A program made the translations under genes and the position numbers. From a virus: a stretch of 64,000 nucleotides of DNA. The notes below the pieces were generated by a model that made no database searches, was not told the DNA's origin, and saw only the letters and a list, made by a program, of their open reading frames with translations. The stretch is from the IMG/VR virus record IMGVR_UViG_3300023176_002545, one strand, 5' to 3'. Positions 1 to 64,000 of the stretch are shown here, in pieces (the first letter of the stretch is position 1; the number at the start of each line of letters is the position of its first letter).

Positions 1-76
1 CCAAACCTATTAATTTTTAATGCTTCATCTTTTACATTCTTTGATGCTAATGTAGTACGCTTTAAATATTTCATTA

Positions 77-409
77 TTACACTCTCACATAACTTGAGGT
101 AACAGTAAGTGCGTTAGCATTGCTTACTAGTACTTGTATACTGTCATTTTCTTCAAGAACAAATTTTTCTGTATCTAAACTAAAACTTTCTCCTGCAGGG
201 ATTGCTAAATTTTTCATTACCGTATTATCATCGCCTGCTGCATCGCCAGCTGCGACCACATATAAATCTACGGTTACATCTGTGCTAGTTGACGTGTTGC
301 ACAAAATCATAATCGTAACAGCTATATCATTCCCGCCGCCGACAGCTTGGTTGTTTAACAGAACTTCTGTTGCGTTAGTGCCAGTTATTCTTACATTTTT
401 TATAGCCAT
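77..409 (-). CDS. Small beta-rich virion structural protein (putative)
   Basis: 110-aa beta-rich ORF with an aggaa RBS, last of the head-strand run visible in the window; function inferred from context only. Confidence 0.55.
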   Translation of the reverse strand: MAIKNVRITGTNATEVLLNNQAVGGGNDIAVTIMILCNTSTSTDVTVDLYVVAAGDAAGDDNTVMKNLAIPAGESFSLDTEKFVLEENDSIQVLVSNANALTVTSSYVRV

Positions 410-420
410 CTTTACGTTCC

Positions 421-1503
421 TTAAAACAGCAATCCATAAATGATTGCTTTTCGTCTGCTTGCAATTTCATCTCTGCCTTCAGGAGTAGCTGCATACAACC
501 CAGTACCACCTCCAGCAACGTCACCTGCATACAATTTTGTTCCTACGTTAGGCGGTGGAAGTGCAGGTTCACTTACATTCTTAACCATTAGTATATCGTC
601 AAGAATACGTATGCTTCCTGTACCGCTTACAGTTAATACTAGATCTGAGTTTGACCCCATGCTTTCTAGCATTGTACCATTAGCTACGCCTTTAACTCTT
701 AAACCTTGAGAATCTATTGCGTTATAAAATTCAAAACCATCTTCAAGTGTAGCTCTAAAAGCAGGTACATCATCAATAGTAAATTCAATTTCACTATTTT
801 GAATCCAGTTAACACCTTCTTGCTTAACAGTAACCGAAGTTTTGCTAATTGGTGCAAATGTTACAGGATCTAAAAGTGTACTTGAAATTGTTGGAACACC
901 AGTACCGTTTAGATAATCAATAATTTTCCAGTCAACATAGCCTTTGTTAGCTAGTATCTTGTCATCATCATTACCAAAGTATCCTGCTGATCTTGGTTCA
1001 ATTGCTTCTGTATAAGAAGCACTATCAACTTCAATAGTGCCACTTGCTCCTATGCCTTGGAATAAAAACTTAGTTCCAGCATTCATTATAATGCTGCTAG
1101 TTTTTAGCGGAACTGGAGTTTCAATTCTTGTTCCGCCTCCACTAAATGATTCTTGGAAAAAGTTTATAACACCGTAGGATTGTACGCCTGTCTGAGGATC
1201 TGTAAATGTTATGTCTTCGTCGTGTACTATGTAAGTGTCAGGTATGCCATTACCTCTGTTAATGTGCAAACCTGACTTTCTAAAACTTATAGCACCTTGT
1301 GTACCTGGATCACCTTCGTTTAAAGTTATTATTGGATCTTTAATTGTGGTGATGGTAGATTCAACTGTAGTTGTATTACCAGTTACAGTTAAATTACCGT
1401 CGACGATGACATTACCAGTTGAGCCTGGATCTAAAATGATCTGGCCACCTGGTTGTGATTTTATTTTATAATCGCCGTCGGGTACATTAACTAGTCTTAA
1501 CAT
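421..1503 (-). CDS. Virion structural protein with a tail-fibre-like module
   Basis: 360 aa with gagg RBS. Segment VDGNLTVTGNTTTVESTITTIKDPIITLN...SGLHINRG closely resembles modules in the fibre at 44281-50235 (VDGDLIVNGTTTTVDSTTVSIADNIITLN...AGIEVNRG). Confidence 0.6.
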   Translation of the reverse strand: MLRLVNVPDGDYKIKSQPGGQIILDPGSTGNVIVDGNLTVTGNTTTVESTITTIKDPIITLNEGDPGTQGAISFRKSGLHINRGNGIPDTYIVHDEDITFTDPQTGVQSYGVINFFQESFSGGGTRIETPVPLKTSSIIMNAGTKFLFQGIGASGTIEVDSASYTEAIEPRSAGYFGNDDDKILANKGYVDWKIIDYLNGTGVPTISSTLLDPVTFAPISKTSVTVKQEGVNWIQNSEIEFTIDDVPAFRATLEDGFEFYNAIDSQGLRVKGVANGTMLESMGSNSDLVLTVSGTGSIRILDDILMVKNVSEPALPPPNVGTKLYAGDVAGGGTGLYAATPEGRDEIASRRKAIIYGLLF

Positions 1504-1533
1504 TATATTTCCTCATCAGTAACTTACTTGATG

Positions 1534-1974
1534 TTAGCCATCACCTTCAGTATCGTCAGCACCTGTTAGTACGTCATCTGCTGTACCAAGAGTTGCGTCA
1601 ACACCAGCACCAATGCCTGTACCAGCTTCTTCAACTGCTACTGTTGCACCTGTACCTGTGAAGTCCCAATCAATTCTAGAACCATTGTCCATGGTTAGAA
1701 CACGACCGGAAATTTTAGTTACTTGACGAGCTGTTCCGCCATCGTCTACAGTGATTGACATTTCACCTGCTGCTAGTGCTGCTGATGCTTTGTCTACAAG
1801 GTAACAAGTACCTGTATCTGTACCGCCTGCATTTGAAACTTTGAAACGCTTTGAACCAGTTTGTTTTACAATGTAACCTGGAGTTGATCCGTTACCTGAA
1901 TTAAACTGAACTTTGATTTCGCTACCGCCTGCTGTAGGTGCACCGAAATATCTTTTGTTAATTGGTCTTCCCAT
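1534..1974 (-). CDS. Putative head decoration or capsid-associated protein
   Basis: 146-aa Gly/Thr-rich ORF (MGRPINKRYFG...) with a taggag RBS and its own TAAATA promoter, downstream of the capsid gene; function inferred from position. Confidence 0.55.
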   Translation of the reverse strand: MGRPINKRYFGAPTAGGSEIKVQFNSGNGSTPGYIVKQTGSKRFKVSNAGGTDTGTCYLVDKASAALAAGEMSITVDDGGTARQVTKISGRVLTMDNGSRIDWDFTGTGATVAVEEAGTGIGAGVDATLGTADDVLTGADDTEGDG

Positions 1975-1981
1975 TTGTTTT

Positions 1982-2066
1982 CTCCTATAAAGTAGTCCTA
2001 TCCGGGTTCTATCCGGTACGCTGTGGGTAACAGCATAAGTCCGCCTTGCGGCACACTATCTGACAC
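1982..2066 (-). ncRNA. Candidate structured 5' leader RNA of the 146-aa gene
   Basis: GC-rich island in an AT-rich genome, between promoter and RBS: GCC-GCAA-GGC (GNRA loop), GCUGU-UACCC-ACAGC and CCGG-N7-CCGG hairpins, plus a CCGGAUAG direct repeat. Confidence 0.45.
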
Positions 2067-2069
2067 AAG

Positions 2070-2076
2070 TATTTAT
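2070..2076 (-). promoter_or_regulatory. T4-like late promoter core (ATAAATA)
   Basis: Minus strand reads ggATAAATAc, just after the terminator at 2107-2129 and about 95 nt before the 146-aa start. Confidence 0.6.
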
Positions 2077-2106
2077 CCATAACGCCAGAAAGGTGAAAGC
2101 ATAGAT

Positions 2107-2129
2107 AAAAAAACCCGCCGAAGCGGGTT
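2107..2129 (-). terminator. Rho-independent terminator (UUCG tetraloop)
   Basis: Minus strand reads AACCCGC-UUCG-GCGGGUU followed by a U-run; ends the pqqA transcript. Confidence 0.85.
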
Positions 2130-2174
2130 ATTCGCAATCTTGCGTTTCTAGCAAACGTTGCATGTAATCTTCAT

Positions 2175-2246
2175 CTAGCGGTTCATTACATACATTGTTA
2201 CTTCGAAACCAAAACGCATTTCTTCTGCTATAGGTTTTGTCCACAT
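2175..2246 (-). CDS. pqqA: PQQ biosynthesis precursor peptide PqqA (23 aa, MWTKPIAEEMRFGFEVTMYVMNR)
   Basis: Hand-translated; absent from the ORF track. Strong RBS GAAAGGAG 6 nt upstream. Matches the PqqA pattern MW.KP....R.G.EVT.Y..NR, including the Glu-x3-Tyr pair that is cross-linked, and has the canonical length. Confidence 0.92.
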   Translation of the reverse strand: MWTKPIAEEMRFGFEVTMYVMNR

Positions 2247-2307
2247 ATGCTTCTCCTTTCAAATAATATTTAAACATAGATGAAAGGAAAAAGCATACGT
2301 AAAATCA

Positions 2308-2394
2308 TTAAAGACTGCTCAATATAAAATTGATTCTATTTCTTCGGTGCTGAATGATTAGTTGTTTGTAGCACCATAGTGTGAAGTTGTCCAT
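2308..2394 (-). CDS. Riboswitch-controlled 28-aa basic peptide (MDNFTLWCYKQLIIQHRRNRINFILSSL), function unknown
   Basis: Hand-translated. RBS UAGGAG 7 nt upstream of ATG, directly 3' of the glutamine riboswitch aptamer. Confidence 0.7.
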   Translation of the reverse strand: MDNFTLWCYKQLIIQHRRNRINFILSSL

Positions 2395-2423
2395 TACACT
2401 TCTCCTACTTAAAGGGTTAAAGT

Positions 2424-2466
2424 GCGTTCCTTCGCATTATGCTACTTCCGTCCCGTAGGATGAACG
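2424..2466 (-). ncRNA. Glutamine riboswitch (glnA RNA motif, glutamine-I class), minimal form
   Basis: Minus strand reads CGUUCA-UCC-UACG-GGA-CGGAAGUA-GCA-UAA-UGC-GAAGGAACGC: P1 CGUUC/GAACG, short P2 and P3 hairpins, and the CGGAAGUA...GAAG core of the glnA consensus. Confidence 0.85.
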
Positions 2467-2472
2467 TAAAAA

Positions 2473-2479
2473 TATTTAG
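2473..2479 (-). promoter_or_regulatory. Late promoter core (CTAAATA) for the riboswitch-peptide-pqqA transcript
   Basis: TAAATA lies immediately after the capsid terminator and 6-7 nt before the aptamer 5' end, consistent with late-promoter start-site spacing. Confidence 0.65.
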
Positions 2480-2481
2480 TC

Positions 2482-2510
2482 AAAAAAATAGGCCCCTAAG
2501 GGCCTATTTT
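2482..2510 (-). terminator. Rho-independent terminator after the major capsid gene (possibly bidirectional)
   Basis: AAAAUAGGCCC-UUAG-GGGCCUAUUUU plus UUU: 11-bp stem with A/U tails, about 22 nt after the capsid stop codon. Confidence 0.9.
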
Positions 2511-2532
2511 AGTGTTTTATAAAAAATAAAAC

Positions 2533-3702
2533 TTAGCTGAAGCTTACGTTAGAGATCGCAACACGCTCAACGTAGTCCGCTGCATTACCAAGAGATGATG
2601 CAGTGTTGTTTAGCTCAACATAACCATAACGTGTCATGAAGCTAACTACTGGCTCGAATGTGTCTGGATCTAGAACAACGCCGCTGCTCATCAATGGAAT
2701 GTATGGGCAGTAGAATGCTGCTGCATCTGCTTCAGATGAACCTTTGTAACCAACTAGTACGTCAGTGTCGTCTGCTGCATATGTATCAACGTAGATTCTC
2801 ATTGCGTTGTTTAGTGTACCAACGAACTTAGTGTTTGTTGGTGCTTCGAAAGTACCTTCTGTAGTACGAGCAAATGCACTTGTAGTTGCAGACTGTAGGA
2901 TTGTCAATGCTTGTGGTGAAACCACTGCAAAGTTACCTGCACCTCTACGTGTACGCTGTGCAATTTTGTTTGCTTGTCTGTTGATTAGAACTGCAAGTGC
3001 TGCATGCTCATCACCAACAAATGTTGCTGTACCAGATACTGCTGCCTGGTTGAATGTTTCACTTGCTGTACCAGCTAGTGAACGTAGTGAACCTAGGATT
3101 TCTTGGTCAATCTCAGTTGTAATTTCCTGAGCAAGAGCTGCCATGATTTCAGCTTCAACGTCAATGCCCTGTTGAGCTTGTGCGTCTTGAGCTGCTTCAA
3201 AAGTCCAGCGAGCTGATAGCTTTCTGGATTTTGCTTCAACAGTTTGCTTGAGGATTTGGATTGACATCTTACGTCCTGGAGCACCTTCAAGTGTTGCAGT
3301 TGCATCTGCTTTACCATTTGGATCAGTGCCTGCACCTGAATATGCAGTTGCAATCTTAAATGGTGATAGAGCTTCGTCACCTGCTGTTACGTTATCGTTT
3401 GATTCAGCATAACGTACTCTTAATGTGTGGATCTGACCCACTGGACCTGTCATTGGTTGTACACCAACTAACTCGTTTGCGATAGTTGTTGGCATTACAC
3501 GTCTGATGACTGGTAAAATGACTCTGTTTAGAGTCGCGACGTTACCGGCAGAAGTGGCACCAGCTGTTGCACTTTCTGACAAATACTTGCGAGTATTTTC
3601 AAGTGTTACAGCCATAACTGACTTACGATTGCCTTCAAGGCCTTCGAGCAGTGCTGTTTTAGTGTCCTGCCAGCGGCTTTCTAGTAGTTCTGACATTTTC
3701 AT
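2533..3702 (-). CDS. gp23: Major capsid protein (T4 gp23-like)
   Basis: gp23 family motifs GVQPMTGPVGQIHTLR, RKLSARWTFEAAQD, LAQEITTEIDQEI, FYCPYIP and MTRYG; strong terminator follows. Confidence 0.95.
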   Translation of the reverse strand: MKMSELLESRWQDTKTALLEGLEGNRKSVMAVTLENTRKYLSESATAGATSAGNVATLNRVILPVIRRVMPTTIANELVGVQPMTGPVGQIHTLRVRYAESNDNVTAGDEALSPFKIATAYSGAGTDPNGKADATATLEGAPGRKMSIQILKQTVEAKSRKLSARWTFEAAQDAQAQQGIDVEAEIMAALAQEITTEIDQEILGSLRSLAGTASETFNQAAVSGTATFVGDEHAALAVLINRQANKIAQRTRRGAGNFAVVSPQALTILQSATTSAFARTTEGTFEAPTNTKFVGTLNNAMRIYVDTYAADDTDVLVGYKGSSEADAAAFYCPYIPLMSSGVVLDPDTFEPVVSFMTRYGYVELNNTASSLGNAADYVERVAISNVSFS

Positions 3703-3709
3703 GTTCTCC

Positions 3710-4807
3710 TTATTTGATTCCCGCTAAACGACGAATGTCGAAAATATTGCTTTCGGATTCGTCCTTTGCACTACTAATACTAGTATTAACTTTATTGCCT
3801 GTGATTTCTGTGCCTTCTGTCAGTGCCTTCTTCTTCGCTGGAGTTTTACCGTCAATAACGGCCGGTAGGTATTTGTCAAACTGTGCTTGTAAGCGGTTAG
3901 TCTGAACAGATTCCAGTAAGTCTGTCATTATCTCTCTTTGCTCACTGTTAAGTGGGCTTAGGAGCTCGTGAAGCTTTTCTTTACGCATCATTGTGTCGTT
4001 AGCTTGAGCAATTTCTTGCTGTTTGCTTTCAACTAAAGCAGTTTTTTCTTGAACAACTGCTTTCGCTTCTGCTAGTTCTTGCTCTTTTTTAGCAACAACT
4101 TTTAGAAGTTTAGCTGTCTCTGATTTCTCATTAAGATAGCTGTTATTGTACTCTGATGCAAACGCTTCAAAGATCTTACGACCAAAGTCGTTCTTACGTG
4201 CTAGATCGATATCCTCTTTCAGTGTAACAATCTCTTTGTTAAGTGATTTGCTTACTGTTTCAGCAACGAGTTTAGAGCTACGTTTTACAAAAGTTTCTTT
4301 AACTTTTGCAAATTGAGCTTTTGCTTCTCTTATCAATCGCACTTTAGTTTCTGCAAGATCCTTTTTATCTGTATGGAACTCTGCAATTTCTTTAGCTAGA
4401 GCTTCTACAACAAATTCTTCAAGTTGACCGTATTTGCCAGCCATTACTTTCTGATCTTCGTGTAGTTCTTTGACTTCTTTTGCTAGTGATTCAACAACAA
4501 AGCCTTTTAGTAGATCTGCGTTTTTACGCATTGCTACTGCATACTTTGCTTTTGCTTCAGCTAACTGTTTGCGATCTTCTGCAAACTCAGAAATCTCAGC
4601 TTGAAGACGGTCTTCAACTAGCTTATCGATAGCTTCAACCATAACGCCTTTGTCATGTTCGTATTTTTTAGCAAACTCTTCACGTAGTTCTGTAACTGCC
4701 GCTGTTTTTGCTTCTGCAACACGAGCATTCCATGCTTCTTCAATCTCCGCTCTTACATCTTCGGAAATCACGTTGTTCTCAAATAGGTTTTTTAGTGCGT
4801 CCAACAT
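3710..4807 (-). CDS. Prohead scaffolding (core) protein, gp22-like
   Basis: 365-aa E/K/A-rich coiled coil between protease and capsid genes; GRKIFEAF motif. Confidence 0.8.
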   Translation of the reverse strand: MLDALKNLFENNVISEDVRAEIEEAWNARVAEAKTAAVTELREEFAKKYEHDKGVMVEAIDKLVEDRLQAEISEFAEDRKQLAEAKAKYAVAMRKNADLLKGFVVESLAKEVKELHEDQKVMAGKYGQLEEFVVEALAKEIAEFHTDKKDLAETKVRLIREAKAQFAKVKETFVKRSSKLVAETVSKSLNKEIVTLKEDIDLARKNDFGRKIFEAFASEYNNSYLNEKSETAKLLKVVAKKEQELAEAKAVVQEKTALVESKQQEIAQANDTMMRKEKLHELLSPLNSEQREIMTDLLESVQTNRLQAQFDKYLPAVIDGKTPAKKKALTEGTEITGNKVNTSISSAKDESESNIFDIRRLAGIK

Positions 4808-4821
4808 GTTCTTCTCCTCTA

Positions 4822-5448
4822 TTATCGGAGCCCGTTGATGATATTCATCAACTGATTCTTTAGGTATTTTTGTGCCTTAGCATCGTCCCTAAGTTCTTGT
4901 GCCATTCCAAATGCCTTATACCCACCCCTGGTATTCATAAGATGCTCATAAATTGGTGTTGGGTAGGCACCTGGAGCACTTGGCTGAGCGACCACATCAA
5001 CTGTTATAATTTCAAAGTCGCTTACTTCGCCGGATCCATCTTCACTGACGTTTCCGGAACCTCTTGAACTTACACCAAGTTTTACACCGGCCTCTAGCAT
5101 TGTTTTTACTAGAGACCCCATTGGTGTAGGAATAAGTTTAAGTTTTCCATAACCGTTTGGGCCATCCATCCACATTTTTGTGATCATATGGCTTACACGA
5201 TCTAAGTTAACATTAAGACCTTGCGGATGATCTACTTCGCCAAGAACCGAATATCCTCCTTCAATCTGCTCGTTGAGCGTCTTGACAGCCCTGCTAATTT
5301 CTTGCACTGGATACACACGCTGATTGGCATTTCTTACACCGCCTTGGATGAAAATGCCTGACATGTGAAGGTCCTTGCCTTCATTTGCAGACTCAACGAC
5401 CATGTTTGCCTGGTCAAATGTCAAGTTCTCTTGGAGTACATTCATCAT
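4822..5448 (-). CDS. gp21: Prohead maturation protease (T4 gp21-like)
   Basis: GIFIQGGVRNANQRVYP, LGEVDHP, VSHMIT, LGVSSRGSG and DVVAQPSAPGA motifs of gp21. Confidence 0.92.
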   Translation of the reverse strand: MMNVLQENLTFDQANMVVESANEGKDLHMSGIFIQGGVRNANQRVYPVQEISRAVKTLNEQIEGGYSVLGEVDHPQGLNVNLDRVSHMITKMWMDGPNGYGKLKLIPTPMGSLVKTMLEAGVKLGVSSRGSGNVSEDGSGEVSDFEIITVDVVAQPSAPGAYPTPIYEHLMNTRGGYKAFGMAQELRDDAKAQKYLKNQLMNIINGLR

Positions 5449-5462
5449 TTAAAGTCTCCTAA

Positions 5463-6269
5463 TTAGGCTTTAGCTTTTGAATATGCTGGAGCTTTTTTGT
5501 TGCCTGGCTTGTTAACATTACCTGCATCTTCAACAGTTGCTTTATCGGCTTTTCCGCCTTTTTCTTCTGCTGAACCTTGTGCAATGTTACCTGCTGAACC
5601 ACCCATATCATTTTTACCTGCTACAACTGATTTAGCTTTGTTATCTTCGCCTTTGGCATCTGCTACTTTAATAGTATATTCGTCTAGCTTTTCGCCATCT
5701 TTATCCGCTGATTCAAACTCGAAACCTTCATCGGCTTCCATATCATCTTCAGCTTCGCCGCCCATGTCCATGTCGCCCATATCGTCTGCTGCTGGCTCTT
5801 CACCACCTGCACTTGCTAACATGTCTTGGAACTCTTTTTCAAGTTCGCTTAGGGCATCTTCGAGGTCTTCAACACGATCTTCAAGTTCGCCTTCTCCAGC
5901 TTCTTCGCCTTCGTCGCCGCCCATGTCGTCCATGTCTGCCTCTTCATCATCGCCTTCGTCGCCCATTGCGGCCACGTCGTCGATCATATCATCAGCTGGA
6001 TCTCCCATTTCGTCCAACTCTGAATCTTCATCTTCATCAGAAGCTTCTTCAACTGCTTCGTCGTCGTCTTTTTCAGACTCTTCAACTTCTTCATCAGTTT
6101 CGTCAGTTGCTTCTTCGATGTCTTCGTCTTCTAGATCACTTTCTAGTAGACCTTCATAAATATCTCTTGATTTTTCCACTACGATTTCGTGGAATAGTTC
6201 TTCTGCTGCTTCACGCTCTTCATTGATTAGGAGCTCAAGCATCTTTTCAAATTTGCTACGATCAGTCAT
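5463..6269 (-). CDS. Highly acidic prohead core or scaffold-associated protein
   Basis: 268 aa with a very D/E-rich low-complexity centre, taggag RBS and TAAATA promoter at 6309-6314; lies between portal and protease. Confidence 0.6.
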   Translation of the reverse strand: MTDRSKFEKMLELLINEEREAAEELFHEIVVEKSRDIYEGLLESDLEDEDIEEATDETDEEVEESEKDDDEAVEEASDEDEDSELDEMGDPADDMIDDVAAMGDEGDDEEADMDDMGGDEGEEAGEGELEDRVEDLEDALSELEKEFQDMLASAGGEEPAADDMGDMDMGGEAEDDMEADEGFEFESADKDGEKLDEYTIKVADAKGEDNKAKSVVAGKNDMGGSAGNIAQGSAEEKGGKADKATVEDAGNVNKPGNKKAPAYSKAKA

Positions 6270-6333
6270 TGTGTTCTCCTTTTTTTAATTTACAAGGCTG
6301 TCAATAAGTATTTACAAATTATACAATAAACTA

Positions 6334-6933
6334 CTAAGAAATAGGCTCAAAACGAGCCATTTTGAGTTTTTCATCCATTTTTTCATATGTAATATTAGAA
6401 AAATTAGGATATCTCAGTAAATCTTTAGGTGTAAAACGGTACTCATCTGTAATTATTCTATAATAATAAGTATTCGGATTATCCCTAATAATCAACTGTA
6501 ATTGCCGTATCCAGTTGCCAAAATAAGTTGCTGGACTTTCTGCTGGTTTGTAGTTTTTTGTTCCACCGTATATATTATTGAGCTTATCGTCATTGCTTTC
6601 AAAATCAAAACCTGATATGAAAACTGTAGTTGCTTTATTATATGTAGCAAGCCAAAGTGCTGTTGGGCCGCTACTCCAACCTAAATGCTCTGGCATAAAG
6701 TTTACACCTTCAATATTTCTAAATCTGTTGTGTTCTCTAGTGTAAAATTTAGTAGAAAGATGAGCCTTATTGTCTATTATCTCTTGAACCATAGGTGGAT
6801 CAACTGCTACTAGATAATCTACAGTTTCATCTCTATAAATGGCATTACAGCCATAAACAGTACCATACTGCTTGTATTGCTGTATATTAAAGTTTTTTCT
6901 TGATTTTCCGTTGCCAAGGACGAAGCAATGCAT
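6334..6933 (-). CDS. Hypothetical enzyme, Rossmann-like (MptE/DUF115 or GT29-like)
   Basis: Motifs FVLGNGKSR, VYGCNAIYR, VAVD, WSSGPTAL and ISGFDF are typical of that fold; family not resolved. Confidence 0.5.
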   Translation of the reverse strand: MHCFVLGNGKSRKNFNIQQYKQYGTVYGCNAIYRDETVDYLVAVDPPMVQEIIDNKAHLSTKFYTREHNRFRNIEGVNFMPEHLGWSSGPTALWLATYNKATTVFISGFDFESNDDKLNNIYGGTKNYKPAESPATYFGNWIRQLQLIIRDNPNTYYYRIITDEYRFTPKDLLRYPNFSNITYEKMDEKLKMARFEPIS

Positions 6934-7172
6934 TACATACCTGGTTGAGCAGGTACACCATACATTTGTCTAATGAACTCAAGCTCTTCTTCTTTTTCTT
7001 GCTCATGCAAGTCGCTTGCAACTCTTAGTTGATTAAGTTGCTCAAGTGTTAGTCTTGTTTTGCGAGTGTCGCTAACTTTGACCACATCGGAATCCATGTC
7101 AGGATTGTAACGGCCATCCTGGCTCATTTCCAGTGTATCTTTATCAAAGTAAAAGAGTTCTCTTAGTATCAT
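6933..7172 (-). CDS. Small head-associated protein (79 aa)
   Basis: Directly after portal; TAAATA at 7178-7183; N-terminus MILRELF; contains RKTRLTL motif. Confidence 0.55.
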   Translation of the reverse strand: MILRELFYFDKDTLEMSQDGRYNPDMDSDVVKVSDTRKTRLTLEQLNQLRVASDLHEQEKEEELEFIRQMYGVPAQPGM

Positions 7173-7186
7173 AAAACTATTTATCC

Positions 7187-8932
7187 TTATAGTCCGCCGC
7201 CGCCCGGTGCTCCGCCCGGTGCTGGTGCTGGTGCACCACCTGGCTCTGCTCCACCTGCTTCTGCTCCACCTTCAGGTGCTGCTGGTGCTTCTGGTGCTGC
7301 GGTTTCTAAACCGCCTATGTCTGAACTAATACCGCCCATGCTAATTCCTGCACTGCGTAGTTCTCCGCTTGCATCAGTTGGAAGTTTTAGATTTTCATCA
7401 TTTTCTTCACGCCATAGTCTTTCGTTTTCTGCAATCTCTTCGTCACTTAGTCCTAAGAAACGTTGTAGTGCAAAACGTTGACTCATATAAGGAATCTGTT
7501 GTACTTGTGTAAATGTACCTATACGACTGTTGTCAAGTTCTGCTTGTCTGTAACTTGCAAAGTTTTTAGGTGGTTGGAATGATAGTTCAAAAACACTAGT
7601 GTCTACGTTTACACCTTTTTGTAGTATGTACAGTTTAAATTCTTGATCAAATCTATCTGTTACCAAACGCTGTAGGCGTTCACAATAGGCATTAAAACGT
7701 AGTTCTTGTATGTAAGCAGTACCAACACGACCGTCATTAAACTGACTTTGGCCGTCATCTGCTGCTGTTGGTAAGTAGCTGGAAGGTATACGGAGACCGC
7801 GTACTAGTTTGTTTGTGAAATATTTGAGGTCGTCAATTTCACCTAGGTTAGTACCGCCTGGCAGCGTTTCAACTTTTGATCCTCTACCTTCAGCTGTTTG
7901 TGGAAAGAAGTAGTCTTCGTTTATTGAAAGAGGATTGTATGCACTGTCAATTACATTCTGTCCACCACCAGTCTGTGAAGGTATCCTTCTCTGATGGATT
8001 TCATTCTTTACTCTTTCCACAAAACTCATTGCCAAGTGACTTGGCATGTTGCCAACGTCTACGTAGAACACACGTCTTTCAGGTGCTCTTTGTACACGAT
8101 ATATAATAATAGCATCTTCTAAAAGTTCTTTTTGTTTATAAACTTTGAAGATGCTTTCAAGTAGACTGTTTCCAAAAGGATAATTGTTGTCTAGTCCTTC
8201 ACTCAAACTCAAATGTACAACGTGTTCTGCATCTACTGCAACTTCTTGTTGCGTAGTTTCAAAACGTGAGCTGCTAGTTGCACTGTTTGGTGGAGTGCCT
8301 ACCATACCTCTTGCACCACCTTGGAAATAACCCTGATGACCTGAGCTGGTAACGCCACCTGGATCTGTATTCAATGTGGTTGCAACAAGATCTTGAAAAT
8401 TAATGTTTAGGTCTTTGATTACATATTGCTCAGGCTTTTTGCCTTCGCTTTCATTAACAATAATTTTTGTAACTTTTGCAGGATCAACATAAAACCATTT
8501 TTTAGTTTCTGGATCTCTAATAAAAAACGCATCACCATATTTAAATGTGTTGCGTAGTATACGGAAAATGCGAGTGTCAAATTTTTGTAGTTTTGACCAC
8601 TGTTGTAGATACTGTTTAAGTATTCTAACTTCAGAATTAGTTGCTTTTTCTTTAAATTCTAATTTAAAAGGTGTATTGTTAGTTGTATTTCTTTGTGTGC
8701 AGAACTCTGCAAGGATATCTAGAGCAGCATTAACTTCACTGTCGCTGTCCATAGTTTCGTATTGGCCATAACGTTCTACACGATTAGGTGAACCTGTGTA
8801 AACATCTGGCAAATAACTTGAATAATTAGTTCGTGCAGGACCAGGTCTACTAGCATTGCCATTGCCTAGTGGACTGTATGTTCCTTCACTATTTCCTGTA
8901 GGTACAGGTGTAAAATATTTTTTCCAGCTCAT
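7187..8932 (-). CDS. gp20: Portal protein (T4 gp20-like)
   Basis: gp20 motifs EDAIIIYRVQRAPERRVFYVDVGNMP, EDYFFP, GRGSKVETLPGG, DDLKYF and GLRIPSSYL; Pro/Gly/Ala-rich tail. Confidence 0.95.
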   Translation of the reverse strand: MSWKKYFTPVPTGNSEGTYSPLGNGNASRPGPARTNYSSYLPDVYTGSPNRVERYGQYETMDSDSEVNAALDILAEFCTQRNTTNNTPFKLEFKEKATNSEVRILKQYLQQWSKLQKFDTRIFRILRNTFKYGDAFFIRDPETKKWFYVDPAKVTKIIVNESEGKKPEQYVIKDLNINFQDLVATTLNTDPGGVTSSGHQGYFQGGARGMVGTPPNSATSSSRFETTQQEVAVDAEHVVHLSLSEGLDNNYPFGNSLLESIFKVYKQKELLEDAIIIYRVQRAPERRVFYVDVGNMPSHLAMSFVERVKNEIHQRRIPSQTGGGQNVIDSAYNPLSINEDYFFPQTAEGRGSKVETLPGGTNLGEIDDLKYFTNKLVRGLRIPSSYLPTAADDGQSQFNDGRVGTAYIQELRFNAYCERLQRLVTDRFDQEFKLYILQKGVNVDTSVFELSFQPPKNFASYRQAELDNSRIGTFTQVQQIPYMSQRFALQRFLGLSDEEIAENERLWREENDENLKLPTDASGELRSAGISMGGISSDIGGLETAAPEAPAAPEGGAEAGGAEPGGAPAPAPGGAPGGGGL

Positions 8933-8940
8933 ACTATTAC

Positions 8941-10950
8941 TTATACTCTGTAGGTATTCCTTCCTGCTTTATTGACTGCACGAGTATTTTCTCTATATGC
9001 TTCAATTAATCTATCAAATTTTCTGTTTAATTCACCTGTAAATTGTTCCATTTGTGGACCAATCTGATTAGCCATGTTTTGCATCTGCGGAGCCATTTGA
9101 TTGGCCATACTTTCCATTTGTGGACGCATTTGATTGGCCATAGCTTCCATTTGTGGACGCATTTGATTGGCCATAGCTTCCATTTGTGGACGCATTTTGT
9201 CAGCCATTTGTTTCATAGAAACTACTAAACTGTTAGCATTTGGTGTGATAAACTCAGGTCCTCTCTCACCAACCATATTTAACATGCCGCCCAATGCTGT
9301 ACCACCTAAGAAGTTGCCTTGAGGGTTAGTATTATCTAATAATCCTTGTAGTACATTGTTTAATTCTGTAAACGCAGAGTGTAGTTCAGGAGGAATTCGA
9401 TTAGTTTCAGCTTCTTGGGTTATTCCTGCTGCTGCACCTGCTGCTGCTGTTCCTTCCGGAGTTGCTGCTCCTAAAGTAGTTGGTTGATTTACACTGTTAC
9501 CACCAGTAACTAATCCTGTGCCTACAGCATTTACGCCTGTTACACCTGCACTATTGATCCCGTCTAATGTAGTAGCAAATCCTCTTAGACCGCTATCTAC
9601 TTCGTTTTTCAAAACATTTATCATGTTTTCTCTTAACGCACCCGAAACGTTAGTGATAGCATCTTGTGCTGATGCCATTGCTGCTGTTAATCCGTCAGTG
9701 CTTGGAGGAGGTGGGCCACCGCCGCCACCTAATGTTTCTTGTCCTGCTTCTATTCTACGGTTTAATTCTGCTAGTGCATCGTCAAAAGAAATGTCTGCTA
9801 ATTCTTTACTTGGGTCAGCGTTTGCTAATTCTTGTCTAATAGCTATTAACCTATCATTAAAATTAGTAAAGTTTCCTAAGCTATCTTGCATGCCTCTAAT
9901 ATAGTCACTATCAGAACGTATTCTACCAATTCTTATTCTGTTTTCGTCGTTTTGAGCTCTAGTCATTGCAGCGATATATTCACGCTGTGCTTGTGCATAA
10001 GCTTCTGGATCTTGTGCTTGCATTGCAGCTCGCATGTTTTGTGCTGCTGCAATTACTTCTTGTCCGTAGAACGCTGCTGCCCCTGCACTTTCTCTTGTTA
10101 CATTTCCTTGTACTAGAATGTCTTCAAGTAGTGTTGCAGCATTTTTATCCATTGCACCAATTTGGGTAATAGAATTACTAATTTGATCTGTTAACGCACC
10201 AGTTTCTGTTCTTAAAAATGCTTGAATTCTTCCTTCTCGACGTTTAGCATCCATTTCTTTTTGCAGTTCTTTTCTCTGCATGCCAGTTAACTGGCTTAAT
10301 CTATCTAGCTCTAACGCATATTCTTGTGTTGCTTTATTTCTAGCAACATCGTTACCCATAGTTTGCAAGAACGATGTTCTATTAATAGCAGCGAAGCCCA
10401 TAATAGTTTCATTTATTTCTTCGGTGCTGTAACCAATTCGTCTTAAACCTTGTGAAAAACCTCTTGTGTCGTTTCTAAAACTATTCGACATGTGGGCAAA
10501 CATTCTAGTAGCGTCTGCACCTGTGCCACCCATAGCACCTAATATGTCTCGATTTTTTTCAACTAATTTAGCAAAATCACCAACCAACATGCCTGATCTT
10601 GCTGCAACCTGACCTACTTCAGTCAAACCTCCACTTAGAAGTATACCAGATCTAGTTAAACCTTGATATGATGCTGTACTTTCGTCTATATAACCGGCAA
10701 TAGCCTTAGACATTCCTCCAAGTGCGTCACCGACTATTGGAATTCGCCTCATTAATGGAGTAAAGGCATCAACGTAAGCAGTTAATCTTGTTTCACCTGA
10801 AAGTGCAGCTAATCCAAATTTACCAATGCCACTAGTGGCATCACCAAGAGCTGCTGTCCACTGACTAGTACTGCCGGCCGCACCTCGAGTTGACGTACGG
10901 AGGCGTTCTATTTCTTCTTCTAATGCGGCAATGCGATCTGCGTCACTCAT
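8941..10950 (-). CDS. Tape-measure-like protein
   Basis: 669-aa helical A/G/Q-rich protein with a VGERGPE motif and C-terminal 11-residue repeats; divergent from a tail-chaperone-like gene. Confidence 0.65.
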   Translation of the reverse strand: MSDADRIAALEEEIERLRTSTRGAAGSTSQWTAALGDATSGIGKFGLAALSGETRLTAYVDAFTPLMRRIPIVGDALGGMSKAIAGYIDESTASYQGLTRSGILLSGGLTEVGQVAARSGMLVGDFAKLVEKNRDILGAMGGTGADATRMFAHMSNSFRNDTRGFSQGLRRIGYSTEEINETIMGFAAINRTSFLQTMGNDVARNKATQEYALELDRLSQLTGMQRKELQKEMDAKRREGRIQAFLRTETGALTDQISNSITQIGAMDKNAATLLEDILVQGNVTRESAGAAAFYGQEVIAAAQNMRAAMQAQDPEAYAQAQREYIAAMTRAQNDENRIRIGRIRSDSDYIRGMQDSLGNFTNFNDRLIAIRQELANADPSKELADISFDDALAELNRRIEAGQETLGGGGGPPPPSTDGLTAAMASAQDAITNVSGALRENMINVLKNEVDSGLRGFATTLDGINSAGVTGVNAVGTGLVTGGNSVNQPTTLGAATPEGTAAAGAAAGITQEAETNRIPPELHSAFTELNNVLQGLLDNTNPQGNFLGGTALGGMLNMVGERGPEFITPNANSLVVSMKQMADKMRPQMEAMANQMRPQMEAMANQMRPQMESMANQMAPQMQNMANQIGPQMEQFTGELNRKFDRLIEAYRENTRAVNKAGRNTYRV
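9048..9216 (-). repeat. 33-bp tandem repeat encoding MRPQMEAMANQ units
   Basis: Two identical copies of ccatttgtggacgcatttgattggccatagctt at 9114-9179, with partial or diverged copies on both sides (about 5 units). Confidence 0.9.
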
Positions 10951-10976
10951 GTTTAACCTTTTGACAAAAATACCGA

Positions 10977-11004
10977 TATAAATATCAGTTAGTATAGTTA
11001 TTTA
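10977..11004. promoter_or_regulatory. Face-to-face late promoters: TATAAATA (+, 10977-10984) and TAAATA (-, 10999-11004)
   Basis: Both motifs lie in the 71-bp gap between divergent genes; the plus copy is the exact T4 late consensus. Confidence 0.65.
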
Positions 11005-11021
11005 CCTTAAAAGGAGAGACC

Positions 11022-11852
11022 ATGGAAAACTTACTCACAAAGTATAAGCGTCAACCAAAGATTTTTGTTGATGCTCCATCTGAGTTTAGATACATTGATT
11101 CTAGTGTTGTTTCCGGTGAGTCTTTCAAAGATATCCCTGTTTACTCAATGACTGGTGCAGACGAGATAGCAATGAAAGCTCCGGAGGCATTACTCAATGG
11201 AGAAGCAGTTAAAAAATTAATAGAGTCGTGCATGCCAAGGATTAAAGATGCAGGAGAACTATCACAAATTGATATAGAATATTTTTTAATTGCAATAAGA
11301 CAAGCTACTTTTGGTTCAACATATGATAAACTAACTGCATGCGGTCATTGTAAAGAAGAAAACAAACACGAAATTGATCTAAGTGAACACTTAGATAATT
11401 ATCATAAAAAAGTTTATAAAGATACATGTACTATTGAAGATCTTAAATTTTTTCTAAAACCTCTTACTTATAATCAATGGAATGAAGTACAGTTAGAATT
11501 GTTCAAAGCAAATAGAACAATGATGCAGGCAGTATCAGCAGATAAATTGTCTGAAGAAGAAAAAAATGAATATGCAAAAAACATTTACAATATTATTCAA
11601 ACAATAAATCAAAAAACAATACTATACCAAGTGTATAAAATAAAAGATGGTGAAGTAGAAATTACAGATCACAATGTAATTACTAAATTTATTCTTGAAA
11701 ATGACAGAAAATTTTTTAATGGTATACAAACTGTTATTAAAGAAAACACACAAGAATGGGACTTGCCTAGATTAAATCTAACATGTGCTGCGTGTAACGA
11801 ATCGTATGTTAGTGCTCTTACAATGGACGACTCGTCTTTTTTCGCCGACTGA
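11022..11852 (+). CDS. T4 gp26-like baseplate hub / tail assembly chaperone
   Basis: YKRQPKIFV start, VYSMTGADEIAMKAPEALLNG, IAIRQATFG, two CxxC pairs and a ...SSFF end are typical of the gp26/gp51 family; aaggag RBS. Confidence 0.75.
   Translation: MENLLTKYKRQPKIFVDAPSEFRYIDSSVVSGESFKDIPVYSMTGADEIAMKAPEALLNGEAVKKLIESCMPRIKDAGELSQIDIEYFLIAIRQATFGSTYDKLTACGHCKEENKHEIDLSEHLDNYHKKVYKDTCTIEDLKFFLKPLTYNQWNEVQLELFKANRTMMQAVSADKLSEEEKNEYAKNIYNIIQTINQKTILYQVYKIKDGEVEITDHNVITKFILENDRKFFNGIQTVIKENTQEWDLPRLNLTCAACNESYVSALTMDDSSFFAD
11837..11843 (+). promoter_or_regulatory. Putative -1 programmed ribosomal frameshift site U UUU UUC
   Basis: In-frame X XXY YYZ heptamer two codons before the stop; the -1 frame stays open for 77 codons. 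Confidence 0.65.
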
Positions 11853-12076
11853 TAGTTCAGGCCTCAGATTCTGAAATTAAAAAGCATATCGAAACATATG
11901 AAACTTCTCAGAAACAATTAAAAGACGATTTGTACAGAATATTGTGGAATATGAGAGGTGGCGTCGGGTGGGACGATCTAATGTTTAATATTGATACCGG
12001 TGACAGAGAAATCTTTATTAAAATAATTAAAAATAACTGGGAAACAACTCAAAAGTCCGGAATGCCGTTGGTTTAA
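11843..12076 (+). CDS. -1 frame extension of the gp26-like protein (77 aa, RRLIVQ...KSGMPLV); alternatively a 41-aa ORF from ATG 11951
   Basis: Hand-translated; absent from the ORF track. Fills the gap up to the convergent gene, has no good RBS, and contains the protein-like segment LYRILWNMRGGVGWDDLM...DREIFIKIIKNNWE. Confidence 0.65.
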   Translation, partial: RRLIVQASDSEIKKHIETYETSQKQLKDDLYRILWNMRGGVGWDDLMFNIDTGDREIFIKIIKNNWETTQKSGMPLV

Positions 12077-12077
12077 T

Positions 12078-13277
12078 TTACCATTCTAAAGAATTTAAAT
12101 TTTGCTGTACATTGCCAGGAACTACAGGTGCTACAGTTCTGCCAGGAGTTACTCTATCAGCAGGAGTTGTTGAAGGATTAGATCTATCAGTGTCTGCTGG
12201 ATCGCCTTGTTGAGCTGCCCAAGATTCAACATCATCTTTCATATCTTGCAACTCTGATTGGTCTATATTGCCAAATCCTTCAATTACATCACCAACAGTT
12301 TTTTCAGTATCTGTTCTCAGCCTGTCTGCCATAGTTGGCTCAGCTTCTTGATCATTTGCTGCTTCTTCAACAAAAAGGCCAGCTGCTGAAGGCCATACAT
12401 TTTCCATTATCCATAAAAATGCAGTTCTTATTTTTTCTTGGCCCCATTGTGTGCTTAACATAGCCCACATGCCGCCTTCAATAATAAAAGTTAGTGTCCA
12501 GGCAACTATTGCACCAGGACCAGTTGCAAGACTGCCTATACGCATTGCCCACATTAGTTTGCTTACAATAGCTCTTGCTGTTCTTGCTACAAGTAATGCT
12601 CCAACAAACAATACCATAACTCTAAAAAACACTCTTCCAGTTTCATGTTCTAAATAATTTGCAAGAACTGTTTGTTTACTCTGTGCTTCTTGAAGATCGC
12701 CTGATGATGTAGCTTCTATTATTTCACCAACTAGTAGGTATATGTCTTCAAAATACTCGCCTACTATATTCCAAGCACCTAATACAACAAGTATTGGTCT
12801 TAGTATTCTTAATGCTCTACTAGCTTTAGGACCTTCTAAAAATTGTTTAACTCTAGCTGCCCTTTGAGCTTTTATTCCTGCTAGTCTAATCTTTTGTTGT
12901 TGTGTAGTAACCCAAGTCTTAACATTATCAGGTGCAGAACTAGGATTTCCTCTAAACATCCTGCCACTAGATTCAAATTCTCTTCTTGCACGATTAGCTG
13001 CTTCTCTGCTAGGAAACGCACCGACAGTCTTTTGGCCATTTGCTTCTGTATAAATTACTCCAAACCAATCACCACGAAACCCAATTCGTTGGATTGCAGC
13101 ACTAGCTTCACCAGCTTCAGACAAAAAACGTTTTGTTGTTGATTCATCCCACTCGATTATTCCCTTGTTAATTCTAACAGGTTTAGTAGTACGTGCTTCT
13201 TTAAACACTTCATTCCAGAATTGTTTGTCAGCAAATTGTCTCTTAGCAGAAGATGAAACTATTTCATGAATATTCAT
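12078..13277 (-). CDS. Late-expressed hypothetical protein with predicted transmembrane segments
   Basis: 399 aa; exact TATAAATA at 13306-13313; hydrophobic stretches (ILRPILVVLGAWNIV; VFFRVMVLFVGALLV; GAIVAWTLTFIIEGGMWAML); acidic C-terminus. Confidence 0.6.
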   Translation of the reverse strand: MNIHEIVSSSAKRQFADKQFWNEVFKEARTTKPVRINKGIIEWDESTTKRFLSEAGEASAAIQRIGFRGDWFGVIYTEANGQKTVGAFPSREAANRARREFESSGRMFRGNPSSAPDNVKTWVTTQQQKIRLAGIKAQRAARVKQFLEGPKASRALRILRPILVVLGAWNIVGEYFEDIYLLVGEIIEATSSGDLQEAQSKQTVLANYLEHETGRVFFRVMVLFVGALLVARTARAIVSKLMWAMRIGSLATGPGAIVAWTLTFIIEGGMWAMLSTQWGQEKIRTAFLWIMENVWPSAAGLFVEEAANDQEAEPTMADRLRTDTEKTVGDVIEGFGNIDQSELQDMKDDVESWAAQQGDPADTDRSNPSTTPADRVTPGRTVAPVVPGNVQQNLNSLEW

Positions 13278-13305
13278 TACTTACGATCCTAACTTATTAT
13301 GCATG

Positions 13306-13313
13306 TATTTATA
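13306..13313 (-). promoter_or_regulatory. T4 late promoter consensus TATAAATA
   Basis: Exact consensus 29 nt upstream of the 399-aa start, right after a hairpin. Confidence 0.75.
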
Positions 13314-13317
13314 TTAG

Positions 13318-13337
13318 AAATGAGCTAAAGCTCATTT
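13318..13337 (-). terminator. Hairpin, possible terminator or RNA 3' end
   Basis: AAAUGAGC-UUUA-GCUCAUUU 8-bp stem; U tail is short, so termination is uncertain. Confidence 0.45.
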
Positions 13338-13339
13338 TA

Positions 13340-13833
13340 GTTTTCGCTTACGCTCAAACTATGCACTTCGTTTATAGATTATGTGTGATAGAAGTAGTAG
13401 ATATGAATTAAAGCAATGTTACGAAGTAACATTGTAATTGCTTCATGTAGATTGTTTCAGTCAGACGGAACCTGCTACGGTTCCATCTAATCTCAAACTT
13501 CATGTGAGTTCGTCACAGCCGAGACTTGGAAGTAGGTGTTTTGCTGCTACACAATGGGCTCTGACCTTTCCCAACCTACGTCGACATCTAATGTGCATTA
13601 ATTGTAACATTAAGGTAGCATTATACGCTTTAATGTGCAATTTATGTAACATTATACCCGTTGCTTCGTTCCTAGTGCATACGGTTTTTATGTGTAATGT
13701 GCAGTTTTTCGACAGCCAACAATCTATCTATATCAATCAAACGCTCTACTACCGAACGCCGCTCAATATGTTACGTGTGCTCCGATCAAGGATGCTTTTT
13801 CCACAGCGGTATTTTCAAACTGGCCCGCCAACC
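13340..13833 (-). ncRNA. Candidate large structured non-coding RNA (about 500 nt)
   Basis: No ORF on the co-oriented strand in the track. Helices: 10 bp at 13463-13488, 9 bp at 13414-13434, long-range 9 bp between 13448-13456 and 13718-13726, GUAGGU/ACCUAC, and a duplicated hairpin unit at 13589 and 13631. Confidence 0.6.
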
Positions 13834-14283
13834 TTAGGTGTTGGATTGTTTTGCCTTGATAGTGTGTTCTAGTAATGCCTTACGCAATTTATCGGAACCG
13901 CCAACTCTACAATTAATAATCCCGTTATAATATTCATCCGTCTCTAATACACGGCGGTCAAATTGCTCTCGTGCCTCTATGTAACTCATTTCTGCTCTGC
14001 TTTTACACAGATAAAGTATTTCTCTTGTGAAATTTTTTGGGCCTAACTTGTCTACGTCTGCCTGTAGTCTATCTGAGCTGCCCCAGTAGTCTTTCCAATC
14101 GCTTTCTTTGTAGCCTCGTCTTTTGTTTTTTCTGCCTTTGAGTGGTGGCTTTGTGGTCTTAAACTTTGCTAGTTTTTTGCCTATGTATTTTTGCCCTGTG
14201 GTTTTATTAGTGATAAGGTAAACAAATCCTTCATATTCATCAGGAATTTCGTTAATATGTTTTCCTCTGTAAGTCCACTGCAT
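13834..14283 (-). CDS. GIY-YIG family nuclease
   Basis: GFVYLITN...KYIGKK motif, YWGSS, conserved Glu in SYIE and YYN. Confidence 0.8.
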   Translation of the reverse strand: MQWTYRGKHINEIPDEYEGFVYLITNKTTGQKYIGKKLAKFKTTKPPLKGRKNKRRGYKESDWKDYWGSSDRLQADVDKLGPKNFTREILYLCKSRAEMSYIEAREQFDRRVLETDEYYNGIINCRVGGSDKLRKALLEHTIKAKQSNT

Positions 14284-14313
14284 GAACTTACTTACCGTTG
14301 CCTATTGTTGTGC

Positions 14314-14517
14314 CTAGTCGTTTTTGGTTTTACGTGTTGTATTGTGCTTTTCGTGTATTTCATCCATACGTTGCTTTGCAAGATCCCTCATAATTCTAAG
14401 CCATTTACGTGCTTCTCTATGAGTGCGTACAGAATTTCGTGCCTCAAACTTTTCGTTAGCCTTAAAGTATTCTAGGTATGCCTGTGTTAGCCTGTCATGA
14501 ATATCGTCGTCTATCAT
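14314..14517 (-). CDS. Small hypothetical protein (67 aa)
   Basis: Overlaps the gp46 stop codon; charged helical composition. Confidence 0.6.
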   Translation of the reverse strand: MIDDDIHDRLTQAYLEYFKANEKFEARNSVRTHREARKWLRIMRDLAKQRMDEIHEKHNTTRKTKND

Positions 14518-16286
14518 TCCACTATGTCAATGTCATTCTCGTAGTTTGTAAATCCGTTTTCTTTTACAACTTTCATTACATGTGTCACACGTCCAACTAA
14601 TTCGTCTTTGTGTGAAATTAAGAATACATTTTTCTCCTGTTCACGGCCCATCTTCTTAAGAACTGCAAGGCTATTTTCAACACCTGCTGTGTCCATTCCA
14701 CTGTCAATGAGCTCATCAATAAACAATAGATTAATTTTTTGATACAGGCTTTCCCAAACATCGCGGAAAGCAAAACTCATACCAAGTATTAATCTGTTGC
14801 GTTCTCCTCTACTTAGATTATCAAAGTCTAGGTCTTGTCCTAGTTGAGTAATTTCAACGTTCAAATCATTTTGGAATACAACTTGATGGGGCAGTCCTAG
14901 TTTGTCTAAGTAGTAGGTTAATCTGTTGTTCAAATATGCAAGATTCTGATCAATAATTTTCTTACGAATAAACGAGTCTTTGTTTGTTAATAGTTTTAAC
15001 AAGAACTCTTGATGATCTTTAAAGTTTGTAAGATCATTTACCGCTGACCAATCTAGTTCTTGTATAGCAGTATGTTTTAGATCGTCAATTTGTGATTGAT
15101 AAGGATCTTCCTCGCTTGTTTTTCCTTCAAGCGAATGTTTTAGTGCATCAACGTTCTTTCTATGTTCGTATGCTTCTTTAGCAGTTTCATAAAATGTGTT
15201 AGGACGACCGTTGATATCACCAATTTGTTTAAGTTCTAACAACACACTGTCTAGTTTACCAGCAACTTCTGTTTGATATGCTAGTGCATCGTGTAATTCT
15301 TTAGACTTTCTTGACAAAATTTCATCTTTTTTGTCTGCGTGAAGCGGTTGATTACAAGTGTAACACACCGCATCTTCAAGATTTGCGATGTCTTTTTCAG
15401 CTTTTTCAACAGAACCATTGGCACGTAGTAGTGCAGAGTCTAGTGTGCTTTTTTCTTTATTAAGAGCCGTAATTGCTGTGTTTAATTCAGTCCAATTTTG
15501 CAATTTTTCATGTGCTTCTAGTTCTGCTTCAATGTCTAAATGTTCTAGTTCGTCTATGCCTTGTTGCAGTTTAGCAACATCTTGTTGCTTTTTAGCATTC
15601 CATGCACGTTGTTTGCTTTCTAAGTTTGAAATAGTTTCTTCAATCTTTTTATTTGCACTAGTGATAGCATCAATCTTTAGTGTTTCTTCTGTAATTGCAT
15701 CTCTAGTATTGCGAATTTGTTCTTTTAGTGTTTCTGCTTTTTCAGACAGAATAGTAATACCTAGCAACTGTTCAATAATAGCACGTTGATCATTTTGCTT
15801 CATGCTTAGGAACGGTTCTGTGTAGGTATTAAGTGCAACAATATGTTTGAACATATCGTGACTCATGTCTAGCAGTTCATTAATGTCTTCTTGTGTTTTG
15901 CGACTGTCGCCTTGCGACTCGTCAAGCATTTCCTGCTCTTGATTGTTTATATAAAACTTAAGAACGTTAGGACTACGACCACGTTCAATACGATAGTCTG
16001 TACCATTCTTTTCAAAATGAAGTGTAACCAACATGCCTTTGCTGTTAGTTTTGTTAATCAAATTATTGCGTTTAATATTTGTAAGTGCTTGTCCATACAG
16101 TGCATAGCTCAACGCATTGATTATTGTAGTTTTACCTGTACCATTACGTGATCCAGTATCGTCTCCGCCTTGATCTAAATTCTCACCAAGTACAAGTGTT
16201 AGTTGTTCTTTGTTAAAGTCTACAGCCTGGGTTTGATTCCCCACACTCATAAAGTTTTTTACTGTTAGGTCTTTAATTCTAATCAT
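14514..16286 (-). CDS. gp46: Recombination endonuclease ATPase subunit (gp46 / Rad50 / SbcC-like)
   Basis: Walker A NGTGKTT, coiled coils with a CYTC zinc hook, signature LSRGE, Walker B LFIDE and ISH. Confidence 0.95.
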   Translation of the reverse strand: MIRIKDLTVKNFMSVGNQTQAVDFNKEQLTLVLGENLDQGGDDTGSRNGTGKTTIINALSYALYGQALTNIKRNNLINKTNSKGMLVTLHFEKNGTDYRIERGRSPNVLKFYINNQEQEMLDESQGDSRKTQEDINELLDMSHDMFKHIVALNTYTEPFLSMKQNDQRAIIEQLLGITILSEKAETLKEQIRNTRDAITEETLKIDAITSANKKIEETISNLESKQRAWNAKKQQDVAKLQQGIDELEHLDIEAELEAHEKLQNWTELNTAITALNKEKSTLDSALLRANGSVEKAEKDIANLEDAVCYTCNQPLHADKKDEILSRKSKELHDALAYQTEVAGKLDSVLLELKQIGDINGRPNTFYETAKEAYEHRKNVDALKHSLEGKTSEEDPYQSQIDDLKHTAIQELDWSAVNDLTNFKDHQEFLLKLLTNKDSFIRKKIIDQNLAYLNNRLTYYLDKLGLPHQVVFQNDLNVEITQLGQDLDFDNLSRGERNRLILGMSFAFRDVWESLYQKINLLFIDELIDSGMDTAGVENSLAVLKKMGREQEKNVFLISHKDELVGRVTHVMKVVKENGFTNYENDIDIVE

Positions 16287-17297
16287 TTATAGCTCGTTAT
16301 AGATGTCTAGCAGCATTTTTTTGTCAAAGTTGTCTGTGTCTAATGCTGTAATTTCGCCTGCAACAATTTGATCAACACTTTCAAACTGTGCAATGTCAAG
16401 TTCTGTTGTAATTTCTTCTACCTGCTTCTGAGGAATAAGAGTAATTTCTCTACAACCGTACTCGTTAATAAATGTTTCTTTGATAAAACTTGCTTCCTCA
16501 TATGATAGCGGAAGATCAATAGTTACACGAAGATACATTTTACTTTTAAGAATCTTTTGATTTGGGTCTAGTAGTTCGCTTAGTTTAACTGTGCGATACT
16601 TAGGACACTCTGACCAGTTGATGTACTCTGGCTCTGCATTGTTTTCTTTGTCAAGAATCATCATGCCACGGTCATCATCCCATGCATCTGCATAGTTGTG
16701 TGGAAACGCATTACCAATGTAATGCACTTTGCCTTGCTTTTGACGTTTGTGGAAGTGTCCGCTAAACACATATTCTTGATTTTTAAAATGCTCAGCACGT
16801 AAGTCACCGTGATCCGGCATCTGTACCATAGCATTCATGTAGAAACTTGGAAGTTCAAAATGTCCAAACATATATTTGGTTTTTATATCACTTATCTTCT
16901 TCCATTCATCACCAACAAGCCACGGAACAAGTGCAACGTCATCTTCTATCGTAACTTTATCTACAAATGTAATACCTGGGATATACTTTGCAAATGCAGT
17001 ACTGTTAACATCACGCTTGTCTTTGTAGTACAAGTCGTGGTTACCGTCAAAGAAGTAAAACTTCTCAAATGCTGCACCTAGTTTTTCCATTGAACGTATG
17101 GTTGCATCCATAGTTGTAAGGTTAAGACTGTTACGATTGTGATGCCAATCGCCACAGAAAATACCTGTTTCGCAACCATTTGCTTTTGCTTGTTCAATAA
17201 ACCAATCTACAAATGCTTCGCAGTCGTCATTGTGTGTCTTGCTATTGCCTTTTAGTCCAAAATGGATGTCCGTAAACACCGCTGCTTTCTTAAACAA
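16287..17297 (-). CDS. gp47: Recombination endonuclease nuclease subunit (gp47 / Mre11 / SbcD-like)
   Basis: Metallophosphoesterase motifs DIHFG, GDWHH, GNHD and SGHFH; TTG start with caggag RBS. Confidence 0.95.
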   Translation of the reverse strand: MFKKAAVFTDIHFGLKGNSKTHNDDCEAFVDWFIEQAKANGCETGIFCGDWHHNRNSLNLTTMDATIRSMEKLGAAFEKFYFFDGNHDLYYKDKRDVNSTAFAKYIPGITFVDKVTIEDDVALVPWLVGDEWKKISDIKTKYMFGHFELPSFYMNAMVQMPDHGDLRAEHFKNQEYVFSGHFHKRQKQGKVHYIGNAFPHNYADAWDDDRGMMILDKENNAEPEYINWSECPKYRTVKLSELLDPNQKILKSKMYLRVTIDLPLSYEEASFIKETFINEYGCREITLIPQKQVEEITTELDIAQFESVDQIVAGEITALDTDNFDKKMLLDIYNEL

Positions 17298-17324
17298 GTC
17301 GTACTTCTCCTGTAGTTTTTTAAT

Positions 17325-17353
17325 ACTATACTATAGCATGCATCAAAAGTCAA
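17325..17353 (-). promoter_or_regulatory. sigma70-type promoter upstream of gp47
   Basis: TTGACT-N17-TATAGT on the minus strand. Confidence 0.7.
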
Positions 17354-17356
17354 CCA

Positions 17357-18184
17357 TTAATCGGATGAATTTTCGTTCAATCTTGCCATTTGTGATTCCC
17401 ATTCTGCATTACCTGTTCGTGTAAACGATGGATTCATTCCGTTTTGTTCAAGTATATCATCTCTGATGTTTTGATTGCGTTTCTCAATATTGATAACACG
17501 TACAAATGAGTTAGTGACAGCCGCTGTGTAGTATGCAAACGGGTTATTAGATTTGCTCTCATCAAATTGCAAACCAATCTGTGCCAATTGGAGGATTGCT
17601 TGTCCACGCATTTCGTCATTATAAGTATATCCTCTTACATTACCACGGGTAGCATAACGATCACACAGTTTCATCCACATAAGGGCTAGTTTATTTGTTG
17701 CTTTACCGTGTTTATGGTCAAAGTTTCCGTTTTCCATACCACCTTGCCAATGGCTTTTCCCTACACAAACAAGCTCATCGGTGTCGTTGAACTTGTAATG
17801 TTGGAACGGTGGAAAGTTTAATTTAACTTTTCGATCTGCATCGTTCTTTGGGTTCTTTTTGCGTCCGGGTTCGTCTGGTATATGATCAAAGGTCATAATA
17901 CGGAAAATTAGTTCTTCTTTGGTTATTTTTCTATAATCTATCTCGCAGTCTGCTTGTTTTACACGTTCTCCGGCTGCTTTACGTGCTTCATAGTCTGCTT
18001 GTGATAATCTTTTAGCCTTGTTTCTTTTGGCCTCTGCAATAGTTCTAATGTTAATTTTGTCTAAACTTGGTAAAATGATGTCATATTGATGATATTCTGG
18101 ATCAACATACGAACAAAATGTATTTTTTGATCTATGTATCTCTGCTAGAATGTCTTTGTTGTTAAGGTAGTTTACTCTTTTCAT
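17357..18184 (-). CDS. gp55: Late-transcription sigma factor (T4 gp55-like)
   Basis: YLNNKD start and YTYNDEMRGQA...FDESKSNNPFAYYT..VTNSF.R.I..EK motif; T4 synteny 55-47-46. Confidence 0.85.
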   Translation of the reverse strand: MKRVNYLNNKDILAEIHRSKNTFCSYVDPEYHQYDIILPSLDKINIRTIAEAKRNKAKRLSQADYEARKAAGERVKQADCEIDYRKITKEELIFRIMTFDHIPDEPGRKKNPKNDADRKVKLNFPPFQHYKFNDTDELVCVGKSHWQGGMENGNFDHKHGKATNKLALMWMKLCDRYATRGNVRGYTYNDEMRGQAILQLAQIGLQFDESKSNNPFAYYTAAVTNSFVRVINIEKRNQNIRDDILEQNGMNPSFTRTGNAEWESQMARLNENSSD

Positions 18185-18207
18185 ACCGGCTCCTGTTATT
18201 TGTTACT

Positions 18208-18236
18208 ATTATAATATACTCTGTTAATAAAGTCAA
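18208..18236 (-). promoter_or_regulatory. sigma70-type promoter upstream of gp55
   Basis: TTGACT-N17-TATAAT on the minus strand, back-to-back with a plus-strand TAAATA at 18238-18243. Confidence 0.8.
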
Positions 18237-18263
18237 CTAAATAATGTATAGGAGACAAGAAAA

Positions 18264-19130
18264 ATGTCATTTAGAAAAGTACTCAATACAGTTCAGCAAA
18301 CAGCAGCTACCGTTAGCACCGGCTTAAGAACTACTCAACAGTTGGCATCAGACATACAGTCTGGCAACGTTGGAAGGATCTTAAGAACAAGCAGATCATT
18401 AGTAAATCTTCTTAACGGTGGCACAAGCGGCAGTGTAACAGAAGCTAATTTTCCAAGCAGTGGCGATTGGCGTGTTAGACTTTCTATGCCTGGACACTCA
18501 ACGTTTACAAGCAGTCCTTTACTTGCACCGTTAAGAAAAACAGGCGGACTTGTTTTCCCTTATACTCCTACAGTTAACATTGTACATTCAGCAAATTATA
18601 ATGCAATAGCACCTACACATACTAATTATCCAACACAAGCATACAGAAATAGTAGCGTAGATCAAATCACAGTATCTGCTCAGTTCTTCAATGAAACAGA
18701 AGAAGAAGGCAAATATTGGCTGGGTGTACTACATTATTTAAGAAGTGTAACAAAAATGGCTTACGGGTCTGGCAACGGAGACATACAAGGTTCTCCACCA
18801 CCTGTACTACGCTTTAGCGGTTATGGCGACTATGTTTTTAACGGCGTTCCGGTAGTTGTACAAAACTTTACAATTGACCTATCTCCTGACACAGACTACA
18901 TAGCAGTCAATCCGGGTGGTGCATCGTCAGCCCTTAGTGCTGCTCTTAGTACAATTGAATCTGTTGCAGGAGGTAGTGTTCCCACATCAAGCAACGGATC
19001 AGTACATGTTCCAGTGCAAAGTTTGGTTAGTATTACATTATTACCTACTTATAGTAGACGTGAACAAGAAAAATTTAGTCTACGTCAATTTGTTAATGGC
19101 GATTTAGTAAGCGGCAAAGGATACATCTAA
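18264..19130 (+). CDS. Baseplate tail-tube initiator (gp48/gp54-like, tube fold)
   Basis: LVFPYTPTV, YLRSVTKM.YG and GSPPPVLRFSGYG..VF..VPVVV..F motifs; first gene of the baseplate run. Confidence 0.7.
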   Translation: MSFRKVLNTVQQTAATVSTGLRTTQQLASDIQSGNVGRILRTSRSLVNLLNGGTSGSVTEANFPSSGDWRVRLSMPGHSTFTSSPLLAPLRKTGGLVFPYTPTVNIVHSANYNAIAPTHTNYPTQAYRNSSVDQITVSAQFFNETEEEGKYWLGVLHYLRSVTKMAYGSGNGDIQGSPPPVLRFSGYGDYVFNGVPVVVQNFTIDLSPDTDYIAVNPGGASSALSAALSTIESVAGGSVPTSSNGSVHVPVQSLVSITLLPTYSRREQEKFSLRQFVNGDLVSGKGYI

Positions 19131-19432
19131 TGGCAGAATATCAAAAATCAAGTCCTTGGGCAAAAACAAACTATAGTTTAAATGGAGCACTAAGTCATTT
19201 TCAAATAAGAACAATCCCTGCAGAAGCTGATGATGTTTTGTATGAGCTAGAACCTCAGTACATCTACAGACCAGATTTGCTTTCTTATGATATTTACGGT
19301 ACTCCAAAATTGTGGTGGGTATTTGCACAAAGAAACATGGATGTTATACAAGATCCTATATATGACTTCATACCAGGAACACAAATATATCTTCCTAAAA
19401 AGGATAATTTACTAAGAGTACTGGGAGTTTAA
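19130..19432 (+). CDS. Baseplate wedge LysM-type protein (gp53-like)
   Basis: YRPDLLSYDIYGTPKLWWVFAQRN...DPIYDF.PG..IYLP. Confidence 0.85.
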   Translation: MAEYQKSSPWAKTNYSLNGALSHFQIRTIPAEADDVLYELEPQYIYRPDLLSYDIYGTPKLWWVFAQRNMDVIQDPIYDFIPGTQIYLPKKDNLLRVLGV

Positions 19433-19435
19433 CAT

Positions 19436-22072
19436 ATGGCAAGACCTACAGGTGATAGGCTGCTTGAAGGCATCAACAGAGTAGACAATGCCCTTCAACG
19501 AGTAGAACAAGTTGAAAGAACATGGAACGAAGCAGTTAATGCTGTAAACGAAGTTCGTGCCTTAGGACAAGACATTGCAAATACAACTAAAGCTCTAGTA
19601 ACTGATGCTAAAGCCCTTCTTAGCGGTGATATGTTTAAAGGAAGCAGTTTATCAGCTGCACTAAATTCTTTAAATATTTTTCCATCTGCAAAACCAAATA
19701 TACTAGAACAATTTAGAACACACAACTATATTTTTGAATTAAGTTGTCTTAGCCAATCTGATTTTAATGACCCAGGCGGCGGCTATAGAAATAGAGCACC
19801 TAGTCAAGTTATACTAAGAAGCGGTGGTGGTGCAAACCCTAAAGTAACAACTCCGTTTGAAAGAGGCGGCAAAGTTGAATATTTTATTGACAATGTAGAA
19901 ATACAAACAGTAATGGCTAACGCTGATATAACAGGAACAAGTAATGCTACTAGTATTTTGTTTGATGTTACAGAACCGTTGTCAATGGGACTATTTTTAC
20001 AAAGTTTACAAAATGCTGCTTTAACATTGGGATATGCAAACTATCTCGAAGCTCCGTTTATGTTAACAATAGAATTTGTTGGTCATACAGATGACGATCA
20101 AACAATTAACATACCAATTGCTAAACGATATATTCCTATACAGCTATACGAAGCAAAAATGCGTGTTAGTGAAGCTGGCACTGTATACAGTGTTCGAGGT
20201 ATTCCTTATAACCATGCTACTCTTGCAGATAGTGTTAACAAAGTAAATGTTAGTACAACAATTACTATACCTGAAGACGGCGAAGGTACTGTACAAGAAA
20301 TGTTACAAAAAGGTGATACTAGTTTGTCTGGCGTAGTAAACAAGTACTATGCAGACCGTGTTGCAAGTCAACCCAATGCCTCTGTGCAAGAAATTTTTAT
20401 AGTATTTCCAAAAGAATCTGGAGGCGGTGGCGGCGGTCTTGGTTCTATTACTGGAGCAGTAAGTTCAACGTTAGGTGCAACAGCAAGTCCTACAGAACTT
20501 TTAGGAACTATCGGAACAGCAGCAGGAACAGTAAACAATGCAGTAGGACAAATTCGAGGAGGACTGTCAGCATTTAATGTTGATACTTCAAAACTTGATA
20601 AAGTACAAAGCGATTTACAGAATGCAACAGAAATCGCAAATGCAGCTATTCAAGTAGTTAATACTATTAGTTCTTTAGGATCACAAGCAAGCTCTGTTTT
20701 ATCTAGTGCAATAGGAAGAATAGGAGGAGCATTTGCTCCTAAATCGGCTGGAGAATCTCAACAAAGAAGATCAGAAGGTGAAGCAAGAATTTCTCAAGCT
20801 CAATCAGCAGCTGATGCATTTCGTATTGGCGGAGTCCAAGCATCAAGAACAGGAAACACAAATACTTTATATCAAGACGCCGGAAGTTTAAACACTATTG
20901 GTAGTTCAAAAATGGGATTTGAACAAATAAGTCCAGGAAACTCTCCGCAACCATTAGCAGCTGAAACTACAAACGATGATGGCACATTTAAAAGAGGAAA
21001 TGTTACAATTTCTGCAAATAGAAGAGAATATACATTTCCAGCAGGAACTAAAATTACAAAAATAATTGAAGAAGTAATTATATCTTCAGAATGGGGTCAA
21101 AAATTTGCTGAACGTAGAGATAGCCAAGGATTTGTTGAATGGTTTACTATAGATCCACAAGTTTATCTAATTGGAAATTCAGCAACTGATGCTGCTAAAG
21201 GCGGCATGAGCAAAGTTTATGTTTATAGAGTAGTACCTATGAAGGTTCATTCTAGTAAATTTTCTCCGCCGACAGCACAAGGCCAAGGATATGGACAAAT
21301 AGCACCAAATGTAACAAAGGTCTATGATTACATTTATACAGGAAAGAACAAAAGTATATTAGATTTTAATATTGAATTTAATTTAGCATTTGTTACAGCA
21401 GTACAAGCAGACTTGGGTAATAATACAAACACTCAAGGTACTCAAACTACAGAGACTGACATTCCTACTAACTCTCAAACGGCTGAAGGTTCTGCAACAG
21501 CTTCACAAGGCGGAAACGCCGGAGTTGTTACGGCGGTGCAATACAATAATGCTCCGGTTGGTGGTGCAGCAGTTGAAACTCCGCAAATTAGAAGTGCAAG
21601 AATGTTTCATGATGTTATATTAAACAACCAAGCAGATATGGTTGAATTAGATATGACAATAATAGGAGATCCTTATTTTTTAGCAGATAGTGGAATGGGA
21701 AATTATACAGCTGACCTTGGACCAACAACTACAATAACATCAGACGGAACAATGGATTATCAAAGAACTGAAATTGATGTTGTTGTTAATTTTAGAACTC
21801 CGTTAGATTACGGCGGTCCAGGAGGCTACATGGAAATGTTAAGTGATACTGTTCCTGTTGGTCCTTTTAGCGGACTGTATATGGTTACTGACGTAAGGAA
21901 TTCATTTAATCAAGGTGAATTTCAACAAGAATTACATTTAGTTAGAAGAAGAAATCAAGAAGCTGACTTAACAGCCTCTGGCGGTAGCGGAACAATGTTA
22001 GCGTCAACTGATCGTGCAGATCCAAATAGATCTTTAGATCCTACAATGGATGGACAACAACCTCAGGAGTAA
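19436..22072 (+). CDS. Baseplate hub protein (gp27-like)
   Basis: 878 aa between gp53-like and spike genes; YDYIYTGKN..ILDFNIEFN, MTIIGDPYF and SGLYMV..V...F..GEF.Q.L motifs. Confidence 0.7.
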   Translation: MARPTGDRLLEGINRVDNALQRVEQVERTWNEAVNAVNEVRALGQDIANTTKALVTDAKALLSGDMFKGSSLSAALNSLNIFPSAKPNILEQFRTHNYIFELSCLSQSDFNDPGGGYRNRAPSQVILRSGGGANPKVTTPFERGGKVEYFIDNVEIQTVMANADITGTSNATSILFDVTEPLSMGLFLQSLQNAALTLGYANYLEAPFMLTIEFVGHTDDDQTINIPIAKRYIPIQLYEAKMRVSEAGTVYSVRGIPYNHATLADSVNKVNVSTTITIPEDGEGTVQEMLQKGDTSLSGVVNKYYADRVASQPNASVQEIFIVFPKESGGGGGGLGSITGAVSSTLGATASPTELLGTIGTAAGTVNNAVGQIRGGLSAFNVDTSKLDKVQSDLQNATEIANAAIQVVNTISSLGSQASSVLSSAIGRIGGAFAPKSAGESQQRRSEGEARISQAQSAADAFRIGGVQASRTGNTNTLYQDAGSLNTIGSSKMGFEQISPGNSPQPLAAETTNDDGTFKRGNVTISANRREYTFPAGTKITKIIEEVIISSEWGQKFAERRDSQGFVEWFTIDPQVYLIGNSATDAAKGGMSKVYVYRVVPMKVHSSKFSPPTAQGQGYGQIAPNVTKVYDYIYTGKNKSILDFNIEFNLAFVTAVQADLGNNTNTQGTQTTETDIPTNSQTAEGSATASQGGNAGVVTAVQYNNAPVGGAAVETPQIRSARMFHDVILNNQADMVELDMTIIGDPYFLADSGMGNYTADLGPTTTITSDGTMDYQRTEIDVVVNFRTPLDYGGPGGYMEMLSDTVPVGPFSGLYMVTDVRNSFNQGEFQQELHLVRRRNQEADLTASGGSGTMLASTDRADPNRSLDPTMDGQQPQE

Positions 22073-22074
22073 GA

Positions 22075-23652
22075 ATGCCCAATCAAACAAGAACAGCCAA
22101 TAATGTACCTCAAGAGTTAAGTGCTGGCCCATTTAAAGCCAAAGTAATGAAACATCTTGATGGCGGCCGTATGGGCACACTTATGGTTAGTTTAATGAAA
22201 GAAACAGAATCAGGAGATGTCCAAGGTGAAGACAGTCAACTGATAACAGCAAGATATTTAAGTCCGTTTTATGGAACAACCGGTAAACAGGTTTTAAAAA
22301 ACAACAAAGACTTTAATAGCACACAACAAGCATATGGCTTTTGGATGGTTCCTCCCGATGTTGGAACTATTGTTCTTATAATTTTTGTTGAAGGAACAAC
22401 TAAAGAATGTTTTTGGATAGGCTGTGTACAAGATGAATTTATTAATATGCAAGTTCCAGGTGTTGCTCCTGCTACAGATGTTCGTTGGAAAGATGATGAA
22501 CCAGGAGACATTACAGGCAAAAGATTACCAACAGGTGAAATAAACACTGCACTAGAAGAAAACAAAGCTAACAGTAATCCTACATCAATTAAACGTCCAT
22601 ATCATCCACATCAAGCAGCATTTTTGCAAGAGCAAGGATTGCTAGATGATTGGGTAAGAGGAACAACAAGTTCCAGTGCAAGACGTGATATACCTAGTAT
22701 GGTATTCGGAATAAGTTCACCTGGTCCTCTTGATTTTAAAGGTCCTAAAGCAAAATACGGCACACGAAATGACAATGTAATGCGTCCACATGTTAGGATG
22801 GGCGGCACTAGTATTGTAATGGATGACGGTGACGAAACACTACACAGGAAAAAGCCCGCCAGTGAAGGACCTATAGAATATTCTAAAGATGAAAAAACCA
22901 ATATTCCGTACAATGAATTGTTTAGGATTCGTACTAGAACAGGCCATCAAATACTTCTACACAACTCAGAAGATTTAATTTATATTGGCAATGCTAGAGG
23001 AACTAGTTGGATTGAAATGACTAGTAACGGTAAGATTGATATCTATGCCCAAGACAGTGTAAGTATTCATACTGAAAATGATTTTAACTTTAAAGCAGGT
23101 AGAGATATTAACCTAGAAGCAGGTAATGATATTAACCTTGTAGCAGCAAATAACATACAAGGCCAAGCAAGTGCTAATGTTAGTCTTAAAGCAGAAGCAG
23201 ACGGCTTAATTACTGTACAAGGAACACTTAACACTTATAGTTACGGCGACACAATGCTAACAACCGGTGCAAATATGAACCTGCACAGCGATGCTGATTC
23301 TATGTTTACTGCAACTGGCAAGACAAATATCAACAGTGCAGGCCACTACGAAACGGCTGGCGAAATACACATGAACGGTCCTACAGCAGCATCCGCAGCA
23401 ACAGCAGCACAAGCAAGTTCTGCAAACAAACCTGTGCGTGTTCCGTTACATGAACCTTGGTTTGGTCATGAACATTTAGACCCAGAAGCAGTAAAACCTG
23501 ATGCTACAGTAGCAATACCAGGTGATGGTGAACCAAATGAAAACATTGAAGGTAACACTAGAGCAAGTGAAATTGAGAATCTAGATGAAACACGATTCCC
23601 AGAAGAACCACCAGAGTTTCCAACAATTGATGATCCATTTAAGGCTAGTTAA
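22075..23652 (+). CDS. Central spike protein (gp5/VgrG-like; no lysozyme domain visible)
   Basis: OB-fold motif YGFWMVPPDVGT.VL..F, RTRTGHQI, a beta-helix repeat run and EPWFGHE. Confidence 0.85.
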   Translation: MPNQTRTANNVPQELSAGPFKAKVMKHLDGGRMGTLMVSLMKETESGDVQGEDSQLITARYLSPFYGTTGKQVLKNNKDFNSTQQAYGFWMVPPDVGTIVLIIFVEGTTKECFWIGCVQDEFINMQVPGVAPATDVRWKDDEPGDITGKRLPTGEINTALEENKANSNPTSIKRPYHPHQAAFLQEQGLLDDWVRGTTSSSARRDIPSMVFGISSPGPLDFKGPKAKYGTRNDNVMRPHVRMGGTSIVMDDGDETLHRKKPASEGPIEYSKDEKTNIPYNELFRIRTRTGHQILLHNSEDLIYIGNARGTSWIEMTSNGKIDIYAQDSVSIHTENDFNFKAGRDINLEAGNDINLVAANNIQGQASANVSLKAEADGLITVQGTLNTYSYGDTMLTTGANMNLHSDADSMFTATGKTNINSAGHYETAGEIHMNGPTAASAATAAQASSANKPVRVPLHEPWFGHEHLDPEAVKPDATVAIPGDGEPNENIEGNTRASEIENLDETRFPEEPPEFPTIDDPFKAS

Positions 23653-23669
23653 TAGGAAATAAATACGTT

Positions 23670-24110
23670 ATGGCAGATCAAAAACTATATAAAGACGTTG
23701 TAGTTACAACTCCAAAAAGGGCTAATGCTCCTGTTAAAAGCAGAGCTTATCGTGGTCTATCCACAGTAGCAAGAACTGCTGGCAATTCTTCGGTTTACGA
23801 TCTTGAACTTATTAAACAAGATCTTATAAACCATATGCACATTAGACAAGGAGAAAAATTAGAAAATCCGGAGTTTGGCTGCATTATATGGGATTTATTG
23901 TTTGAACCACTTACCGATAATCTAAAACAAGCTATTGCTGACAACATAACAGAAATTGTTAACTACGATCCTAGGATTCAAGTTGATAGAATCATAGTAG
24001 ACGAGTATGAATCAGGTATAATCATCGAATGCGAACTGTCATACTTACCTTACAACATATCAGAACAGTTGGTGTTTAAGTTTGATGAAGCAAACGGCTT
24101 ACTAGATTAA
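23670..24110 (+). CDS. gp25: Baseplate wedge / sheath-nucleating protein (gp25-like)
   Basis: LIKQDLINH..IRQGEKL.NPEFGC.IWDLLFEPL and YDPR motifs. Confidence 0.9.
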   Translation: MADQKLYKDVVVTTPKRANAPVKSRAYRGLSTVARTAGNSSVYDLELIKQDLINHMHIRQGEKLENPEFGCIIWDLLFEPLTDNLKQAIADNITEIVNYDPRIQVDRIIVDEYESGIIIECELSYLPYNISEQLVFKFDEANGLLD

Positions 24111-24168
24111 GTGCGTAGATAATCCAAACAAATAAATACATTATAACTAAGTTAAGGTAAGAAAGCAC

Positions 24169-27100
24169 ATGTCCACAACCAACAGACAAAACAGATTACT
24201 GGTAGCAGAGGATTGGAAAAGAATCTATCAAAGCTACCAAAATGCAGACTTTAAGTCCTATGATTTTGACAATCTACGTAGGGCTATGATTACATATTTG
24301 CGTAACAACTACGCAGAAGATTTTAACGATTATATTGAGAGTTCAGAGTACCTTGCACTTATTGACCTTATTGCTTTCTTAGGTCAAAACCTTTCTTACC
24401 GCATTGACCTTAACGCAAGAGAAAACTTTTTAGAACTAGCAGAACGCCGCGAAAGTGTATTGCGTATTGCTAGAATGCTTTCTTATAATCCAAAACGCAA
24501 TAAACCTGCTAACGGTTTATTACGTATTTCTACAATTACAACAACAGAAGCAGTTTTTGACAATAACGGTACTAATCTAAGTAATGTTACAGTTGAATGG
24601 AATGACAGTTCAAACCCAGACTGGTTTGAACAAATGACAAAAATACTCAATGCTGCTCTTACAAAACGTAATCCTATTGGAACACCTATCCAAAGCGAAA
24701 AAGTTGGTACTGTTGACACAAGCACTTATAAAATTAACTCTAGTAAACGTTCTGTTCCTGTATATCAATTTACAAAAACTGTTGATGGCAGAAGCCTTAA
24801 CTTTGAAGTAACAAGTGCAACTATTGAAGATAATGCCATTGTTGAAGAAACACCTCTACCAGGCAACAGTTTAAGTTTACTCTATAGAGACGATGGTGCA
24901 GGACCAGGCAGTGTAAACACTGGATTCTTTTGCCACTTCCGTCAAGGAACACTGCAAAACGCAGATTTTAGTATTGAAAATCCTAGTAATAATCAAATAG
25001 TTTCTTTAGATGTTGAAAATATCAACAATGAAGATTTATGGTTGTATCAATTAGATTCAAACGGAAGCGAACAAAACTTATGGACAAAAGTTGACAGCAT
25101 TGAAGGTAACAATGTAGTTTACAATTCAGTTAATAAAAATATTAGAAACATTTATTTCCCACAAACACGTCTTGGAGATAAAGTTAATTTAATTTTTAGT
25201 GACGGTACTTTTGGATCATTACCAAAAGGAATTTTCCGTGCATACTACCGCACATCAGTAAATGCAGCATTTACAATTTCTCCAAGAAATATTAGAAACG
25301 TTACTGTAAATATACCTTATATTAGTGAAAAAGGTAAAACCGAAACACTTAACTTAAACTTAGAATTAACAACAACTGTTAATAACTCAACAGAAACAGA
25401 ATCAAACGAAGAAATTAAAATAAATGCACCTGCTCTGTATTATACACAGAACAGAATGATAACAGCAGAAGATTATAGTGTTGCTCCTCTAGCAGTAAGC
25501 CAAGACATTGTTAAAGTAAAAGCAGTTAACCGTGTTGCTAGTGGTTATAGTAGATATTTTGATCTTGTAGATTCAACAGGAAAATACTCTAACACTAATA
25601 TATTTTCAAACGACGGCATTGTTTATAGAGAAGAATATTTTGAAAAAGCAGAATTTAGTTTTACTAATAAAACACAAGTAGAAGATATAATTTATAATAC
25701 TGTAACTCCTATTATTAGAAGTCCAGAGCTAAGAAACTATTACTATAAAAACTTTGCACAAGTTGATATGACATCATATAATTCAACTTATACTCAAGTT
25801 ACTTCGGAAACAAATTTATCAACAGGCTTTTTCCTAAACACAAATGACAACAGCATTTATAAAGTAGGTTCAGCATATACTGGCGGTAACTTTAAATATA
25901 TCCAAGCAGGTTCTTTGTGTAAGTTTATAGCACCAACAGGATATAAATTTGATCTAAACAACAACAATGCACTAGTTAGTGACACTAATGAAAATGAAGG
26001 ACTTTCTTCATACAAGTGGGTTAAAATTGTTAATGTATTAGGTGACGGAACAGCAAACGGCACAGGCATTGCAAATAACGTAGGTACTATTACTTTAAAT
26101 GATTCTATTCCTACAGGATCAGTGTTGCAAAAAATTGTACCAAAATTAGCTCAAGGATTGATTACAGACATTGCTAACAAAACAATTGATCTAATTTTTG
26201 CATATAAGAATTTTGGTCTAAGATATGATATTGTAAGTGCTTCTTGGAAAATTATTTTAAATGACAACCTAGATACTGTTTCGCCTTTTGGTTTAGGTAA
26301 AGCAGGTGACACATCGGCACAAAATCTTGACTCAAGTTGGCTCATACTATTTGAAACAACTGGACAAAAGTATACAATTACATATAGAAATCTAAGATAC
26401 GTATTTGAAAGCGAAAAAGAAACTCGCTTCTACTACGACAGTTCAGATAAAGTATATGACAACAGAACTAACAGAATAGTAAAAGACAAGATCAGTGTGT
26501 TAGGAATAAACACACAGCCACAGTCAACACAACCGTTTACTAGAAACTATGATTGGGAAATTGTCAAAGCATACAAAGAAGAAAATGGTTACTTAGACAC
26601 TAAAAAGATTCAAGTAACATTTTTTGATTCAGATGATGACGGTGTTGTAGACGATCCAGATCTATTTGTAGAAATTGTTGCACCAACAGTAAATTTAGCA
26701 GAAAAGTTTGTAATACAAAAACGTTCAACTAATATTGACAATGTTGAAGAATGGAGTTTTATTGATATTGCTGCTGAAGGAATTATTATACTTGAAAACG
26801 AAGCAGCATTGCAAACCGTAACAAGTTATACAAACAATCAGCTGTTCTATTTTATACAAACAAACGTATTTAAAAACTTAAACACATTAAATGCAAGACT
26901 TTCTATTAATAACAATTACAGAGCATATGTAGGCCGTAAAGGTCTTAAATTCCATTATGTACATGCAGCAGACTACAACCAAAGAATAGATCCTAGTGCA
27001 AGTAACATTGTTGATGTGTACATGTTAACTAGAAACTATGATGTAGAGTTTGGTCGTTGGTTAAAAGGTTTGAGCGAATCAAAACCTTTACCGCCCAGCA

Positions 27101-27621
27101 CAAATCAAATGTATTATGATTATGGAAAACAACTTAACAATATAAAATCAATTAGTGATGAAATTGTATATCATCCTGTAAATTATAAAGTGTTGTTTGG
27201 ATCAAAAGCTGAATCTAAACTACAAGCAAGTATTAAAGTAGTGAAAAACGAAGAAGTTGTTGTCAGTGATAATGATATCAAAACTCGTGTAGTATCTGCT
27301 ATAGACGAATTCTTTGACCCAGAAAACTGGGACTTTGGAGACACTTTTTATTGGAGCGAACTAAGTGCATACATAACATATAATCTAGCACCAGATATTG
27401 TTAGCGTTGTTATTGTACCTAGTGATGCATCGTTAACTTTTGGTTCTTTGTATCAAGTTAACAGTGAAAACAATGAGATATTTAAAAGCGGTGCAACAGT
27501 TAGTGATATAGAAATCATTGACGAAATCACAGCAGACAAGATTAAAGCCAGCGGATCAATAGCATACGTTTCTAGCGATACAACGTCGATCCAATCAGCA
27601 GCATTTAACGGAGATAGTTAA
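24169..27621 (+). CDS. gp6: Baseplate wedge subunit (gp6-like)
   Basis: YDFDNLR..M..YL, ARENFL..AERRESV...A.MLSY, FSDGTFG.LP and QNRMITAEDY motifs. Confidence 0.85.
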   Translation: MSTTNRQNRLLVAEDWKRIYQSYQNADFKSYDFDNLRRAMITYLRNNYAEDFNDYIESSEYLALIDLIAFLGQNLSYRIDLNARENFLELAERRESVLRIARMLSYNPKRNKPANGLLRISTITTTEAVFDNNGTNLSNVTVEWNDSSNPDWFEQMTKILNAALTKRNPIGTPIQSEKVGTVDTSTYKINSSKRSVPVYQFTKTVDGRSLNFEVTSATIEDNAIVEETPLPGNSLSLLYRDDGAGPGSVNTGFFCHFRQGTLQNADFSIENPSNNQIVSLDVENINNEDLWLYQLDSNGSEQNLWTKVDSIEGNNVVYNSVNKNIRNIYFPQTRLGDKVNLIFSDGTFGSLPKGIFRAYYRTSVNAAFTISPRNIRNVTVNIPYISEKGKTETLNLNLELTTTVNNSTETESNEEIKINAPALYYTQNRMITAEDYSVAPLAVSQDIVKVKAVNRVASGYSRYFDLVDSTGKYSNTNIFSNDGIVYREEYFEKAEFSFTNKTQVEDIIYNTVTPIIRSPELRNYYYKNFAQVDMTSYNSTYTQVTSETNLSTGFFLNTNDNSIYKVGSAYTGGNFKYIQAGSLCKFIAPTGYKFDLNNNNALVSDTNENEGLSSYKWVKIVNVLGDGTANGTGIANNVGTITLNDSIPTGSVLQKIVPKLAQGLITDIANKTIDLIFAYKNFGLRYDIVSASWKIILNDNLDTVSPFGLGKAGDTSAQNLDSSWLILFETTGQKYTITYRNLRYVFESEKETRFYYDSSDKVYDNRTNRIVKDKISVLGINTQPQSTQPFTRNYDWEIVKAYKEENGYLDTKKIQVTFFDSDDDGVVDDPDLFVEIVAPTVNLAEKFVIQKRSTNIDNVEEWSFIDIAAEGIIILENEAALQTVTSYTNNQLFYFIQTNVFKNLNTLNARLSINNNYRAYVGRKGLKFHYVHAADYNQRIDPSASNIVDVYMLTRNYDVEFGRWLKGLSESKPLPPSTNQMYYDYGKQLNNIKSISDEIVYHPVNYKVLFGSKAESKLQASIKVVKNEEVVVSDNDIKTRVVSAIDEFFDPENWDFGDTFYWSELSAYITYNLAPDIVSVVIVPSDASLTFGSLYQVNSENNEIFKSGATVSDIEIIDEITADKIKASGSIAYVSSDTTSIQSAAFNGDS

Positions 27622-27623
27622 TA

Positions 27624-30600
27624 ATGGCAAATGAGCAACAGGAAACCAATCTTCCAGGAGAAACTAGAGATGAAAGAAAAACATCTTTAGACCTGTTACC
27701 TAAGTATTTTAGATCTAATACTAATAAAAAGTTTTTAGCTGCAACATTAGATCCGTTAATACAAGATGGCCAGATTGAAAAACTCAATGGATATCTTGGT
27801 CGTAAAACAGCAAAGTCTTTTAAAACAACTGATAACTATCTTCAAGATGTTACAGATGACAGACAAAATTATCAGTTAGAACCGGCACTAGTAGTTAAAG
27901 ATAATAACGAAAACATAACCTATTACAAAGACTACAACGATTATATTAACCAAATACGTGCATACGGTGGAAACACCGTCAACCATTCACGACTAAACAC
28001 TCAAGAATATTATTCTTGGGATCCTCGTGTTGATTGGGATAAGCTAACAAATTATAGAGAATATTATTGGATAAGTCAAGGCCCGGTTGCTATTAGCATT
28101 GCAGGTCAAGAAAAAGGTATTACTAGTACCTATACTGTAAAATTACAAAACAACGGTGATAACAAAAGTTATATATTAAGTCCTGATGGATTAACAAACA
28201 ATCCAACTATTAAACTATTTAGAGGACAAACATATAACTTTGAAGTTGATCAAAAAAATAATCCTTTCTTTATTAAAACTAAAAAGACCAAAGACGGATT
28301 TGAATACAATGAAGATGTAGTAAACAATGGTATTGAAAAAGGCATTGTTACAATTACCATTGATCAAAACACTCCGGATATTTTATATTATGTTAACACC
28401 GCAGATCTAAATGCATCTGGACTTATACAAGTTTTAGAAATTGAAGAAAATACCGAAATTGATGTTGACAATGAAATTGTAGGTAAAAAAACATATCAAT
28501 TAAAAAGTGGACACTATCTATCAAATGGTATGAAGGTTAACTTTTTAGGTGATGTTACTCCTGCAAAATATGCTGAAGGTAACTGGTACGTAGAAGGTGT
28601 TGGCAAAGAAATTGTTCTTGTTAGCGAACAAGAATTAGAAACAACATATCCGGGACAGGTACTAGAAGAACTACAGTTTGACGATGTAGCATTTGATATT
28701 GTACCTTTTGACCAAAACTCAGAAAAAGACAAAGATTACATTACAATTAACCGTGCAGCATATGACGGTAATCACTGGAGCCGTGCTAACCGTTGGTTCC
28801 ATAAAGATGTAATCGAAAAAAGTTTTGAAATTGTTGGTCTAACACCAGTTATTGATCAAACTGCAAGAGCAAACAGACCTATTCTTGAATTTATTCCTGG
28901 CATACAATTATACAACAATGGCTGGAATAGAATAGGCGATGTTGATCTAGTTGATACAACTACAACAAATATAATGAGCGAAATTGAAGGCTCTATTGGT
29001 TATTATGTTGATAACATAAATCTTGTTGAAGGCATGAGAGTTATCTTTACAGCAGACACTGATCTTTTAATTCGCGATAAGATTTTTACTGTTAAATTTA
29101 TACGATTTGAAAATGAAAGATTGATCACTCTTATTCCTGACAACGACATAGAAATTGCAACTGGCGACACTGTTATAGTAAAATCAGGTAAAGTAAATCA
29201 AGGTAAACAATTCTGGTTCAATGGAACACAATGGACTGAAGCACAACAAAAAACAGCTTCTAACCAGCCACCATTGTTTGACCTTTTTGACGGTAATGGT
29301 GTTAGCCTTAGTGATTCATCTGTTTACGGTGCAACTTCTTTTGTTGGAAACAAAGTATTTTCCTTTGCAGTTGGCAACGGAACTGCTGACAGTGTATTAG
29401 GGTTTCCATTAAAATATCTAAGTATTTCAAACATTGGTGATATTTTATTTGAATGTAACTTGCTAAGTGACACTTACGAATATGTTAAAAACGAAAAGAA
29501 ATTTTCAATCAATGCAGACGACACTTACATTAAAGTTTGGAGACGAGCTACAAAAACATTTGGGTATCACAGTGCATGGGAACGAGCAGTTACCGAAAGC
29601 AAACAAGAAGTAATTAGACATTATATTGCAGATCTTACACGTAATAGTTTTGAAATAGATGTTTATGACAGTCCTGCAGAACTTAGCGATCTTAAAGTTA
29701 AAGTTTTTGTAAACAATAAACTTAGAAGAGATTACACACTAACAACTGGTGCTAATGGATCTTTATATGTAACCTTTGATGCTGACCTTAATGAAAATGA
29801 TGGTATTATAATTAAAACAACGTCATTAGAAAACAAGAATGACAACGGCTATTACGAGTTTCCATTAAACTTACAAAACAATCCTAACAATGATAATCCG
29901 GTTAATATCACACTTGGTGAAATAACAGATCACGTTGAGTCTATTGCAAATGCTCATCCTGACTTTGAAGGATCATTTCCCGGCGTAACAAATTTAAGAG
30001 ATATTGCAACACTAAGCGGTTATGGAACACGTTTTGTAAAACATTCTGGTCCATTAAATATTGCTCTTTATCACCTAACAAACAAAGATACAAATGTTAT
30101 TAAGGCAATTGAGTATGCAGCAAAATCATATGATACTTTCCAAAAAACATTTTTAGATCAAATTACAACATTTAATATTACAAACGATCCTAATATAGAT
30201 GTTGATAATATTTTAGAAAATATAACAAAAACAAACAAAGTTGGAGATAGTTTCTATAACAGTGGCATGGTGCCTTTTAGAGCATTTAATAAAATTGTTC
30301 ATACTGTTGTTGATCCTAGTTTTGAACTTTACGGCATTTCAGAAATATACGAACCGTACAAACATCAAGACAAAGCACTGTTAGTTTATTTGAATAACGA
30401 ACAATTATTACTAGGTTCAGAGTACGAGTTTATTGACGATAACTTTGTTAAGATATTAAAAACACTAGCAGTAGATGATACTATAGAAATTAGAGAATAT
30501 TCTACACTAGTAGGTAACTACATTCCACCAACTCCTTCAAAGTTAGGTATGTTACCTAAATATGAACCTAAAAAATATTTAGACACTACACTAAGAATAC

Positions 30601-33600
30601 CTGTAAATGTAATACAAGGACACGACGGCAGCATTATTCGTGCTTTTGATGATTACAGAGATGAATTAATATTAGAATTAGAACGTAGAATTTATAATAA
30701 TATTAAAATTCAATATACTAATGATCTTATAGATATCTATAATTTTTACCCTGGCGGCTTTAGAACAACAGATTATTCTCTAACAGAAACTAATAATATT
30801 TTGCGTCCAATGTTCTTAAAGTGGCACAAAAATTTAACAACTTCTTATACTGACAATACCTTCTATGCCGAAGGTGAACCATTTACATATAATTACAGTT
30901 CGGGTTCATTTAATGGGAAACAACTTCCAGGTTTCTGGAGAGGAATATACCTATACTGGTATGATACTGATCGCCCACATTTAACTCCTTGGGAAATGCT
31001 AGGATACAGCATTCAACCTACATGGTGGGAGGACACATATGGTCCTGCTCCGTATACTAGTGAAAACTTAATTCTATGGAGAGACTTACAAGAAGGTCGT
31101 ATAAAAGAACCTGGAAATCAGCGTGTAGACAATGACTTTAGTCGTCCAGGTTTATTAGATATTATTCCTGTTGACGAAAACGGAAGACTCAAAGATCCTA
31201 TCTTTACAAACATTGCACAAAATTATGAAGCAACATTGTTTGGCAGTGAGTATAAGTTTGGTGACTTTGCACCGGTTGAAAATGCATGGAGACGTTCTAG
31301 CACCTATAGATTCTCTCAACTAGCAGCATGGTTCTTAAGCAAACCATCACAAGTATTTGGTGTTTATCTTGATAGAGCACATACTGCTCGTGATGTATCC
31401 GGTATTGTAAAATACGCAGGTGAATATGTGAGCCTAGCAGGGCTTTCTGATAAAGTTTCTAACACTGCTCTTGCAAGCGGCCTTATTGATTATGTTAACA
31501 ATTGGCTTTACCAAACAAGTTCTTCTTTTGTTGAAAATTACAAATTTGATCTAGCAAATGCAACCAACCAGTTGGGTGCTAAACTTGCAGGTTATACTGA
31601 AAAGTCTAAATTTAGATTAATACTAGACAGTCGTACTCCTTTAAATGAAGGCAATGTTTTCATTCCATCTGAGAACTATGAAATTTTCTTAAACAAAAGT
31701 TCTCCAGTTGACGTACTTGCTTACAGTGGTGTAATTATTGAAAAACGTACTAATGGATTTTTAATTAGAGGCTATGATCAAAAATTCCCTTATTTTACAT
31801 ATAGACCTGTACTTACTTCTCAAAACGACACATTAATAACAATAGGTGCAATTAGTGAAAGTTTTATTAACTGGGCAGAAGAGAAAAACTACATTGAAGG
31901 TAAAACTGTACAGTATGCAGGAAACTTTTATAGATGTAAAGAATCACATACCAGTGACGAAAACTTTGATGAAACTAAGTTTGTACGTTTGCCGTCATTA
32001 CCAACTGTAGGCGGCAATAGTTACTTCTATAGAAAACTTTACGATCAAATTGGTTACAAAGTTTTAACATATGGAACAGTTTTAAAAACAGTTCAAGAAG
32101 TTGTTGATTTTATCTTTGGATATTCAAAATATCTAGAAGAACAAGGATTTATATTTGACAACTATGATAACGAAAATCAAATACTACAAGATTGGGAGAC
32201 ATCTATTAAAGAATATGTTTTCTGGACAACACAAAACTGGGCAGAAGGAACAGTTATTGCATTAAGTCCAGGTGCCCAAACATTCTCACTTGATGTTGAA
32301 TATACAAACGTAGACAGTTTGAATAACGATTTTTATGATTATGAAATTTATAACAGCTCAGGCACAAGAGTACCTATACAAAATCTTGAAGTAACAAGAG
32401 CCAACAACAAGTTTACTGTTGAAAGTTTAGGCGAAGAAGGTATTTACTTTGCTAGATTACATCTAGTTCAAACTGAACATGTTGTATTGCTTGATAATAC
32501 AACAGTGTTTAATGACACAATTTACGAAAAGAGTGCAGGATATAGACAAGAACGTATCAAAGTTCTTGGTTATAAAACTATTCTCTGGGACGGTGGTCTA
32601 ACAACTCCAGGATTTATATTTGACAATGTTGTTATTAACGACTGGCAACCATTCCAAACTTACAAAATTGGTGACATTGTTAAACACAAAGAATATCTTT
32701 ACAGTGCAACTTCAAAAGTTGTTGCTGGAGAATACTTTGACACTAAAAATTGGCAAAAAATTGACAACCAACAAACAAGCGTTCTTTTACCAAACTGGGA
32801 TTATAGAGCAGAACAGTTTACAGATTTCTTTGATTTAGATACAGATAACTTTGATACTGAACAACAGCGTTTAGCACAACATACTATTGGTTATCAGAAA
32901 CGCCGTTATTTAGAAAATATTATTAATGATGACGTGAGTCAGTACAAGTTTTATCAAGGTATGATACTTGACAAAGGTACTAAAAACGTATTGTCTAAAA
33001 TGTTTGATAAACTAGGTGCTGCTGATAAAGAAAGCCTAGAGTTTTATGAAGAATGGGCAATTAAATCAGGAGACTACGGTGCTGTTGATAGTTTTGTTGA
33101 AGTTGAATATTTAATTGACGAATCACTAGTAAGATTAGAACCTCAACCATTTGAACTTGTTGATGCTATTAATTCATCGTCAACTGACCTAGTATATCGT
33201 CTAAGCAAAGAAGACGTATATTCAAAATTTGACGGTTATAATCATAAACCGTTTATGCAAACTAACAAACTGCCAGACTTTATTAGAACCGCAGGAAACG
33301 TTGACGAAAACGATGTTACAGCAAACGTAAAAACTATAGACGATATTCTTAAACTTAACATTGACGAATTTAAAGTTGGTTCTACAGTTTGGGTTAGTTT
33401 TTATAATTCAACTTGGAATATCCTTAGATTACAAAATTCTAAAATTAATGTTTTGTCAGCAGCAGCGTCTGGAACTGATGTAAGAGTAAAACTTACACAA
33501 CCAAATGCAGTAAGTGTTGGCGACATTATTGGTATTAAAAATATTTCTGCAGAAGTTGATAAGTTTTATAAAGTCAAATCTGTAGACAGTTATACAGTTA

Positions 33601-36600
33601 TACTTGCAGCAGACAAAAAACTTGATGAAGATGTTCAAGTTGATGATAGTAGCCAAGGGCTTCTATTTACTTTTGTTGATGCACGTATTCCAGACATGTC
33701 TAGTATCAATGACATTACACCTATTGAAGGCTTCCAACAAGGCGAATACATTTGGGTTGATGGAGAAAAAGGTAACTGGCAAGTACTTGAGAAAAATAAA
33801 GTATATGAACTAGCTGCTATTAACAACAACACTTCAACAACTAGATCGTTTGGCAGTGCAATAGCAGTTGACGAATACAATAGAGACTTTATTGTTGCTG
33901 ATCCAGCACATACTGTTACTGAGACACTACAGCGTGATTCAAATGACGTTGTAACAAAAGTAATTAAAACATCAGACGCAAAGGTTAATGTTTATGCTAG
34001 ACCAAACGATGTAACACAGCATAGACTAATACAAACAATTACATTACCAGAGTCATTATACGAATCTGGATTTAATACACAATATAGTGTAGAAGAGAAA
34101 CGTCCGCTGTTTACAGGGTTTGGATCTGTAATAGCACTATCTCCTGACACTAAGTTTCTTGCTGTTGGTTTACCAGATGCAGGAAATGTACCTTCATATT
34201 TCTTAGGGGACTGGAATTCAGCACTAACATATAATACTGAAGATGTTGTGTTATATAATGGAAAGTTTTATAAAGCATTATCAGACGGACTAATTGCAAC
34301 TTCACCTGATCTAGTAGCAGACTGGGAAGAAGTTGGTTACAATCCAGTCGATAGTAAATCAACTTCTAACAGTGGCGTAGATGGACAAGGTATTGTTGTT
34401 GTTTACGGAAGAACCGGAAGCGGAAGTTTTAGTATTCTCTTTATAATGCAATCACCTGAAATAGAAGCATATCAAAAGTTTGGTGAAAAGATTACTATTG
34501 CTAAAGTAGGTGAAGAAAGTTATAGAATGTTTGTAAGTGCAGTACGCCAAGGTAGCGTTGGTGCTGTATTTGTATTTGACAGAAACATTGATACAGGCGG
34601 CTTATGGAAATACCGTCCAGATTTATACCTACCACTAGCAGCAAATCCAGACGGTACTAGCGATGTTGAAATCAGTACAATTTCTATGGACTTTGGTCAA
34701 AGTGTTGCACATTCAAGAGATGGTAAAATATTAGCAGTTAGTGCTCCAAACGCAAACAGCGTTTATTATGAAAACTACAAAGGTCAGTATAGTCCGAGTC
34801 TTACATATGCTGTAGATACAGTTGTAGAATACAACGGTGCATACTGGAAAAAACTTACCACAGCAGGTGCAGGAACATTGCCGGCACTTGGAATCAACTG
34901 GGAAGAATTAACACAAGATACTAGTGGAAGTTTTGGTAAGGTATTTGTTTACAAGTATGAAAATAACAAATACAACCTTGTACAAACAATAAATGAAAGA
35001 ACACTAGACAATCTAGACTTTGGGCAAGGAGACAAGTTTGGTTACAGTATTGCATTTACTAAAGATGCTGCAACTCTTGTAATTGGATCGCCTGCTTATG
35101 ATACTAATTTAACTGACACAGGAAAAGTTGTAATTCTTGAAAATGATTTTGCTACAACTTCATCAAATGTAAATTACAGTTTAGTACAAACACTGCAAGT
35201 TAGATCGCAAGTTAATCAACAGTTTGGTGTTGGAGTAAGCATTAGTGACGATGTTATTGTAGTTGGATCTCGCCGAGGCGATCAAATACAACCAATAATG
35301 ATTGACAACGGCGAAACAACATTTGACTCTGATTCAACATATATTTCAAATGTATTTGAAAACACAGGAAAAATTGATGTTTACCGTAAGTACAAAGGTC
35401 AATACACATACGAAGATAGTTTAGTTGTTCCAGACGAAAATGCAAGCAACCTAGGCGAAAACGTAATAGCTAACAAGAATCACGTTATTACAGGCGTTAA
35501 TGCTTATAATGATCTTCAAGGTGCAGTGCTTGATTTCCATAGACCACAAAATGAATCAGTTTGGAAAGTACACAGACAAGCAATATTCCCTGCAGATGTA
35601 ACTAAGATCAAAAGTGCGTTCTTGTATGACACAAGAAAAAATATTGTCTTAAAAGAATTAGATGTTATCGATCCATTGCAAGGAAAAATTGTAGGAGCAG
35701 TAGAACAAGAATTAAAATATAAAACATTTTGGGATCCAGCAGTTTATACTGTTGGCAATGAAACACTAAATGTTGATGAAGTTGGTTCTTGGGACGGTAC
35801 ACATTTAGGCGAAGTATGGTGGGATTTAACTACAGCTCGTTTTGTAAACTATCATCAAAATTCAGCACTCTATAGAGGTAATAACTGGAGTAAATTAAAT
35901 GAGTATGGTAGTATTGATGTATATGAATGGATAAGTTCAAAATTCAAACCTAGTGAATACGATGCTCTATCTGATACTGAAGAAGCGTTGGCATTAGGTA
36001 TTTCAGGAAAATCCAAATATGGTGATGCAGCATATTCTATAGCAAGAGAATACGATCCTGTTGCTAAAATATTTACTAGCAAATATATGTTCTGGGTAAA
36101 AGGTAAAACAACAATACCGTATGTTGAAGGCCGCAGCATGGATGTGTCTTCTATGGCAACATTGATTGCAGATCCTAAAGCAGCTGGATATACACACATT
36201 GCTATAACAAGTAATGACAGTTTTGTGTTATATAATGCAAAACAATATCTAAACGATAAAGATACAGCATTGAATATTAGATTCTGGACAACAGACAAAA
36301 TTGATACAAATATTCATAGACAGTATCAAATAGTTTCTGAAGGATTAGATATTAGTGTTCCTAATGACACTATTGTTGACAAATGGTTTGACAGTTTAGT
36401 AGGATTTACACCTACAGGGCTACCAGTTCCTAATATTAATATTAATGAAAAACAACGTTATGGAATTTTAAACAAGCCAAGACAAAGCATGTTTAAAAAT
36501 AGAATAGAAGCATTAAAACAAGCAGTAGAATACTGTAATTATATTTTCTCTAAAAACGTTCTTGTAGATGATTTTGATTTAACTCCTTTGTTTGAAAAAG

Positions 36601-39600
36601 AAGCAGTGCCTGATGAATTTTCAAGATTATATGACCTTGAAATTACAGACGACCTTGAACTTACTTTTATTGCAACAGGTAAATTAACAACTGCTGAGTT
36701 AGAAATAGTTGTTGATGACGGACAAGTAAAAGATGTAATTGTTGTTAACGAAGGTAGAGGTTATATTAAACCTCCAAAACTTGAAGTAGTTGGTCAAGGC
36801 AAGAACGCAGAAATTGAAGCTGAAGTTGATAAGTTTGGTAGAATATCAAATATTATTATTAAAAATCCTGGTACAGGATATTTAGATGATACTTATATTT
36901 CTGTAAGACAATACACAGTATTAAGCACAAACGTTGACAATACAGGTAAATGGGGTCTATACACTTATGACTCTAGAAACAAAAAGTGGCAATTAACTAG
37001 AGTACAATCTTATGATGTAACAAATTATTGGTCATATATTGATTGGTATGCAACTGGGTTTAATGAAAAAACTCCAGTAGACTTTTTGCTAGAAGGATCA
37101 TATCAATTACAAGACATTAATCCAAGACCAGGACAAGTAGTTAAGATTTCTAATATTGGTAGTAGCGGAACTTGGTTATTACTGCAAAGAAACAACGAAG
37201 TTAACGAAAATGATATTAACTTAAATTATAATGTTGTTGGTAGGCAAAATGCTACAATTCAATTGAGTGACGAACTTTATAACTTTGATGCAAATGTATT
37301 GGGGTATGACGGTATTAGTTATGAAGAAATTAACTATGATAGTATTCCTACCCAAGAAGTAAGAGCAATACTGGAAACAATTAGAAATAATATTTTTGTT
37401 GATAATTTACAGGTAGAATTTAACAACTTATTCTTCAACTCAATTCGTTACATAATGGTTGAACAGCCAGCAGTTGATTGGATATTCAAAACAAGTTTTG
37501 TAAAAGCAAAACACAATGTTGGTTCTCTTGAACAACGTTCTACATATAAAAATGATAATCTTATTTCGTATGAAGATTATGTTAACGAAGTTAAACCATA
37601 CAAAACTAAAATTCGTGAATTTGTAAGCAGTTATACTAATGTTGAAACTGTTAATACTCTTACTACAGATTTTGATCTAAAATCAAACAACAATATTAAA
37701 GTAAGAGACAACAGACTTGAACTTGTAGACAACAATTCTACACTAAGCATTTATCCAGACAAGAGTTGGAAAGACAATCACTCATATGGCATAACTGAAA
37801 TTGCAATACAAAATGCAGGAAGCGGATATCAAACAGCACCTGAATTAACAATCCAAGGCGGTGGCGGCACTGGAGCAACTGCTCGTGCATTTATTGGACG
37901 CAATGGTATTATTACTAATGTTGTGGTTACTAACCCTGGAACAGGCTATTATTCAAGACCAGAAGTTATTATAAACGGCTCAGTTGACGACACAGGCGAG
38001 GACGCAGTTCTTATTGCTGTACTTGGCAATGACACTGTAAGAAAAAATAATCTTACTGTTAAGTTTGATAGAATTGTTGGCACACAAGAAATTTCTACAC
38101 TAGATGTTACAGAAACATTTACAGGTACTGGACTAATAACAACTTTTGCACTAAAATGGCCAGTTGATTTGAGAAAAGGTCTTACAACTGTTACAGTAAA
38201 TGGTACTGAACTTTTAGAAAGTGAATTTACATTAGGAAATGCATCAACGTTCCATGAAACATTTACAAAATCATACGGTCATTTAGAAATTCCTAATCCA
38301 CCCGATGCAACAAATGAAATTGTGGTATCATATAAAAAAGACATTTCGTTCTTAAGAGCATACGATAGAGTCAAATACTATTACATGCCAATTGCTGGTC
38401 AACTTGCAAACGATCCAGGAGCACTAATGACTGGTATTGACTACGGCGGTGTTAATGTAACTGGATTTGGATTTGAACCTTCCGGTGGTTGGGGAACAGA
38501 TGGTACTTCTTGGGATAATGTAACTTGGGAAGGTGCAGACGAAACTTTTACAGATGTTACAATTTACAGTGATAGCAATATAGCAACATATACATTTGAA
38601 CTTCCACCTCCAAGTGGAGAAAGTTGGAACGTATATGTAAACGGTGTAAGAATTGATGATCCTAATTTTGGAACAACAACTCCTGTAACAAATACAAATG
38701 CAGTAATGAAAACAATACATGGTGACGATTCAACTGTTGCATTTGATATTCCTTTACAAGATGTGTCATCTTTAATATTAGGTGATGGAAATTCAGAACA
38801 AATTATTCTAAGAAAAACAACCAGCGATGGTAGTTATATTCCTGTAGGCGTAGACATTGACAGTGTTGTAAATGGTGGTGATTTAGGTTATACAGTTTCA
38901 ACTGGATATAACCCAGAAGATATTACTATGGACGGTGATGGGTTTGTTACTGAAACAACCAGCGGCGGCTTAGAAGAACAATTACCAGGACACGTATCAG
39001 AAGCAATAGACATGTTTGTTTATAACCTATCTAAGAGTGGTGGCCCACAAATTAACAGCATAAGTTATATTGCTGACGGCAATACTAAGAGCTTTGCATA
39101 TATTGCAGATCCGCAAAGTAAAGATGCACTAATTGTTAAAGTTAATGACCGTATATTGCGTCCAACAGAGTACAAGTATACTCCAAACTTTGCAGCATAC
39201 AGTGATTTCTTAAACGCATATCAAAGTAATTTAGATATTAGACAGACTAGACTTCCTGTAGTAACTGCTGAAATTGCAGATATTGATAGTCAACTTACAA
39301 CTCTTAATACTCAGCTTGATGCAGCACTAGATGATATTACAAATGCCAGCCAGGCTATTAGTTTTTGGACTAGTGAAAGAGATTTTTATGAAACTCAAAT
39401 ATTGTTTATACAATCACAGCTATCAGGATTAGATCCGTCAAATCCACTATTTGGTCAACTGCAATCACAGCTTGGTGCAGCTCAAGCAGCTCTAACTAAT
39501 GCAGAAAACAACTTGTCAGATGCACAAGATGATCTAGCAACAGCAGAATCTACTAGAGATGCTGTTAGTGCAGAAATAGCAACACTTGAAAGTGACAAGA

Positions 39601-41543
39601 CATCACTTGAAAGCGAGCAAACAGTTTTAGAGTCTGAAATTAGAGATTTAGAAATTGATATTCAATCATTGAATGACTACTTAATAAATCCAGGAAAAAC
39701 TATTATTCTTAATACGGAACCAAATGCTAATGATATTGTTACTATAATGACATTTGGTACTAACGGTAATGACATTATTTTGATTGACGAGTTTAAAGGT
39801 GATGGCAGTACTAATGAATTTGTTACTCCACTTAAATTTACAGACAACTTAAGAGTGTTTGCAACAGTTAACGGTAAACGAGTAAATCCAAGATTGTTTG
39901 TTACAACAGAAGATTATGAACAATCAAACAGATTGGGACTTGACTTTAATCCAACACCTGATGCAAATGCAGATATCAAGTATACTGTTTATAATAGTGA
40001 TGCTCCAGATTACAGTTATATACAAAGACAGATATTTACAACTGATGGAAGTACAACAACTTATGATCTAGATCCTACACCTTATGGTGCAATACCTAGT
40101 GCAAACTTCCTAGTAGTATTTGCAGATAACAAAATGCTTAACGGTGGATACACACAGGTTTATACAGCAACAGACTCAGACGTTTATCAAGTTGATTTAA
40201 GCGATTTTAGTGATGGCGAATTTAGTGCAGATCATACAGAAGTTTATGTTGACGGAGAACTAAGAAGTCTTGGTATAGACTATCAGATTGACTTTGGTAA
40301 TAACGAAATTAATTTTACACCTGGTAAAATCAGTGCTGGACAAGAAATTAAGATATTCATTATGACGCTAGGCGAATATTATGTAATGAACGGCAAGTTG
40401 GTATTCCCAACAGCACCTGCTTCTGGTACAGATATTATGATAATGAGTTTCTATAACACAGACCTGTTTGATACAAAACACAGATCTAAAACAGTACTAA
40501 GCAGAAGAACACTTACACCTGATAGTCAATGGTACAGAAGCAGTGTTGCAGCTAATGCTGGTATTATTTTACTTGATACAAAAGTTTCAAATGCAAACTA
40601 TGTACTAGTTGCAGTCAACGGACAAATGCTAACACCTCACAGAGATTATACTATTATTGAAGGCGGTGCAGCAATACAAGTTGACATTGCTCGTAATATT
40701 AATAAAACAGACAAGTTTAGTATAGTTGTGTTTGATTACGATCCTGTTGAAAAGAGTTTTGCGTTTAGACAGTTTACTGATAATCTAAATAGAACGCATT
40801 ATAAAGCAATCAACACAGATAAATCAACAAAACTTGCTGCTGAATTAAATTGGTATGATAATACTATTATAGTTGAAGATTCAAGCATACTTGATACACC
40901 AAATGCACAACAAAATGTTCCAGGAATTATTTTTATAGGTTCTGAGCGTGTTGAATTTATGAAGAAAGACGGTAACGTACTAAGTCAACTAAGAAGAGGA
41001 ACACTTGGCACAGCAACTAAAGAAAATTATGCAATAGGTGAAGAAGTACTAAACCAAGGTAAAAGTTTAACTGTTGATTATTTAGACACAGAAATAACAG
41101 AAATATTCTACGGAGATGGTGTAACACAAGAATTTGCACTGCCATACACTCCGAGGTTAAATACATCAACAATTGGTGCCGGTAATACTTGGAATAGACA
41201 ACATGAAACTGATTCAAGCGTTACTCCAGTTCCAGAAACATATGGACAAGCAGATGATATTGAAGTTTTTGTTGAAGGCAAGCGTTTGTTAAAAGCTCCT
41301 TGCACAGCATATAATCCAGATAAAAACCAAGCAAGTCCAGCAGGTGATAGTAATTTACCTGCAGATTTTAGCGTTGACGGTACAGCAAAAGTACGCTTAA
41401 CAGTGCCGCCAAAGGTTGGAGCAAAGATAATTGTTAAGCGTAAACAAGGAGTATTGTGGACAGAGCGTGGAGTTAGCCTAGCAGATACAGAAAATGCCAT
41501 AGGTAAGTTCTTACGTGCTCAAACAGTTTCGTTTCCAAAATAA
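27624..41543 (+). CDS. Giant (4639 aa) baseplate wedge / adhesin-like structural protein (gp7 position)
   Basis: Follows the gp6-like gene. Contains FG-GAP-type repeats, four W/Y-x5-Y-x4-V-x-Y/H CBM5/12-like repeats, G.GY..AP...I.GGGG.GA repeats, short beta repeats and a coiled-coil insert. Confidence 0.75.
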   Translation: MANEQQETNLPGETRDERKTSLDLLPKYFRSNTNKKFLAATLDPLIQDGQIEKLNGYLGRKTAKSFKTTDNYLQDVTDDRQNYQLEPALVVKDNNENITYYKDYNDYINQIRAYGGNTVNHSRLNTQEYYSWDPRVDWDKLTNYREYYWISQGPVAISIAGQEKGITSTYTVKLQNNGDNKSYILSPDGLTNNPTIKLFRGQTYNFEVDQKNNPFFIKTKKTKDGFEYNEDVVNNGIEKGIVTITIDQNTPDILYYVNTADLNASGLIQVLEIEENTEIDVDNEIVGKKTYQLKSGHYLSNGMKVNFLGDVTPAKYAEGNWYVEGVGKEIVLVSEQELETTYPGQVLEELQFDDVAFDIVPFDQNSEKDKDYITINRAAYDGNHWSRANRWFHKDVIEKSFEIVGLTPVIDQTARANRPILEFIPGIQLYNNGWNRIGDVDLVDTTTTNIMSEIEGSIGYYVDNINLVEGMRVIFTADTDLLIRDKIFTVKFIRFENERLITLIPDNDIEIATGDTVIVKSGKVNQGKQFWFNGTQWTEAQQKTASNQPPLFDLFDGNGVSLSDSSVYGATSFVGNKVFSFAVGNGTADSVLGFPLKYLSISNIGDILFECNLLSDTYEYVKNEKKFSINADDTYIKVWRRATKTFGYHSAWERAVTESKQEVIRHYIADLTRNSFEIDVYDSPAELSDLKVKVFVNNKLRRDYTLTTGANGSLYVTFDADLNENDGIIIKTTSLENKNDNGYYEFPLNLQNNPNNDNPVNITLGEITDHVESIANAHPDFEGSFPGVTNLRDIATLSGYGTRFVKHSGPLNIALYHLTNKDTNVIKAIEYAAKSYDTFQKTFLDQITTFNITNDPNIDVDNILENITKTNKVGDSFYNSGMVPFRAFNKIVHTVVDPSFELYGISEIYEPYKHQDKALLVYLNNEQLLLGSEYEFIDDNFVKILKTLAVDDTIEIREYSTLVGNYIPPTPSKLGMLPKYEPKKYLDTTLRIPVNVIQGHDGSIIRAFDDYRDELILELERRIYNNIKIQYTNDLIDIYNFYPGGFRTTDYSLTETNNILRPMFLKWHKNLTTSYTDNTFYAEGEPFTYNYSSGSFNGKQLPGFWRGIYLYWYDTDRPHLTPWEMLGYSIQPTWWEDTYGPAPYTSENLILWRDLQEGRIKEPGNQRVDNDFSRPGLLDIIPVDENGRLKDPIFTNIAQNYEATLFGSEYKFGDFAPVENAWRRSSTYRFSQLAAWFLSKPSQVFGVYLDRAHTARDVSGIVKYAGEYVSLAGLSDKVSNTALASGLIDYVNNWLYQTSSSFVENYKFDLANATNQLGAKLAGYTEKSKFRLILDSRTPLNEGNVFIPSENYEIFLNKSSPVDVLAYSGVIIEKRTNGFLIRGYDQKFPYFTYRPVLTSQNDTLITIGAISESFINWAEEKNYIEGKTVQYAGNFYRCKESHTSDENFDETKFVRLPSLPTVGGNSYFYRKLYDQIGYKVLTYGTVLKTVQEVVDFIFGYSKYLEEQGFIFDNYDNENQILQDWETSIKEYVFWTTQNWAEGTVIALSPGAQTFSLDVEYTNVDSLNNDFYDYEIYNSSGTRVPIQNLEVTRANNKFTVESLGEEGIYFARLHLVQTEHVVLLDNTTVFNDTIYEKSAGYRQERIKVLGYKTILWDGGLTTPGFIFDNVVINDWQPFQTYKIGDIVKHKEYLYSATSKVVAGEYFDTKNWQKIDNQQTSVLLPNWDYRAEQFTDFFDLDTDNFDTEQQRLAQHTIGYQKRRYLENIINDDVSQYKFYQGMILDKGTKNVLSKMFDKLGAADKESLEFYEEWAIKSGDYGAVDSFVEVEYLIDESLVRLEPQPFELVDAINSSSTDLVYRLSKEDVYSKFDGYNHKPFMQTNKLPDFIRTAGNVDENDVTANVKTIDDILKLNIDEFKVGSTVWVSFYNSTWNILRLQNSKINVLSAAASGTDVRVKLTQPNAVSVGDIIGIKNISAEVDKFYKVKSVDSYTVILAADKKLDEDVQVDDSSQGLLFTFVDARIPDMSSINDITPIEGFQQGEYIWVDGEKGNWQVLEKNKVYELAAINNNTSTTRSFGSAIAVDEYNRDFIVADPAHTVTETLQRDSNDVVTKVIKTSDAKVNVYARPNDVTQHRLIQTITLPESLYESGFNTQYSVEEKRPLFTGFGSVIALSPDTKFLAVGLPDAGNVPSYFLGDWNSALTYNTEDVVLYNGKFYKALSDGLIATSPDLVADWEEVGYNPVDSKSTSNSGVDGQGIVVVYGRTGSGSFSILFIMQSPEIEAYQKFGEKITIAKVGEESYRMFVSAVRQGSVGAVFVFDRNIDTGGLWKYRPDLYLPLAANPDGTSDVEISTISMDFGQSVAHSRDGKILAVSAPNANSVYYENYKGQYSPSLTYAVDTVVEYNGAYWKKLTTAGAGTLPALGINWEELTQDTSGSFGKVFVYKYENNKYNLVQTINERTLDNLDFGQGDKFGYSIAFTKDAATLVIGSPAYDTNLTDTGKVVILENDFATTSSNVNYSLVQTLQVRSQVNQQFGVGVSISDDVIVVGSRRGDQIQPIMIDNGETTFDSDSTYISNVFENTGKIDVYRKYKGQYTYEDSLVVPDENASNLGENVIANKNHVITGVNAYNDLQGAVLDFHRPQNESVWKVHRQAIFPADVTKIKSAFLYDTRKNIVLKELDVIDPLQGKIVGAVEQELKYKTFWDPAVYTVGNETLNVDEVGSWDGTHLGEVWWDLTTARFVNYHQNSALYRGNNWSKLNEYGSIDVYEWISSKFKPSEYDALSDTEEALALGISGKSKYGDAAYSIAREYDPVAKIFTSKYMFWVKGKTTIPYVEGRSMDVSSMATLIADPKAAGYTHIAITSNDSFVLYNAKQYLNDKDTALNIRFWTTDKIDTNIHRQYQIVSEGLDISVPNDTIVDKWFDSLVGFTPTGLPVPNININEKQRYGILNKPRQSMFKNRIEALKQAVEYCNYIFSKNVLVDDFDLTPLFEKEAVPDEFSRLYDLEITDDLELTFIATGKLTTAELEIVVDDGQVKDVIVVNEGRGYIKPPKLEVVGQGKNAEIEAEVDKFGRISNIIIKNPGTGYLDDTYISVRQYTVLSTNVDNTGKWGLYTYDSRNKKWQLTRVQSYDVTNYWSYIDWYATGFNEKTPVDFLLEGSYQLQDINPRPGQVVKISNIGSSGTWLLLQRNNEVNENDINLNYNVVGRQNATIQLSDELYNFDANVLGYDGISYEEINYDSIPTQEVRAILETIRNNIFVDNLQVEFNNLFFNSIRYIMVEQPAVDWIFKTSFVKAKHNVGSLEQRSTYKNDNLISYEDYVNEVKPYKTKIREFVSSYTNVETVNTLTTDFDLKSNNNIKVRDNRLELVDNNSTLSIYPDKSWKDNHSYGITEIAIQNAGSGYQTAPELTIQGGGGTGATARAFIGRNGIITNVVVTNPGTGYYSRPEVIINGSVDDTGEDAVLIAVLGNDTVRKNNLTVKFDRIVGTQEISTLDVTETFTGTGLITTFALKWPVDLRKGLTTVTVNGTELLESEFTLGNASTFHETFTKSYGHLEIPNPPDATNEIVVSYKKDISFLRAYDRVKYYYMPIAGQLANDPGALMTGIDYGGVNVTGFGFEPSGGWGTDGTSWDNVTWEGADETFTDVTIYSDSNIATYTFELPPPSGESWNVYVNGVRIDDPNFGTTTPVTNTNAVMKTIHGDDSTVAFDIPLQDVSSLILGDGNSEQIILRKTTSDGSYIPVGVDIDSVVNGGDLGYTVSTGYNPEDITMDGDGFVTETTSGGLEEQLPGHVSEAIDMFVYNLSKSGGPQINSISYIADGNTKSFAYIADPQSKDALIVKVNDRILRPTEYKYTPNFAAYSDFLNAYQSNLDIRQTRLPVVTAEIADIDSQLTTLNTQLDAALDDITNASQAISFWTSERDFYETQILFIQSQLSGLDPSNPLFGQLQSQLGAAQAALTNAENNLSDAQDDLATAESTRDAVSAEIATLESDKTSLESEQTVLESEIRDLEIDIQSLNDYLINPGKTIILNTEPNANDIVTIMTFGTNGNDIILIDEFKGDGSTNEFVTPLKFTDNLRVFATVNGKRVNPRLFVTTEDYEQSNRLGLDFNPTPDANADIKYTVYNSDAPDYSYIQRQIFTTDGSTTTYDLDPTPYGAIPSANFLVVFADNKMLNGGYTQVYTATDSDVYQVDLSDFSDGEFSADHTEVYVDGELRSLGIDYQIDFGNNEINFTPGKISAGQEIKIFIMTLGEYYVMNGKLVFPTAPASGTDIMIMSFYNTDLFDTKHRSKTVLSRRTLTPDSQWYRSSVAANAGIILLDTKVSNANYVLVAVNGQMLTPHRDYTIIEGGAAIQVDIARNINKTDKFSIVVFDYDPVEKSFAFRQFTDNLNRTHYKAINTDKSTKLAAELNWYDNTIIVEDSSILDTPNAQQNVPGIIFIGSERVEFMKKDGNVLSQLRRGTLGTATKENYAIGEEVLNQGKSLTVDYLDTEITEIFYGDGVTQEFALPYTPRLNTSTIGAGNTWNRQHETDSSVTPVPETYGQADDIEVFVEGKRLLKAPCTAYNPDKNQASPAGDSNLPADFSVDGTAKVRLTVPPKVGAKIIVKRKQGVLWTERGVSLADTENAIGKFLRAQTVSFPK

Positions 41544-41567
41544 ATACAGTATGGTAGAGAGAAAAAA

Positions 41568-42179
41568 ATGACAGCTATAAAAGAACCAAGTGGAATACAC
41601 GTAGAAGGACATATTAAAATATATGATCCTGAAACACAAGAAGTTTACGTTAACAAGCGTAATGCTATTCATTATGAGAACATGAGTATTGCTTTAGCAG
41701 AAAGTATTGCTAATGCAGGTCAAGGTAACATATATGAAATGAGCTTTGGCAACGGCGGTACAGCAGTTGATCCAACAGGCATTATTACTTACTTAACACC
41801 TAACTCAACCGGTACTAATGCAAGTTTGTATAACCAAACTTTTAGTAAAGTTGTTGATGACCGTAGCACAGAAAATACTGATCCGCTACGAAACAGAATT
41901 GAAACAAGACACGTCACTGGCGTCAACTACACTGATATAGTCGTTAGCTGTCTACTAGACTATGGTGAGCCAGAAGGACAAGATGCTTTTGATAACTCTA
42001 CCGATACAGAAGCATTGTTTGTATTTGACGAACTTGGTCTAAAAGCAAAACGCACTACAGGTGATAACTTGTTAGTAACACACGTTATTTTCCACCCTGT
42101 GCAAAAATCATTAAACAGACTTATACAGATTGACTATACAGTTAGAATCCAAAGTCTGTCAGGAGGCAGTGAGGTTTAA
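41568..42179 (+). CDS. Baseplate protein (gp8 position), putative
   Basis: 203 aa after the giant wedge gene; FDELGL and THVIFHPVQKSLNR.IQIDYTVRI motifs; TAAATA at 41541-41546. Confidence 0.6.
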   Translation: MTAIKEPSGIHVEGHIKIYDPETQEVYVNKRNAIHYENMSIALAESIANAGQGNIYEMSFGNGGTAVDPTGIITYLTPNSTGTNASLYNQTFSKVVDDRSTENTDPLRNRIETRHVTGVNYTDIVVSCLLDYGEPEGQDAFDNSTDTEALFVFDELGLKAKRTTGDNLLVTHVIFHPVQKSLNRLIQIDYTVRIQSLSGGSEV

Positions 42180-42181
42180 CG

Positions 42182-44281
42182 ATGGCATATACTATTAACT
42201 TTAGTGATACTACAAAAGAACCAATCGTTGTAGACGATCTCACTATTAACGAGCAAACTGATCTTAAATTTATTGGTAAAAACACCGCAGGTTATGCAGT
42301 AGCAACAGGCGAAAACTTCTTGCACTTGCTAGAAAATTTTGCTAACATTGATGCACCTAATAACCCAGTTGAAGGTCAGATGTGGTATAACACTACATCA
42401 AACGTGATGTATGTGTTTGATAGTACACAATGGGTTGAAGTAGGCGGTCTTAAAAAATCAAATTCAAAGCCAACAGCAGCAGAAAGCCAAGAAGGCGACT
42501 TATGGGTTGATGCTGGAACAAAGCAATTATATTTGTTTGCTAACGGTGCTTGGATTCTTGTAGGTCCGCAGTTTAGCGAAGGTAACAAGACAGGTATTAT
42601 TGCTGAAGAAGTTATTGATGTTAACAGTAACGCATATCAGGTAATTAAATTATTCATATCAAATGAACTTGTAGCAGTGTTTAGTTCAGCTGAAGAATCA
42701 TCAGGTGTTCCGTATATACGTCCAAGAACACAGATTCCAGGCTTTGAAGTATTATACAAAGGTTTAACACTTAAAAATGCTACAAGTGGCGAAGCATTTA
42801 AATATTACGGCACAGCAGAACGTGCAGAATCATTAAGTATTGCAGGAAGCACAGTTGCAGCAGCAAACTTTTTAAGAAATGACATCAGCGGTGCTATACA
42901 AGGTAACTTGCGTGTAAAAGCAGATGCTGGTATATTCTTAGGTGAAGAAGGTACATTTAATCTGCGTGTTGCAGGCGGTGAGGGTATCCTTACTAACACT
43001 GTTGACGGTGCAGATATCAAAGTACAGGTTAATAATGCAGGTGTAACACTAACACCTATAACAGTTTCTAACACAGGTAATATTACATTTACAAATGAAT
43101 TAACAGTAGATGGAATTGAAACAAGTAGTCCGATTGTAGTTACAGATAATTCTACAAGTACAAATACTCAAACAGGTTCAATAAGAACTGCCGGCGGCAT
43201 TGGTGTTACAGGAACTTCATACTTTAATGATGTTGTAAAAGTTGCAGGAAATTTAACAACTACAAACCTTGTTACAGAAGGTCAAGGCATACACGATATT
43301 GGTAGCAGCACAAACAAATATAGAAATGTGTATGCAACCAATGTTAATACAACTGTACTAAACGTAGAAACTATTACAGGTAACAACCTAACAATTGAAG
43401 GTAACGTTGAAAGTGCTACGTCATTAGCAAACACAACTACATTTAGAATAACTGGTGATGTTATTAGTAATGACATTACATTTGATGGCACAGCAAACCT
43501 TCAAGGTCAGTTTTTACAAGAATTTGAAGCATCACTTGGTCCTGATCTAATTGCTAATAAATCGCTATTGCCACAAGGTGATATTGACAAAGAGGCTGAC
43601 GAAGTTCTTATTAACGATGTTGGTGATAGTTTAAAGAAAACAACCGTACAAAATTTATTAAGTCTAGTATTAGGAACTGTTCCTGTAGGTACAATTTTAC
43701 CATGGGCTGGTGACTTTTCTAACACTGCTACAAGACCTAGCGAAAACTGGTTACTATGTGATGGTAGCCAAGTTAGCCAAACCAAATATAACGAACTTTT
43801 TAATGTACTTGGTGGAGCAAACAATTTATATCCGCAGGTAACTCCAGCGGATCCAGGTAACTTTTATCTTCCAGACTTAAGAGGAAGAATGGTACTTGGT
43901 GTAGATACAATGAACAATGTTAGTGGAACAGGAGGCGGTGCCGCTAACAGAATTACAAATAACGCAGCAGCCGCAGTTGGTAGAACAGGTGGTGCTGAAT
44001 CAAGAGTCTTGAGCGTTACTAATCTACCAGACCACTCACACAACATGGAAAGTACAACAGGGCAACCTTTCTATGCTTACAGAGACTATAACGACGGTAC
44101 AACAGGTGACGGTGTGTCAACAACAGCGTCAGGAACTATAACAGACGGAGCTCAGCTATCGTCTAATGCAGGTGGTGTTGTAGCAACAGATGGTAGTGAT
44201 GTAACTACAGGAAATCCGCTAAACGTGCTTAACCCATACATGGCTCTTAACTACATAATTTACGCTGGGGAAGTTACATAA
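42182..44281 (+). CDS. Short tail fibre / baseplate protein with phage tail-collar domain
   Basis: Collar motif VPVGTILPWAG...WLLCDG...Y.ELF.VLG...LPDLRGR (about 43680-43900) and NPYMALNYII C-terminus. Confidence 0.8.
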   Translation: MAYTINFSDTTKEPIVVDDLTINEQTDLKFIGKNTAGYAVATGENFLHLLENFANIDAPNNPVEGQMWYNTTSNVMYVFDSTQWVEVGGLKKSNSKPTAAESQEGDLWVDAGTKQLYLFANGAWILVGPQFSEGNKTGIIAEEVIDVNSNAYQVIKLFISNELVAVFSSAEESSGVPYIRPRTQIPGFEVLYKGLTLKNATSGEAFKYYGTAERAESLSIAGSTVAAANFLRNDISGAIQGNLRVKADAGIFLGEEGTFNLRVAGGEGILTNTVDGADIKVQVNNAGVTLTPITVSNTGNITFTNELTVDGIETSSPIVVTDNSTSTNTQTGSIRTAGGIGVTGTSYFNDVVKVAGNLTTTNLVTEGQGIHDIGSSTNKYRNVYATNVNTTVLNVETITGNNLTIEGNVESATSLANTTTFRITGDVISNDITFDGTANLQGQFLQEFEASLGPDLIANKSLLPQGDIDKEADEVLINDVGDSLKKTTVQNLLSLVLGTVPVGTILPWAGDFSNTATRPSENWLLCDGSQVSQTKYNELFNVLGGANNLYPQVTPADPGNFYLPDLRGRMVLGVDTMNNVSGTGGGAANRITNNAAAAVGRTGGAESRVLSVTNLPDHSHNMESTTGQPFYAYRDYNDGTTGDGVSTTASGTITDGAQLSSNAGGVVATDGSDVTTGNPLNVLNPYMALNYIIYAGEVT

Positions 44282-47200
44282 TGGCATATAGAATTAATAG
44301 AACAGATGGCACATTAATTACTGAAGTAATTGACGGTACTATTGATAGCAACAGTATTGACATAACACTTATTGGTAGAAACTATGCCGGATTTGGTGAA
44401 ATACTAAACGAAAACTTTGTAAAACTACTTGAAAACTTTGCAAGTTCAACTAGTCCAAGAAATCCATTGCAAGGTCAACTTTGGTATGACAAAAATGAAA
44501 ACCGTTTAAAAATTTATGACGGTAGCACATTTAGAGCAGGTGCTGGACCAATTGTTTCAGAATCACAACCAGGCGGACTTGTTGCTGGCGACATTTGGAT
44601 GGACAGTGCAGAAAACCAAATGTGGTTCTATGATGGATCTGATCTTACACTAGCTGGTCCAGTTTATAAAAGAACACAAGGTTTAAGTGGATTTCTTGTA
44701 AGAACTATCCGTGATGATCAGTTACAGCCAGTAACTATTACTGAAGTTTGGGCAGGCGGCACTTTCTTAGGTGCATACTCTCCTAAAAACTTTGTTCCTC
44801 TAGCAAATGAAAGATCTGAGCTTGGTGATAACATATATGCCGGTTTTAACGCAAGCACAGTACAAACATTTACAAACAACAATGTAACAGTTGACACAGC
44901 TAAATTTTTATTAGATGCACAAGGAATTAAACGTGATGCAAGTCAATTCCTACCAACATACAGAGATGGTACTATCAATGGTAGACTAACAGTAGCAGAC
45001 AACAACGGTATTGTTATTGGTTCACAAGGACAAGTAACACACAGTATGTCAAGTGAACGTTACTCAATTGTTAACAATAGAAGTAACCAATCAATGGCAG
45101 TTAGTGTTAGTGTTAATGGTATTAGAGAAAATGCTATTACTATAGATACTCCTAACAGAGCACTTGGTGTATTTGAATCATCTCCTCAACACACACTTGA
45201 TGTTGGCGGTGATGCAAGAATTCAAGGTAACCTAACAGTTGAAGGTGCAACAACTACAATTAGTTCAGTTGAACTAGTAGTTCAAGATGCTAACATTGTA
45301 CTTGGTCAAGGTGCAATTACACCAGCAGACGTTAATGGCGGCGGTATTACACTATCAGCAGCAAATGCACAAATTACTTATGATTCTTCAGACTCAGGTT
45401 ATTGGCACAGTAACATAGATTGGGATCTTGCTTCAGGCAAGTCTTATTATATCAATGGCATAAAAGTTTTAGATAGCACATCTTTAGGTGCTGGTGTTTT
45501 AACATCTAATCTACAGCAAGTTGGTACACTAGCTGATCTACATATTACAGATGCAAATGGTTTATATTTAAACAACAGTACAATATCATCTGTAAACAAT
45601 GTTGTTATTGATAGCACATCTGGAGCAATTATCTTAGGTCAATTAGGATTAAGAGAATTGCAAATTAAAAACATGGCTAATCCAACAGCCGCTCAAGATG
45701 CAACAACTAAACAATATGTTGATACACTTGTTGCAGCAAACGCTGGTGTTAACACTGTTAACGGATTAGGCGGCCAAGCATTGCTAGACTCAAACAGAAT
45801 GCCAGAAGGTACACAAGGCGATGCACTGTTTTGGAATGGTGTTGAATGGACAACAGCAGTTTATACTAACGGACTTGATGGTATAAGTCAAGACCTAAAC
45901 AGAAAATATTACACAGATGAGCGTGTACAACAGTATCTAACTACAAACAATTATACAACCACAACATATGTTAATACAATACGTGATAATATTCTTGGAT
46001 TACCTACTCCTCCAAGCAATATGAATACTCTTGCAGAAATTTCTGCAAGTATTAATGACGATCCAGATTTTAAAGGCTACGTTGATGCACAAGTTGCAAC
46101 ACGTATTAGTGCTGGTGTAAACGTTTTTGCTGGTGTTGGACTTGTTGATGCAGGTAATACACAGTTAACTGGCGACATTACAATTAACGTTGGTGCTGGC
46201 AATGGTATTATTGCTACTGCTAATGAAATCCGTGTTGACATGACAGTGTTTGATACTGACGATCTAACAGAAGGTACACTAAATCAATACTTTACAGCAC
46301 TTCGTGCTAGACAAGCACTTTCAGGTGCAACAGGTGTTACTTACAGCAGTACAACTGGTACCATTGCTATTGGACAAGACGTTGCTACATCAGCAACACC
46401 AACATTTAATGGTATAACAACTACTGGTAATACTATCTTAGGTGGTACTACAACACAAATTAACTCAGCAAACGTTAGACTTGCTGGTACAACAATATTA
46501 ATGAACTCCGATGAAACGGCAGCACCAACAGCAAACGTTGACTTTACAATTGAACGTGGTACTGCTAACAACGTAGCAATACGTTGGAACGAAGCAAGCG
46601 ATCAGTGGGAGTTCTCAAACAACGGTATTACATATACACCACTAGGTAGTGCTAGTGTGTTTACTGGCGACACTGATGGTGTTCCTGAAGGTATAGGTAA
46701 CCTATACTACACTGATGCAAGAGCAAGAGCTGCATTAAGCGGTGGCACTGGCGTAACATACAACAACACAACAGGTGTTATTGCAATTGGACAAGATGTT
46801 GCTACAAATGCTACAGTAAGTTTTGGTGGAGTAAACGTATTAGGCGGCCTTGTAGATACAGATACTTTAGTAGTTTCTACAAGTGCAGAAATAAACAGTT
46901 TGCTTATCTCTAGCAACGAAATAACACACAAACTAGCAACAGGTAATGTTGTTATTAAAGGTGCCGGTGGCGGCGTAGTAGATTTCCAAAGTCCAACAGT
47001 TGGACTAGATACATTTAGCTCAAGATTTACTACTGACGCAATTGAAATCAACGGCAATAAAATACAAACAACAGTTTCTAGTGCAGACCTTGAATTTGAT
47101 GCTAACGGCGGCGGACGAGTTAGAGTATTAACTAGTTTTGTAGTTGACGGAGATCTTATAGTAAATGGAACAACTACAACTGTAGACTCTACAACAGTTA

Positions 47201-50200
47201 GTATTGCAGATAATATTATTACACTTAATAGTAATGCTACAGGTGCTCCGGTTCTAAATGCAGGTATTGAAGTTAACAGAGGTAACTCATTAACTACAGC
47301 ACTACGTTGGAATGAAGCAAGCGACAAATGGGAAGCTACTGAAGACGGAACTAGTTACTTTACTATTCCTTCAACTTCAACTGATCTAGTAGAAGGTACA
47401 AATCTATACTATACTCAAACACGTTTTGATAATGCATTTGCAAATAAAACCACAGACAACTTAGGCGAAGGTCTAACTAATCTTTACTACACAACTACAA
47501 GATTCCAAGCAGACTTTGCAGGATCAAATACTAACCAATTGCCAGAAGGCACTACAAGTCTTTACTTTACAGACGCTAGAGCAAGAGCTGCTATTAGTGT
47601 AACTGGCGACGGTAGTTATGATCCAAACACAGGTATTATCACTATTGATTCACCTGTTGACAGTGTAAATGGACTAACTGGTGTTGTTACACTAACATCA
47701 AATGATGTTTCAGAAGGCAACGTTAATAGATACTTTACAGAAGCTAGAGCAAGATTAAGTCTTGCAGGTGGTACTGGTGTTACTTACAATAACGCAACTG
47801 GTAACATAGCAATTGGGCAAGCAGTTGAAACAACTTCAAATGTAGTATTTGGCGGTGTAACTTCAACAGGTAATGTAGATGTTGGGTCACAAGCAGGTGG
47901 CGGTGGTGCTGGTGGTGCTAAGATAGACATACACAAAGACAATAGTACACTAGACTTTGTTGGAACCGGTCATCTTACACTGCATGGTTATACAGATCCT
48001 AACTTTAAACTAACACTTGGTTATGAAACTAACTCAGACTTTGCATACATACAGGCAGGTTATAACAGTACTGCAACAAATAACTGGAAAACACTAGTTA
48101 TTAACCCTAATGGTGATAATAATTCAGGTAGAGTTGCAATTGGTAAAACTACAGCACAAGCATTGCTTGATGTAAACGGTACTGTAAAAGCACTGGCAAT
48201 TGATACAAATTCACTTAACGTTTCTGAATTAGAAATTTCTGGAACACTAAACTTTAAAGATAACATTATTTCAACAGTCAGTACCAACGCTGATATTGAA
48301 CTAAGACCTGCAGGAACTGGTAATGTTTACTTACCAACTTCTAAATTAGGTATTGGTTATGATCCTATTATTTCAGGTGCTACACCTAGACCATTAAGTT
48401 ATGCACTAGACGTTGATGGCGGCTCAGATGATGTTGTAGGTAGAATTAAAAATACTATTTCAACAACAGACCCTGGTCCTTATTTTAACATTTATAGAGA
48501 TTCACCTAACCCGGCTGACGGAGACTTTATTGGCGGTGTACAACTTACAGGTAACGATAACTTAGGTACTGAAGTTGCATTTGTTAAATTAAGATCTCAA
48601 ATTGCAGACTTTACAAGTTCAACCAAAGCATCTACTTTTATAATTGAAAACTATAAAAACAATGCTTATGTACAACATGTATTTGGCAACGATGAAATTG
48701 TTTTCAACGAAACAGGTGCCGATCTTAACTTCCGTGTAGAAGGAAACGGTGCACCAGATGCATTATTTGTACAAGGTTCAGATGGTAACGTAGGTTTTGG
48801 TACACAGAGTCCAGTACAACGTGTTGACATTAACGGTAACTTAGGTATTGGTAGCGTTGAAGTTATTACTTCTGGTAGAAGTTTAACTAATATTGTTGAC
48901 TATAGTGCAACTGGACAACTACAAATTAGTGGTTCAGCTACACTTGGTGACCTAACATATGCATCAAACCATGCTATGAATGGTAGTGTTACATTTAGTG
49001 ATAATACAAGTTCAATGGTTATTGATGGTTCAGAAATGCGTTCACAGGGTGGCATTACTGTAAGACTTGACACTGACGTTTCAGGCGGTGCTAACGAATA
49101 CTTTAAAGTTATTAACAACGGTGGAACAGAACTATTCAGTGTTAATTCAAGTACAGGTGTTAGTAAATTTGCTAATGCATTTAGCATTCCAGCAGTAGAT
49201 GGTGCATCTAACCAGGCACTTATTACTAATGGATTGGGTGCAGTTACTTGGCAAACTATTAGTTCAACTATTGTTGCAGAAGGTACCAACCTATACTGGA
49301 CACAAAACAGATTTGATACAGCTCTATCTAACAAAACAACTACAAACCTAGGTGAAGGTTTGAACTTGTACTATACTGATGCAAGAGTCCAATCAAAACT
49401 TGCAGCTATTACTGGTTCATTAGCACCAAGTTCAAATGCTACATATGATATAGGTTCACAGATCAACAACTTCCGTACTATGTACCTTAGTACTGGACTT
49501 GGAATTGGTCTAAACACTGCTCTTTCCGCAGAAATACATGTTAGCGGTACAGGCGATCAAGAAATTAGAGCTCAAAGCACTAGTGCAGGCGATGCTATCT
49601 TCCAAGGTATTGGTAGTGGAGCAGGCAAAGGCGGACGCTTTAAAGGTAATCCAGACACTTATATAGGCGGTGCCAACTCAGGTAGCATTTATTTTGAAAG
49701 CGGATTAACTGAAATTATGCGTATGAACTCAAGTCAGTTCATTGTAGGTGGCGGTGCATTTAGTGATACACAAAACCGTGTAATGATTTCAACCAGTGGC
49801 GACATGCAGTTTGGTACAAACACCACTGCACTCCGCACAGTACAGAGCTTTAGAAATGCTAATGGTGAAATAGGTAGTATTACTACTAACGGATCAACCA
49901 CAGCGTTTAACACAACATCGGATTATCGTTTAAAAGACGAAATAGGTTCTATTGACGATGCTGTTGAACGTGTAAAAGCACTAAGACCAATCAAGTTTAC
50001 ATATCTAGCTGATACTGAAGAGCTAGTACATGATGGTTTTATAGCACATGAAGTACAAGAAATTGTACCAAATGCAGTATATGGTGAAAAAGATGCTGTT
50101 GAAGAAGACGGCCGTGTTAAAGCACAGCAGTTAGATCACAGTAAACTTGTGCCTGTACTAACTAGTGCATTGCAAGAAGCGTTAAATAAGATAGACGAGC

Positions 50201-50235
50201 TCGAAGCTCGCCTAGCAAAGTTGGAAAACAAATAA
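44281..50235 (+). CDS. Long tail fibre with C-terminal peptidase S74 intramolecular chaperone
   Basis: 1984 aa G/T/N-rich repeats; TSDYRLK...GFIAHEVQE.VP.AV.G.KD...LD.SKLVPVL..ALQE and a terminal coiled coil (about 49915-50235). Confidence 0.88.
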   Translation: MAYRINRTDGTLITEVIDGTIDSNSIDITLIGRNYAGFGEILNENFVKLLENFASSTSPRNPLQGQLWYDKNENRLKIYDGSTFRAGAGPIVSESQPGGLVAGDIWMDSAENQMWFYDGSDLTLAGPVYKRTQGLSGFLVRTIRDDQLQPVTITEVWAGGTFLGAYSPKNFVPLANERSELGDNIYAGFNASTVQTFTNNNVTVDTAKFLLDAQGIKRDASQFLPTYRDGTINGRLTVADNNGIVIGSQGQVTHSMSSERYSIVNNRSNQSMAVSVSVNGIRENAITIDTPNRALGVFESSPQHTLDVGGDARIQGNLTVEGATTTISSVELVVQDANIVLGQGAITPADVNGGGITLSAANAQITYDSSDSGYWHSNIDWDLASGKSYYINGIKVLDSTSLGAGVLTSNLQQVGTLADLHITDANGLYLNNSTISSVNNVVIDSTSGAIILGQLGLRELQIKNMANPTAAQDATTKQYVDTLVAANAGVNTVNGLGGQALLDSNRMPEGTQGDALFWNGVEWTTAVYTNGLDGISQDLNRKYYTDERVQQYLTTNNYTTTTYVNTIRDNILGLPTPPSNMNTLAEISASINDDPDFKGYVDAQVATRISAGVNVFAGVGLVDAGNTQLTGDITINVGAGNGIIATANEIRVDMTVFDTDDLTEGTLNQYFTALRARQALSGATGVTYSSTTGTIAIGQDVATSATPTFNGITTTGNTILGGTTTQINSANVRLAGTTILMNSDETAAPTANVDFTIERGTANNVAIRWNEASDQWEFSNNGITYTPLGSASVFTGDTDGVPEGIGNLYYTDARARAALSGGTGVTYNNTTGVIAIGQDVATNATVSFGGVNVLGGLVDTDTLVVSTSAEINSLLISSNEITHKLATGNVVIKGAGGGVVDFQSPTVGLDTFSSRFTTDAIEINGNKIQTTVSSADLEFDANGGGRVRVLTSFVVDGDLIVNGTTTTVDSTTVSIADNIITLNSNATGAPVLNAGIEVNRGNSLTTALRWNEASDKWEATEDGTSYFTIPSTSTDLVEGTNLYYTQTRFDNAFANKTTDNLGEGLTNLYYTTTRFQADFAGSNTNQLPEGTTSLYFTDARARAAISVTGDGSYDPNTGIITIDSPVDSVNGLTGVVTLTSNDVSEGNVNRYFTEARARLSLAGGTGVTYNNATGNIAIGQAVETTSNVVFGGVTSTGNVDVGSQAGGGGAGGAKIDIHKDNSTLDFVGTGHLTLHGYTDPNFKLTLGYETNSDFAYIQAGYNSTATNNWKTLVINPNGDNNSGRVAIGKTTAQALLDVNGTVKALAIDTNSLNVSELEISGTLNFKDNIISTVSTNADIELRPAGTGNVYLPTSKLGIGYDPIISGATPRPLSYALDVDGGSDDVVGRIKNTISTTDPGPYFNIYRDSPNPADGDFIGGVQLTGNDNLGTEVAFVKLRSQIADFTSSTKASTFIIENYKNNAYVQHVFGNDEIVFNETGADLNFRVEGNGAPDALFVQGSDGNVGFGTQSPVQRVDINGNLGIGSVEVITSGRSLTNIVDYSATGQLQISGSATLGDLTYASNHAMNGSVTFSDNTSSMVIDGSEMRSQGGITVRLDTDVSGGANEYFKVINNGGTELFSVNSSTGVSKFANAFSIPAVDGASNQALITNGLGAVTWQTISSTIVAEGTNLYWTQNRFDTALSNKTTTNLGEGLNLYYTDARVQSKLAAITGSLAPSSNATYDIGSQINNFRTMYLSTGLGIGLNTALSAEIHVSGTGDQEIRAQSTSAGDAIFQGIGSGAGKGGRFKGNPDTYIGGANSGSIYFESGLTEIMRMNSSQFIVGGGAFSDTQNRVMISTSGDMQFGTNTTALRTVQSFRNANGEIGSITTNGSTTAFNTTSDYRLKDEIGSIDDAVERVKALRPIKFTYLADTEELVHDGFIAHEVQEIVPNAVYGEKDAVEEDGRVKAQQLDHSKLVPVLTSALQEALNKIDELEARLAKLENK

Positions 50236-50271
50236 ATACAATAGAACAAACACATTAGGGGTCCAAAAGAA

Positions 50272-51765
50272 ATGGCGTACACAATAAACAGTTTTACCGG
50301 TGTTAACAATGATATTACCATTGAAGACGGTACAGTAAATCAAGCAACTTCCCTAAAAATGATCGGCAAAAACTATGCTGGTTATGGCGAGTTGCAAAAT
50401 GAAAATTTTTACCACCTGCTAGAAAACTTTGCAGGAACAGGAGAACCTGCTCGCAAAGTTACTGGTATGATTTGGTATGATGCAACAGAAAACAGAATTA
50501 GATTTTATGACGGACAAAGATTCCGCCCTGCTTCAGGTGCAGAAGTTAGTACTTCGCAACCAGAAGGACAAACAGCAGGCGATTTTTGGTTTGACAGTGC
50601 AAACGATCAAGTATTTGTTTACACAGGAAACCAATATGTACTCGTAGGTCCACAAACAACTTCACAAGGTCAAGTTACACAGCTAGAAACAGGATTTGCA
50701 AAATCATCTTACGACGGATCCCTAAAACCAATAGTAAGAGCATTTGTAAACGGTGATGTAATTTTTACTATTTCACAAGAGTCATTTCCAATTAACACAG
50801 CTGAAACTGAAAACCTTGACTTGTTAAACTTTACTGAAGTTAAATCAGGTATTACACTAAGAACAACAGGATCAACAGGCTTTACATCAGGACCTACACG
50901 TTTTTGGGGTACTGCAAGTGCTGCTGAAAAACTTGTTGTTAACGGTGCTATTTTTGACTCATCAGAGTTTGTTCAAAAAAATAATCCGGAAATGCTTGCA
51001 CAAACACGTATTCGTGCAGAAGGCAGCAGCGGCGGCCTAACAATTGGTAGTGCTGACACATTTAAGATTTACAACAATGGCAACGTTGCAGTTATTAACA
51101 ACAATGGCGGTACTGACATTGCATTTGCAGACAGTAGTGCTACACGTTTTAGAGTAAGTGCTAATATTTTCAAACCAGAAACTAATGGTACACACGATTT
51201 AGGTGAATCAGGCACTAGATTTAGAGCAATTTATGCAAATACTATTGATGGTACAGTTACACAAGCACAAACATTAGAATATGATGGATTAGGATCAGGA
51301 AATTATGCACAAGCACAAGTTGCTGATAGTCCTTTAACTATTCCTGTACGTGATGGAAGTGGTACTGTATTTGCTACAACATTTAATGGTGTTTCAACTT
51401 CAGCACAATATGCTGACTTGGCAGAAAAATATACAACAAGCGGAGACTTACCAGTCGGAACAGCAGTTGCAGTATGTGGACATGACGATCATGAAGTAGA
51501 TCCTGCAAACGCAGGCGATATTTGTATTGGTGTTGTATCAGCAGAACCAGCATATTTGATGAACAGCGAAGCAGAAGGTCAAGCAATTGGTCTTAAAGGT
51601 CGTGTTCCTGTAAGGGTAAAAGGACCTGTGAAAAAAGGTCAACCAATATATGCTTGGGAAAATGGTGTATGCGGAACAACAGCCGCTACAGCTTTGGTAG
51701 GTATTGCACTTGAATCTAACAGTGAAGAAGGTGAGAAGCTAGTTGAATGCGTACTAAAGGTGTAA
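50272..51765 (+). CDS. Tail fibre/spike protein with autoproteolytic-chaperone-like C-terminal domain
   Basis: N-terminal domain paralogous to the two preceding fibres; C-terminus AQYADLAEKY...GVVS.EPAYLMN...GRVPV.V. Confidence 0.7.
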   Translation: MAYTINSFTGVNNDITIEDGTVNQATSLKMIGKNYAGYGELQNENFYHLLENFAGTGEPARKVTGMIWYDATENRIRFYDGQRFRPASGAEVSTSQPEGQTAGDFWFDSANDQVFVYTGNQYVLVGPQTTSQGQVTQLETGFAKSSYDGSLKPIVRAFVNGDVIFTISQESFPINTAETENLDLLNFTEVKSGITLRTTGSTGFTSGPTRFWGTASAAEKLVVNGAIFDSSEFVQKNNPEMLAQTRIRAEGSSGGLTIGSADTFKIYNNGNVAVINNNGGTDIAFADSSATRFRVSANIFKPETNGTHDLGESGTRFRAIYANTIDGTVTQAQTLEYDGLGSGNYAQAQVADSPLTIPVRDGSGTVFATTFNGVSTSAQYADLAEKYTTSGDLPVGTAVAVCGHDDHEVDPANAGDICIGVVSAEPAYLMNSEAEGQAIGLKGRVPVRVKGPVKKGQPIYAWENGVCGTTAATALVGIALESNSEEGEKLVECVLKV

Positions 51766-51768
51766 ACA

Positions 51769-52770
51769 ATGGCAAAAATAACAGCAGAAGCGTTTAATAG
51801 ACTAAGAACACAGATATTAAACATTGTTAACAACAACGATTTTAATAGTAACCCTGAATTAAATGTTAATTACGGCGGATATGGGCAGAATTATACTATT
51901 AATGCTGCACAAAGCGGTTCTGTTATTGGCTACGAAGAACACAAACAACTCTACGATGCAATCGTAGCAGCAAGAGTACACCAAACTGGTGCTATTCCTA
52001 CAACACTTTCAGCAGTTGATCCACTTGATATTATTGGCGATGACGCTACATATAAACTAGATCCAGTAACTAAACAGATTGTTGTTGATGATAGCCTTGC
52101 AGGTTATGATGATATTGAACTAGAAATACAAAGAGCTAAAAACGGTCTTAACAACGGACTGCATGCACTAGGTTCAAGATCAGAATTTGACAAACTAAGT
52201 ACTTCTCGTGCAGACCCATGGGGCAATGATGCTACTACACAAAGTATTGATTGTGAATTTTCAATAGACTTTGGTACTTTTGAATCAGCAAGACGCTTTT
52301 GGAATACCGGAGGCGAAATTAGAATTACTGGTCAACATGCAAACGCATCAGATGCAAAAAACCAATCATGGATTGACCTATTCAGTAACTTTAGTTATTA
52401 CATGAAAGCAAGAAGTTCTGCAGGTACAGCAGGCTCAATTAACGAAGGTTGGTCAGGACTAACTAACACTTATCAGCAAGTAGGTTTTTGGTCTGTTTCA
52501 ACTAATTCACTTTATGCAGAAAACTATGTAAAAATAGAAGCAAAAACAGAACAAGCACTAAACACTAACGGAACAGCAAGATTTTTATACATTAAAGTAA
52601 CATGCGTTGATGCTGACGTGGGCGACGGCGATGCATTTACACCACCAATTCCAGTAGACGAACCTGTACAACCTGGAACAACTATAACACTATCAGAATT
52701 TAGGGCAAACACAGTTTATATTACAGCAGTATCACCAGTCGTGACATTCGCTGGCGGCAATACATTATAA
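51769..52770 (+). CDS. Virion structural protein (fibre-associated), putative
   Basis: 333 aa; paralogous to the next gene (IT...N.LR, FWNTGGEIRI vs FFAMGGEVTM). Confidence 0.6.
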   Translation: MAKITAEAFNRLRTQILNIVNNNDFNSNPELNVNYGGYGQNYTINAAQSGSVIGYEEHKQLYDAIVAARVHQTGAIPTTLSAVDPLDIIGDDATYKLDPVTKQIVVDDSLAGYDDIELEIQRAKNGLNNGLHALGSRSEFDKLSTSRADPWGNDATTQSIDCEFSIDFGTFESARRFWNTGGEIRITGQHANASDAKNQSWIDLFSNFSYYMKARSSAGTAGSINEGWSGLTNTYQQVGFWSVSTNSLYAENYVKIEAKTEQALNTNGTARFLYIKVTCVDADVGDGDAFTPPIPVDEPVQPGTTITLSEFRANTVYITAVSPVVTFAGGNTL

Positions 52771-52779
52771 GGTGACCTA

Positions 52780-54324
52780 ATGGCAGAAGTAACACTAGGA
52801 CAAGGTATTACAGCAGCACAGTATAATGATCTAAGAACTAGAATGTTAGCTGTATGCAGTGATTACGGACTTACTCAAACAGTTATTGAATCCTATCTAG
52901 GAACTACATGGCCTGCTAAAACAGCAGGTTCTACAATTTCAAACACAGACTGGGATAAACTATTCCTTGTAATTTACTGGTGTCGTGTTCATCAATCTAA
53001 CGCTCCTGATGTTGGAATACCACAAACAGCAGATTTTAATCAATTTACCAATGCAACACCTATACAAGCTGGTGACGGCTATGAATACAATACTACTACA
53101 GGTGAACCAATTGGTCCTGGTCCAGACGGTCTAGATCGAGGTTATAACGATCTAGAAGAAGCAGTTCAACTTTGTGAAGAATTTTCATTAACACACGCAG
53201 CAGGACAATTTACTGACGGTGCTAGTCAAGCTACTAGTGCAGACACAAGTTCAACAGCTTGGGGCGGAGGCGTCAACGATAGTAACCTTGGCGGATCACC
53301 AGGTTTTGAACTTGTTGGTGACAACAGTTTAGGTCAAATTAGAAGAGAATTTGATATTGTGTTTACTAATAGTACTACTCGTGATAAATTTTTTGCTATG
53401 GGCGGCGAAGTAACAATGTACGCAAGACTTACAAATTCAAATGGCGTTCCTTTTACAAGCAATCCCGGCGGAGCAAAAGCAAACTGGTGGTACAATCATT
53501 TGAACGTTGCAAATCCTGTCAACTTTGTAATAAACAAACAACTTTTTGATATACTAACAACATCATATCAAACAGTAATTCAAAAGTTTGATAGTGATGA
53601 CAACACTTATCAGTTAAACACAACTAAAATTGAAATGAAACGCAACGCTAATAATAGTGTTATTAGTGTAAAAATAGTATGTGCTGATAACGATAGATCT
53701 TCAAAACAATGGCCAGATGAGCCACGTGATGAAAATGTAGGTCAACGTGTCGCTACCTGGTGTTCAATTAAAACTATTACAGGTGCAACCAATCCATTAT
53801 TTAATACTGTTGGATCACTACCTTCAGTTTCTATAACACAAGCCTGGGTAGTAGAAGCAATTACAGGTCAAGCACCTCCGTCTGCACCTCCAACTCCTCC
53901 AGGTCCTTTTACTCTTAGTGTTTCACAAAAAGGTGATATAACAGGTGCTGGTACAACTTCTTACACACTAGGTACATTTACTATTCCAGCAGAATACTGG
54001 AAGGTTAATGTAAATTTCTCTACTTTTGCCGACGGTAATACCACTTATATCTTTGGAATATTTAAAGATAGGTCTTACTATGGCGGAGACAATCGATTAA
54101 GAATTTACGAAGGTACTACTAGTGGTACTGTTGTGTACGACAGTGGACTTGTTTTAGGCAGAGTTACTGGTTATACATCTAGAAATATTCAAGCACAGTT
54201 TTTAAAAACTATGAACGGCAGCCAGTTATATACTGCACAATTTACCAGTTACGAAGCCAGTGCTGCCCAATGTAATACAGGTTGTACAGTAACAATAACA
54301 GCAGACTTTACTGGCTTCGAATAA
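52780..54324 (+). CDS. Virion structural protein (fibre-associated), putative
   Basis: 514 aa; paralogue of the preceding gene plus a Pro linker (PPSAPPTPPGP) and an extra beta domain. Confidence 0.6.
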   Translation: MAEVTLGQGITAAQYNDLRTRMLAVCSDYGLTQTVIESYLGTTWPAKTAGSTISNTDWDKLFLVIYWCRVHQSNAPDVGIPQTADFNQFTNATPIQAGDGYEYNTTTGEPIGPGPDGLDRGYNDLEEAVQLCEEFSLTHAAGQFTDGASQATSADTSSTAWGGGVNDSNLGGSPGFELVGDNSLGQIRREFDIVFTNSTTRDKFFAMGGEVTMYARLTNSNGVPFTSNPGGAKANWWYNHLNVANPVNFVINKQLFDILTTSYQTVIQKFDSDDNTYQLNTTKIEMKRNANNSVISVKIVCADNDRSSKQWPDEPRDENVGQRVATWCSIKTITGATNPLFNTVGSLPSVSITQAWVVEAITGQAPPSAPPTPPGPFTLSVSQKGDITGAGTTSYTLGTFTIPAEYWKVNVNFSTFADGNTTYIFGIFKDRSYYGGDNRLRIYEGTTSGTVVYDSGLVLGRVTGYTSRNIQAQFLKTMNGSQLYTAQFTSYEASAAQCNTGCTVTITADFTGFE

Positions 54325-54332
54325 ATTCAGTC

Positions 54333-54361
54333 TTGACAAAATTTATCAAATAGTGTAATAT
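54333..54361 (+). promoter_or_regulatory. sigma70-type promoter heading the glycosyltransferase cluster
   Basis: TTGACA-N17-TAATAT, followed by a gagg RBS and ATG at 54386. Confidence 0.75.
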
Positions 54362-54385
54362 ATACTAATACACATGAGGTAAATT

Positions 54386-54730
54386 ATGGATCCAAGATTA
54401 GAAAAAGTTCTAGAAGATGTAAATCATATACATTCAATCAACAATCAAAAAAGATTGCTCAAAGAAAAGTATTACGAAGACAGGGTAGTGTTTTCTAATG
54501 GTGGAAAATTTACAGTAACAGATTCTTTTATTGCTTTTGTTAAAGAAGCATCTGCTAACGGAATTATACATTTTATAGATGATAACGATATTCCTGTTGA
54601 GATTGAAGATGTAGACACTTTCTACAACACAATCGTTAACACATATAAAACAGCCACAACACAGTACTATCAAAAGTATAACGCTTTAGTTGAAAGTTCT
54701 AGGAATATAGAGGAATTGCTGTCAATATGA
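54386..54730 (+). CDS. Hypothetical protein (114 aa)
   Basis: RBS present; overlaps the next start; contains a D.NDIPV.I motif. Confidence 0.6.
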   Translation: MDPRLEKVLEDVNHIHSINNQKRLLKEKYYEDRVVFSNGGKFTVTDSFIAFVKEASANGIIHFIDDNDIPVEIEDVDTFYNTIVNTYKTATTQYYQKYNALVESSRNIEELLSI

Positions 54731-55584
54731 CCACAGGCGTTTTGTTATTTGCATATAACAATACCGCGATTGATTATGTTAAACAAGCAATATACAATGC
54801 AAAACTTGTAAAAAAGCATCTCAATCTTCCGGTAGTTATTGTTACAGATAGTGTTAACTATCTTGAAAAGGCTTTTCCTTTTTATAAGAAATATGTTGAT
54901 CAAGTAATCTTTAAAGATACTGATAAAACCTTTCAAACTAGAGAGTTCTTTGGCGGCGAGCATTTTTCAACAAAAGCAGAATGGAAAAATGTTAATCGAG
55001 GAACAGCATATGATATATCTCCATTTGATACAACAATAGTATTAGATACTGACTATCTAATTAACAATGACAACCTTTTAAAAGTAATTGATCAGCCAGA
55101 CGACTTATTCATATACAAAGATTCTTGTGATATTTCATATGCTAGACAACTCAAAGGTCTAGAAAGAATATCAGATGATACGTTAGATTTTTACTGGGCT
55201 ACAGTATTAGTTTTTAAGAAAACAGAAAGAACTAAAAAGTTGTTTGATCTAGTAAATTGTATTAAACGTCACTATCACTACTTTAGAACTCTTTATAGAA
55301 TAACACCTAAATTGTATAGAAATGATTATGCATTTAGTATTGCTATACACATACTAAATGGATATCAAAAAACAGAGTGGCCAAAACAACCTCCTGGAAA
55401 AATGATATATTCTAGTCCTGCTGATGATTTAATTAGTATAAAAGATGAAAAGTATATATTTGCACTTGGACACGACAAACGTCCAGACAAAGTTAACATA
55501 GTTACAGTTGAAGATCTTAATTTACACGTTATGAACAAGTTACATTTAAACGATTTAATTACTTGGGAGTTTGATCTTGAGTAA
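54727..55584 (+). CDS. Nucleotide-diphospho-sugar (GT-A) glycosyltransferase-like protein
   Basis: GVLLFAYN, SPFDTTIVLDTDYL (DxD) and YRNDYAFSIA. Confidence 0.7.
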   Translation: MTTGVLLFAYNNTAIDYVKQAIYNAKLVKKHLNLPVVIVTDSVNYLEKAFPFYKKYVDQVIFKDTDKTFQTREFFGGEHFSTKAEWKNVNRGTAYDISPFDTTIVLDTDYLINNDNLLKVIDQPDDLFIYKDSCDISYARQLKGLERISDDTLDFYWATVLVFKKTERTKKLFDLVNCIKRHYHYFRTLYRITPKLYRNDYAFSIAIHILNGYQKTEWPKQPPGKMIYSSPADDLISIKDEKYIFALGHDKRPDKVNIVTVEDLNLHVMNKLHLNDLITWEFDLE

Positions 55585-56350
55585 AGGATTTTTAATTTTT
55601 GCACAACCAAACGGAAAAACGGATTATGTTGCACAAGCAGAACTGCTAAAAGCAAGTATTAAAAAATACTGCAACATTAATGATGTTACTATTATTAGTG
55701 AGTTTGAAGAAGATCATGCAAAAAACAGTGAGTGGAAAATAGAAAATCGTTGGAAAGCCTACGAGCTTAGTCCTTATGATGAAACTATTGTACTAGATGC
55801 AGACATGTTGTTTTTTAGGAATGTTGACGATTGGTGGGATAAGTTTTCTAACTATGATATGTTTTTTACTACTGATGTGCTAACATATAGAAAAGAAATA
55901 GCAACTAGCGTTTATTATAGAAAAACATTTATAAAAAATAAATTGCCAAATATCTATACAGCATTTTATTATTTTAAAAAGACACCAAAGACTGAAGCAG
56001 TGTTTAAATTGTTAAAAAGTATTACACTTAATTGGAAGACCTATTATAACATATACCTAAAGAGCATGTTTCAGTCAGGACAGAGTTTTGATTTGAACAT
56101 GGCTCTTGCAATATACATACTAGGTTTAGAAAACGAAACGTCAGATAAAACATTAGTTCCTACGTTTATACATTTAAAACCAAAAATGCAAAATTGGGAT
56201 AAACCTTCAGACAGTGCTGTTGATAGAATACCAGTATATCAATTTGATGATAAACTTATGCTTGACAGTTATATGTTAAATGACATATTGCACTACGTTG
56301 AAGATAAGTTTGTCACTTCTGAAGTCAAGGAGTTTTTTAATGTTAGCTGA
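55571..56350 (+). CDS. GT-A glycosyltransferase-like protein, paralogue of the preceding gene (start possibly TTG 55577)
   Basis: KGFLIFAQ, SPYDETIVLDADML (DxD) and SFDLNMALA. Confidence 0.7.
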   Translation: MILSKGFLIFAQPNGKTDYVAQAELLKASIKKYCNINDVTIISEFEEDHAKNSEWKIENRWKAYELSPYDETIVLDADMLFFRNVDDWWDKFSNYDMFFTTDVLTYRKEIATSVYYRKTFIKNKLPNIYTAFYYFKKTPKTEAVFKLLKSITLNWKTYYNIYLKSMFQSGQSFDLNMALAIYILGLENETSDKTLVPTFIHLKPKMQNWDKPSDSAVDRIPVYQFDDKLMLDSYMLNDILHYVEDKFVTSEVKEFFNVS

Positions 56351-56867
56351 TAGACTTAAAGAAGTTTTAGAAAATCAAAGAAAACTTGCAACGCAAAAGT
56401 TTTATGTTTCTTTTGATGAAACAGGGAGAATAACAAGTGTATTTGCAAGCTCAGATGAACCACCGGAAAATTCTGTTGAAATAGATACTACTTTAGCAGA
56501 AGGATTTTTAAGTGGCACAGTGATGAAAACAAAATACACTGTTGCAAAAATTGGTGATAGTCATCAACTTCAAAAAGTAGAACAGCAGTTTAATCTAACG
56601 TCTGGTTCTTCTTTTTATAAAGCACCTGTTGCTAAACAATTAGTTACTCTATTGATTAACAAAAATAAAAATATGCTAACTGTGTTAAACGGAGACAACC
56701 TTGATGGCTCAGCAGTTTTTTATATTTGTGAAAAAAATTGCTTCCATAAACTTAAACAATCTTTAGTATATGATCCTGTAACAAATGTTTATGCATTAAA
56801 TGCAACTGAAAATATTGACATTTACATTCCTGCACACATAAGAAATGTAGGAGTTCAATATGAGTGA
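56340..56867 (+). CDS. Hypothetical protein (start moved from 56280)
   Basis: AAGGAG RBS before the in-frame ATG at 56340. Confidence 0.55.
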   Translation: MLADRLKEVLENQRKLATQKFYVSFDETGRITSVFASSDEPPENSVEIDTTLAEGFLSGTVMKTKYTVAKIGDSHQLQKVEQQFNLTSGSSFYKAPVAKQLVTLLINKNKNMLTVLNGDNLDGSAVFYICEKNCFHKLKQSLVYDPVTNVYALNATENIDIYIPAHIRNVGVQYE

Positions 56868-58206
56868 TTTTAAATTAAGACTAACTGACTTTGATTTTTA
56901 TTTTTTAGATCAAGGAAGTCCTAATGCAGAAGAAAATTTTTATGATCTAAAAAATAAAATACCTTGGGCTCAGAGGACTTCTAAACTTCCTAAAAAAGAT
57001 TATTTTGTAATAACGGACGACTCAAAACTAAACGATAAGTTTTTAAATCAACCTTTAATTTTTGAAGAAGCAGTAAGAAATGCTACAATTAACTGGCACA
57101 ACAAAAGTATAGTAAATCATTTGACATACGAAACATCTGGTGTGCAGTGGAAAGGCGGAACAGATTTTAGTTTTACTATTGATCATCCAGGTGCAGAAGT
57201 ATATCATGCAGATACGCCTGAACAAGCATACGAAAGTGCCTATAAAGAAATTAAAAATATTCTTGATGGAAAATCATTAGCAAATATTACAGAAGCCGAA
57301 CGCAAAAGAATTTTGATATGGAACTATCTAGGTCTTGATACAGAGAACGGTGATGCTTGTATAAGAGGTGCTCGTGCTGCTTGTAAAGAAATGCTGAGTT
57401 TAACTGAGTGGGCATCTTTGCCTATTGGTTCTCCTTTAACTACATTGCAGTGTCATTTTTATAAAATGGTATACAAAAGCCCTCATAGAATCAGCGGCAA
57501 CATAAAAGAAAACGAAGTTAGTCGTTATGACATTGTGTTTATAAGTTATAATGAGCCTAATGCAGAAGAAAACTGGCAATCATTAAAAGCACGTTTTCCA
57601 AGAGCTCAAAGAGTACACGGAGTAAAAGGTATACATCAAGCACACAAAAAGGCCGCAGAACTGTGTACTAGTCCAATGTTTTGGGTGGTAGACGGTGATG
57701 CAAAGATTGAAGAAGAGTTTAGGTTTACATATAAAGTACCAGATGTTGAATTAGATTTTGTACATGTATGGAGAAGTCGTAATCCTGTTAACGATTTAAT
57801 ATATGGATATGGCGGAATTAAATTATTGCCTAGAGAACTTACATTGAATATGAATATAGATACTGCGGATATGACAACAAGTATTAGCAGCAAGTTTAAA
57901 CCTATGCCTATTGTATCTAATGTTACAGCGTTTAATACTGATCCTTTTAACACTTGGAAAAGTGCATTTAGAGAATGTGTAAAACTAGCGTCACGCTCTA
58001 TTGACAGACAGCATGATGAAGAAACCGAATACAGACTAACACAGTGGCAGTTTGAAGGAAATAAAAGACGTTATGGAGAATACGCACAAATGGGTGCAAA
58101 ACAAGGTCAAGAATACGGTGAAGCTAATGCTGATAAACCTGAAGCACTTAAAAAGATAAACGATTTTGATTGGCTTAAAGAGAGGTTTGAAAATGAAAAT
58201 ACGTGA
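56860..58206 (+). CDS. Glycosyltransferase-like protein with a degenerate N-terminal and an intact C-terminal GT-A-like domain
   Basis: C-terminal DIVFISYNEPNAEENW...RVHGVKG...FWVVDGD...W.SAFRE.VKL; N-terminal relic PNAEENFYDL..K.PWAQR. Confidence 0.65.
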   Translation: MSDFKLRLTDFDFYFLDQGSPNAEENFYDLKNKIPWAQRTSKLPKKDYFVITDDSKLNDKFLNQPLIFEEAVRNATINWHNKSIVNHLTYETSGVQWKGGTDFSFTIDHPGAEVYHADTPEQAYESAYKEIKNILDGKSLANITEAERKRILIWNYLGLDTENGDACIRGARAACKEMLSLTEWASLPIGSPLTTLQCHFYKMVYKSPHRISGNIKENEVSRYDIVFISYNEPNAEENWQSLKARFPRAQRVHGVKGIHQAHKKAAELCTSPMFWVVDGDAKIEEEFRFTYKVPDVELDFVHVWRSRNPVNDLIYGYGGIKLLPRELTLNMNIDTADMTTSISSKFKPMPIVSNVTAFNTDPFNTWKSAFRECVKLASRSIDRQHDEETEYRLTQWQFEGNKRRYGEYAQMGAKQGQEYGEANADKPEALKKINDFDWLKERFENENT

Positions 58207-59104
58207 TATTGATATTATCTATTTGTCATATGACGAACCTAATGCAGATGAAAACTATGCCGATCTGCTTAAAAAAGCACCTTGGGCTAAACGTGTACAC
58301 GGCGTAGAAGGATCAGATGCCGCACACAAAGCCTGTGCAGAACTTGCAGAAACAGAACGATTTATTACTGTTGACGGTGACAATAAAATTTATGCTGACT
58401 TCTTAGAACAAGAAATAGATTTTAAACAACATCCTTATATGAAAAATGCTGTACTAAGTTGGTGCGGATATAATGTAATCAACGGACTTATGTACAGCAA
58501 TGGCGGTTTAAAATGTTGGCCAAAAGATGTTGTACTAAACATGAAAACACATGAAGCAAGTGAATCAAACGATATTGCTGCTCAAGTAGAATTTTGCTGG
58601 AACTTGGATTATATACAAATGAATAGTTGTTATTCAAAGGTATATAATAACGCTACACCTGCACAAGCATGGAGAGCAGGCTTCCGTGAAGGTGTTAAAA
58701 TGTGTTTGGACAGAGGTCGAAAGTTTAACAGTATAACATTCAAAGATGAAGTCTACTGGCAGAATCTGCATAGACTAATGATATGGCAAATGGTAGGTGC
58801 AGATGTTGAACATGGTATGTGGGCAATATATGGAGCACGATTAGGTTGTGTAATGACTAATCTTGAAAATTGGGATTATGTACAAGTTAGAGATTTTAAG
58901 TACCTAAATAGTCTATGGGAAGAAATAACTCAAGATGTAGATGATACTAATATATTGTGGAAAGTAAGAAAGTTAGGATTTAGACTACAGCAAGAATTAG
59001 GATTGCCTGTTGACTTGCCGTTTACTAGAATTCAAAGCGAAATGTTCAAAGACAGTTATACAAATACAGATCGCACAGGTCAAGGATTTATTGATGTTGA
59101 ATAA
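58193..59104 (+). CDS. Glycosyltransferase-like protein (start moved from 58166)
   Basis: DIIYLSYDEPNADENY...RVHGVEG...FITVDGD and QAWRAGFREGVKM; gagagg RBS before ATG 58193. Confidence 0.65.
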   Translation: MKIRDIDIIYLSYDEPNADENYADLLKKAPWAKRVHGVEGSDAAHKACAELAETERFITVDGDNKIYADFLEQEIDFKQHPYMKNAVLSWCGYNVINGLMYSNGGLKCWPKDVVLNMKTHEASESNDIAAQVEFCWNLDYIQMNSCYSKVYNNATPAQAWRAGFREGVKMCLDRGRKFNSITFKDEVYWQNLHRLMIWQMVGADVEHGMWAIYGARLGCVMTNLENWDYVQVRDFKYLNSLWEEITQDVDDTNILWKVRKLGFRLQQELGLPVDLPFTRIQSEMFKDSYTNTDRTGQGFIDVE

Positions 59105-60479
59105 ACTAGTAAAAAAATTTGCTAGACAGCTAAAGATTGTAAAAGATCCTATTGACCGTATGACTGAAGTAAAAGAAATTACGGATAAAGTTTCTCCTAC
59201 ATTTTGTTTGGCAAAATGGCATCACACTACAATATATTTACAAACAGGTGAAACGCATAGTTGTTATCATCCTGCACCGCATATTATTCCCTTACACGAA
59301 CTTGAAAACAATCCTAGTGCCCTACACAATACAGTAGAAAAGAAATTACAGCGACGAGAAATGATGGCAGGACTAAAACCTAAAGGGTGTCAGTACTGCT
59401 GGAATATAGAGTGCATGGGCAAAGACTATGTAAGTGACAGGCATGAAAGAAATGCTGGAATCTATACAAAAGAACGATTAGCAGAAATTGTAGACAATGA
59501 TTGGGACTTTAATATTAATCCAGAGTATATTGAAGTTTCATTTGGTAATGAGTGTAATTTAAAATGTGGATACTGTCATCCTAAAGCAAGTAGTAGTTAC
59601 TTTAAAGAAATAGAAGAATATGGCCCTTATGATATGGTTAAAAACCATTCATTTGATACCCGCCGTATGCGTATATACAAAAAGGAAGAAGAAAACCCTT
59701 ATGTACAAGCATGGTGGGACTGGTGGCCCCAGGTAAGTAAAACGCTGAACATATTACGCATTACAGGAGGTGAGCCACTTTTGCAACAGAGTACTTGGCG
59801 TTTGCTTGAGGACCTATCCGAGAATCCTCGTCCTAATCTTGAAATCAATATTAACAGTAATCTTGCTGTTAAAAATATACTTGTAAAACGTCTTGCAGAA
59901 AGGGTTAACAAGTTAATTGAAGAAAAGAAAATTAAACGGTTTAAATTGTTTACTAGTATGGACACTTGGGGAACACCTGCAGAATATATTAGAACTAACT
60001 TAGACTTGTCTGTTTGGGAAAAGAACTTTGATACATGGATGACACAAACAGATCAACCTATTACATTTATGGTTACATTTAATGTGTTGTGTGTAACTAC
60101 ATTTAACAAACTGCTTGAAAAGTTTTTAGAGTGGAGACAGAAATATCAAACTGGTACAAGACGCATACGTTTTGATACACCTTATCTAAAAGAACCTTTG
60201 CAGTACGATATGAATATACTTCCTAAAAGTTTTATGAGTTATATGGAAAGTCATTTAGAATTTATCAAAAGCAATCTAGATGACTATGACGTAAACAAAT
60301 TTACAAAACTTGAATATGAAAAGTTTCGTCGTGTTGTAGATTACATGCGTACTACAAACTATGACGAAGAAACCTTAGATATAGGACGAAAAGATTTTGT
60401 TGCTTGGTTTAAAGAACATGATAGACGTCGAGGAACAAATTTTGCTAAAACGTTTCCTGAATTACATGGTATTTTTTGA
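59094..60479 (+). CDS. Radical SAM protein with an N-terminal Cys cluster (start moved from 59010)
   Basis: CNLKCGYC and ITGGEP motifs; N-terminal CLAKW...HSCYHP...GCQYCW; aagga RBS before ATG 59094. Confidence 0.85.
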   Translation: MLNKLVKKFARQLKIVKDPIDRMTEVKEITDKVSPTFCLAKWHHTTIYLQTGETHSCYHPAPHIIPLHELENNPSALHNTVEKKLQRREMMAGLKPKGCQYCWNIECMGKDYVSDRHERNAGIYTKERLAEIVDNDWDFNINPEYIEVSFGNECNLKCGYCHPKASSSYFKEIEEYGPYDMVKNHSFDTRRMRIYKKEEENPYVQAWWDWWPQVSKTLNILRITGGEPLLQQSTWRLLEDLSENPRPNLEININSNLAVKNILVKRLAERVNKLIEEKKIKRFKLFTSMDTWGTPAEYIRTNLDLSVWEKNFDTWMTQTDQPITFMVTFNVLCVTTFNKLLEKFLEWRQKYQTGTRRIRFDTPYLKEPLQYDMNILPKSFMSYMESHLEFIKSNLDDYDVNKFTKLEYEKFRRVVDYMRTTNYDEETLDIGRKDFVAWFKEHDRRRGTNFAKTFPELHGIF

Positions 60480-61691
60480 TGGATACGTTGGGTCGTTGAT
60501 TAACTGATTACCTAAGTAATTTTGAGCAGATTCGATAAGTCTTAAAAATTCACTAATTGTGTAATCATTATAATCAGCAAATTTATAATTGTAGTCTAAT
60601 AAATCTTCATTTTTTAATGACCAATCAATTTGTTGTGAACGTGTCATTTTAGAAAGCATAGTACACACACGAACTATTTCTTTTTCTAATTTATTCCAGC
60701 GTTTAACAATGTCTGGTTCAAAGTCAAACTCGTAGTCAAACCAATCAGTGTATAATTTATAACCTAGTCTTTGAAGATTATAGTTTTGTCCTGTTTGTCC
60801 CCATATAAGCACAGGTGTTTTACATACGATAGGTTTAAAAGTTTTTTCGCTATAGAATAAACTAGTTTCTCCCCAATCACTTTGCATAGTTTCAGAAGTG
60901 AGATTAAACAATACTTGATTTTGTAAACCTACTCCTAAATCGTCAGCCCAGTTAGTTTCAAAGTCGGTTGTATCTGCAATAAGAGGAGTAACCCTTGTTA
61001 GAGTTTGTTCCATTTCTTTAGTAAAAAATTTGTTGGCTTTATATTCTTTTGGGTTTAATCGGTCATGACTAAGCAAACCATACTGTGCTACACCTGCTTC
61101 GTGCAGCCTCCAAGTACAATAACTACGCCAAAATCTATTACGTCTAGTTAAGTTAAGATAAAACTTTCCTTGATAGTTTTGTTCTAAACTTTGTCTACGG
61201 CTAAATCTTCTTTTGCCTTCTGTCATCATAACTTTTTGAAAAGTATCCCAATGCATAATTTCAATAATGTTGATAGGATAGTAATCACCGTGTGTGATAT
61301 GGAAATTTTTAAAATTTGCTTTTTCTCTAAGATTTCCGCTTAAGAAAAATATAGCAGATGGATCTATGTTATTTTTTATTGCACTATTATATAATGCTAT
61401 AGCAACGCTTTGATGTTCTGGTGCCCAACCTTCGTGTGTACCATCTAATATAAAGATACATTTTCTTTGTCGTAACATATCAAGATAAAATGGTTTTATT
61501 GAGCTAAACACATCTGTATCTGTATCAAAAGGAGCATCATAGGAATAGTGTGCAAACAGGACAGTTATACTATTATAAGATCCTTTTTTAAGTAGAGGTA
61601 TATGTTTTTTATAGTGATAAAAGCAGCCAATCTCACTTGGGCACTCTCTAAAATATTTGGTGTTGATAAGCCAGTCTGTTAGGTGTTGCAT
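60462..61691 (-). CDS. Glycosyltransferase-like protein (GT10 / fucosyltransferase-like motif)
   Basis: NLTSET...FYSEKTFKPI...P.LIWG...GYKLY..WFDY.FD motif; TAAATA at 61724-61729. Confidence 0.5.
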   Translation of the reverse strand: MQHLTDWLINTKYFRECPSEIGCFYHYKKHIPLLKKGSYNSITVLFAHYSYDAPFDTDTDVFSSIKPFYLDMLRQRKCIFILDGTHEGWAPEHQSVAIALYNSAIKNNIDPSAIFFLSGNLREKANFKNFHITHGDYYPINIIEIMHWDTFQKVMMTEGKRRFSRRQSLEQNYQGKFYLNLTRRNRFWRSYCTWRLHEAGVAQYGLLSHDRLNPKEYKANKFFTKEMEQTLTRVTPLIADTTDFETNWADDLGVGLQNQVLFNLTSETMQSDWGETSLFYSEKTFKPIVCKTPVLIWGQTGQNYNLQRLGYKLYTDWFDYEFDFEPDIVKRWNKLEKEIVRVCTMLSKMTRSQQIDWSLKNEDLLDYNYKFADYNDYTISEFLRLIESAQNYLGNQLINDPTYPSKNTM

Positions 61692-61702
61692 TGAAAATCC
61701 AT

Positions 61703-61729
61703 TAAATACTCAGTTAACTAAGATATTTA
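61703..61729. promoter_or_regulatory. Face-to-face late promoters: TAAATA (+, 61703-61708) and TAAATA (-, 61724-61729)
   Basis: Both lie in the 50-bp gap between divergent genes, in the same layout as 10977-11004. Confidence 0.55.
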
Positions 61730-61741
61730 TGAAGGTACAAT

Positions 61742-62872
61742 ATGAGAATAGCATTTATTGGTTTAGGAAAACTAGGACTACCCTGTGCAGAAGAAATAGC
61801 CAAGAGCGGTCACATAGTTTCAGGATATGATATTGTTGAATGCAATACAAATAACGTCAAACAGTTGCCAACAATACAAGAAACTGTAGAAGGTCAAGAG
61901 ATTGTATTTGTTGCTGTACCAACGCCACACGACCCTGCATATGACGGTAGAGCTCCTACAGCACACCTAGAGCCAAAAGATTTCAGTTACGATATTGTTA
62001 AAGACGTTTTAACAGAATGTAACAAGCACATGAACAAAGACCAACTGCTTGTTTTAATCAGTACAGTGTTACCTGGAACAACTCGTAGAGAATTTATTAA
62101 TTTAGTACCTAATACACGATTTGTGTATAATCCGTATTTGATTGCTATGGGCACAGTTGCATGGGACATGGTAAATCCTGAAATGGTAATGATTGGAACA
62201 GATGATGGCAGTGAAACAGGTGACGCAAAACAGTTGGTAGACTTCTACAAAACTGTAATGCAAAATGATCCACGTTACGTTATTGGTACTTGGGACGAAT
62301 GTGAAGCAATCAAAGTTTTTTATAATACATTTATTAGTACAAAGATTGGACTAGTAAACATGATACAAGATGTTGCACAAAAGCAAGGCAACATCAATGT
62401 TGATGTAGTTACCAAAGCACTAGCAGAAAGTTCGCAACGTATCATGGGTCCTAGTTATATGAAGGCAGGCATGGGCGACGGTGGTGCTTGTCATCCTAGA
62501 GATAATATTGCACTACGTTACATGGCAAAAAATCTACATTTAGGATACGACATTTTTGATAGTATTATGAACGCTAGAGAAATACAAGCACGTAACATGG
62601 CTATTGAAATACTCAAATATGGAAACAAAGTACAGTTTAGTAGTGACAGTTATAAACCAGGTGTAGAATATATAGACGGCAGTTATAGTTTACTAGTACA
62701 GCATTATGTTAAAGAATTAGGTGGCTGGATAGTAGATAAAGATCCTAGCGTATTTGTAAGAGTACATGATACAGATGCAGTACCTGAAAATGTTACTGTT
62801 TTTGACCCTTGGCGTAATTATGAGGGCCAAAATCCTGTAGTACACTATGGAAATACTAGACACAGCAAGTGA
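61742..62872 (+). CDS. ugd: UDP-glucose/GDP-mannose 6-dehydrogenase family protein
   Basis: GLGKLG Rossmann motif, FVAVPTP, STVLPGT, YNP, EAIKVFYN and catalytic GDGGACHPRD. Confidence 0.88.
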   Translation: MRIAFIGLGKLGLPCAEEIAKSGHIVSGYDIVECNTNNVKQLPTIQETVEGQEIVFVAVPTPHDPAYDGRAPTAHLEPKDFSYDIVKDVLTECNKHMNKDQLLVLISTVLPGTTRREFINLVPNTRFVYNPYLIAMGTVAWDMVNPEMVMIGTDDGSETGDAKQLVDFYKTVMQNDPRYVIGTWDECEAIKVFYNTFISTKIGLVNMIQDVAQKQGNINVDVVTKALAESSQRIMGPSYMKAGMGDGGACHPRDNIALRYMAKNLHLGYDIFDSIMNAREIQARNMAIEILKYGNKVQFSSDSYKPGVEYIDGSYSLLVQHYVKELGGWIVDKDPSVFVRVHDTDAVPENVTVFDPWRNYEGQNPVVHYGNTRHSK

Positions 62873-62887
62873 AATATGTTATAATTA

Positions 62888-63886
62888 ATGATGATTGATG
62901 AGAATACTTTTACTGAAATACCATTTGAAAAGATTGTTAAGTTTGGGCAACGTACCTTATTGGAACAGAACCTATTTACTGTCAGTTGGATTCTTGGTCG
63001 CTTTTGCAATTATAATTGTAGCTATTGCTGGCCCTACGCAAGATCAGACAAACCGGACCATTATGATTTATCCGTTTACAAACAGACAATTGATAATATA
63101 AAATATCAAGCACAGTTAAATGGCTTTAAGAATTTTCATTTTAGTTTCAGTGGAGGCGAACCCACTGCTTATAAATACTTTGGGGAACTTATAGAGTACT
63201 ACTGTAGTGATACAGCACCCGAGTATCAAAGTATACATATGACCACAAATTTATCACCCGGAAGCAAATGGTGGAATAGGTGGTTAGATGCAACAAGTAC
63301 TTTGCAACGTAGAAGTATAACAGCAAGTTTTCACGATGAATTTGCTAACGAGCAAGAGTTTGGAGACAAATGCTTGCAACTAATGAAAGGAGGAACCTTT
63401 GTTACGATTAATCAAGTTATGGTTCCTGAAAGGTTTGAAGAGCTTTACGAACGCCTACAACGATTTGCCGCCAGAGGCATTAGCGTCACTCTCAAACCTC
63501 AGTCCAACAATACTGCCACCGACGTGGTACATGGATATACAAAAGAACAAATTGCAATCATGCAAGCCGGATTCCCACAAAAGTGGCAAGGCGAAAAAAT
63601 CTCGCAAATTGCACTCTACGACGATAAAGGAATAGAGTACGATTTAGATCAAGCAGAACGTTTTAATGCGTTTGGCTTTAATAAGTTTGAAGGCTGGACT
63701 TGTAATGCAGGGTACCAGGGGATAGTTATTAGAGAAAATGAAGTAAAACGTTCCTATTCCTGTCATGAAGAACCTTTAGGAACAATAACCGATGGGTTCA
63801 CTATACATGACGCTCCTAGAAAATGCATTACACGTTCTTGTGTAAGTTCAGCAGATTCTAAACTTCCAAAAGTAAGAGAGATATAA
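62888..63886 (+). CDS. Radical SAM protein with a C-terminal twitch-like Cys cluster
   Basis: CNYNCSYC, FSGGEP and TTNLS; C-terminal CNAG...SC...C...C. Confidence 0.85.
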   Translation: MMIDENTFTEIPFEKIVKFGQRTLLEQNLFTVSWILGRFCNYNCSYCWPYARSDKPDHYDLSVYKQTIDNIKYQAQLNGFKNFHFSFSGGEPTAYKYFGELIEYYCSDTAPEYQSIHMTTNLSPGSKWWNRWLDATSTLQRRSITASFHDEFANEQEFGDKCLQLMKGGTFVTINQVMVPERFEELYERLQRFAARGISVTLKPQSNNTATDVVHGYTKEQIAIMQAGFPQKWQGEKISQIALYDDKGIEYDLDQAERFNAFGFNKFEGWTCNAGYQGIVIRENEVKRSYSCHEEPLGTITDGFTIHDAPRKCITRSCVSSADSKLPKVREI

Positions 63887-63888
63887 AA

Positions 63889-64000
63889 ATGTTAAAACTA
63901 GTTAATGATGATTGGACATTAGGTTATGTAAAAGACGATCCAGTTCGTCCCCATTTGCCTATGCATTGGAGAATAGTAGACGGTAGAGAAGTTTACACGT
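63889..64000 (+). CDS. Partial ORF running off the window (MLKLVNDDWTLGYVKDDPVRPHL...)
   Basis: ATG 2 nt after the previous stop codon; open to the window end. Confidence 0.6.
   Translation, partial: MLKLVNDDWTLGYVKDDPVRPHLPMHWRIVDGREVYT

What the first reader, a model, noticed from the sequence alone, without database searches (positions are those of the whole stretch)
2107..2510. Insulated riboswitch-peptide-pqqA cassette between head genes
Seen on the minus strand: capsid terminator, TAAATA promoter, glutamine aptamer, 28-aa ORF, pqqA, then a UUCG terminator. No terminator is visible between the two peptide genes, and all of it is missed by the ORF track. Inference: a bicistronic late transcript linking nitrogen-status sensing with supply of the PQQ precursor, so the phage may tune host N and C1/redox metabolism using only micropeptides. 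I do not recall this combination being described, but cannot search for it.
Basis: partly seen in the sequence, partly recalled or inferred. Interest (0 to 1): 0.88.

Follow-up and report, generated by a model that had tools for sequence, protein, structure and literature searches.

The report
Phage riboswitch-peptide and pqqA cassettes
Just after its capsid gene, a large phage of methanol-eating bacteria carries two small neighbouring units, a glutamine-sensing RNA switch driving a roughly 30-residue peptide and a host-derived gene for the PQQ cofactor precursor, but each most likely runs on its own control rather than as one nitrogen-regulated operon.

Summary

The riboswitch-peptide-pqqA order recurs in six distinct versions from about 15 public contigs and in two genomic settings, so the neighbourhood is not a one-off.

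The proposed regulatory link is not supported:
- The riboswitch platform is a covarying short helix attached to P1 that covers the spacer between the ribosome-binding site and the start codon of its own ORF, so it acts on translation.
- pqqA has its own conserved TAAATA box. The box sits in the loop of a -21.6 kcal/mol hairpin that masks the pqqA ribosome-binding site and start codon in longer transcripts, as in T4 gene e.
- The two units also occur alone, in the opposite order, and with pqqA inverted.

pqqA matches Methylophilaceae PqqA at 20 of 23 residues, and no pqqB-E is phage-borne. It is probably an auxiliary gene that supplies the consumed PQQ precursor late in infection. Viral pqqA has been published once.

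New points:
- The riboswitch target is a widespread, unannotated helical micropeptide family. This scan had already noted it on other DNA.
- A +2-frame ORF probably overprints pqqA.

The parts
2533..3702 (-). gp23-type major capsid gene (389 aa), which defines the hot spot upstream of the cassette
   Evidence: Pfam Gp23, E 1e-101. About 70% amino-acid identity to capsids of 280-470 kb jumbo myophages.
2482..2510 (-). Intrinsic terminator of the capsid gene (11-bp stem plus U run)
   Evidence: -18.5 kcal/mol, z -4.8. Relatives have an equivalent hairpin and T run at this position.
2473..2478 (-). P1: TAAATA late-promoter-like box, 6 nt before the aptamer's P1 stem
   Evidence: Invariant in all aligned cassettes. 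TAAATA is enriched upstream of genes. The transcription start was not mapped.
2421..2468 (-). Glutamine riboswitch aptamer (glnA RNA, RF01739)
   Evidence: 51.3 bits against 35. P1, P2 and P3 are 96.6% paired, with compensatory changes in P2.
2397..2424 (-). Expression platform: the 3' tail of P1 (2424..2420) pairs with 2401..2397, between the ribosome-binding site (2406..2402) and the start codon
   Evidence: 98.7% paired in 15 sequences. In 116 unique cassettes the variable pair is U-A 76 times and C-G 38 times, with 2 exceptions. It matches the helix attached to P1 in PMC6212724.
2308..2394 (-). 28-codon ORF of a conserved micropeptide family (aromatic residues at positions 4 and 7, invariant Cys at 8, basic centre)
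   Evidence: Alignment A3. 92 unique peptides of mostly 28-38 aa lie behind riboswitches in IMG/VR. 11 hits among 1.84 billion representative proteins. AlphaFold2 predicts a single helix, pLDDT 89.8. No Pfam family.
2244..2299 (-). Hairpin pairing 2299..2281 with the pqqA ribosome-binding site and start codon (2261..2244); P2 lies in its loop
   Evidence: -21.6 kcal/mol, z -5.7, 0 of 200 shuffles fold as well. The leader from P2 alone is unstructured (0 kcal/mol). The same design is found in L024 (-24.1), L343 (-15.5) and L087 (-16.4), and more weakly in L339 and L210.
2267..2274 (-). P2: TTTAAATA late-promoter-like box, 20 nt before the pqqA start codon
   Evidence: Invariant in six cassette versions. 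It also precedes pqqA where no riboswitch is present and where pqqA is inverted relative to the capsid gene (L030).
2175..2246 (-). pqqA: 23-residue PQQ precursor peptide with its own AGGAG (2257..2253)
   Evidence: 20 of 23 residues are identical to the commonest Methylophilaceae PqqA. 82-84% DNA identity to unannotated pqqA in OM43 and LD28 phages.
2128..2244 (-). Probable overprinted ORF in frame +2 (38 codons, GTG two bases after the pqqA ATG) with a conserved C-terminal ..ETQDCE tail; includes a possible internal start at 2163
   Evidence: In one search, frame +2 is open through pqqA in all 7 tail-bearing loci against 4 of 239 others; brings the tail-bearing genes to 10 unique sequences, all open. 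The tail evolves by synonymous changes and indels in multiples of three. The internal ATG is missing in 3 of 9 versions. Translation is not shown.
2105..2129 (-). UUCG-capped intrinsic terminator closing the cassette
   Evidence: -12.6 kcal/mol, z -4.0. Identical stem in L024 and L366.
1972..2078 (-). Next unit: third TAAATA box (2075..2070) and the freshwater-2 RNA leader (2055..1972) of the 146-aa gene
   Evidence: RF02980, 76.6 bits against 49.9. The same leader is found in relatives.

Best explanation
Two independent, mobile late-expression units sit side by side in the hot spot just downstream of the capsid gene. The phage is a jumbo myophage whose host is most likely a methylotroph of the family Methylophilaceae.

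Unit 1
- A transcript from the TAAATA box P1 begins at the glutamine aptamer.
- Without glutamine, a short helix attached to P1 ties up the nucleotides between the ribosome-binding site and the start codon.
- Glutamine binding melts that helix and lets the 28-residue helical peptide be translated.
- The peptide's target is unknown. By analogy with the only characterised targets of this switch class, it may act on nitrogen assimilation, for example glutamine synthetase.

Unit 2
- pqqA is a host-derived auxiliary gene transcribed from its own TAAATA box, P2.
- P2 lies inside a hairpin. Transcripts reading in from upstream (capsid or P1) carry both arms, so the pqqA ribosome-binding site and start codon are masked.
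- Transcripts started at P2 lack the 5' arm and are translated. This is the T4 gene e / I-TevI design.
- The peptide feeds the host's PqqB-E enzymes, which consume one PqqA per PQQ. This would sustain PQQ-dependent methanol dehydrogenase while host transcription is shut down.
- A +2-frame ORF overlapping pqqA probably yields a second small peptide.

Shown: the sequence elements, their conservation and covariation, and the modularity of the units.
Inferred: transcription starts, ligand response, masking in vivo and PQQ output.
For: - Element identities.
- TAAATA as a gene-upstream motif.
- Platform covariation. The published mechanism is in PMC6212724.
- Masking hairpin with P2 in its loop and an open leader from P2. 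Recurrence in relatives. The T4 precedent is in PMC3014915.
- Modularity:
  - 10 of the 80 closest capsid loci have the riboswitch and 1 has pqqA.
  - The riboswitch-to-pqqA order occurs in 11 IMG/VR contigs and 3 metagenome contigs.
  - The pqqA-to-riboswitch order occurs in 5 contigs.
  - pqqA is inverted and convergent with the capsid gene in L030.
  - 100 of 104 riboswitch-peptide cassettes lack pqqA.
  - More than 120 viral contigs carry pqqA.
- Host origin: the same pqqA pattern in genome records is almost entirely Methylophilaceae, at 20 of 23 identity. There is no pqqB-E in the window or in 209 viral loci.
- The riboswitch was not found in 121 Methylophilaceae genomes, so it is phage-borne.
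- Viral PqqA precedent: PMC7678222.
Against: - There are no transcript or translation data, so P1 and P2 are motif-level calls.
- The masking hairpin is strong only in the window, L024 and L343. It is moderate in L087 and not better than shuffles in L210, L339, L458 and L030.
- In the base-pair-probability test, composition-preserving shuffles also often pair with the purine-rich ribosome-binding site.
- The two units are found adjacent in at least eight distinct versions. One of these lies in a different genomic setting, between a virion structural gene and an ssDNA-binding gene, with the same junction sequence. That could reflect selection for linkage rather than a shared insertion site.
- Host assignment rests on PqqA similarity only.
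Confidence: 0.6

Rival explanations
1. One reading: one bicistronic late mRNA from P1, so that glutamine status governs PqqA supply. The most plausible route is that ribosomes translating or terminating on the 28-codon ORF open the hairpin that masks the pqqA ribosome-binding site (translational coupling).
For: - There is no intrinsic terminator between the genes.
- The order riboswitch, peptide, pqqA recurs in six versions with a conserved junction.
- The hairpin begins only 9 nt after the stop codon of the ORF in the window.
Against: - The anti-ribosome-binding-site part of the 5' arm lies about 19-30 nt beyond the stop codon, outside the reach of a terminating ribosome. In L343 the ORF stops about 20 nt earlier still.
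- P2 is invariant and sufficient elsewhere.
- The opposite order of the units exists.
- 96% of riboswitch-peptide cassettes have no pqqA.
Confidence: 0.13
2. The hairpin has no regulatory role. Both P1 and P2 transcripts are translated, and pqqA is simply made constitutively late. The pyrimidine-rich tract upstream is part of the promoter context or a relic of the recombination that moved the module.
For: - The hairpin is weak in several relatives.
- Shuffled U/C-rich upstream sequence often pairs with the ribosome-binding site too.
- The 5' boundary motif AATGAT.. recurs at module edges.
Against: - The window and L024 hairpins are far more stable than shuffles (z -5.7 with dinucleotide-preserving shuffles for the window; z -5.8 with simple shuffles for L024).
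- They pair the start codon as well as the ribosome-binding site.
- The 5'-arm sequences differ between versions in step with their ribosome-binding-site-to-start spacers.
Confidence: 0.15
3. The long hairpin is a processing or pause site, for example for RNase III, that physically separates the two cistrons. It would act as the missing boundary between them.
For: An 18-19 bp near-perfect stem is present in the window and in L024.
Against: The stems are interrupted and shorter in L087, L210, L339 and L343. No U run follows the hairpin. No data exist on host RNases.
Confidence: 0.07
4. The phage PqqA is not a substrate but a decoy that blocks host PQQ synthesis.
For: None directly. It is only that the phage carries no pqqB-E.
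Against: All residues that are invariant in host PqqA, including the Glu and Tyr that are cross-linked, are kept in 34 viral variants. The variable positions are the same ones that vary in hosts.
Confidence: 0.03

Closest known systems
Type-1 glutamine riboswitch of the Synechocystis gifB (IF17) leader (Klahn et al. 2018, PMC6212724; Rfam RF01739)
   Same: - Same aptamer family, scoring above the gathering threshold.
- Same kind of platform: a short helix attached to P1 that occludes the translation start and is proposed to melt on glutamine binding.
- Controls a small protein.
   Different: - It is phage-borne, in a host family where the switch was not found (0 of 121 genomes).
- The aptamer is minimal and sits at the very 5' end of a late transcript.
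- The controlled peptide is about 30 aa and is not a DUF4278/IF17 relative.
Glutamine riboswitch of OM43 myophage Melnitz (Buchholz et al. 2022, PMC9004378)
   Same: 84% DNA identity over the aptamer and platform. It is followed by a homologous 32-codon ORF with the same aromatic-Cys motif.
   Different: - The paper assigns the switch to the upstream ssrA gene and does not annotate the downstream ORF.
- The record instead annotates a minus-strand hypothetical gene across it.
- Melnitz has no pqqA there.
Viral PqqA in Lake Baikal methylotroph viruses (Coutinho et al. 2020, PMC7678222)
   Same: A stand-alone pqqA in a virus predicted to infect Methylophilaceae, read as an auxiliary gene supporting PQQ-dependent methanol dehydrogenase.
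   Different: - Here it sits in a jumbo myophage structural region.
- It has a late promoter inside a hairpin that masks its ribosome-binding site.
- It lies next to a riboswitch unit and has a probable overlapping ORF.
- No methanol dehydrogenase gene was looked for beyond the window.
T4 gene e (lysozyme) and I-TevI translational control (reviewed by Uzan and Miller 2010, PMC3014915)
   Same: A late promoter lies within the sequence that encodes the 5' strand of a hairpin sequestering the ribosome-binding site. Long upstream transcripts are silent, and late-promoter transcripts are translated.
   Different: - In T4 this separates early from late expression. Here the nearest upstream promoter (P1) also looks late, so the purpose would be insulation from neighbouring late units.
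- This is predicted only, not demonstrated.
Cyanophage psbA (recalled from general knowledge, not tested here)
   Same: A phage copy of a rapidly consumed host component that keeps energy metabolism running during infection.
   Different: PqqA is a 23-residue precursor consumed by host enzymes, not a structural subunit.

Membership tests
Glutamine riboswitch (glnA RNA, RF01739) | Covariance-model score at or above Rfam's gathering score, over the full model | tested here: met
   51.3 bits against 35, model positions 1-53. Relatives score 47-61 bits.
Glutamine riboswitch (glnA RNA, RF01739) | P1, P2 and P3 helices kept by compensatory change | tested here: met
   96.6% of cells are paired and all three P2 pairs show changes on both sides. 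0 of 500 shuffles reach the observed covariation score.
Glutamine riboswitch (glnA RNA, RF01739) | Selective binding of L-glutamine | not testable with these tools
   Needs in-line probing or calorimetry on RNA from 2468..2392.
Glutamine riboswitch (glnA RNA, RF01739) | Expression platform: a helix attached to P1 that occludes the translation start | tested here: met
   The rival pairing of the P2 strand with the ribosome-binding site is 65.6% paired, no better than shuffles.
PqqA (PF08042 / TIGR02107) | Profile score above the curated cut-offs | tested here: met
   42.2 bits against 21.1, and 38.5 bits against 20.
PqqA (PF08042 / TIGR02107) | Conserved Glu and Tyr (E-x3-Y) that become PQQ | tested here: met
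   Residues 15 and 19 of the ORF. They are kept in all 34 viral variants.
PqqA (PF08042 / TIGR02107) | Works with PqqB-E, which are usually encoded next to it | tested here: not met
   No pqqB-E in the window or in 209 viral loci. The canonical pqqABCDE operon is present in Methylophilaceae loci. The phage gene must therefore rely on host enzymes.
PqqA (PF08042 / TIGR02107) | Conversion to PQQ | not testable with these tools
   Needs complementation of a pqqA-null methylotroph.
T4 gene e-type promoter-in-hairpin control | Late promoter located inside a hairpin whose 3' arm is the ribosome-binding site and start codon | tested here: met
   structure; promoter motif. Predicted only.
T4 gene e-type promoter-in-hairpin control | Long transcripts untranslated, late-promoter transcripts translated | not testable with these tools
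   Needs 5'-end mapping and reporter fusions.
Glutamine synthetase inactivating factors IF7/IF17 (DUF4278) | Sequence membership in DUF4278 | tested here: not met
   No DUF4278 match at E up to 10 for any of 10 family members.
Glutamine synthetase inactivating factors IF7/IF17 (DUF4278) | Binds and inactivates glutamine synthetase | not testable with these tools
   Needs a biochemical assay. The candidate host family does encode GlnA (5 of 5 genomes).

The most novel reading that the evidence does not exclude
The pqqA gene of this cassette is dual-coding. One ribosome-binding site serves the pqqA ATG and a GTG two bases downstream, so the same roughly 120-nt late mRNA yields both PqqA and a second, conserved 36-41-residue peptide with a ..ETQDCE tail. 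With the glutamine-switched helical peptide next door, the phage would then deploy three unannotated micropeptides from 400 nt to reprogram a methylotroph.
Probability: 0.4. Interest if true: 0.7.

Novelty: new variant of a known kind. Interest (0 to 1): 0.55.

Why it matters
- It identifies the likely target of phage glutamine riboswitches outside cyanophages. The target is a conserved peptide of about 30 residues, not the upstream ssrA proposed for phage Melnitz.
- It shows that pqqA is a common but largely unannotated auxiliary gene of phages of methylotrophs, including the cultured OM43 and LD28 phages Venkman, MEP401, MEP402 and P19250A. These isolates make the idea testable at the bench.
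- It suggests that a T4-style promoter-in-hairpin device insulates such small inserted genes from their neighbours.
- It warns against reading adjacency of small units in a phage hot spot as an operon.

Tried and rejected
- The whole genome of the window is not held.
I used degenerate DNA patterns instead.
- The anti-ribosome-binding-site pairing of the aptamer's P2 strand, proposed in another first-reader note and seen in the single-sequence minimum-energy fold, was rejected. It is 65.6% paired and no better than shuffles, and it cannot form in relatives with a GCC/GGC P2.
- Pfam gave no family for the micropeptide.
- A complex prediction of the peptide with two copies of a Methylophilus GlnA gave no verdict. 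It counts neither for nor against binding.
- The overprinted ORF has no relatives on record other than itself. Its AlphaFold2 model is of low confidence (pLDDT 59.7).
- Translational coupling by a terminating ribosome was considered and judged unlikely on geometry.
- The metagenome pattern scan returned 18 matches, of which only 3 were real cassettes.
- Pfam did not name the neighbours of the L087 cassette. PHROGs did.

Full report
**Observation.**
- The gp23-type capsid gene (3702..2533; Pfam Gp23, E 1e-101) ends in a strong terminator (2510..2485 plus a U run; -18.5 kcal/mol, z -4.8).
- A TAAATA box (2478..2473) stands 6 nt before a full-length match to the glutamine riboswitch (RF01739, 2468..2421; 51.3 bits against a gathering score of 35).
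- An AGGAG and a 28-codon ORF follow (2394..2308).
- Then comes a 23-codon ORF (2246..2175) that passes both curated PqqA models (Pfam 42.2 bits against 21.1; TIGR02107 38.5 bits against 20) and keeps the Glu-x3-Tyr pair.
- A UUCG-capped terminator closes the unit (2129..2112).

TAAATA is a genuine signal in this genome. It is the rarest of the 15 same-composition hexamers in the window, yet the commonest within 60 nt upstream of gene starts (13 of 44). Fourteen of its 51 sites fall in the 3.4% of DNA that is intergenic.

**What kind of phage and host.**
- The capsid is about 70% identical to those of 280-470 kb jumbo myophages and 80-86% identical to many uncultured IMG/VR contigs.
- The pqqA DNA is 82-84% identical to unannotated stretches in the cultured OM43 and LD28 phages MEP401, MEP402, Venkman and P19250A.
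- The same degenerate pqqA pattern, scanned over one genome per prokaryote species, hits almost only Methylophilaceae. Their commonest PqqA is identical to the window's at 20 of 23 residues.
- No pqqB-E homologue is in the window or in 209 viral loci, whereas the canonical pqqABCDE operon is seen in the bacterial loci.
- The host is therefore most likely a Methylophilaceae methylotroph, and the phage gene depends on host enzymes. This is an inference.

**The riboswitch unit.**
- Ten of the 80 closest capsid loci carry the same layout just after the capsid terminator. The TAAATA box is invariant, and seven of the ten have a homologous ORF.
- Pattern scans of IMG/VR found the riboswitch followed by this peptide family in at least 177 contigs. 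These give 125 unique cassettes and 92 unique peptides, mostly 28-38 residues.
- A profile search of 1.84 billion representative proteins found only 11 members, so gene callers almost never call this ORF.
- The family has aromatic residues at positions 4 and 7, an invariant Cys at 8 and a basic centre. It has no Pfam match and is predicted to be one continuous helix (pLDDT 89.8).
- The expression platform is a short helix between the nucleotides just 3' of P1 (2424..2420) and those between the ribosome-binding site and the start codon (2401..2397). It is 98.7% paired in 15 sequences. In 116 unique cassettes its variable pair is U-A 76 times and C-G 38 times, with only two exceptions.
- This is the helix attached to P1 that Klahn et al. 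propose is melted by glutamine to allow translation of gifB (PMC6212724).
- An alternative pairing of the P2 strand with the ribosome-binding site, seen in the single-sequence fold, is not conserved.
- The switch therefore acts on translation of its own ORF.
- It was not found in 121 Methylophilaceae genomes, while the cyanobacterial control was found. It belongs to the phage gene pool.
- The OM43 myophage Melnitz has the same aptamer (84% identity) followed by a homologous 32-codon ORF that its record does not annotate. The paper attributes the switch to the upstream ssrA.

**The pqqA unit.**
That is correct, but two features were missed.
- First, a second box, TTTAAATA (2274..2267), lies 20 nt before the pqqA start codon. 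It is invariant in all six aligned versions of the cassette.
- Second, the stretch 2299..2244 folds into a hairpin of -21.6 kcal/mol (z -5.7; 0 of 200 dinucleotide shuffles fold as well). It pairs the pqqA ribosome-binding site and start codon with sequence upstream of that box, and the box sits in the loop. The leader from the box onwards has no structure at all.
- The nearest relative has the same hairpin (-24.1 kcal/mol). L343 and L087 have versions with different arm sequences that still cover the ribosome-binding site. L339, L210 and some others are weak.
- This is the design documented for T4 gene e and I-TevI. Long upstream transcripts carry an inhibitory structure, while transcripts from a late promoter inside it are translated (PMC3014915).

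**Are the two units one operon?** They do co-occur.
- The order riboswitch, peptide, pqqA is found in 11 IMG/VR and 3 metagenome contigs. These make six distinct versions including the window.
- Five of the six versions lie directly after a capsid gene 81-84% identical to the window's.
- The sixth lies between a virion structural gene and an ssDNA-binding gene. All six share a conserved junction.

They are also separable.
- 100 of 104 riboswitch-peptide cassettes with enough downstream DNA lack pqqA.
- pqqA occurs in more than 120 viral contigs under many different promoters.
- In five contigs pqqA lies upstream of the riboswitch, inserted at the P1 box.
- In L030 a pqqA with the same TAAATA box is convergent with the capsid gene and shares its terminator.

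Together with the translational nature of the switch and the masking hairpin, this favours two autonomous modules sharing a hot spot. Relatives place a manA RNA (RF01745) and the freshwater-2 leader in that same hot spot. A read-through P1 transcript probably exists but is predicted to be poor at making PqqA. Coupling through a terminating ribosome is unlikely, because the anti-ribosome-binding-site segment lies about 19-30 nt past the stop codon.

**A probable third peptide.**
- After pqqA a short tail ending ..ETQDCE is conserved in nine unique versions. It evolves by synonymous changes (for example CGT to AGA) and by indels in multiples of three.
- It lies in frame +2 of pqqA.
- That frame is open through the whole of pqqA in every tail-bearing gene: 7 of 7 loci, and 10 unique genes. 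It is open in only 4 of 239 other viral and bacterial pqqA genes.
- In the other genes the wobble bases at four sites commonly create stops. The Phe codon before the conserved Glu is TTT in 156 of 238 of them but TTC in all ten tail-bearing genes, while the neighbouring Phe codon varies freely.
- An internal ATG is missing in three versions.
- The likely start is the GTG two bases after the pqqA ATG, which gives a 38-codon ORF (2244..2128).
- Translation is unproven. The tail-bearing genes may be one clade, and the structure model is of low confidence.

**What is known.**
- Glutamine riboswitches in phages and in Melnitz are published (PMC9004378).
- Viral PqqA in methylotroph viruses is published once (PMC7678222).
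- The promoter-in-hairpin device is classical T4 biology (PMC3014915).
- I found no paper combining pqqA, phage and the glutamine riboswitch. None of the papers I read annotates or describes the micropeptide family or the overlapping ORF.
- This scan had already noted and followed up the riboswitch-micropeptide unit after a capsid gene on other DNA (e1-5319817). The pqqA neighbour is what is new here.

**Verdict.** It is a new variant of known kinds, of moderate interest.

Noticed in passing
window 1972-2078 (-): The GC-rich leader of the 146-aa gene after the cassette is the Rfam motif freshwater-2 (RF02980; 76.6 bits against 49.9), preceded by a third TAAATA box. The same leader precedes the homologous gene in seven relatives, so this orphan metagenomic motif is the leader of a phage late gene next to the capsid gene.
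   Followed up: partly
L142 5433-5637, L134 4256-4465, L159 5949-6158: In relatives, the slot that pqqA fills in the window holds a strong sigma-70-like promoter driving a roughly 200-nt manA RNA (RF01745). That motif was known from marine metagenomes and T4-like cyanophages.
   Followed up: partly
L001 2571-2666 (+) (Melnitz, MZ577097): An unannotated 32-codon ORF homologous to the window's 28-codon ORF follows the Melnitz riboswitch. The record instead annotates a minus-strand hypothetical gene (2594-2695) across it and extends the ssrA feature over part of the aptamer.
   Followed up: yes
L002 1019-1090 (+) (MEP401); also hits H66-H69: pqqA is present but not annotated in the cultured methylotroph phages MEP401, MEP402, Venkman and P19250A. 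In a Manatee Spring viral contig the match lies under a feature annotated only as a hypothetical protein.
   Followed up: partly
L366 about 890-1190; L458 about 9900-10200: The pqqA module is bounded by short AATGAT.. repeats. In these contigs it is inserted into the P1 box of the riboswitch unit. The 5' boundary also resembles the stretch from the TAAATA box to the aptamer start, which suggests module shuffling by short-homology recombination.
   Followed up: no
P0002 (72 aa): One database protein is two copies of the micropeptide joined by a translated riboswitch platform. This suggests tandem riboswitch-peptide units read through by a gene caller. L182 and L056 carry tandem aptamers.
   Followed up: no
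G001-G005: All five Methylophilaceae genomes checked encode a GlnA above the curated cut-off; one of them (G002) is titled only Betaproteobacteria bacterium TMED22 and I assumed it to be OM43-like. The Melnitz paper states that OM43 lacks glnA. Strain H5P1 itself was not checked.
   Followed up: partly
loci, e.g. L227, L236, L253, L261: Single Methylophilaceae genomes carry several dispersed pqqA copies, only one of them next to pqqBCDE. This fits pqqA dosage being limiting.
   Followed up: no
window 27624-41543 (+): A single 4,639-codon ORF, followed by 699- and 1,984-codon ORFs, lies in the structural region. It was not examined.
   Followed up: no

What the first reader, a model, noticed from the sequence alone, without database searches (positions are those of the whole stretch)
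2175..2246. Phage-encoded PqqA (PQQ precursor peptide)
Seen: a 23-aa ORF, MWTKPIAEEMRFGFEVTMYVMNR, with a strong RBS. Established: PqqA is the stoichiometrically consumed ribosomal precursor whose Glu and Tyr (ExxxY) are cross-linked by PqqE/PqqD to make PQQ, the cofactor of methanol, alcohol and glucose dehydrogenases. No pqqB-E genes are in the window. Inference: an auxiliary metabolic gene feeding the host pathway. From memory, the EMRFGFEVTMYVMN variant resembles Methylophilaceae PqqA, which hints at a methylotroph host such as OM43 or Methylopumilus. PQQ-related genes may already be reported in aquatic viromes, so novelty needs checking.
Basis: partly seen in the sequence, partly recalled or inferred. 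Interest (0 to 1): 0.9.

Follow-up and report, generated by a model that had tools for sequence, protein, structure and literature searches.

The report
Phage copy of PQQ precursor gene
A giant T4-like phage of methanol-eating bacteria carries its own working-looking copy of pqqA, the tiny peptide that the host uses up to make the cofactor PQQ; this is a real but already reported kind of phage helper gene that gene callers nearly always miss.

Summary
The 23-codon ORF is real, but it lies on the minus strand (2246..2175). It passes both curated PqqA models at about twice their cut-offs. It has an AGGAG ribosome site, a TAAATA late-promoter-like box and its own terminator, and sits just after the major head gene of a T4-like phage. 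Relatives are estimated at about 350 kb.

Host inference: its core EMRFGFEVTMYVMN is the Methylophilaceae type. The commonest viral PqqA peptides are identical to the commonest host ones. Genus (OM43 or Methylopumilus) is unresolved.

No pqqB-E or xoxF was found in the window. Host genomes carry one pqqE and 3-7 scattered pqqA copies, so extra precursor supply is the best reading. No expression or PQQ data exist.

Novelty is low. Coutinho et al. 2020 (PMC7678222) reported viral PqqA, and this scan has noted phage pqqA on other DNA many times (201 notes, at least 109 genomes). tblastn found the gene in all ten Methylophilales/Methylophilaceae phage records it returned, annotated in none. It is also in more than 120 IMG/VR contigs of at least 8 phage groups.

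New here: the gene holds a fixed place after the head gene in 17 related contigs. A phage-only micro-ORF (MQRLLETQDCE) directly follows pqqA and is unexplained.

The parts
2175..2246 (-). pqqA coding sequence, 23 codons plus TAG stop; Glu15 and Tyr19 form the ExxxY pair
   Evidence: Translation; PF08042; TIGR02107
2253..2257 (-). Shine-Dalgarno AGGAG, 6 nt before the ATG
   Evidence: Read from the sequence; AAGGAGA is the commonest 7-mer upstream of viral pqqA
2267..2272 (-). TAAATA box 26 nt before the ATG; candidate T4-type late promoter of pqqA
   Evidence: There are 17 such boxes within 120 nt upstream of 42 ORFs against about 2 expected. The box is kept at -26 or -43 in 13 of the 18 clade sequences (window plus 17 contigs). 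Inferred, not shown.
2128..2163 (-). Micro-ORF MQRLLETQDCE*, 11 nt after the pqqA stop, in the +2 frame; its TAA is the foot of the terminator stem
   Evidence: Kept through synonymous changes. Found only after phage pqqA. Not found in 301 Methylophilaceae genomes.
2105..2129 (-). Intrinsic terminator-like hairpin and T run that close the pqqA unit
2421..2468 (-). Glutamine riboswitch aptamer of the neighbouring unit; not part of pqqA control
   Evidence: RF01739 at 51.3 bits against a gathering score of 35. Its order relative to pqqA is swapped in 8 relatives.
2308..2394 (-). 28-codon ORF behind the riboswitch, with its own AGGAG
   Evidence: conserved in L099
2485..2510 (.). Two-way terminator-like hairpin that ends the major head gene
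   Evidence: and the sequence
2533..3702 (-). Major head protein (Gp23 family), directly upstream of the cassette
   Evidence: phrog_138 at E 1e-103; PF07068
1972..2055 (-). freshwater-2 RNA motif that opens the next unit (146-codon ORF at 1974..1534)
   Evidence: RF02980 at 76.6 bits against a gathering score of 49.9
17357..18184 (-). Late sigma factor of the gp55 type, the likely reader of the TAAATA boxes
   Evidence: phrog_12791 at E 7e-80

Best explanation
This is a functional phage copy of the host gene pqqA, carried as a small self-contained unit: late-type promoter box, ribosome site, 23 codons, terminator. It sits just after the major head gene of a large T4-like phage of Methylophilaceae. 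During infection the phage would make extra PqqA peptide. The host's own PqqD/PqqE, PqqB, PqqC and peptidases would turn it into PQQ, one peptide per PQQ molecule. That would keep the periplasmic methanol dehydrogenase (XoxF/MxaF) supplied with cofactor, and so keep up the energy and carbon flow that virion production needs.

Shown: family membership, intact Glu/Tyr pair, phage setting, purifying selection, recurrence in many phage lineages, and presence of pqqE plus multiple pqqA copies in the host family.

Inferred: late transcription, processing by host enzymes, and any gain in PQQ or phage yield.
For: - **Family membership.** Both HMM scores are about twice the curated cut-offs. E15-x3-Y19, W2 and P5 are present.
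- **Phage setting.** Portal, prohead protease, Gp23 head protein, baseplate wedge, tail fibre and a gp55-like sigma factor surround the gene.
- **Fixed position.** Seventeen related IMG/VR contigs (head protein 81-84% identical) keep pqqA immediately after the head gene, once inverted.
- **Spread.** tblastn finds the ORF in all ten Methylophilales/Methylophilaceae phage records it returned and in one spring podovirus, annotated in none. They fall into about 30 gene-content groups with different hallmark genes.
- **Selection.** Outside the codons fixed by the search pattern, viral pN/pS is 0.27-0.33 at pS about 0.55, the same as in hosts (0.29). W2, P5 and R11 are invariant through up to 5 codons.
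- **Host link.** The motif EMRFGFEVTMY hits almost only Methylophilaceae genomes. The two commonest host peptides are also the two commonest viral ones.
- **Host capacity.** Five host genomes have 3-7 pqqA copies and one pqqE each. The literature gives 3-12 pqqA copies against single pqqB-G (PMC4109929). Raised pqqA transcription accompanies PQQ overproduction (PMC9851590).
- **Companion gene.** One 72-kb pqqA-bearing viral contig also carries a full XoxF/MxaF-type dehydrogenase, as in the Lake Baikal phages.
Against: - There is no expression, peptide or PQQ measurement for any phage pqqA.
- PQQ is a recycled cofactor, so it is not obvious that new synthesis limits a single infection.
- The promoter box suggests late expression, which is late for an energy-boosting gene.
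- The window peptide differs from the commonest host peptide at three positions (I6, E8, R23), and no host copy in my sample matches it exactly.
- Only 64 kb of a genome of perhaps 350 kb is visible.
- One strain variant has Ala in place of Met18.
Confidence: 0.72

Rival explanations
1. The cassette makes two products. Besides PqqA, a phage-only micro-peptide (window MQRLLETQDCE) is translated just after or overlapping pqqA. It either acts on the PQQ pathway or, by occupying the foot of the terminator, sets how much transcription reads through into the next unit. On this view plain precursor supply is only part of the function.
For: - The micro-ORF follows pqqA in 19 IMG/VR contigs and in the window.
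- Window against L038 shows 7 nucleotide changes, all synonymous. Arg is kept through CGT/AGA outside the searched pattern.
- In a sample picked by pqqA codons alone, further variants appear: RLLETLDCE, RLVETQDCE, RLLDTTDCV, VTDCY.
- The motif T.?DC.* occurs after 6 of 118 viral copies, 0 of 120 host copies and 3 of 3000 random windows. The exact pattern is in none of 301 host-family genomes.
- The +2 frame is open through the whole of pqqA in all 11 distinct RLLETQDCE cassettes, against a base rate of 3 of 101.
Against: - The start codon is ATG, GTG, ATA or GTA, and there is no separate ribosome site.
- The frame is closed in L079, L278 and L013.
- Most phage pqqA units lack the micro-ORF, including L120 in the same clade.
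- A strain variant cuts it to MDCE*.
- Most cassettes share ancestry, so the counts are not independent.
- No known function or homologue exists.
Confidence: 0.12
2. The peptide is a decoy or inhibitor: it occupies PqqD/PqqE without yielding PQQ, which shuts down the host cofactor supply or blocks competitors.
For: The window peptide has unusual leader residues (I6, E8), and a strain variant has EVTAY.
Against: The reactive Glu and Tyr and the whole core are intact. Most viral peptides are letter-for-letter host peptides. Some pqqA phages also carry methanol dehydrogenase, which needs PQQ.
Confidence: 0.04
3. It is a passenger: a scrap of host DNA picked up by recombination and kept without function, or used only as a homology patch for recombination with the host chromosome.
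For: The neighbourhood is a shuffling spot: unit order is swapped, the unit is inverted in L120, and an HNH-like gene is inserted in one strain.
Against: Amino acids are kept while synonymous sites are near saturation. Only 1 of 110 viral copies is identical in nucleotides to a sampled host copy. The gene is present in unrelated lytic phage types, each copy with its own ribosome site and terminator.
Confidence: 0.05

Closest known systems
Virus-encoded PqqA of Lake Baikal methylotroph phages (Coutinho et al. 2020, Microbiome 8:163, PMC7678222)
   Same: A stand-alone pqqA in a T4-like phage assigned to Methylophilaceae and read as an auxiliary gene for methanol oxidation. One IMG/VR contig here also pairs it with a methanol dehydrogenase gene.
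   Different: This phage belongs to another lineage: its head gene is about 70% identical in nucleotides to those of Rak2/PA5oct-type jumbo phages, and relatives are estimated at about 350 kb. No methanol dehydrogenase is in the visible 64 kb. The fixed position after the head gene, the late-type box and the trailing micro-ORF are not described in that paper's text as I searched it.
Scattered 'orphan' pqqA copies of Methylophilaceae chromosomes (Beck et al. 2014, PMC4109929)
   Same: Same length and the same EMRFGFEVTMYVMN core. These are single short genes with their own ribosome site, unlinked to pqqBCDE.
   Different: The phage copy has phage-type upstream signals (TAAATA box) instead of the host upstream motif (AATCATGA). 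It also has three residue differences and a trailing micro-ORF not seen in hosts.
Unannotated pqqA in cultured methylophages (Venkman, P19250A, MEP301, MEP401/402, Melnitz)
   Same: The same 23-24 residue peptide, 82-87% identical, as a lone unit.
   Different: Those phages are 35-142 kb, of other morphotypes, and carry the gene in other genome neighbourhoods. The papers I could search do not mention it.
Classic phage auxiliary genes for consumed or fast-turnover parts of host energy metabolism (cyanophage psbA); from general knowledge
   Different: Here the product is a sacrificial 23-residue peptide substrate, not an enzyme or a structural subunit.

Membership tests
PqqA (PF08042 / TIGR02107) | Match to the curated family models above their cut-offs | tested here: met
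   42.2 bits against 21.1; 38.5 bits against 20, equivalog model
PqqA (PF08042 / TIGR02107) | Short peptide (about 20-40 residues) with Glu and Tyr spaced E-x-x-x-Y, the two residues that become PQQ | tested here: met
   23 residues with E15-V-T-M-Y19. E and Y are invariant in 101 distinct viral copies, but those two columns were fixed by the search pattern.
PqqA (PF08042 / TIGR02107) | N-terminal leader of the type bound by PqqD (W-x-K/T-P ... R) | tested here: met
   W2, K4, P5 and R11 are present. W2, P5 and R11 are invariant in viral copies at columns not fixed by the pattern. Binding itself was not tested.
PqqA (PF08042 / TIGR02107) | Encoded next to pqqBCDE | tested here: not met
   No pqqC/D/E or xoxF similarity in the window. 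The two radical SAM ORFs are not PqqE. This feature is not strict for the family: the Methylopumilus genome has three pqqA copies, all more than 100 kb from pqqE.
PqqA (PF08042 / TIGR02107) | Converted to PQQ by PqqD/E, B, C | not testable with these tools
   Needs an in vitro cross-linking assay or complementation
Phage auxiliary metabolic gene | Lies inside a true phage genome, flanked by phage genes on both sides | tested here: met
   the same arrangement occurs in 17 related viral contigs
Phage auxiliary metabolic gene | Kept under purifying selection in phages | tested here: met
   pN/pS is 0.27-0.33 outside the pattern-fixed codons, equal to the host value
Phage auxiliary metabolic gene | Expressed during infection and changes host metabolism | not testable with these tools

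The most novel reading that the evidence does not exclude
The phage pqqA unit is a two-peptide cassette. A phage-only micro-peptide (Y-x-x-R-L-L-E-T-x-D-C-x, window MQRLLETQDCE) is read in the +2 frame, starting at or before the pqqA stop, and is translationally tied to PqqA. It either modulates the host PQQ pathway or gates the terminator that separates pqqA from the next late unit. That would make pqqA part of a dual-coding regulatory device and not a plain copied host gene.
Probability: 0.12. Interest if true: 0.7.

Novelty: new member of a known kind. Interest (0 to 1): 0.4.

Why it matters
Methylophilaceae (OM43, LD28/Methylopumilus, Methylotenera) are major consumers of methanol in seas and lakes. 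The gene is present in every cultured phage of this group that the search returned, and in many unrelated uncultured ones. That points to PqqA supply as a real bottleneck of methanol oxidation in infected cells, so phages may tune a step of the aquatic C1 cycle.

In practice, a 23-codon gene is invisible to standard gene callers and therefore to auxiliary-gene surveys. Its sequence is also a cheap and fairly specific marker for predicting a methylotroph host of an uncultured phage.

Tried and rejected
- **Whole genome.** None is held for the window.
- **Relative search by protein.** The search for related loci refuses a 23-residue query, so I used back-translated DNA patterns instead.
- **Source record.** Exact 38-mer searches for the window in IMG/VR and JGI metagenomes found nothing. 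A look-up by the head protein did find three ENA assemblies.
- **tRNAs.** None in the window, so no host clue from that side.
- **Phylogenetic tree.** I did not build a tree of 23-residue peptides because it would not resolve anything. I compared exact peptide variants instead.
- **Riboswitch control of pqqA.** Rejected as a general rule: the two units stand in the opposite order, separated by the pqqA terminator, in 8 relatives, and each has its own TAAATA box.
- **RNA hairpin instead of a coding micro-ORF.** I checked pairing by eye only, and the possible pairings are not kept between lineages. No covariation test was run.
- **One long overlapping +2 ORF as the general form of the micro-ORF.** Rejected, because the frame is closed in L079, L278 and L013.
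- **Radical SAM ORFs as PqqE.** The ORFs at 59010-60479 and 62888-63886 were checked. The first is a twitch-domain radical SAM protein (316 bits) and neither hits the PqqE model.
- **Complex prediction.** Not run: PqqA is below the 30-residue chain length, and the pairing with PqqD is a textbook one.

Full report
**1. Observation**

The ORF exists, but on the minus strand. Window 2246..2175 reads MWTKPIAEEMRFGFEVTMYVMNR followed by TAG; the plus strand gives nonsense. AGGAG lies 6 nt before the ATG. A G+C-rich hairpin with a UUCG loop and a T run follows at 2129..2112.

The peptide covers the whole Pfam PqqA model at 42.2 bits against a cut-off of 21.1. It also matches the NCBIfam equivalog TIGR02107 at 38.5 bits against a cut-off of 20. 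The two residues that become PQQ, Glu15 and Tyr19, are in place.

**2. Setting**

The gene lies in the head module of a phage:
- portal at 7187-8932;
- prohead protease at 4822-5448;
- major head protein at 2533-3702 (phrog_138, E 1e-103, Gp23 family);
- baseplate wedge, tail fibre and collar proteins, a 4,639-residue ORF, SegE-type endonuclease, Rad50/Mre11-like pair;
- a gp55-type late sigma factor at 17357-18184.

The head gene is about 66-70% identical in nucleotides to those of 285-385 kb phages such as PA5oct, fHe-Yen9-04 and XbC2. CheckV estimates for related IMG/VR contigs imply a genome near 350 kb.

The window itself is not in IMG/VR or the JGI contigs. Its head protein is encoded letter for letter on 73-130 kb contigs of three ENA assemblies. 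Two of them hold the identical pqqA stretch, which the gene caller left empty.

G+C content is 33-41%. No tRNA genes are present.

**3. The intergenic stretch after the head gene holds three small units, all on the minus strand**

- **Unit 1.** After the head-gene terminator (2510..2485) come a TAAATA box (2478..2473), a glutamine riboswitch aptamer (2468..2421, RF01739, 51.3 bits against 35) and a 28-codon ORF with its own AGGAG (2394..2308).
- **Unit 2.** A TAAATA box (2272..2267), then pqqA, then an 11-codon micro-ORF (2163..2128) and the terminator.
- **Unit 3.** A TAAATA box (2075..2070), then a freshwater-2 RNA motif (2055..1972, RF02980, 76.6 bits against 49.9) and a 146-codon ORF.

TAAATA is the core of the T4 late promoter (TATAAATA; general knowledge). 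In this window 17 copies lie within 120 nt upstream of 42 ORFs, where about 2 are expected from the overall density.

So pqqA most likely has its own late promoter. That is an inference from sequence only.

**4. Relatives of this phage**

Seventeen IMG/VR contigs have head proteins 81-84% identical and portals about 75% identical to the window's. All carry pqqA directly after the head gene. In L120 the unit is inverted but keeps its box and ribosome site.

The riboswitch unit stands before pqqA in the window, L099 and L251, but after the pqqA terminator in eight others. The two units are therefore separate modules. pqqA is not generally under riboswitch control, contrary to what the arrangement in this window alone might suggest.

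One strain variant (L267) has PqqA ending EVTAYVMNK, a micro-ORF reduced to MDCE, and an HNH-like gene in place of unit 3. This shows that the spot is a recombination-prone cargo site.

**5. Spread of phage pqqA**

tblastn against 50,697 GenBank phage records finds the ORF at 82-87% identity in ten Methylophilales/Methylophilaceae phage records: Venkman, P19250A, MEP301, MEP401, MEP402 and four Melnitz isolates. It also finds it in a spring-water podovirus. It is annotated in none of them.

By shared gene content these loci fall into about 30 groups. Representatives carry different hallmarks:
- RecE-type exonuclease, in the Venkman/P19250A group of 59 loci;
- two different head/portal sets;
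- T4-type DNA polymerase and clamp loader;
- UvsX-like recombinase.

One 72-kb contig with pqqA also carries a complete XoxF/MxaF-type PQQ dehydrogenase (608 bits against TIGR03075's cut-off of 480).

**6. Selection**

Of 110 viral copies, 101 differ in nucleotides. Over all codons pN/pS is 0.165, against 0.135 for hosts, but the search pattern fixes seven codons. Outside those codons, viral pN/pS is 0.27-0.33 at pS about 0.55, against 0.29 in hosts. W2, P5 and R11 never change although they use up to five codons.

Only 1 of 110 viral copies is nucleotide-identical to a sampled host copy. The gene is therefore kept for its peptide and is not a fresh scrap of host DNA.

**7. Host**

The rows shown are Methylotenera, Methylophilus, Methylovorus, Methylobacillus, Ca. 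Methylopumilus, unnamed Methylophilaceae, or Burkholderiales/Betaproteobacteria bins, with one Acidovorax-labelled bin.

The two commonest host peptides (MWTTPAATEMRFGFEVTMYVMNK and the K4 form) are also the two commonest viral ones. The ending VMNK occurs in the named Methylotenera, Methylophilus and Methylopumilus records I looked at. VCNR occurs in the Methylobacillus, Methylovorus and Pseudomethylobacillus records.

The window's peptide (I6, E8, R23) has no exact host match. Its nearest relative is a viral copy, L038, at 66 of 72 nucleotides.

The family-level host call is well supported, and the low G+C and the freshwater-2 motif fit a freshwater member. The genus is open. The scan was truncated and the pattern was derived from the phage peptide, so specificity is shown only for the rows returned.

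**8. Can the host use it?**

Five host genomes have 3-7 pqqA matches each and one PqqE above cut-off. In the 1.3-Mb Methylopumilus genome all three pqqA copies lie more than 100 kb from pqqE.

Beck et al. 2014 report 3-12 pqqA copies against single pqqB-G in Methylophilaceae (PMC4109929). A PQQ-overproducing methylotroph shows raised pqqA and pqqE transcription (PMC9851590).

The window holds no pqqC/D/E or xoxF similarity, and its two radical SAM ORFs are not PqqE.

**9. Mechanism**

The best reading is plain precursor supply. The phage adds copies of the only component of the pathway that is consumed one-for-one, and host enzymes do the rest. I put this at about 0.7.

Weak points:
- no expression or PQQ data exist;
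- PQQ is a recycled cofactor;
- the predicted timing is late.

A decoy role is unlikely because most viral peptides equal host peptides. A passenger role is unlikely because of the selection signal.

**10. A loose end that may be the most interesting part**

Directly after pqqA, in the +2 frame, lies MQRLLETQDCE*, whose stop codon is the foot of the terminator stem.

*Evidence for a coding micro-ORF*
- Window against L038 (a different phage lineage with a different terminator) shows 7 nucleotide changes, all synonymous. Arg is CGT or AGA.
- A back-translated pattern finds it in 19 IMG/VR contigs, always after pqqA, and in none of 301 Methylophilaceae genomes.
- In 46 contigs chosen only by pqqA codons, further forms appear: RLLETLDCE, RLVETQDCE, RLLDTTDCV, RLLETQDCV and the short MVIVTDCY.
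- The ending T.?DC.* occurs after 6 of 118 viral copies, 0 of 120 host copies and 3 of 3000 random windows.
- The +2 frame stays open through the whole of pqqA in all 11 distinct RLLETQDCE cassettes, although only 3 of 101 viral and 4 of 106 host pqqA sequences have that property.

*Evidence against*
- The frame is closed in L079, L278 and L013.
- The apparent start codon varies (ATG, GTG, ATA, GTA).
- Most cassettes share descent.

I regard a translated micro-peptide as about even odds and its function as unknown.

**11. Novelty**

Viral PqqA was reported by Coutinho et al. 2020 for a T4-like Lake Baikal methylophage, together with methanol dehydrogenase. The MEP301, MEP401/402 and Melnitz papers do not mention it. 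Full-text searches found no other report.

This scan has already noted phage pqqA on other DNA many times: 201 notes in at least 109 genomes. Those notes include its presence in all cultured methylophages and in a marine jumbo phage. Notes on the riboswitch-peptide-pqqA cassette of this same window also exist.

This case is therefore a new member of a known kind. What is added here:
- the fixed post-head-gene position in a jumbo T4-like clade;
- the late-type promoter box;
- the independence from the riboswitch unit;
- the micro-ORF.

Noticed in passing
window 2128-2163 (-); also L038, L099, L245-L261, L272, L275, L278, L280: An 11-codon micro-ORF, MQRLLETQDCE*, lies directly after pqqA in the +2 frame, and its stop abuts the terminator. 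It is kept through synonymous changes, is phage-only (0 of 301 host genomes) and its start codon is uncertain.
   Followed up: partly
window 2421-2468 (-) and 2308-2394 (-): A glutamine riboswitch aptamer (RF01739, 51.3 bits) sits behind a TAAATA box and before a conserved 28-codon basic ORF (MDNFTLWCYKQLIIQHRRNRINFILSSL). The same unit occurs in L099 and, after pqqA, in 8 other relatives.
   Followed up: partly
window 1972-2055 (-): A freshwater-2 RNA motif (RF02980, 76.6 bits) lies right after a TAAATA box and before a 146-codon ORF with no family match. This places the motif in a phage late unit.
   Followed up: no
window-wide; boxes listed: TAAATA is about 8-fold enriched within 120 nt upstream of ORFs. 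Together with the gp55-like sigma factor at 17357-18184 (-), this suggests the late promoter core of this phage.
   Followed up: partly
L267:4170-4740 (ENA ERZ27313218): A strain variant of the same phage has PqqA ending EVTAYVMNK, the micro-ORF cut in frame to MDCE*, and an HNH-like endonuclease gene in place of the freshwater-2 unit.
   Followed up: partly
L038:790-884 and L124 (upstream of pqqA): A second pqqA-bearing lineage (UvsX-like neighbour, estimated about 360 kb) has a conserved leader of about 70 nt between a TAAATA box and the pqqA ribosome site. It has no Rfam match and may be a structured RNA.
   Followed up: no
L263/L264 (contig of L047, IMGVR_UViG_3300025120_009955): A 72-kb viral contig carries both pqqA and a full-length XoxF/MxaF-type PQQ-dependent dehydrogenase (608 bits against TIGR03075).
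   Followed up: partly
window 59010-60479 (+), 61742-62872 (+), 62888-63886 (+): A cluster holds a twitch-domain radical SAM protein (NF033640, 316 bits), a nucleotide-sugar dehydrogenase-like protein and a second radical SAM protein. It may be a sugar or nucleotide modification module and is not PqqE.
   Followed up: partly
L007, L016, L021, L027, L031 (IMG/VR): Some viral PqqA variants are not of the Methylophilaceae type (for example [23 protein letters not shown] and [24 protein letters not shown]), which suggests phages of other PQQ-making hosts.
   Followed up: no
host loci L125-L244, 95-125 nt upstream of pqqA: Host pqqA copies share an upstream motif (A)AATCATGA. Many phage copies instead have TAATGATT(TTAC) 63-88 nt upstream, which resembles the reverse complement of the host motif. 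The meaning is unknown.
   Followed up: no

Follow-up and report, generated by a model that had tools for sequence, protein, structure and literature searches.

A glutamine riboswitch before a small cysteine-peptide gene in a T4-like phage, and a covarying hairpin as its likely translational switch

We analysed a stretch of viral DNA of 64,000 nt (IMG/VR record IMGVR_UViG_3300023176_002545; hereafter the window). By family membership, an element on its minus strand is a type 1 (glnA-motif) glutamine riboswitch, and it is very likely a translational ON switch. We consider it likely that the switch acts on a 28-aa ORF directly behind the aptamer, through a hairpin that joins the 3′ tail of the aptamer to the end of the Shine-Dalgarno (SD) sequence and to the spacer before the start codon. 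The helix of this hairpin covaries among phage leaders. A different helix, made with the 5′ strand of the aptamer, had been put forward in a reading of the sequence alone; it probably names the wrong partner strand.

In an Rfam gathering scan of the whole window two families were found, RF01739 (glutamine riboswitch, glnA leader) and RF02980 (freshwater-2 RNA). The RF01739 match covers model positions 1-53 of 53 with an E-value of 2.4e-8, and its score, well above the gathering score (Table 1), bears out the glnA-motif membership for which the sequence-only reading had named the Rfam model as a check. All riboswitch features are on the minus strand. Each conserved base of the RF01739 core is intact in the window, and the conserved junction strands CGUUCA, GGACGGAAGUAG and CGAAGGAACGC are all present unchanged. 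The aptamer had been described as having 43 nt, with very short P2 and P3; we indeed count 43 nt from C2466 to the conserved C2424, and both P2 and P3, as read from the sequence, have 3 bp. With a range of 42-51 nt among 73 distinct phage aptamers, the window aptamer is compact yet ordinary for phages. P3 covaries among 71 phage leaders, one of its pairs being CG in 38, GC in 23 and AU in 10 of them, while P1 and P2 are invariable in this set by construction, as both were fixed by the search pattern.

In the solved type 1 aptamer, glutamine recruits the junction base G23 into P1, where it pairs with C60, and this G23-C60 pair is ligand-dependent (PMC11477058). Mapped after that structure and after PMC6212724, the junction bases G2449 and G2448 together with C2424 are the equivalents of G22, G23 and C60. 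By sequence position, the bases for the ligand-dependent long-range pair are present in the window as G2448 and C2424, which are predicted to pair.

Table 1. Features of the riboswitch locus (window coordinates)
Feature	Position	Strand	Basis or remark
Terminator hairpin after gp23 major capsid gene, AAAAUAGGCCC-UUAG-GGGCCUAUUUU + U run	2485..2510	-	11-pair stem, 5 G-C pairs
CTAAATA box, read as T4-type late promoter	2473..2479	-	Sequence; predicted start ~A2467, one base before P1
Glutamine riboswitch aptamer (RF01739)	2421..2468	-	51.3 bits; gathering score 35 bits
P1	C2466-C2462 with G2429-G2425	-	Read from sequence
P2 (UCC/GGA, UACG loop)	U2460-C2458 with G2453-A2451	-	Read from sequence
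P3 (GCA/UGC, UAA loop)	G2442-A2440 with U2436-C2434	-	Read from sequence
Expression-platform hairpin, proposed OFF state	2397..2424	-	Local fold, covariation, RNAalifold
Alternative helix of the sequence-only reading: A2467-U2463 with A2400-U2396, U2460-C2455 with G2408-A2403	2396..2467	-	Sequence, MFE; excludes P1 and P2
Shine-Dalgarno AGGAG	2402..2406	-	Sequence; 7 nt before AUG (2394)
28-aa ORF (MDNFTLWCYKQL...)	2308..2394	-	Directly behind riboswitch
Second TAAATA box	2267..2272	-	Sequence; 15 nt before SD-led pqqA start region
pqqA, 23-aa PQQ precursor peptide	2175..2246	-	PF08042, TIGR02107
Terminator after pqqA	2129-2112	-	Hairpin search

The genes upstream of the riboswitch encode a prohead protease-like protein, a scaffold-like protein and the gp23 major capsid protein (PF07068, E 1e-101); its nearest relatives in the phage collection, capsid proteins with ~70% identity, come from T4-like jumbo phages of 350-470 kb. 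The terminator hairpin after gp23 is palindromic and reads on both strands. T4-type late promoters have a TATAAATA-like box centred at -10, and transcription starts ~6 nt after the box. By analogy we infer that the CTAAATA box behind the terminator is such a late promoter, which would place the start of the window transcript at about A2467. Of ~100 distinct upstream regions of phage glutamine riboswitches, 44 have a TAAATA box whose end is 5-7 nt ahead of the C in CGUUC, and the layout of a terminator hairpin followed by the box recurs upstream of many related riboswitches. Across the whole window the CTAAATA 7-mer is not enriched (11 found, 18.5 expected). The aptamer ends 18 nt before the SD, and no intrinsic terminator was found in the window between the aptamer and the 28-aa ORF.

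The window stretch was found in salt-marsh metagenomes and metatranscriptomes of 2018. Contigs from RNA libraries identical to the window cover 2240-2445 and 2326-2438; with a depth over 2240-2445 of only 3-4, possibly DNA carry-over, they are compatible with transcription across the 28-aa ORF and are no proof of it. The high depth of salt-marsh contigs over pqqA sums pqqA genes of other organisms, and their low or missing cover over 2088-2171 and 2256-2339 is uninformative.

The RF02980 match, full-length and with 76.6 bits against a gathering score of 49.9, lies at 1972-2055 of the minus strand. It forms the structured leader of a 146-aa head-decoration-like gene and has a TAAATA box at 2075-2070. 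Judged by this match, the leader is a described RNA family and not a new RNA.

The hairpin proposed as the expression platform starts at C2424, the base after P1. Its outer stem pairs C2424-A-C-U-U-U2419 with G2402-A-A-G-U-G2397, and its inner stem pairs C2415-C-U2413 with A2406-G-G2404, so that the predicted fold buries the entire spacer to 3 nt before the AUG, together with AGG and the final G of the SD. The local fold has -7.1 kcal/mol, a stability reached in only 0.8% of 247 control leaders. Among riboswitch leaders in general, the hairpins between the conserved C and the start codon have a mean energy of -7.64 kcal/mol, against -1.68 kcal/mol in the 247 controls (Mann-Whitney p 1.6e-36, a value overstated because the sequences are related).

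The 71 distinct phage leaders, each taken from 3 nt ahead of P1 as far as the start codon and then aligned, support the pairing of tail with spacer. In this alignment 90.4% of the cells of the tail-spacer helix are paired, as compared with 30-64% when the partner is slid. The covariation score is 0.364 against 0.247 in shuffles (0/500), and 36 cells have double changes against 9.7 expected (0/500), the relatedness of the leaders meaning that these shuffle controls overstate significance. At one pair we observed UA in 35 leaders, CG in 33 and UG in 3, and never an unpaired combination. The G2397 column is G in 71/71 leaders at a position left free in the search pattern, while the invariance of the C after P1 in the set is by construction, that base having been fixed by the pattern. 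This C of the tail is paired downstream in the minimum free energy (MFE) fold of 65/71 leaders, and for 40 leaders of the ORF family to which the window belongs, the tail-spacer helix is the RNAalifold consensus.

Compensated variants of the helix precede unrelated ORF families: CACUU/AAGUG, CACCU/GGGUG and CACUC/GAGUG, and further CAUCU/AGAUG, CAAUCU/AGAUUG and GCGCCU/AGGUGC. GUG occurs in the spacer between SD and start in 68% of riboswitch leaders and in 1% of controls. Cellular leaders have the same design, with CGCCUC and GAGGCG at cyanobacterial DUF4278 genes and CAUCUUUU with AAGGAGAUG in SAR86. A cis-regulatory platform that links the aptamer to the ribosome-binding site (RBS) is present in the window in the form of this covarying hairpin.

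A further complementarity was seen at the locus. The 3′ half of the aptamer (AAGUAG..GAAGG) can pair with codons 3-9 of the 28-aa ORF (2365-2447, minus strand; 14 pairs, -15.5 kcal/mol); of 400 other ORF starts, 0.25% pair as strongly (z -3.0). It was seen in the Cys-peptide family and in one other family; the RNAalifold consensus of 40 leaders does not keep it.

Type 1 glutamine riboswitches were found experimentally to be ON with glutamine, as shown for gifB of Synechocystis (Klahn et al. 2018, PMC6212724), which supports the ON direction that the sequence-only reading had taken as established for glnA-motif riboswitches. Those authors postulated a pairing of the RBS with C68 (equivalent to C60) and the bases after it, and they called the mode of action unclear (PMC6212724). 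In the window the aptamer stands directly before the SD and AUG, with no terminator between; therefore, an RBS that is hidden when the ligand is absent is a sensible reading. The partner of the SD is best sought in the tail, since C2424 is at once the predicted partner of G2448 and the first base of the covarying hairpin, and this makes the tail-hairpin ON reading the best supported one.

The proposed mechanism would then be as follows. A late transcript of a T4-like jumbo phage would begin with a type 1 glutamine riboswitch, which would act on translation of the ORF that starts at 2394. Without glutamine, C2424-U2419 would pair with G2402-G2397 and CCU (2415-2413) with AGG (2406-2404), giving a hairpin of about -7 kcal/mol that hides the SD and the spacer. 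Once glutamine is bound, G2448 would take C2424 in the equivalent of the G23-C60 pair, the base of the hairpin would be lost and the SD would open, so that the 28-aa peptide would be made when glutamine is high. The nucleotide captured on glutamine binding would thus be the very base with which the SD-hiding hairpin begins.

Folding calculations temper this picture. Against a clean switch counts the small effect of the ligand as modelled by nearest-neighbour folding: blocking C2424 and the junction shifts the ensemble energy by only 0.7 kcal/mol, and the SD is still partly paired. Against the tail hairpin counts the best fold of the window leader, which contains the 5′-strand helix (-19.2 against -15.4 kcal/mol). 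When 30 nt of coding sequence are added to the leader, other folds win by ~10 kcal/mol.

The sequence-only reading had the RBS sequestered without glutamine and freed by the ligand, and in outline this holds: the element reads as a translational ON switch, with the aptamer adjoining SD and AUG and no terminator between them. What probably does not hold is the partner strand. In that model the OFF state is formed by ACGUUC-A-UCCUAC with GUAGGA-GA-AGUGU, and glutamine, by stabilizing P1 and P2, pulls the 5′ strand off the SD. Such a helix does exist in the window. UCCUAC (2460-2455) and GUAGGA (2408-2403) are perfectly complementary, just as had been claimed for this 6-bp core, and the extended strands ACGUUCAUCCUAC and GUAGGAGAAGUGU form 11/13 pairs with a 2x2 internal loop. 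The helix is a part of the MFE fold of the 88-nt leader, a fold that stands out little from shuffles (z-score -1.29). As a duplex it has -11.6 kcal/mol, one of the strongest values in a set of 90 riboswitch leaders. Two of these 90 reach that value, and so do 2.5% of 244 ordinary GGAG leaders taken from the same contigs and paired with the same 5′ strand; the strength of the helix is thus at the chance rate. Any SD can pair in part with the UCC of P2, and the spacer GUGU, which is conserved, is similar to the 3′ strand of P1.

Comparison among leaders also speaks against the 5′ strand as the conserved partner. We observed no covariation of its helix in the 71 phage leaders: the share of paired cells is 73.2%, shuffles giving 72.3% (44/500), and the score is 0.138 as compared with 0.130 (32/500). 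In its inner part, CGUU and RGUG can formally still pair in 71/71 leaders by way of G-U pairs, which makes the conserved spacer compatible with this helix; still, the three outer pairs of the core (UAC/GUA) cannot form in 29, 56 and 39 leaders, and the closest relatives, with identical aptamers, carry CUAGGA, AUAGGA, CGAGGA or CAAGGA in place of GUAGGA. When leaders were folded singly, a helix of this type appeared in the MFE fold of only 2/71, the window being one of the two. The invariant 9-mer CGUUCAUCC, tried against SD regions as a discriminator, was rejected, riboswitch and control leaders having equal energies (-4.2 and -4.2 kcal/mol). Nor can a helix with the 5′ strand explain the covariation between tail and spacer columns (UA:35, CG:33). 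Taking these comparisons together, we judge the 5′-strand model unlikely. In the window phage its helix may form as well and deepen the OFF state, without being the conserved mechanism. An association by eye between the fourth base of P2 and the base before GGAG was inconsistent and was dropped.

A strain variant bears on both helices. In the salt-marsh runs, T>C at 2401 and C>T at 2408 (plus strand) co-occur, giving AAAUAGGAGGAGUG, as in one related locus (L061). The change of A2401 to G would close the internal loop of the 5′-strand helix, while the double variant removes its G2408-C2455 pair; the tail hairpin is kept through a U-G pair.

It may also be asked whether the element regulates translation at all. 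The aptamer could be carried over or decaying, with no regulatory role, or it could act on RNA stability or on transcription instead of translation initiation. The expression evidence is of little weight, and in thermodynamic models of the full mRNA the aptamer fold is not the favoured one, which leaves some room for such readings. Yet all conserved core positions are intact, no intrinsic terminator stands between the aptamer and the ORF, and dozens of diverged phages have kept the module of promoter box, aptamer, hairpin, SD and ORF; we therefore regard a non-regulatory or non-translational role as highly improbable.

The small peptide encoded behind the switch has 39 distinct homologues behind glutamine riboswitches. 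An invariant Cys at position 8, aromatic residues at positions 4 and 7 and a basic centre mark the family, and most members have His, Tyr or Trp at position 16. Differences by codon position number 748, 795 and 1332, the third position varying most. A profile search of 1.84 billion representatives found 17 Cys-peptide clusters of 29-72 aa, and one database protein (P0006, 72 aa) is a head-to-tail fusion of two Cys-peptide copies. The 28-aa peptide had no match in Pfam, NCBIfam or PHROG. As to the inactivating factors of glutamine synthetase (GS), IF7 and IF17, neither the window peptide nor a 38-aa relative had a Pfam match to DUF4278; ORFs behind other phage riboswitches (YRGV type) gave weak DUF4278 matches of 19.9-23.2 bits, below the cut-off of 25.3. 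To call the Cys peptide a counterpart of the glutamine-induced GS inactivating factors is only an analogy.

On a betaproteobacterial MAG contig (L175:5820-6130, plus strand) we found two glutamine aptamers in tandem, together with a sigma-70-like promoter and an ORF of 46-48 aa related to the Cys peptides. The neighbours are cellular genes (LpoB, cytochrome c, PhyH), and the family is therefore not confined to phages. We also observed further families of small ORFs with no known Pfam domain behind phage glutamine riboswitches (L002, L007, L008, L024, L097, L113 and others), among further types a 64-aa product (MNRFDHLHK...GTSGY), a 50-aa product (MNYRDFELARKKER...DPRLQKI) and a 44-aa product ending in a CRCCC cluster.

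The gene that follows the peptide ORF in the window is pqqA, with 42.2 bits to PF08042 (cut-off 21.1) and 38.5 bits to TIGR02107 (cut-off 20), and its product has the E-x3-Y cross-link motif as EVTMY. Its DNA is 82-83% identical to unannotated stretches of the methylotroph phages MEP401/402, Venkman and P19250A. An earlier report describes viral pqqA (PMC7678222). Among the matches listed, pqqA follows the unit of riboswitch and peptide in the window and at 17 IMG/VR loci, and its spacing varies. In the window (61 nt) and at two further loci (L019, L063) it lies 61-84 nt behind the peptide ORF with its own TAAATA box and SD. At several others (including L023, L039 and L085) pqqA begins within the peptide ORF, the two sharing 4, 11 or 31 nt, and no promoter box separates them; at one locus (L102:541-693, minus strand) the peptide ORF is fused in frame to pqqA in a 51-aa product.

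It is conceivable that pqqA is the functional target and that the 28-aa ORF is mainly a leader, carrying ribosomes to pqqA or stabilizing the mRNA and tying PQQ supply to nitrogen status. The recurrence of pqqA behind the unit, the overlaps and the fusion speak for this reading, as do the lack of any terminator found between the 28-aa ORF and pqqA in the window and the RNA-library contig that spans 2240-2445. On the other side, pqqA of the window, with its distance from the peptide ORF, a strong SD and a TAAATA box that is probably its own late promoter, need not depend on the switch; most members of the peptide family, that of phage Melnitz included, have no pqqA behind them; and the peptide is conserved at the protein level, as its invariant Cys and third-position variation indicate. 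We find it quite improbable that pqqA is the main target. In some relatives pqqA is probably under the riboswitch, and this need not be the case in the window.

The repeated joining of the unit to pqqA in methylotroph phages points to a possible connection of nitrogen sensing with cofactor supply. One could speculate further that the Cys peptides (28-50 aa) form a new class of host-derived, glutamine-induced small regulators, functional counterparts of the cyanobacterial GS inactivating factors, which overlap or fusion has wired to pqqA in methylotroph phages; how much PQQ precursor is supplied for methanol oxidation in late infection would then depend on nitrogen status. As a whole this proposal is doubtful, and we offer it tentatively.

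The riboswitch itself is not a rarity. A strict pattern of the aptamer core was found in at least 120 IMG/VR contigs and in at least 120 contigs from cellular genomes, among them those of cyanobacteria, SAR86, SAR116 and Thiothrix. Glutamine riboswitches have been reported in Melnitz, in the pelagiphage Mosig, in a Prochlorococcus phage and in ten pelagimyophage genomes (Buchholz et al. 2022, PMC9004378); in the main text of Weinberg 2010 we found no glnA RNAs in cyanophages. The remark in the sequence-only reading that riboswitches are uncommon in phages thus fails for the glutamine class, which is already known and common in aquatic phages, and the window element is ordinary for aquatic T4-like phages.

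Tandem aptamers were observed in cellular contigs (L131, L140, L165, L166, L208, L211 and L228), where in the predicted fold the tail of the first, CAUUAUC, pairs with GGUAAUG in P3 of the second. This model suggests that the two sensors may be structurally coupled.

Among the closest described relatives is the riboswitch of Melnitz, a phage of Methylophilales. The two are 84% identical over aptamer, SD and AUG (blastn), the same peptide family stands behind both (in Melnitz MTLYQQWCYLKAQ..., 32 aa), and Melnitz, the pelagimyophages and the window phage are all T4-like phages of aquatic bacteria. They differ in context: the Melnitz element lies at the 3′ end of an annotated tmRNA and was read as controlling ssrA (PMC9004378), while the window element follows gp23 in a jumbo-phage lineage and has pqqA next to it. 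In the Melnitz sequence (L001, MZ577097; 3001-3169) we found the riboswitch, an SD (GGGGAG) and then an unannotated ORF for a 32-aa Cys peptide. In its place the record has an opposite-strand ORF annotated, and the aptamer is counted within ssrA. With a Cys-peptide ORF directly behind the riboswitch, the published control of tmRNA is doubtful; what the switch controls in Melnitz-like phages is most likely a gene for an overlooked peptide of 28-38 aa, not tmRNA.

The Glutamine-II riboswitch (Downstream-peptide motif, RF01704) has in common with the window element the sensing of glutamine, short ORFs downstream and related core sequences. It has a pseudoknot architecture, however, and the window matches RF01739, not RF01704.

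With the leader of Synechocystis gifB (IF17; PMC6212724) the window element shares the aptamer family and a place in the 5′-UTR before a gene for a small protein. P2 and P3 are shorter in the window, and the downstream protein is a 28-aa Cys peptide, not a DUF4278/IF17-like protein. The window element has the context of a phage late promoter, whereas gifB has a cellular promoter regulated by NtcA. The response to glutamine was demonstrated for gifB. The platform postulated there, the C after P1 and the following bases with the RBS, is the same as that proposed here, and the phage and cellular leaders lend comparative support, in the form of covariation, to a mechanism that was only postulated in the 2018 paper.

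Follow-up and report, generated by a model that had tools for sequence, protein, structure and literature searches.

In plasmid ColE1, an upstream run of RNA II pairs with the template near the origin; structured RNAs lie beside the nuclease genes of the IscB/omega-RNA, HEARO and TnpB systems, and the bridge RNA of IS110 carries a segment identical to a DNA site. The ColE1 primer RNA is given as 550 nt in the excerpt of PMC5043065. For phage T4, the available sections of PMC3016281 describe origins that are primed by R-loops, report that R-loops formed in advance within an unwinding element set the T4 replisome going on non-origin plasmids, and list the rules of R-loop formation at T4 origins as open. 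Mini-hairpin DNA has been found at the G4, St-1 and alpha3 origins, at RSF1010 ssiA and at N4 promoters (PMC13037366, excerpt). In addition, the Polynucleobacter-1 motif (RF01718) is listed by Weinberg et al. 2010 as probably RNA and probably cis-regulatory, with 16 representatives (PMC2864571, excerpt).

The element described here consists of a folded RNA, two identical short repeats and a tail of DNA-type hairpins, and is an undescribed RNA-DNA module that stands outside the known families and probably works like a known kind of origin. Our literature search, with most subscription journals and preprint supplements outside its coverage, found no description of the whole unit. Like ColE1 RNA II, the element is a long folded non-coding RNA with a proposed hybrid to its own template and single-stranded DNA hairpins downstream. 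It differs in that it has no sequence homology to RNA II, occurs in phages and islands, and has a freely varying 7-mer as its pairing segment; moreover, no antisense RNA I was identified for it, and we only infer its priming. T4 oriF and oriG are likewise origins of a T4-like genome that are primed by a transcript and have A+T-rich DNA downstream, but in the available text about 100 bp (promoter plus unwinding element) is enough for them and no specific RNA sequence is needed (PMC3016281), whereas the element keeps a conserved 400-nt fold and a matched repeat. Its tail shares GCGNNAGC and C(GNA)G hairpins with the G4, St-1 and alpha3 origins, RSF1010 ssiA and N4 promoters as these are described in the excerpt of PMC13037366, but in the element the mini-hairpins come after a large RNA and are found on both strands. 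GOLLD, ROOL and OLE are likewise large pseudoknotted RNAs, some of them phage-borne (PMC12286853, excerpt), but the element has exchangeable domains, a self-matching repeat, a DNA-type tail and no Rfam match; the Rfam models for GOLLD, ROOL, OLE, group I and II introns and RNase P all left it unmatched. Unlike IscB/omega-RNA, HEARO, TnpB and the IS110 bridge RNA, it has neither an obligate protein partner nor a 15-20-nt variable guide, and it lacks transposon ends and multiple copies, its matched site being its own 3' flank.

The window, meaning the whole 64,000-nt stretch of IMG/VR record IMGVR_UViG_3300023176_002545 that was analysed, is part of a T4-like phage with a major head protein, portal, baseplate hub and late sigma factor; its structural region holds a 4639-aa ORF (27624-41543, +). 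Translations from the window also include a Mre11/Rad50-like pair, and the place of the element beside Mre11/Rad50 is fixed in T4-like jumbo phages. The first-pass annotation had singled out the largest gap of the window. The gap is real, extending over 556 nt from the stop codon of a GIY-YIG nuclease gene (13834) to the start of the next gene (13277), but its size is matched by a 558-nt gap behind the major capsid gene, inside which two Rfam RNAs were found. These are a glutamine riboswitch (2421-2468, -) and a freshwater-2 RNA (1972-2055, -), the latter with a late-promoter motif 15 nt upstream of it. At the end of the element, after the final hairpin, a T4-type late-promoter motif is present at 13306-13313 (-) as had been proposed, and forms the late promoter of the next gene. 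This motif, which we take to be the T4 consensus, has 11 matches across the window versus 26 expected, 8 of which fall within 40 nt of an ORF start.

Scans of the window with Rfam, tRNA and tmRNA models gave no match inside the 13278-13833 gap, and Polynucleobacter-1 in particular was matched neither at its gathering threshold nor at E values up to 10, in keeping with the novelty claimed at first. No coding frame is conserved in the gap, as the sense strand is open in 0 of 117 homologs and the antisense strand in 6 of 117; a 144-aa plus-strand ORF at 13438-13872 was rejected as a gene, not being conserved among homologs. The comparative work on the element was based on the DNA of relatives, and by that comparison a genuine RNA of some 400 bases with extensive folding is encoded on the minus strand of the gap. 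A model of 74 base pairs was scored on 60 distinct marine-type homologs, drawn from 137 candidates at <86% similarity with one long outlier excluded. With a model derived partly from the same 60 sequences, 87.1% of cells were paired and two-sided changes occurred at 41 of the 74 pairs; this result was equalled in 0 of 500 shuffles, and slid controls paired at 35-39%. Thus the covariation sought downstream of the nuclease homologs was found, and a new large structured RNA, with covariation and with neither an Rfam match for the window nor a conserved frame, is upheld. Four helices of the model align poorly (10-55% paired), the well-supported ones being those placed by coordinate below, and single-sequence folding energy was insignificant, with z of -1.49 on the minus strand and -1.77 on the plus strand. 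G-U pairs are common on the minus strand of the element.

The body spans about 400 nt at 13440-13844 (-), as supported by covariation in the 60 homologs and by mutual information, with its ends placed from the helices. Rather than starting at the nuclease stop codon as annotated, the RNA has its first helix strand inside the gene, whose last codons double as that strand; this helix, 13839-13844 / 13716-13721, shows two-sided changes at 3 of 6 pairs and closes a 5' domain (13716-13844, -) that comprises helices 1-5 of the model. Next come a hairpin at 13658-13684 (-; helices 11 and 12), recognised from invariant columns and carrying an invariant purine-rich loop motif at 13666-13671, and a long variable hairpin at 13588-13657 (-) that measures 9-114 nt among homologs, is not a guide, and is represented by only 8 nt in RNA contigs of one relative. 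The core at 13526-13588 (-) is near-invariant, with invariant columns and covariation, and contains a local stem (13570-13573 / 13555-13558) and a pseudoknot in which 13574-13579 pairs with 13532-13537 across a long-range helix (13691-13696 / 13548-13553). The long-range helix has two-sided changes in 6 of 6 pairs; the pseudoknot helix is 100% paired with no two-sided change. A 9-bp hairpin between the repeat copies (13464-13487, -) is 98.3% paired and has two-sided changes at 3 of 9 pairs, whereas a loop pairing of 13560-13566 with 13459-13465 was rejected for want of any two-sided change. The last 100 nt of the gap act like DNA hairpins and not like the RNA body.

Several pairings had been proposed from the single sequence. 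Hairpins of 9 bp are indeed present at 13414-13434, 13318-13337 and 13464-13487. A 9-bp pairing spanning about 270 nt fared poorly, being 76.6% paired without two-sided change; part of its 5' strand is also used by helices with better support, and when shortened to 5 bp it is 90% paired with no covariation. The pairing of GUAGGU with ACCUAC is 100% paired and plausible, but it has no two-sided change and is hence unproven, and that of UUGGGA with UUCCAA exists as an option, but competes both with GUAGGU/ACCUAC and with a local UGGG/CCCA stem. As for the duplicated unit spaced by 42 nt, its 9-mer does occur three times, but the duplication is confined to the hairpin that varies between 9 and 114 nt from strain to strain.

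Expression of the element is weakly shown. Contigs from four RNA runs cover the element and the alleles of relatives and likewise the neighbouring genes, at low depth, and 20 of the 24 runs listed are RNA; such contigs carry no strand, ends or level, and places in the core that they leave uncovered have no meaning. One RNA contig covers the nuclease gene and the start of the RNA.

The most unusual feature of the element is a pair of 7-nt direct repeats that differ between phages and stay identical within an element. In the window, copy 1 (13499-13505, -), the proposed guide, follows CUC, and copy 2 (13442-13448, -), the proposed DNA target on the template strand, follows TCT and lies 57 nt past copy 1; across loci the spacing is 46-68 nt, and over about 20 nt the surroundings of the two copies are alike. 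The two 7-mers are identical in 116 of 119 marine-type cores and in 144 of 148 freshwater-type cores, one further row having been excluded from the count because its flanks were unmatched. Of the four freshwater exceptions, two have copies shifted in register by 2 nt and two are without the module. In a degenerate-pattern scan of viral contigs that did not require identity, 76 of 80 loci were identical compared to about 12% expected, and the other four sit in unrelated, mostly coding DNA and are therefore regarded as chance matches. Couplings of the identity type between the repeats score as high as the best base pairs in the freshwater alignment.

On a tree of 194 nucleases, the minimum number of changes at repeat positions 1-5 was 23, 10, 4, 2 and 19, and was equal for each copy taken separately and for both taken jointly. 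Discordant tips numbered 0 at positions 1-6 and three at position 7; use of a tree from a short, recombining nuclease gene inflates the counts of change, not the lack of discordance. No complementary third partner of the repeats was found at a constant offset in the loci. As identity is maintained without such a partner, copy 1 would most simply pair with the template strand at copy 2, a pairing that we infer from sequence comparison. The direction of mismatches just beyond the repeat is consistent with this: of the discordant cases at position 8, 176 are explained by a G-T wobble of copy 1 against the strand opposite to copy 2 and 1 by the reverse wobble, with 22 transversions, and position 9 leans in the same direction (37 to 4), while positions -6 and 10 show no wobble direction. 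Positions 3, 4 and 6 hardly vary, a hint that a protein may read the repeat as well. Palindromic self-pairing of the two copies was considered by eye and dropped, as such pairing would leave identity unneeded and does not work for several variants. In a complete genome the 7-mer shows neither avoidance nor enrichment, with 61 occurrences observed and 60.7 expected.

Past copy 2 lies the tail, with three hairpins. The first (13414-13434, +) has a C(GNA)G mini-hairpin loop on the template (plus) strand and is also terminator-like on the minus strand; among homologs, a GNA-type loop occurs on the antisense strand in 104 of 134. The second (13344-13355, -) is a mini-hairpin of the GCGNNAGC type on the non-template strand, the motif being present in 197 of 255 tails, and the third base of its loop is a purine in 80 and a pyrimidine in 75, unlike RNA GNRA loops. 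The third (13317-13338, -) has a GNA or GNNA loop on the non-template strand in most homologs, though not in this strain, and a GNA-type loop on the sense strand was counted in 148 of 195. A cruder tetraloop count of GNRA to GNYA gave 86:38 vs 75:52, by which body and tail are only weakly separated.

The element was found downstream of the GIY-YIG gene in 61 of 61 close homologs with enough DNA (80 nuclease relatives, 19 of which end too soon; 60 with the core by pattern and one with a variant core) and in 72 of 74 distant homologs with enough DNA, being absent in 2 (80 relatives, 6 too short; 71 cores by pattern and L233 with one mismatch). It occurs in giant and small aquatic phages, with a distant form in small bacterial islands, and is single-copy in the one complete genome checked. 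Three RNA types searched against cultured-phage DNA, and two against plasmids, gave no real match, and a scan of species genomes for the marine core gave 3 matches in 2 assembled genomes, one of them a phage-like contig. Four further phages (L424, L449, L470 and L534) carry marine-type or divergent cores in other gene contexts.

Freshwater relatives at the orthologous locus carry sister RNAs with a different core, which begin with Polynucleobacter-1 in 11 of 20 and 6 of 16 loci in two samples and share the 3' module of the window. It follows that RF01718 represents the 5' part of a longer RNA, and the novelty of the RNA in the window is slightly reduced, since its sister RNAs have this described motif as their 5' domain. 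A profile of the freshwater 3' half matches the window at 13466-13295 (E 7.5e-8). Polynucleobacter-1 thus shares the locus with the element, and its sister RNAs share the repeat module and tail of the window, but the Rfam model is only 141 nt long and the 5' domain of the window does not match it. A freshwater 5'-domain profile matched neither the element in the window nor any of 126 marine-type 5' regions, and Polynucleobacter-1 was not matched in 10 bridging loci. The 5' domain is therefore exchangeable between lineages, its slot being taken by Polynucleobacter-1 in freshwater relatives. One 5' hairpin type accompanies either core (by eye), at least three different cores share one repeat module, and in L046 a freshwater-like core is joined with a marine-type repeat. 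Exchangeable 5' domains and mixed cores such as this indicate a modular unit composed of 5' domain, core, repeat module and tail. The Polynucleobacter-1 alignment contains a copy from a bacterial chromosome (NC_009379.1, 2130772-2130906). One subfamily bearing the motif (L310, L390 and L398) keeps the 5' and core parts without the repeat module, and upstream of the RNA in L310 lie an RNase H gene, a sigma-70 promoter and about nine tandem 14-bp repeats.

Metagenomes were scanned with one exact repeat pair, identity being required, and 80 of the 81 stretches obtained were examined. GIY-YIG was missing from at least 800 nt upstream in 43, present in 4, and 33 were short; most loci fell in two related clusters of 29 and 25. 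A phage integrase cluster was found in 18 island loci, a figure that comes from ORF clustering of loci many of which are too short, and tRNA-Phe in 5 of 26 loci scanned. Taxa, where the source names one, are mostly Gammaproteobacteria. The islands encode a repressor weakly similar to Arc (E 0.0015), and some also a clamp-loader-like ATPase. By hand count, a T4-type late-promoter motif lies 267-335 nt upstream of copy 1 in 47 of 47 islands with enough DNA, compared to 0 of 8 phage-type loci, and of the 42 C(GNA)G hairpins in 158 kb of island loci, 39 are in the tail just past copy 2. Profiles showed no homology between the window and the island form, which matches the freshwater repeat module weakly (E 0.011); both a promoter-based scan and a protein scan of viral contigs for this form were empty. 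With flanks viewed to at most 2.5 kb on each side, no Rep or terminase gene occurred within the island DNA. Islands of the L425-L501 series (for example L439, L481 and L489) are integrated at tRNA-Phe in marine Gammaproteobacteria with varied cargo, and their conserved 64-aa protein has 343 relatives and was absent from the viral contigs searched. These tRNA-Phe-integrated islands are possibly an undescribed satellite family.

The gene adjoining the RNA in the window encodes a SegE-like GIY-YIG nuclease of 149 aa (13834-14283, -; Pfam SegE_GIY-YIG, E 1e-34) that belongs to PHROG 447, a family mislabelled as NAD synthetase in PHROG and in many GenBank records. Its predicted model is nearest, weakly, to the I-TevI catalytic domain (E 0.075); the fold search gave no SLX1 match and nothing else clear, and a search of solved structures gave no match. 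With 74 of 80 loci found by the RNA pattern linked to GIY-YIG, the linkage is strong but not obligate, and the earlier suggestion of a nuclease-RNA particle is not supported, as RNA without the gene and the gene without RNA are both seen. Among the 76 true loci of the unbiased scan, GIY-YIG is in the locus in 62, missing within 2 kb upstream in 7 and downstream in 1, with 6 loci too short. The RNA also occurs in a lineage of small terminase-bearing phages that lacks GIY-YIG in the vicinity; between two of these phages, three positions of the repeat differ, each in both copies. Conversely, phage Melnitz encodes a GIY-YIG of 65% identity and lacks the RNA.

In 7 distinct contigs, the place of GIY-YIG upstream of the RNA at the usual jumbo-phage locus is taken by a RusA-like Holliday-junction resolvase (PHROG 244). 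The two were together in 0 of 5 GIY-bearing records, three of which are at least 90% complete, and in 0 of 4 RusA-bearing records, themselves only 24-55% complete. Within the recombination cluster, the GIY-YIG protein probably acts as a nuclease on branched DNA, a part in which the RusA-like resolvase can stand in for it; a resolvase role is read from the replacement, the predicted fold being weakly I-TevI-like. An endonuclease VII search gave no match, and its control was likewise silent.

Passenger genes of 250-340 aa often lie between the GIY-YIG gene and the RNA, and a sigma-70-type promoter directly upstream of the RNA was found in 5 of 217 loci scanned. Five loci (L093, L117, L133, L142 and L281) have a small zinc-ribbon ORF directly upstream of the RNA, seen in jumbo phages between nuclease and RNA and also in a GIY-free small phage; no family was found for it, an atlas search giving weak unnamed clusters only. 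Another small passenger ORF between nuclease and RNA (L099, L101, L154, L275 and L378) presumably resembles a domain of the exonuclease-X C-terminal type. In L143 the nuclease gene is followed by a Seg-like endonuclease ORF on the opposite strand, then by a promoter, a duplicated nuclease tail and the RNA, and in L534 the RNA is upstream of the GIY-YIG gene.

An RNA that reads its own template beside hairpins of single-stranded DNA, and that is single-copy and portable into small replicons, is best fitted by an RNA-primed origin. We give about even chances to the reading that the element is an RNA-primed, ColE1-like origin of DNA replication. Transcription would begin at an inserted early promoter or run on from the gene upstream, and the folded RNA would display copy 1 for pairing, over 7-10 bp, with the template strand at copy 2. 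This pairing would start a persistent RNA-DNA hybrid, whose RNA end would be trimmed and then serve as the leading-strand primer, while the displaced single strands would fold into mini-hairpins that act as loading sites for helicase and primase. In the islands, the T4-type late promoter would activate the module only upon infection by a T4-like phage. No Rep gene was seen in the DNA of the small phages and islands that carry the module. ColE1 carries the motif of the middle mini-hairpin of the tail at about position 1331, although the tail profile did not match ColE1, with only this 12-nt motif in common, and two sister RNAs had no match among plasmids. Base skew in a complete 347-kb relative tracks gene direction with no switch at the element, and the switch within the window is some 4.5 kb distant from the element. 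Against an origin stand the facts that mini-hairpins mark promoters too, as in N4, that the first tail hairpin scores as a terminator, that a hybrid of 7-10 bp is short, and that the L310, L390 and L398 subfamily does without the repeat.

The same pairing of copy 1 with the template could instead open the locus for packaging or cleavage, the hairpins marking a site for terminase or resolvase. In one small-phage lineage the element directly precedes the small and large terminase genes, and the island form has a late-type promoter; satellites commonly copy the packaging signals of their helpers. This account is nevertheless unlikely, because the RNA's own promoters in jumbo phages are of the sigma-70 early type, the element sits among non-packaging genes in other small phages, no terminase gene was seen in island DNA, and the small island protein was not found in viral contigs. 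A self-processing RNA, in which the pseudoknotted core would cut, ligate or attack at one copy with the other as guide, would account for the near-invariant core and its pseudoknot, for the alike surroundings of the two copies, which resemble two substrates of one site, and for an RNA not tied to one protein. We consider such a ribozyme rather improbable, as no Rfam ribozyme matched even at E up to 10, one repeat module is served by at least three different cores, and the contigs of the four RNA runs, at low depth, contained no joint between copy 1 and copy 2 and no circle.

The repeats might also be twin sites of one protein on a regulatory or structural RNA acting as an attenuator, an antisense target or an aid to late transcription. 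The listing of Polynucleobacter-1 as probably cis-regulatory (Weinberg 2010; PMC2864571, excerpt), the terminator-like first tail hairpin and a degenerate consensus common to the repeats agree with such a role. Twin protein sites would drift independently, however, whereas the repeats are identical over 19 variants, and identity holds between the close relatives L142 and L281, both without GIY-YIG; the downstream gene, moreover, varies in identity and direction. We therefore regard this role as decidedly improbable.

Covariation of the identity type is typical of bridge-RNA-like and DRT2-like systems, and the spread of the element to phages and islands that are unrelated is what one would expect if the repeat directed recombination or cDNA jumping. 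Yet it is single-copy and holds the same locus even in very distant jumbo phages, no recombinase lies beside the phage copies, whose insertion sites are not varied, and a reverse transcriptase search found none in 5 records, one of them complete, with its control detected in 3 of 14 genomes; a mobility guide or template-jump signal is accordingly very improbable. Least probable of all is an OMEGA-like guide RNA of the adjacent GIY-YIG nuclease, since, despite tight linkage in most jumbo phages (61/61, 72/74 and 74/80 loci) and an RNA start within the gene tail, with one RNA contig over both, each occurs without the other, the RusA-like resolvase replaces the protein and was never found together with it in the loci and records checked, proteins 93-96% identical adjoin different repeats, the only long variable part forms a hairpin inside the RNA, for which the window offers no target, and the sole guide-like feature, of 7-10 nt and internal, points at the element's own DNA.

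What is new here is the link to Polynucleobacter-1, the unbiased test of the repeats, the replacement by a resolvase and the island form. Even without the origin reading, identical repeats that co-mutate over dozens of inferred changes demand a mechanism, and none of the described RNA families found here supplies one. The element would place an orphan Rfam motif of 2010 in context, would show that large RNAs can exchange entire domains about a fixed 3' module, and would point to an island family that possibly replicates without a Rep protein. Replication start in T4-like phages beyond T4 is largely unknown, and the element is a compact, single-copy candidate. More tentatively, and with somewhat less than even confidence, these may be widespread self-addressing RNAs, in which a guide of 7-10 nt on an exchangeable scaffold invades its own DNA and which serve as the main origin of jumbo phages and as the satellite replicon of Rep-less islands. 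If so, base pairing would dictate where an origin or cut site lies, and a change to both copies could reprogram it. The element would then be the main origin of T4-like jumbo phages, and the islands, replicated by the machinery of an infecting phage through their late promoter, would be a new kind of protein-free satellite replicon.
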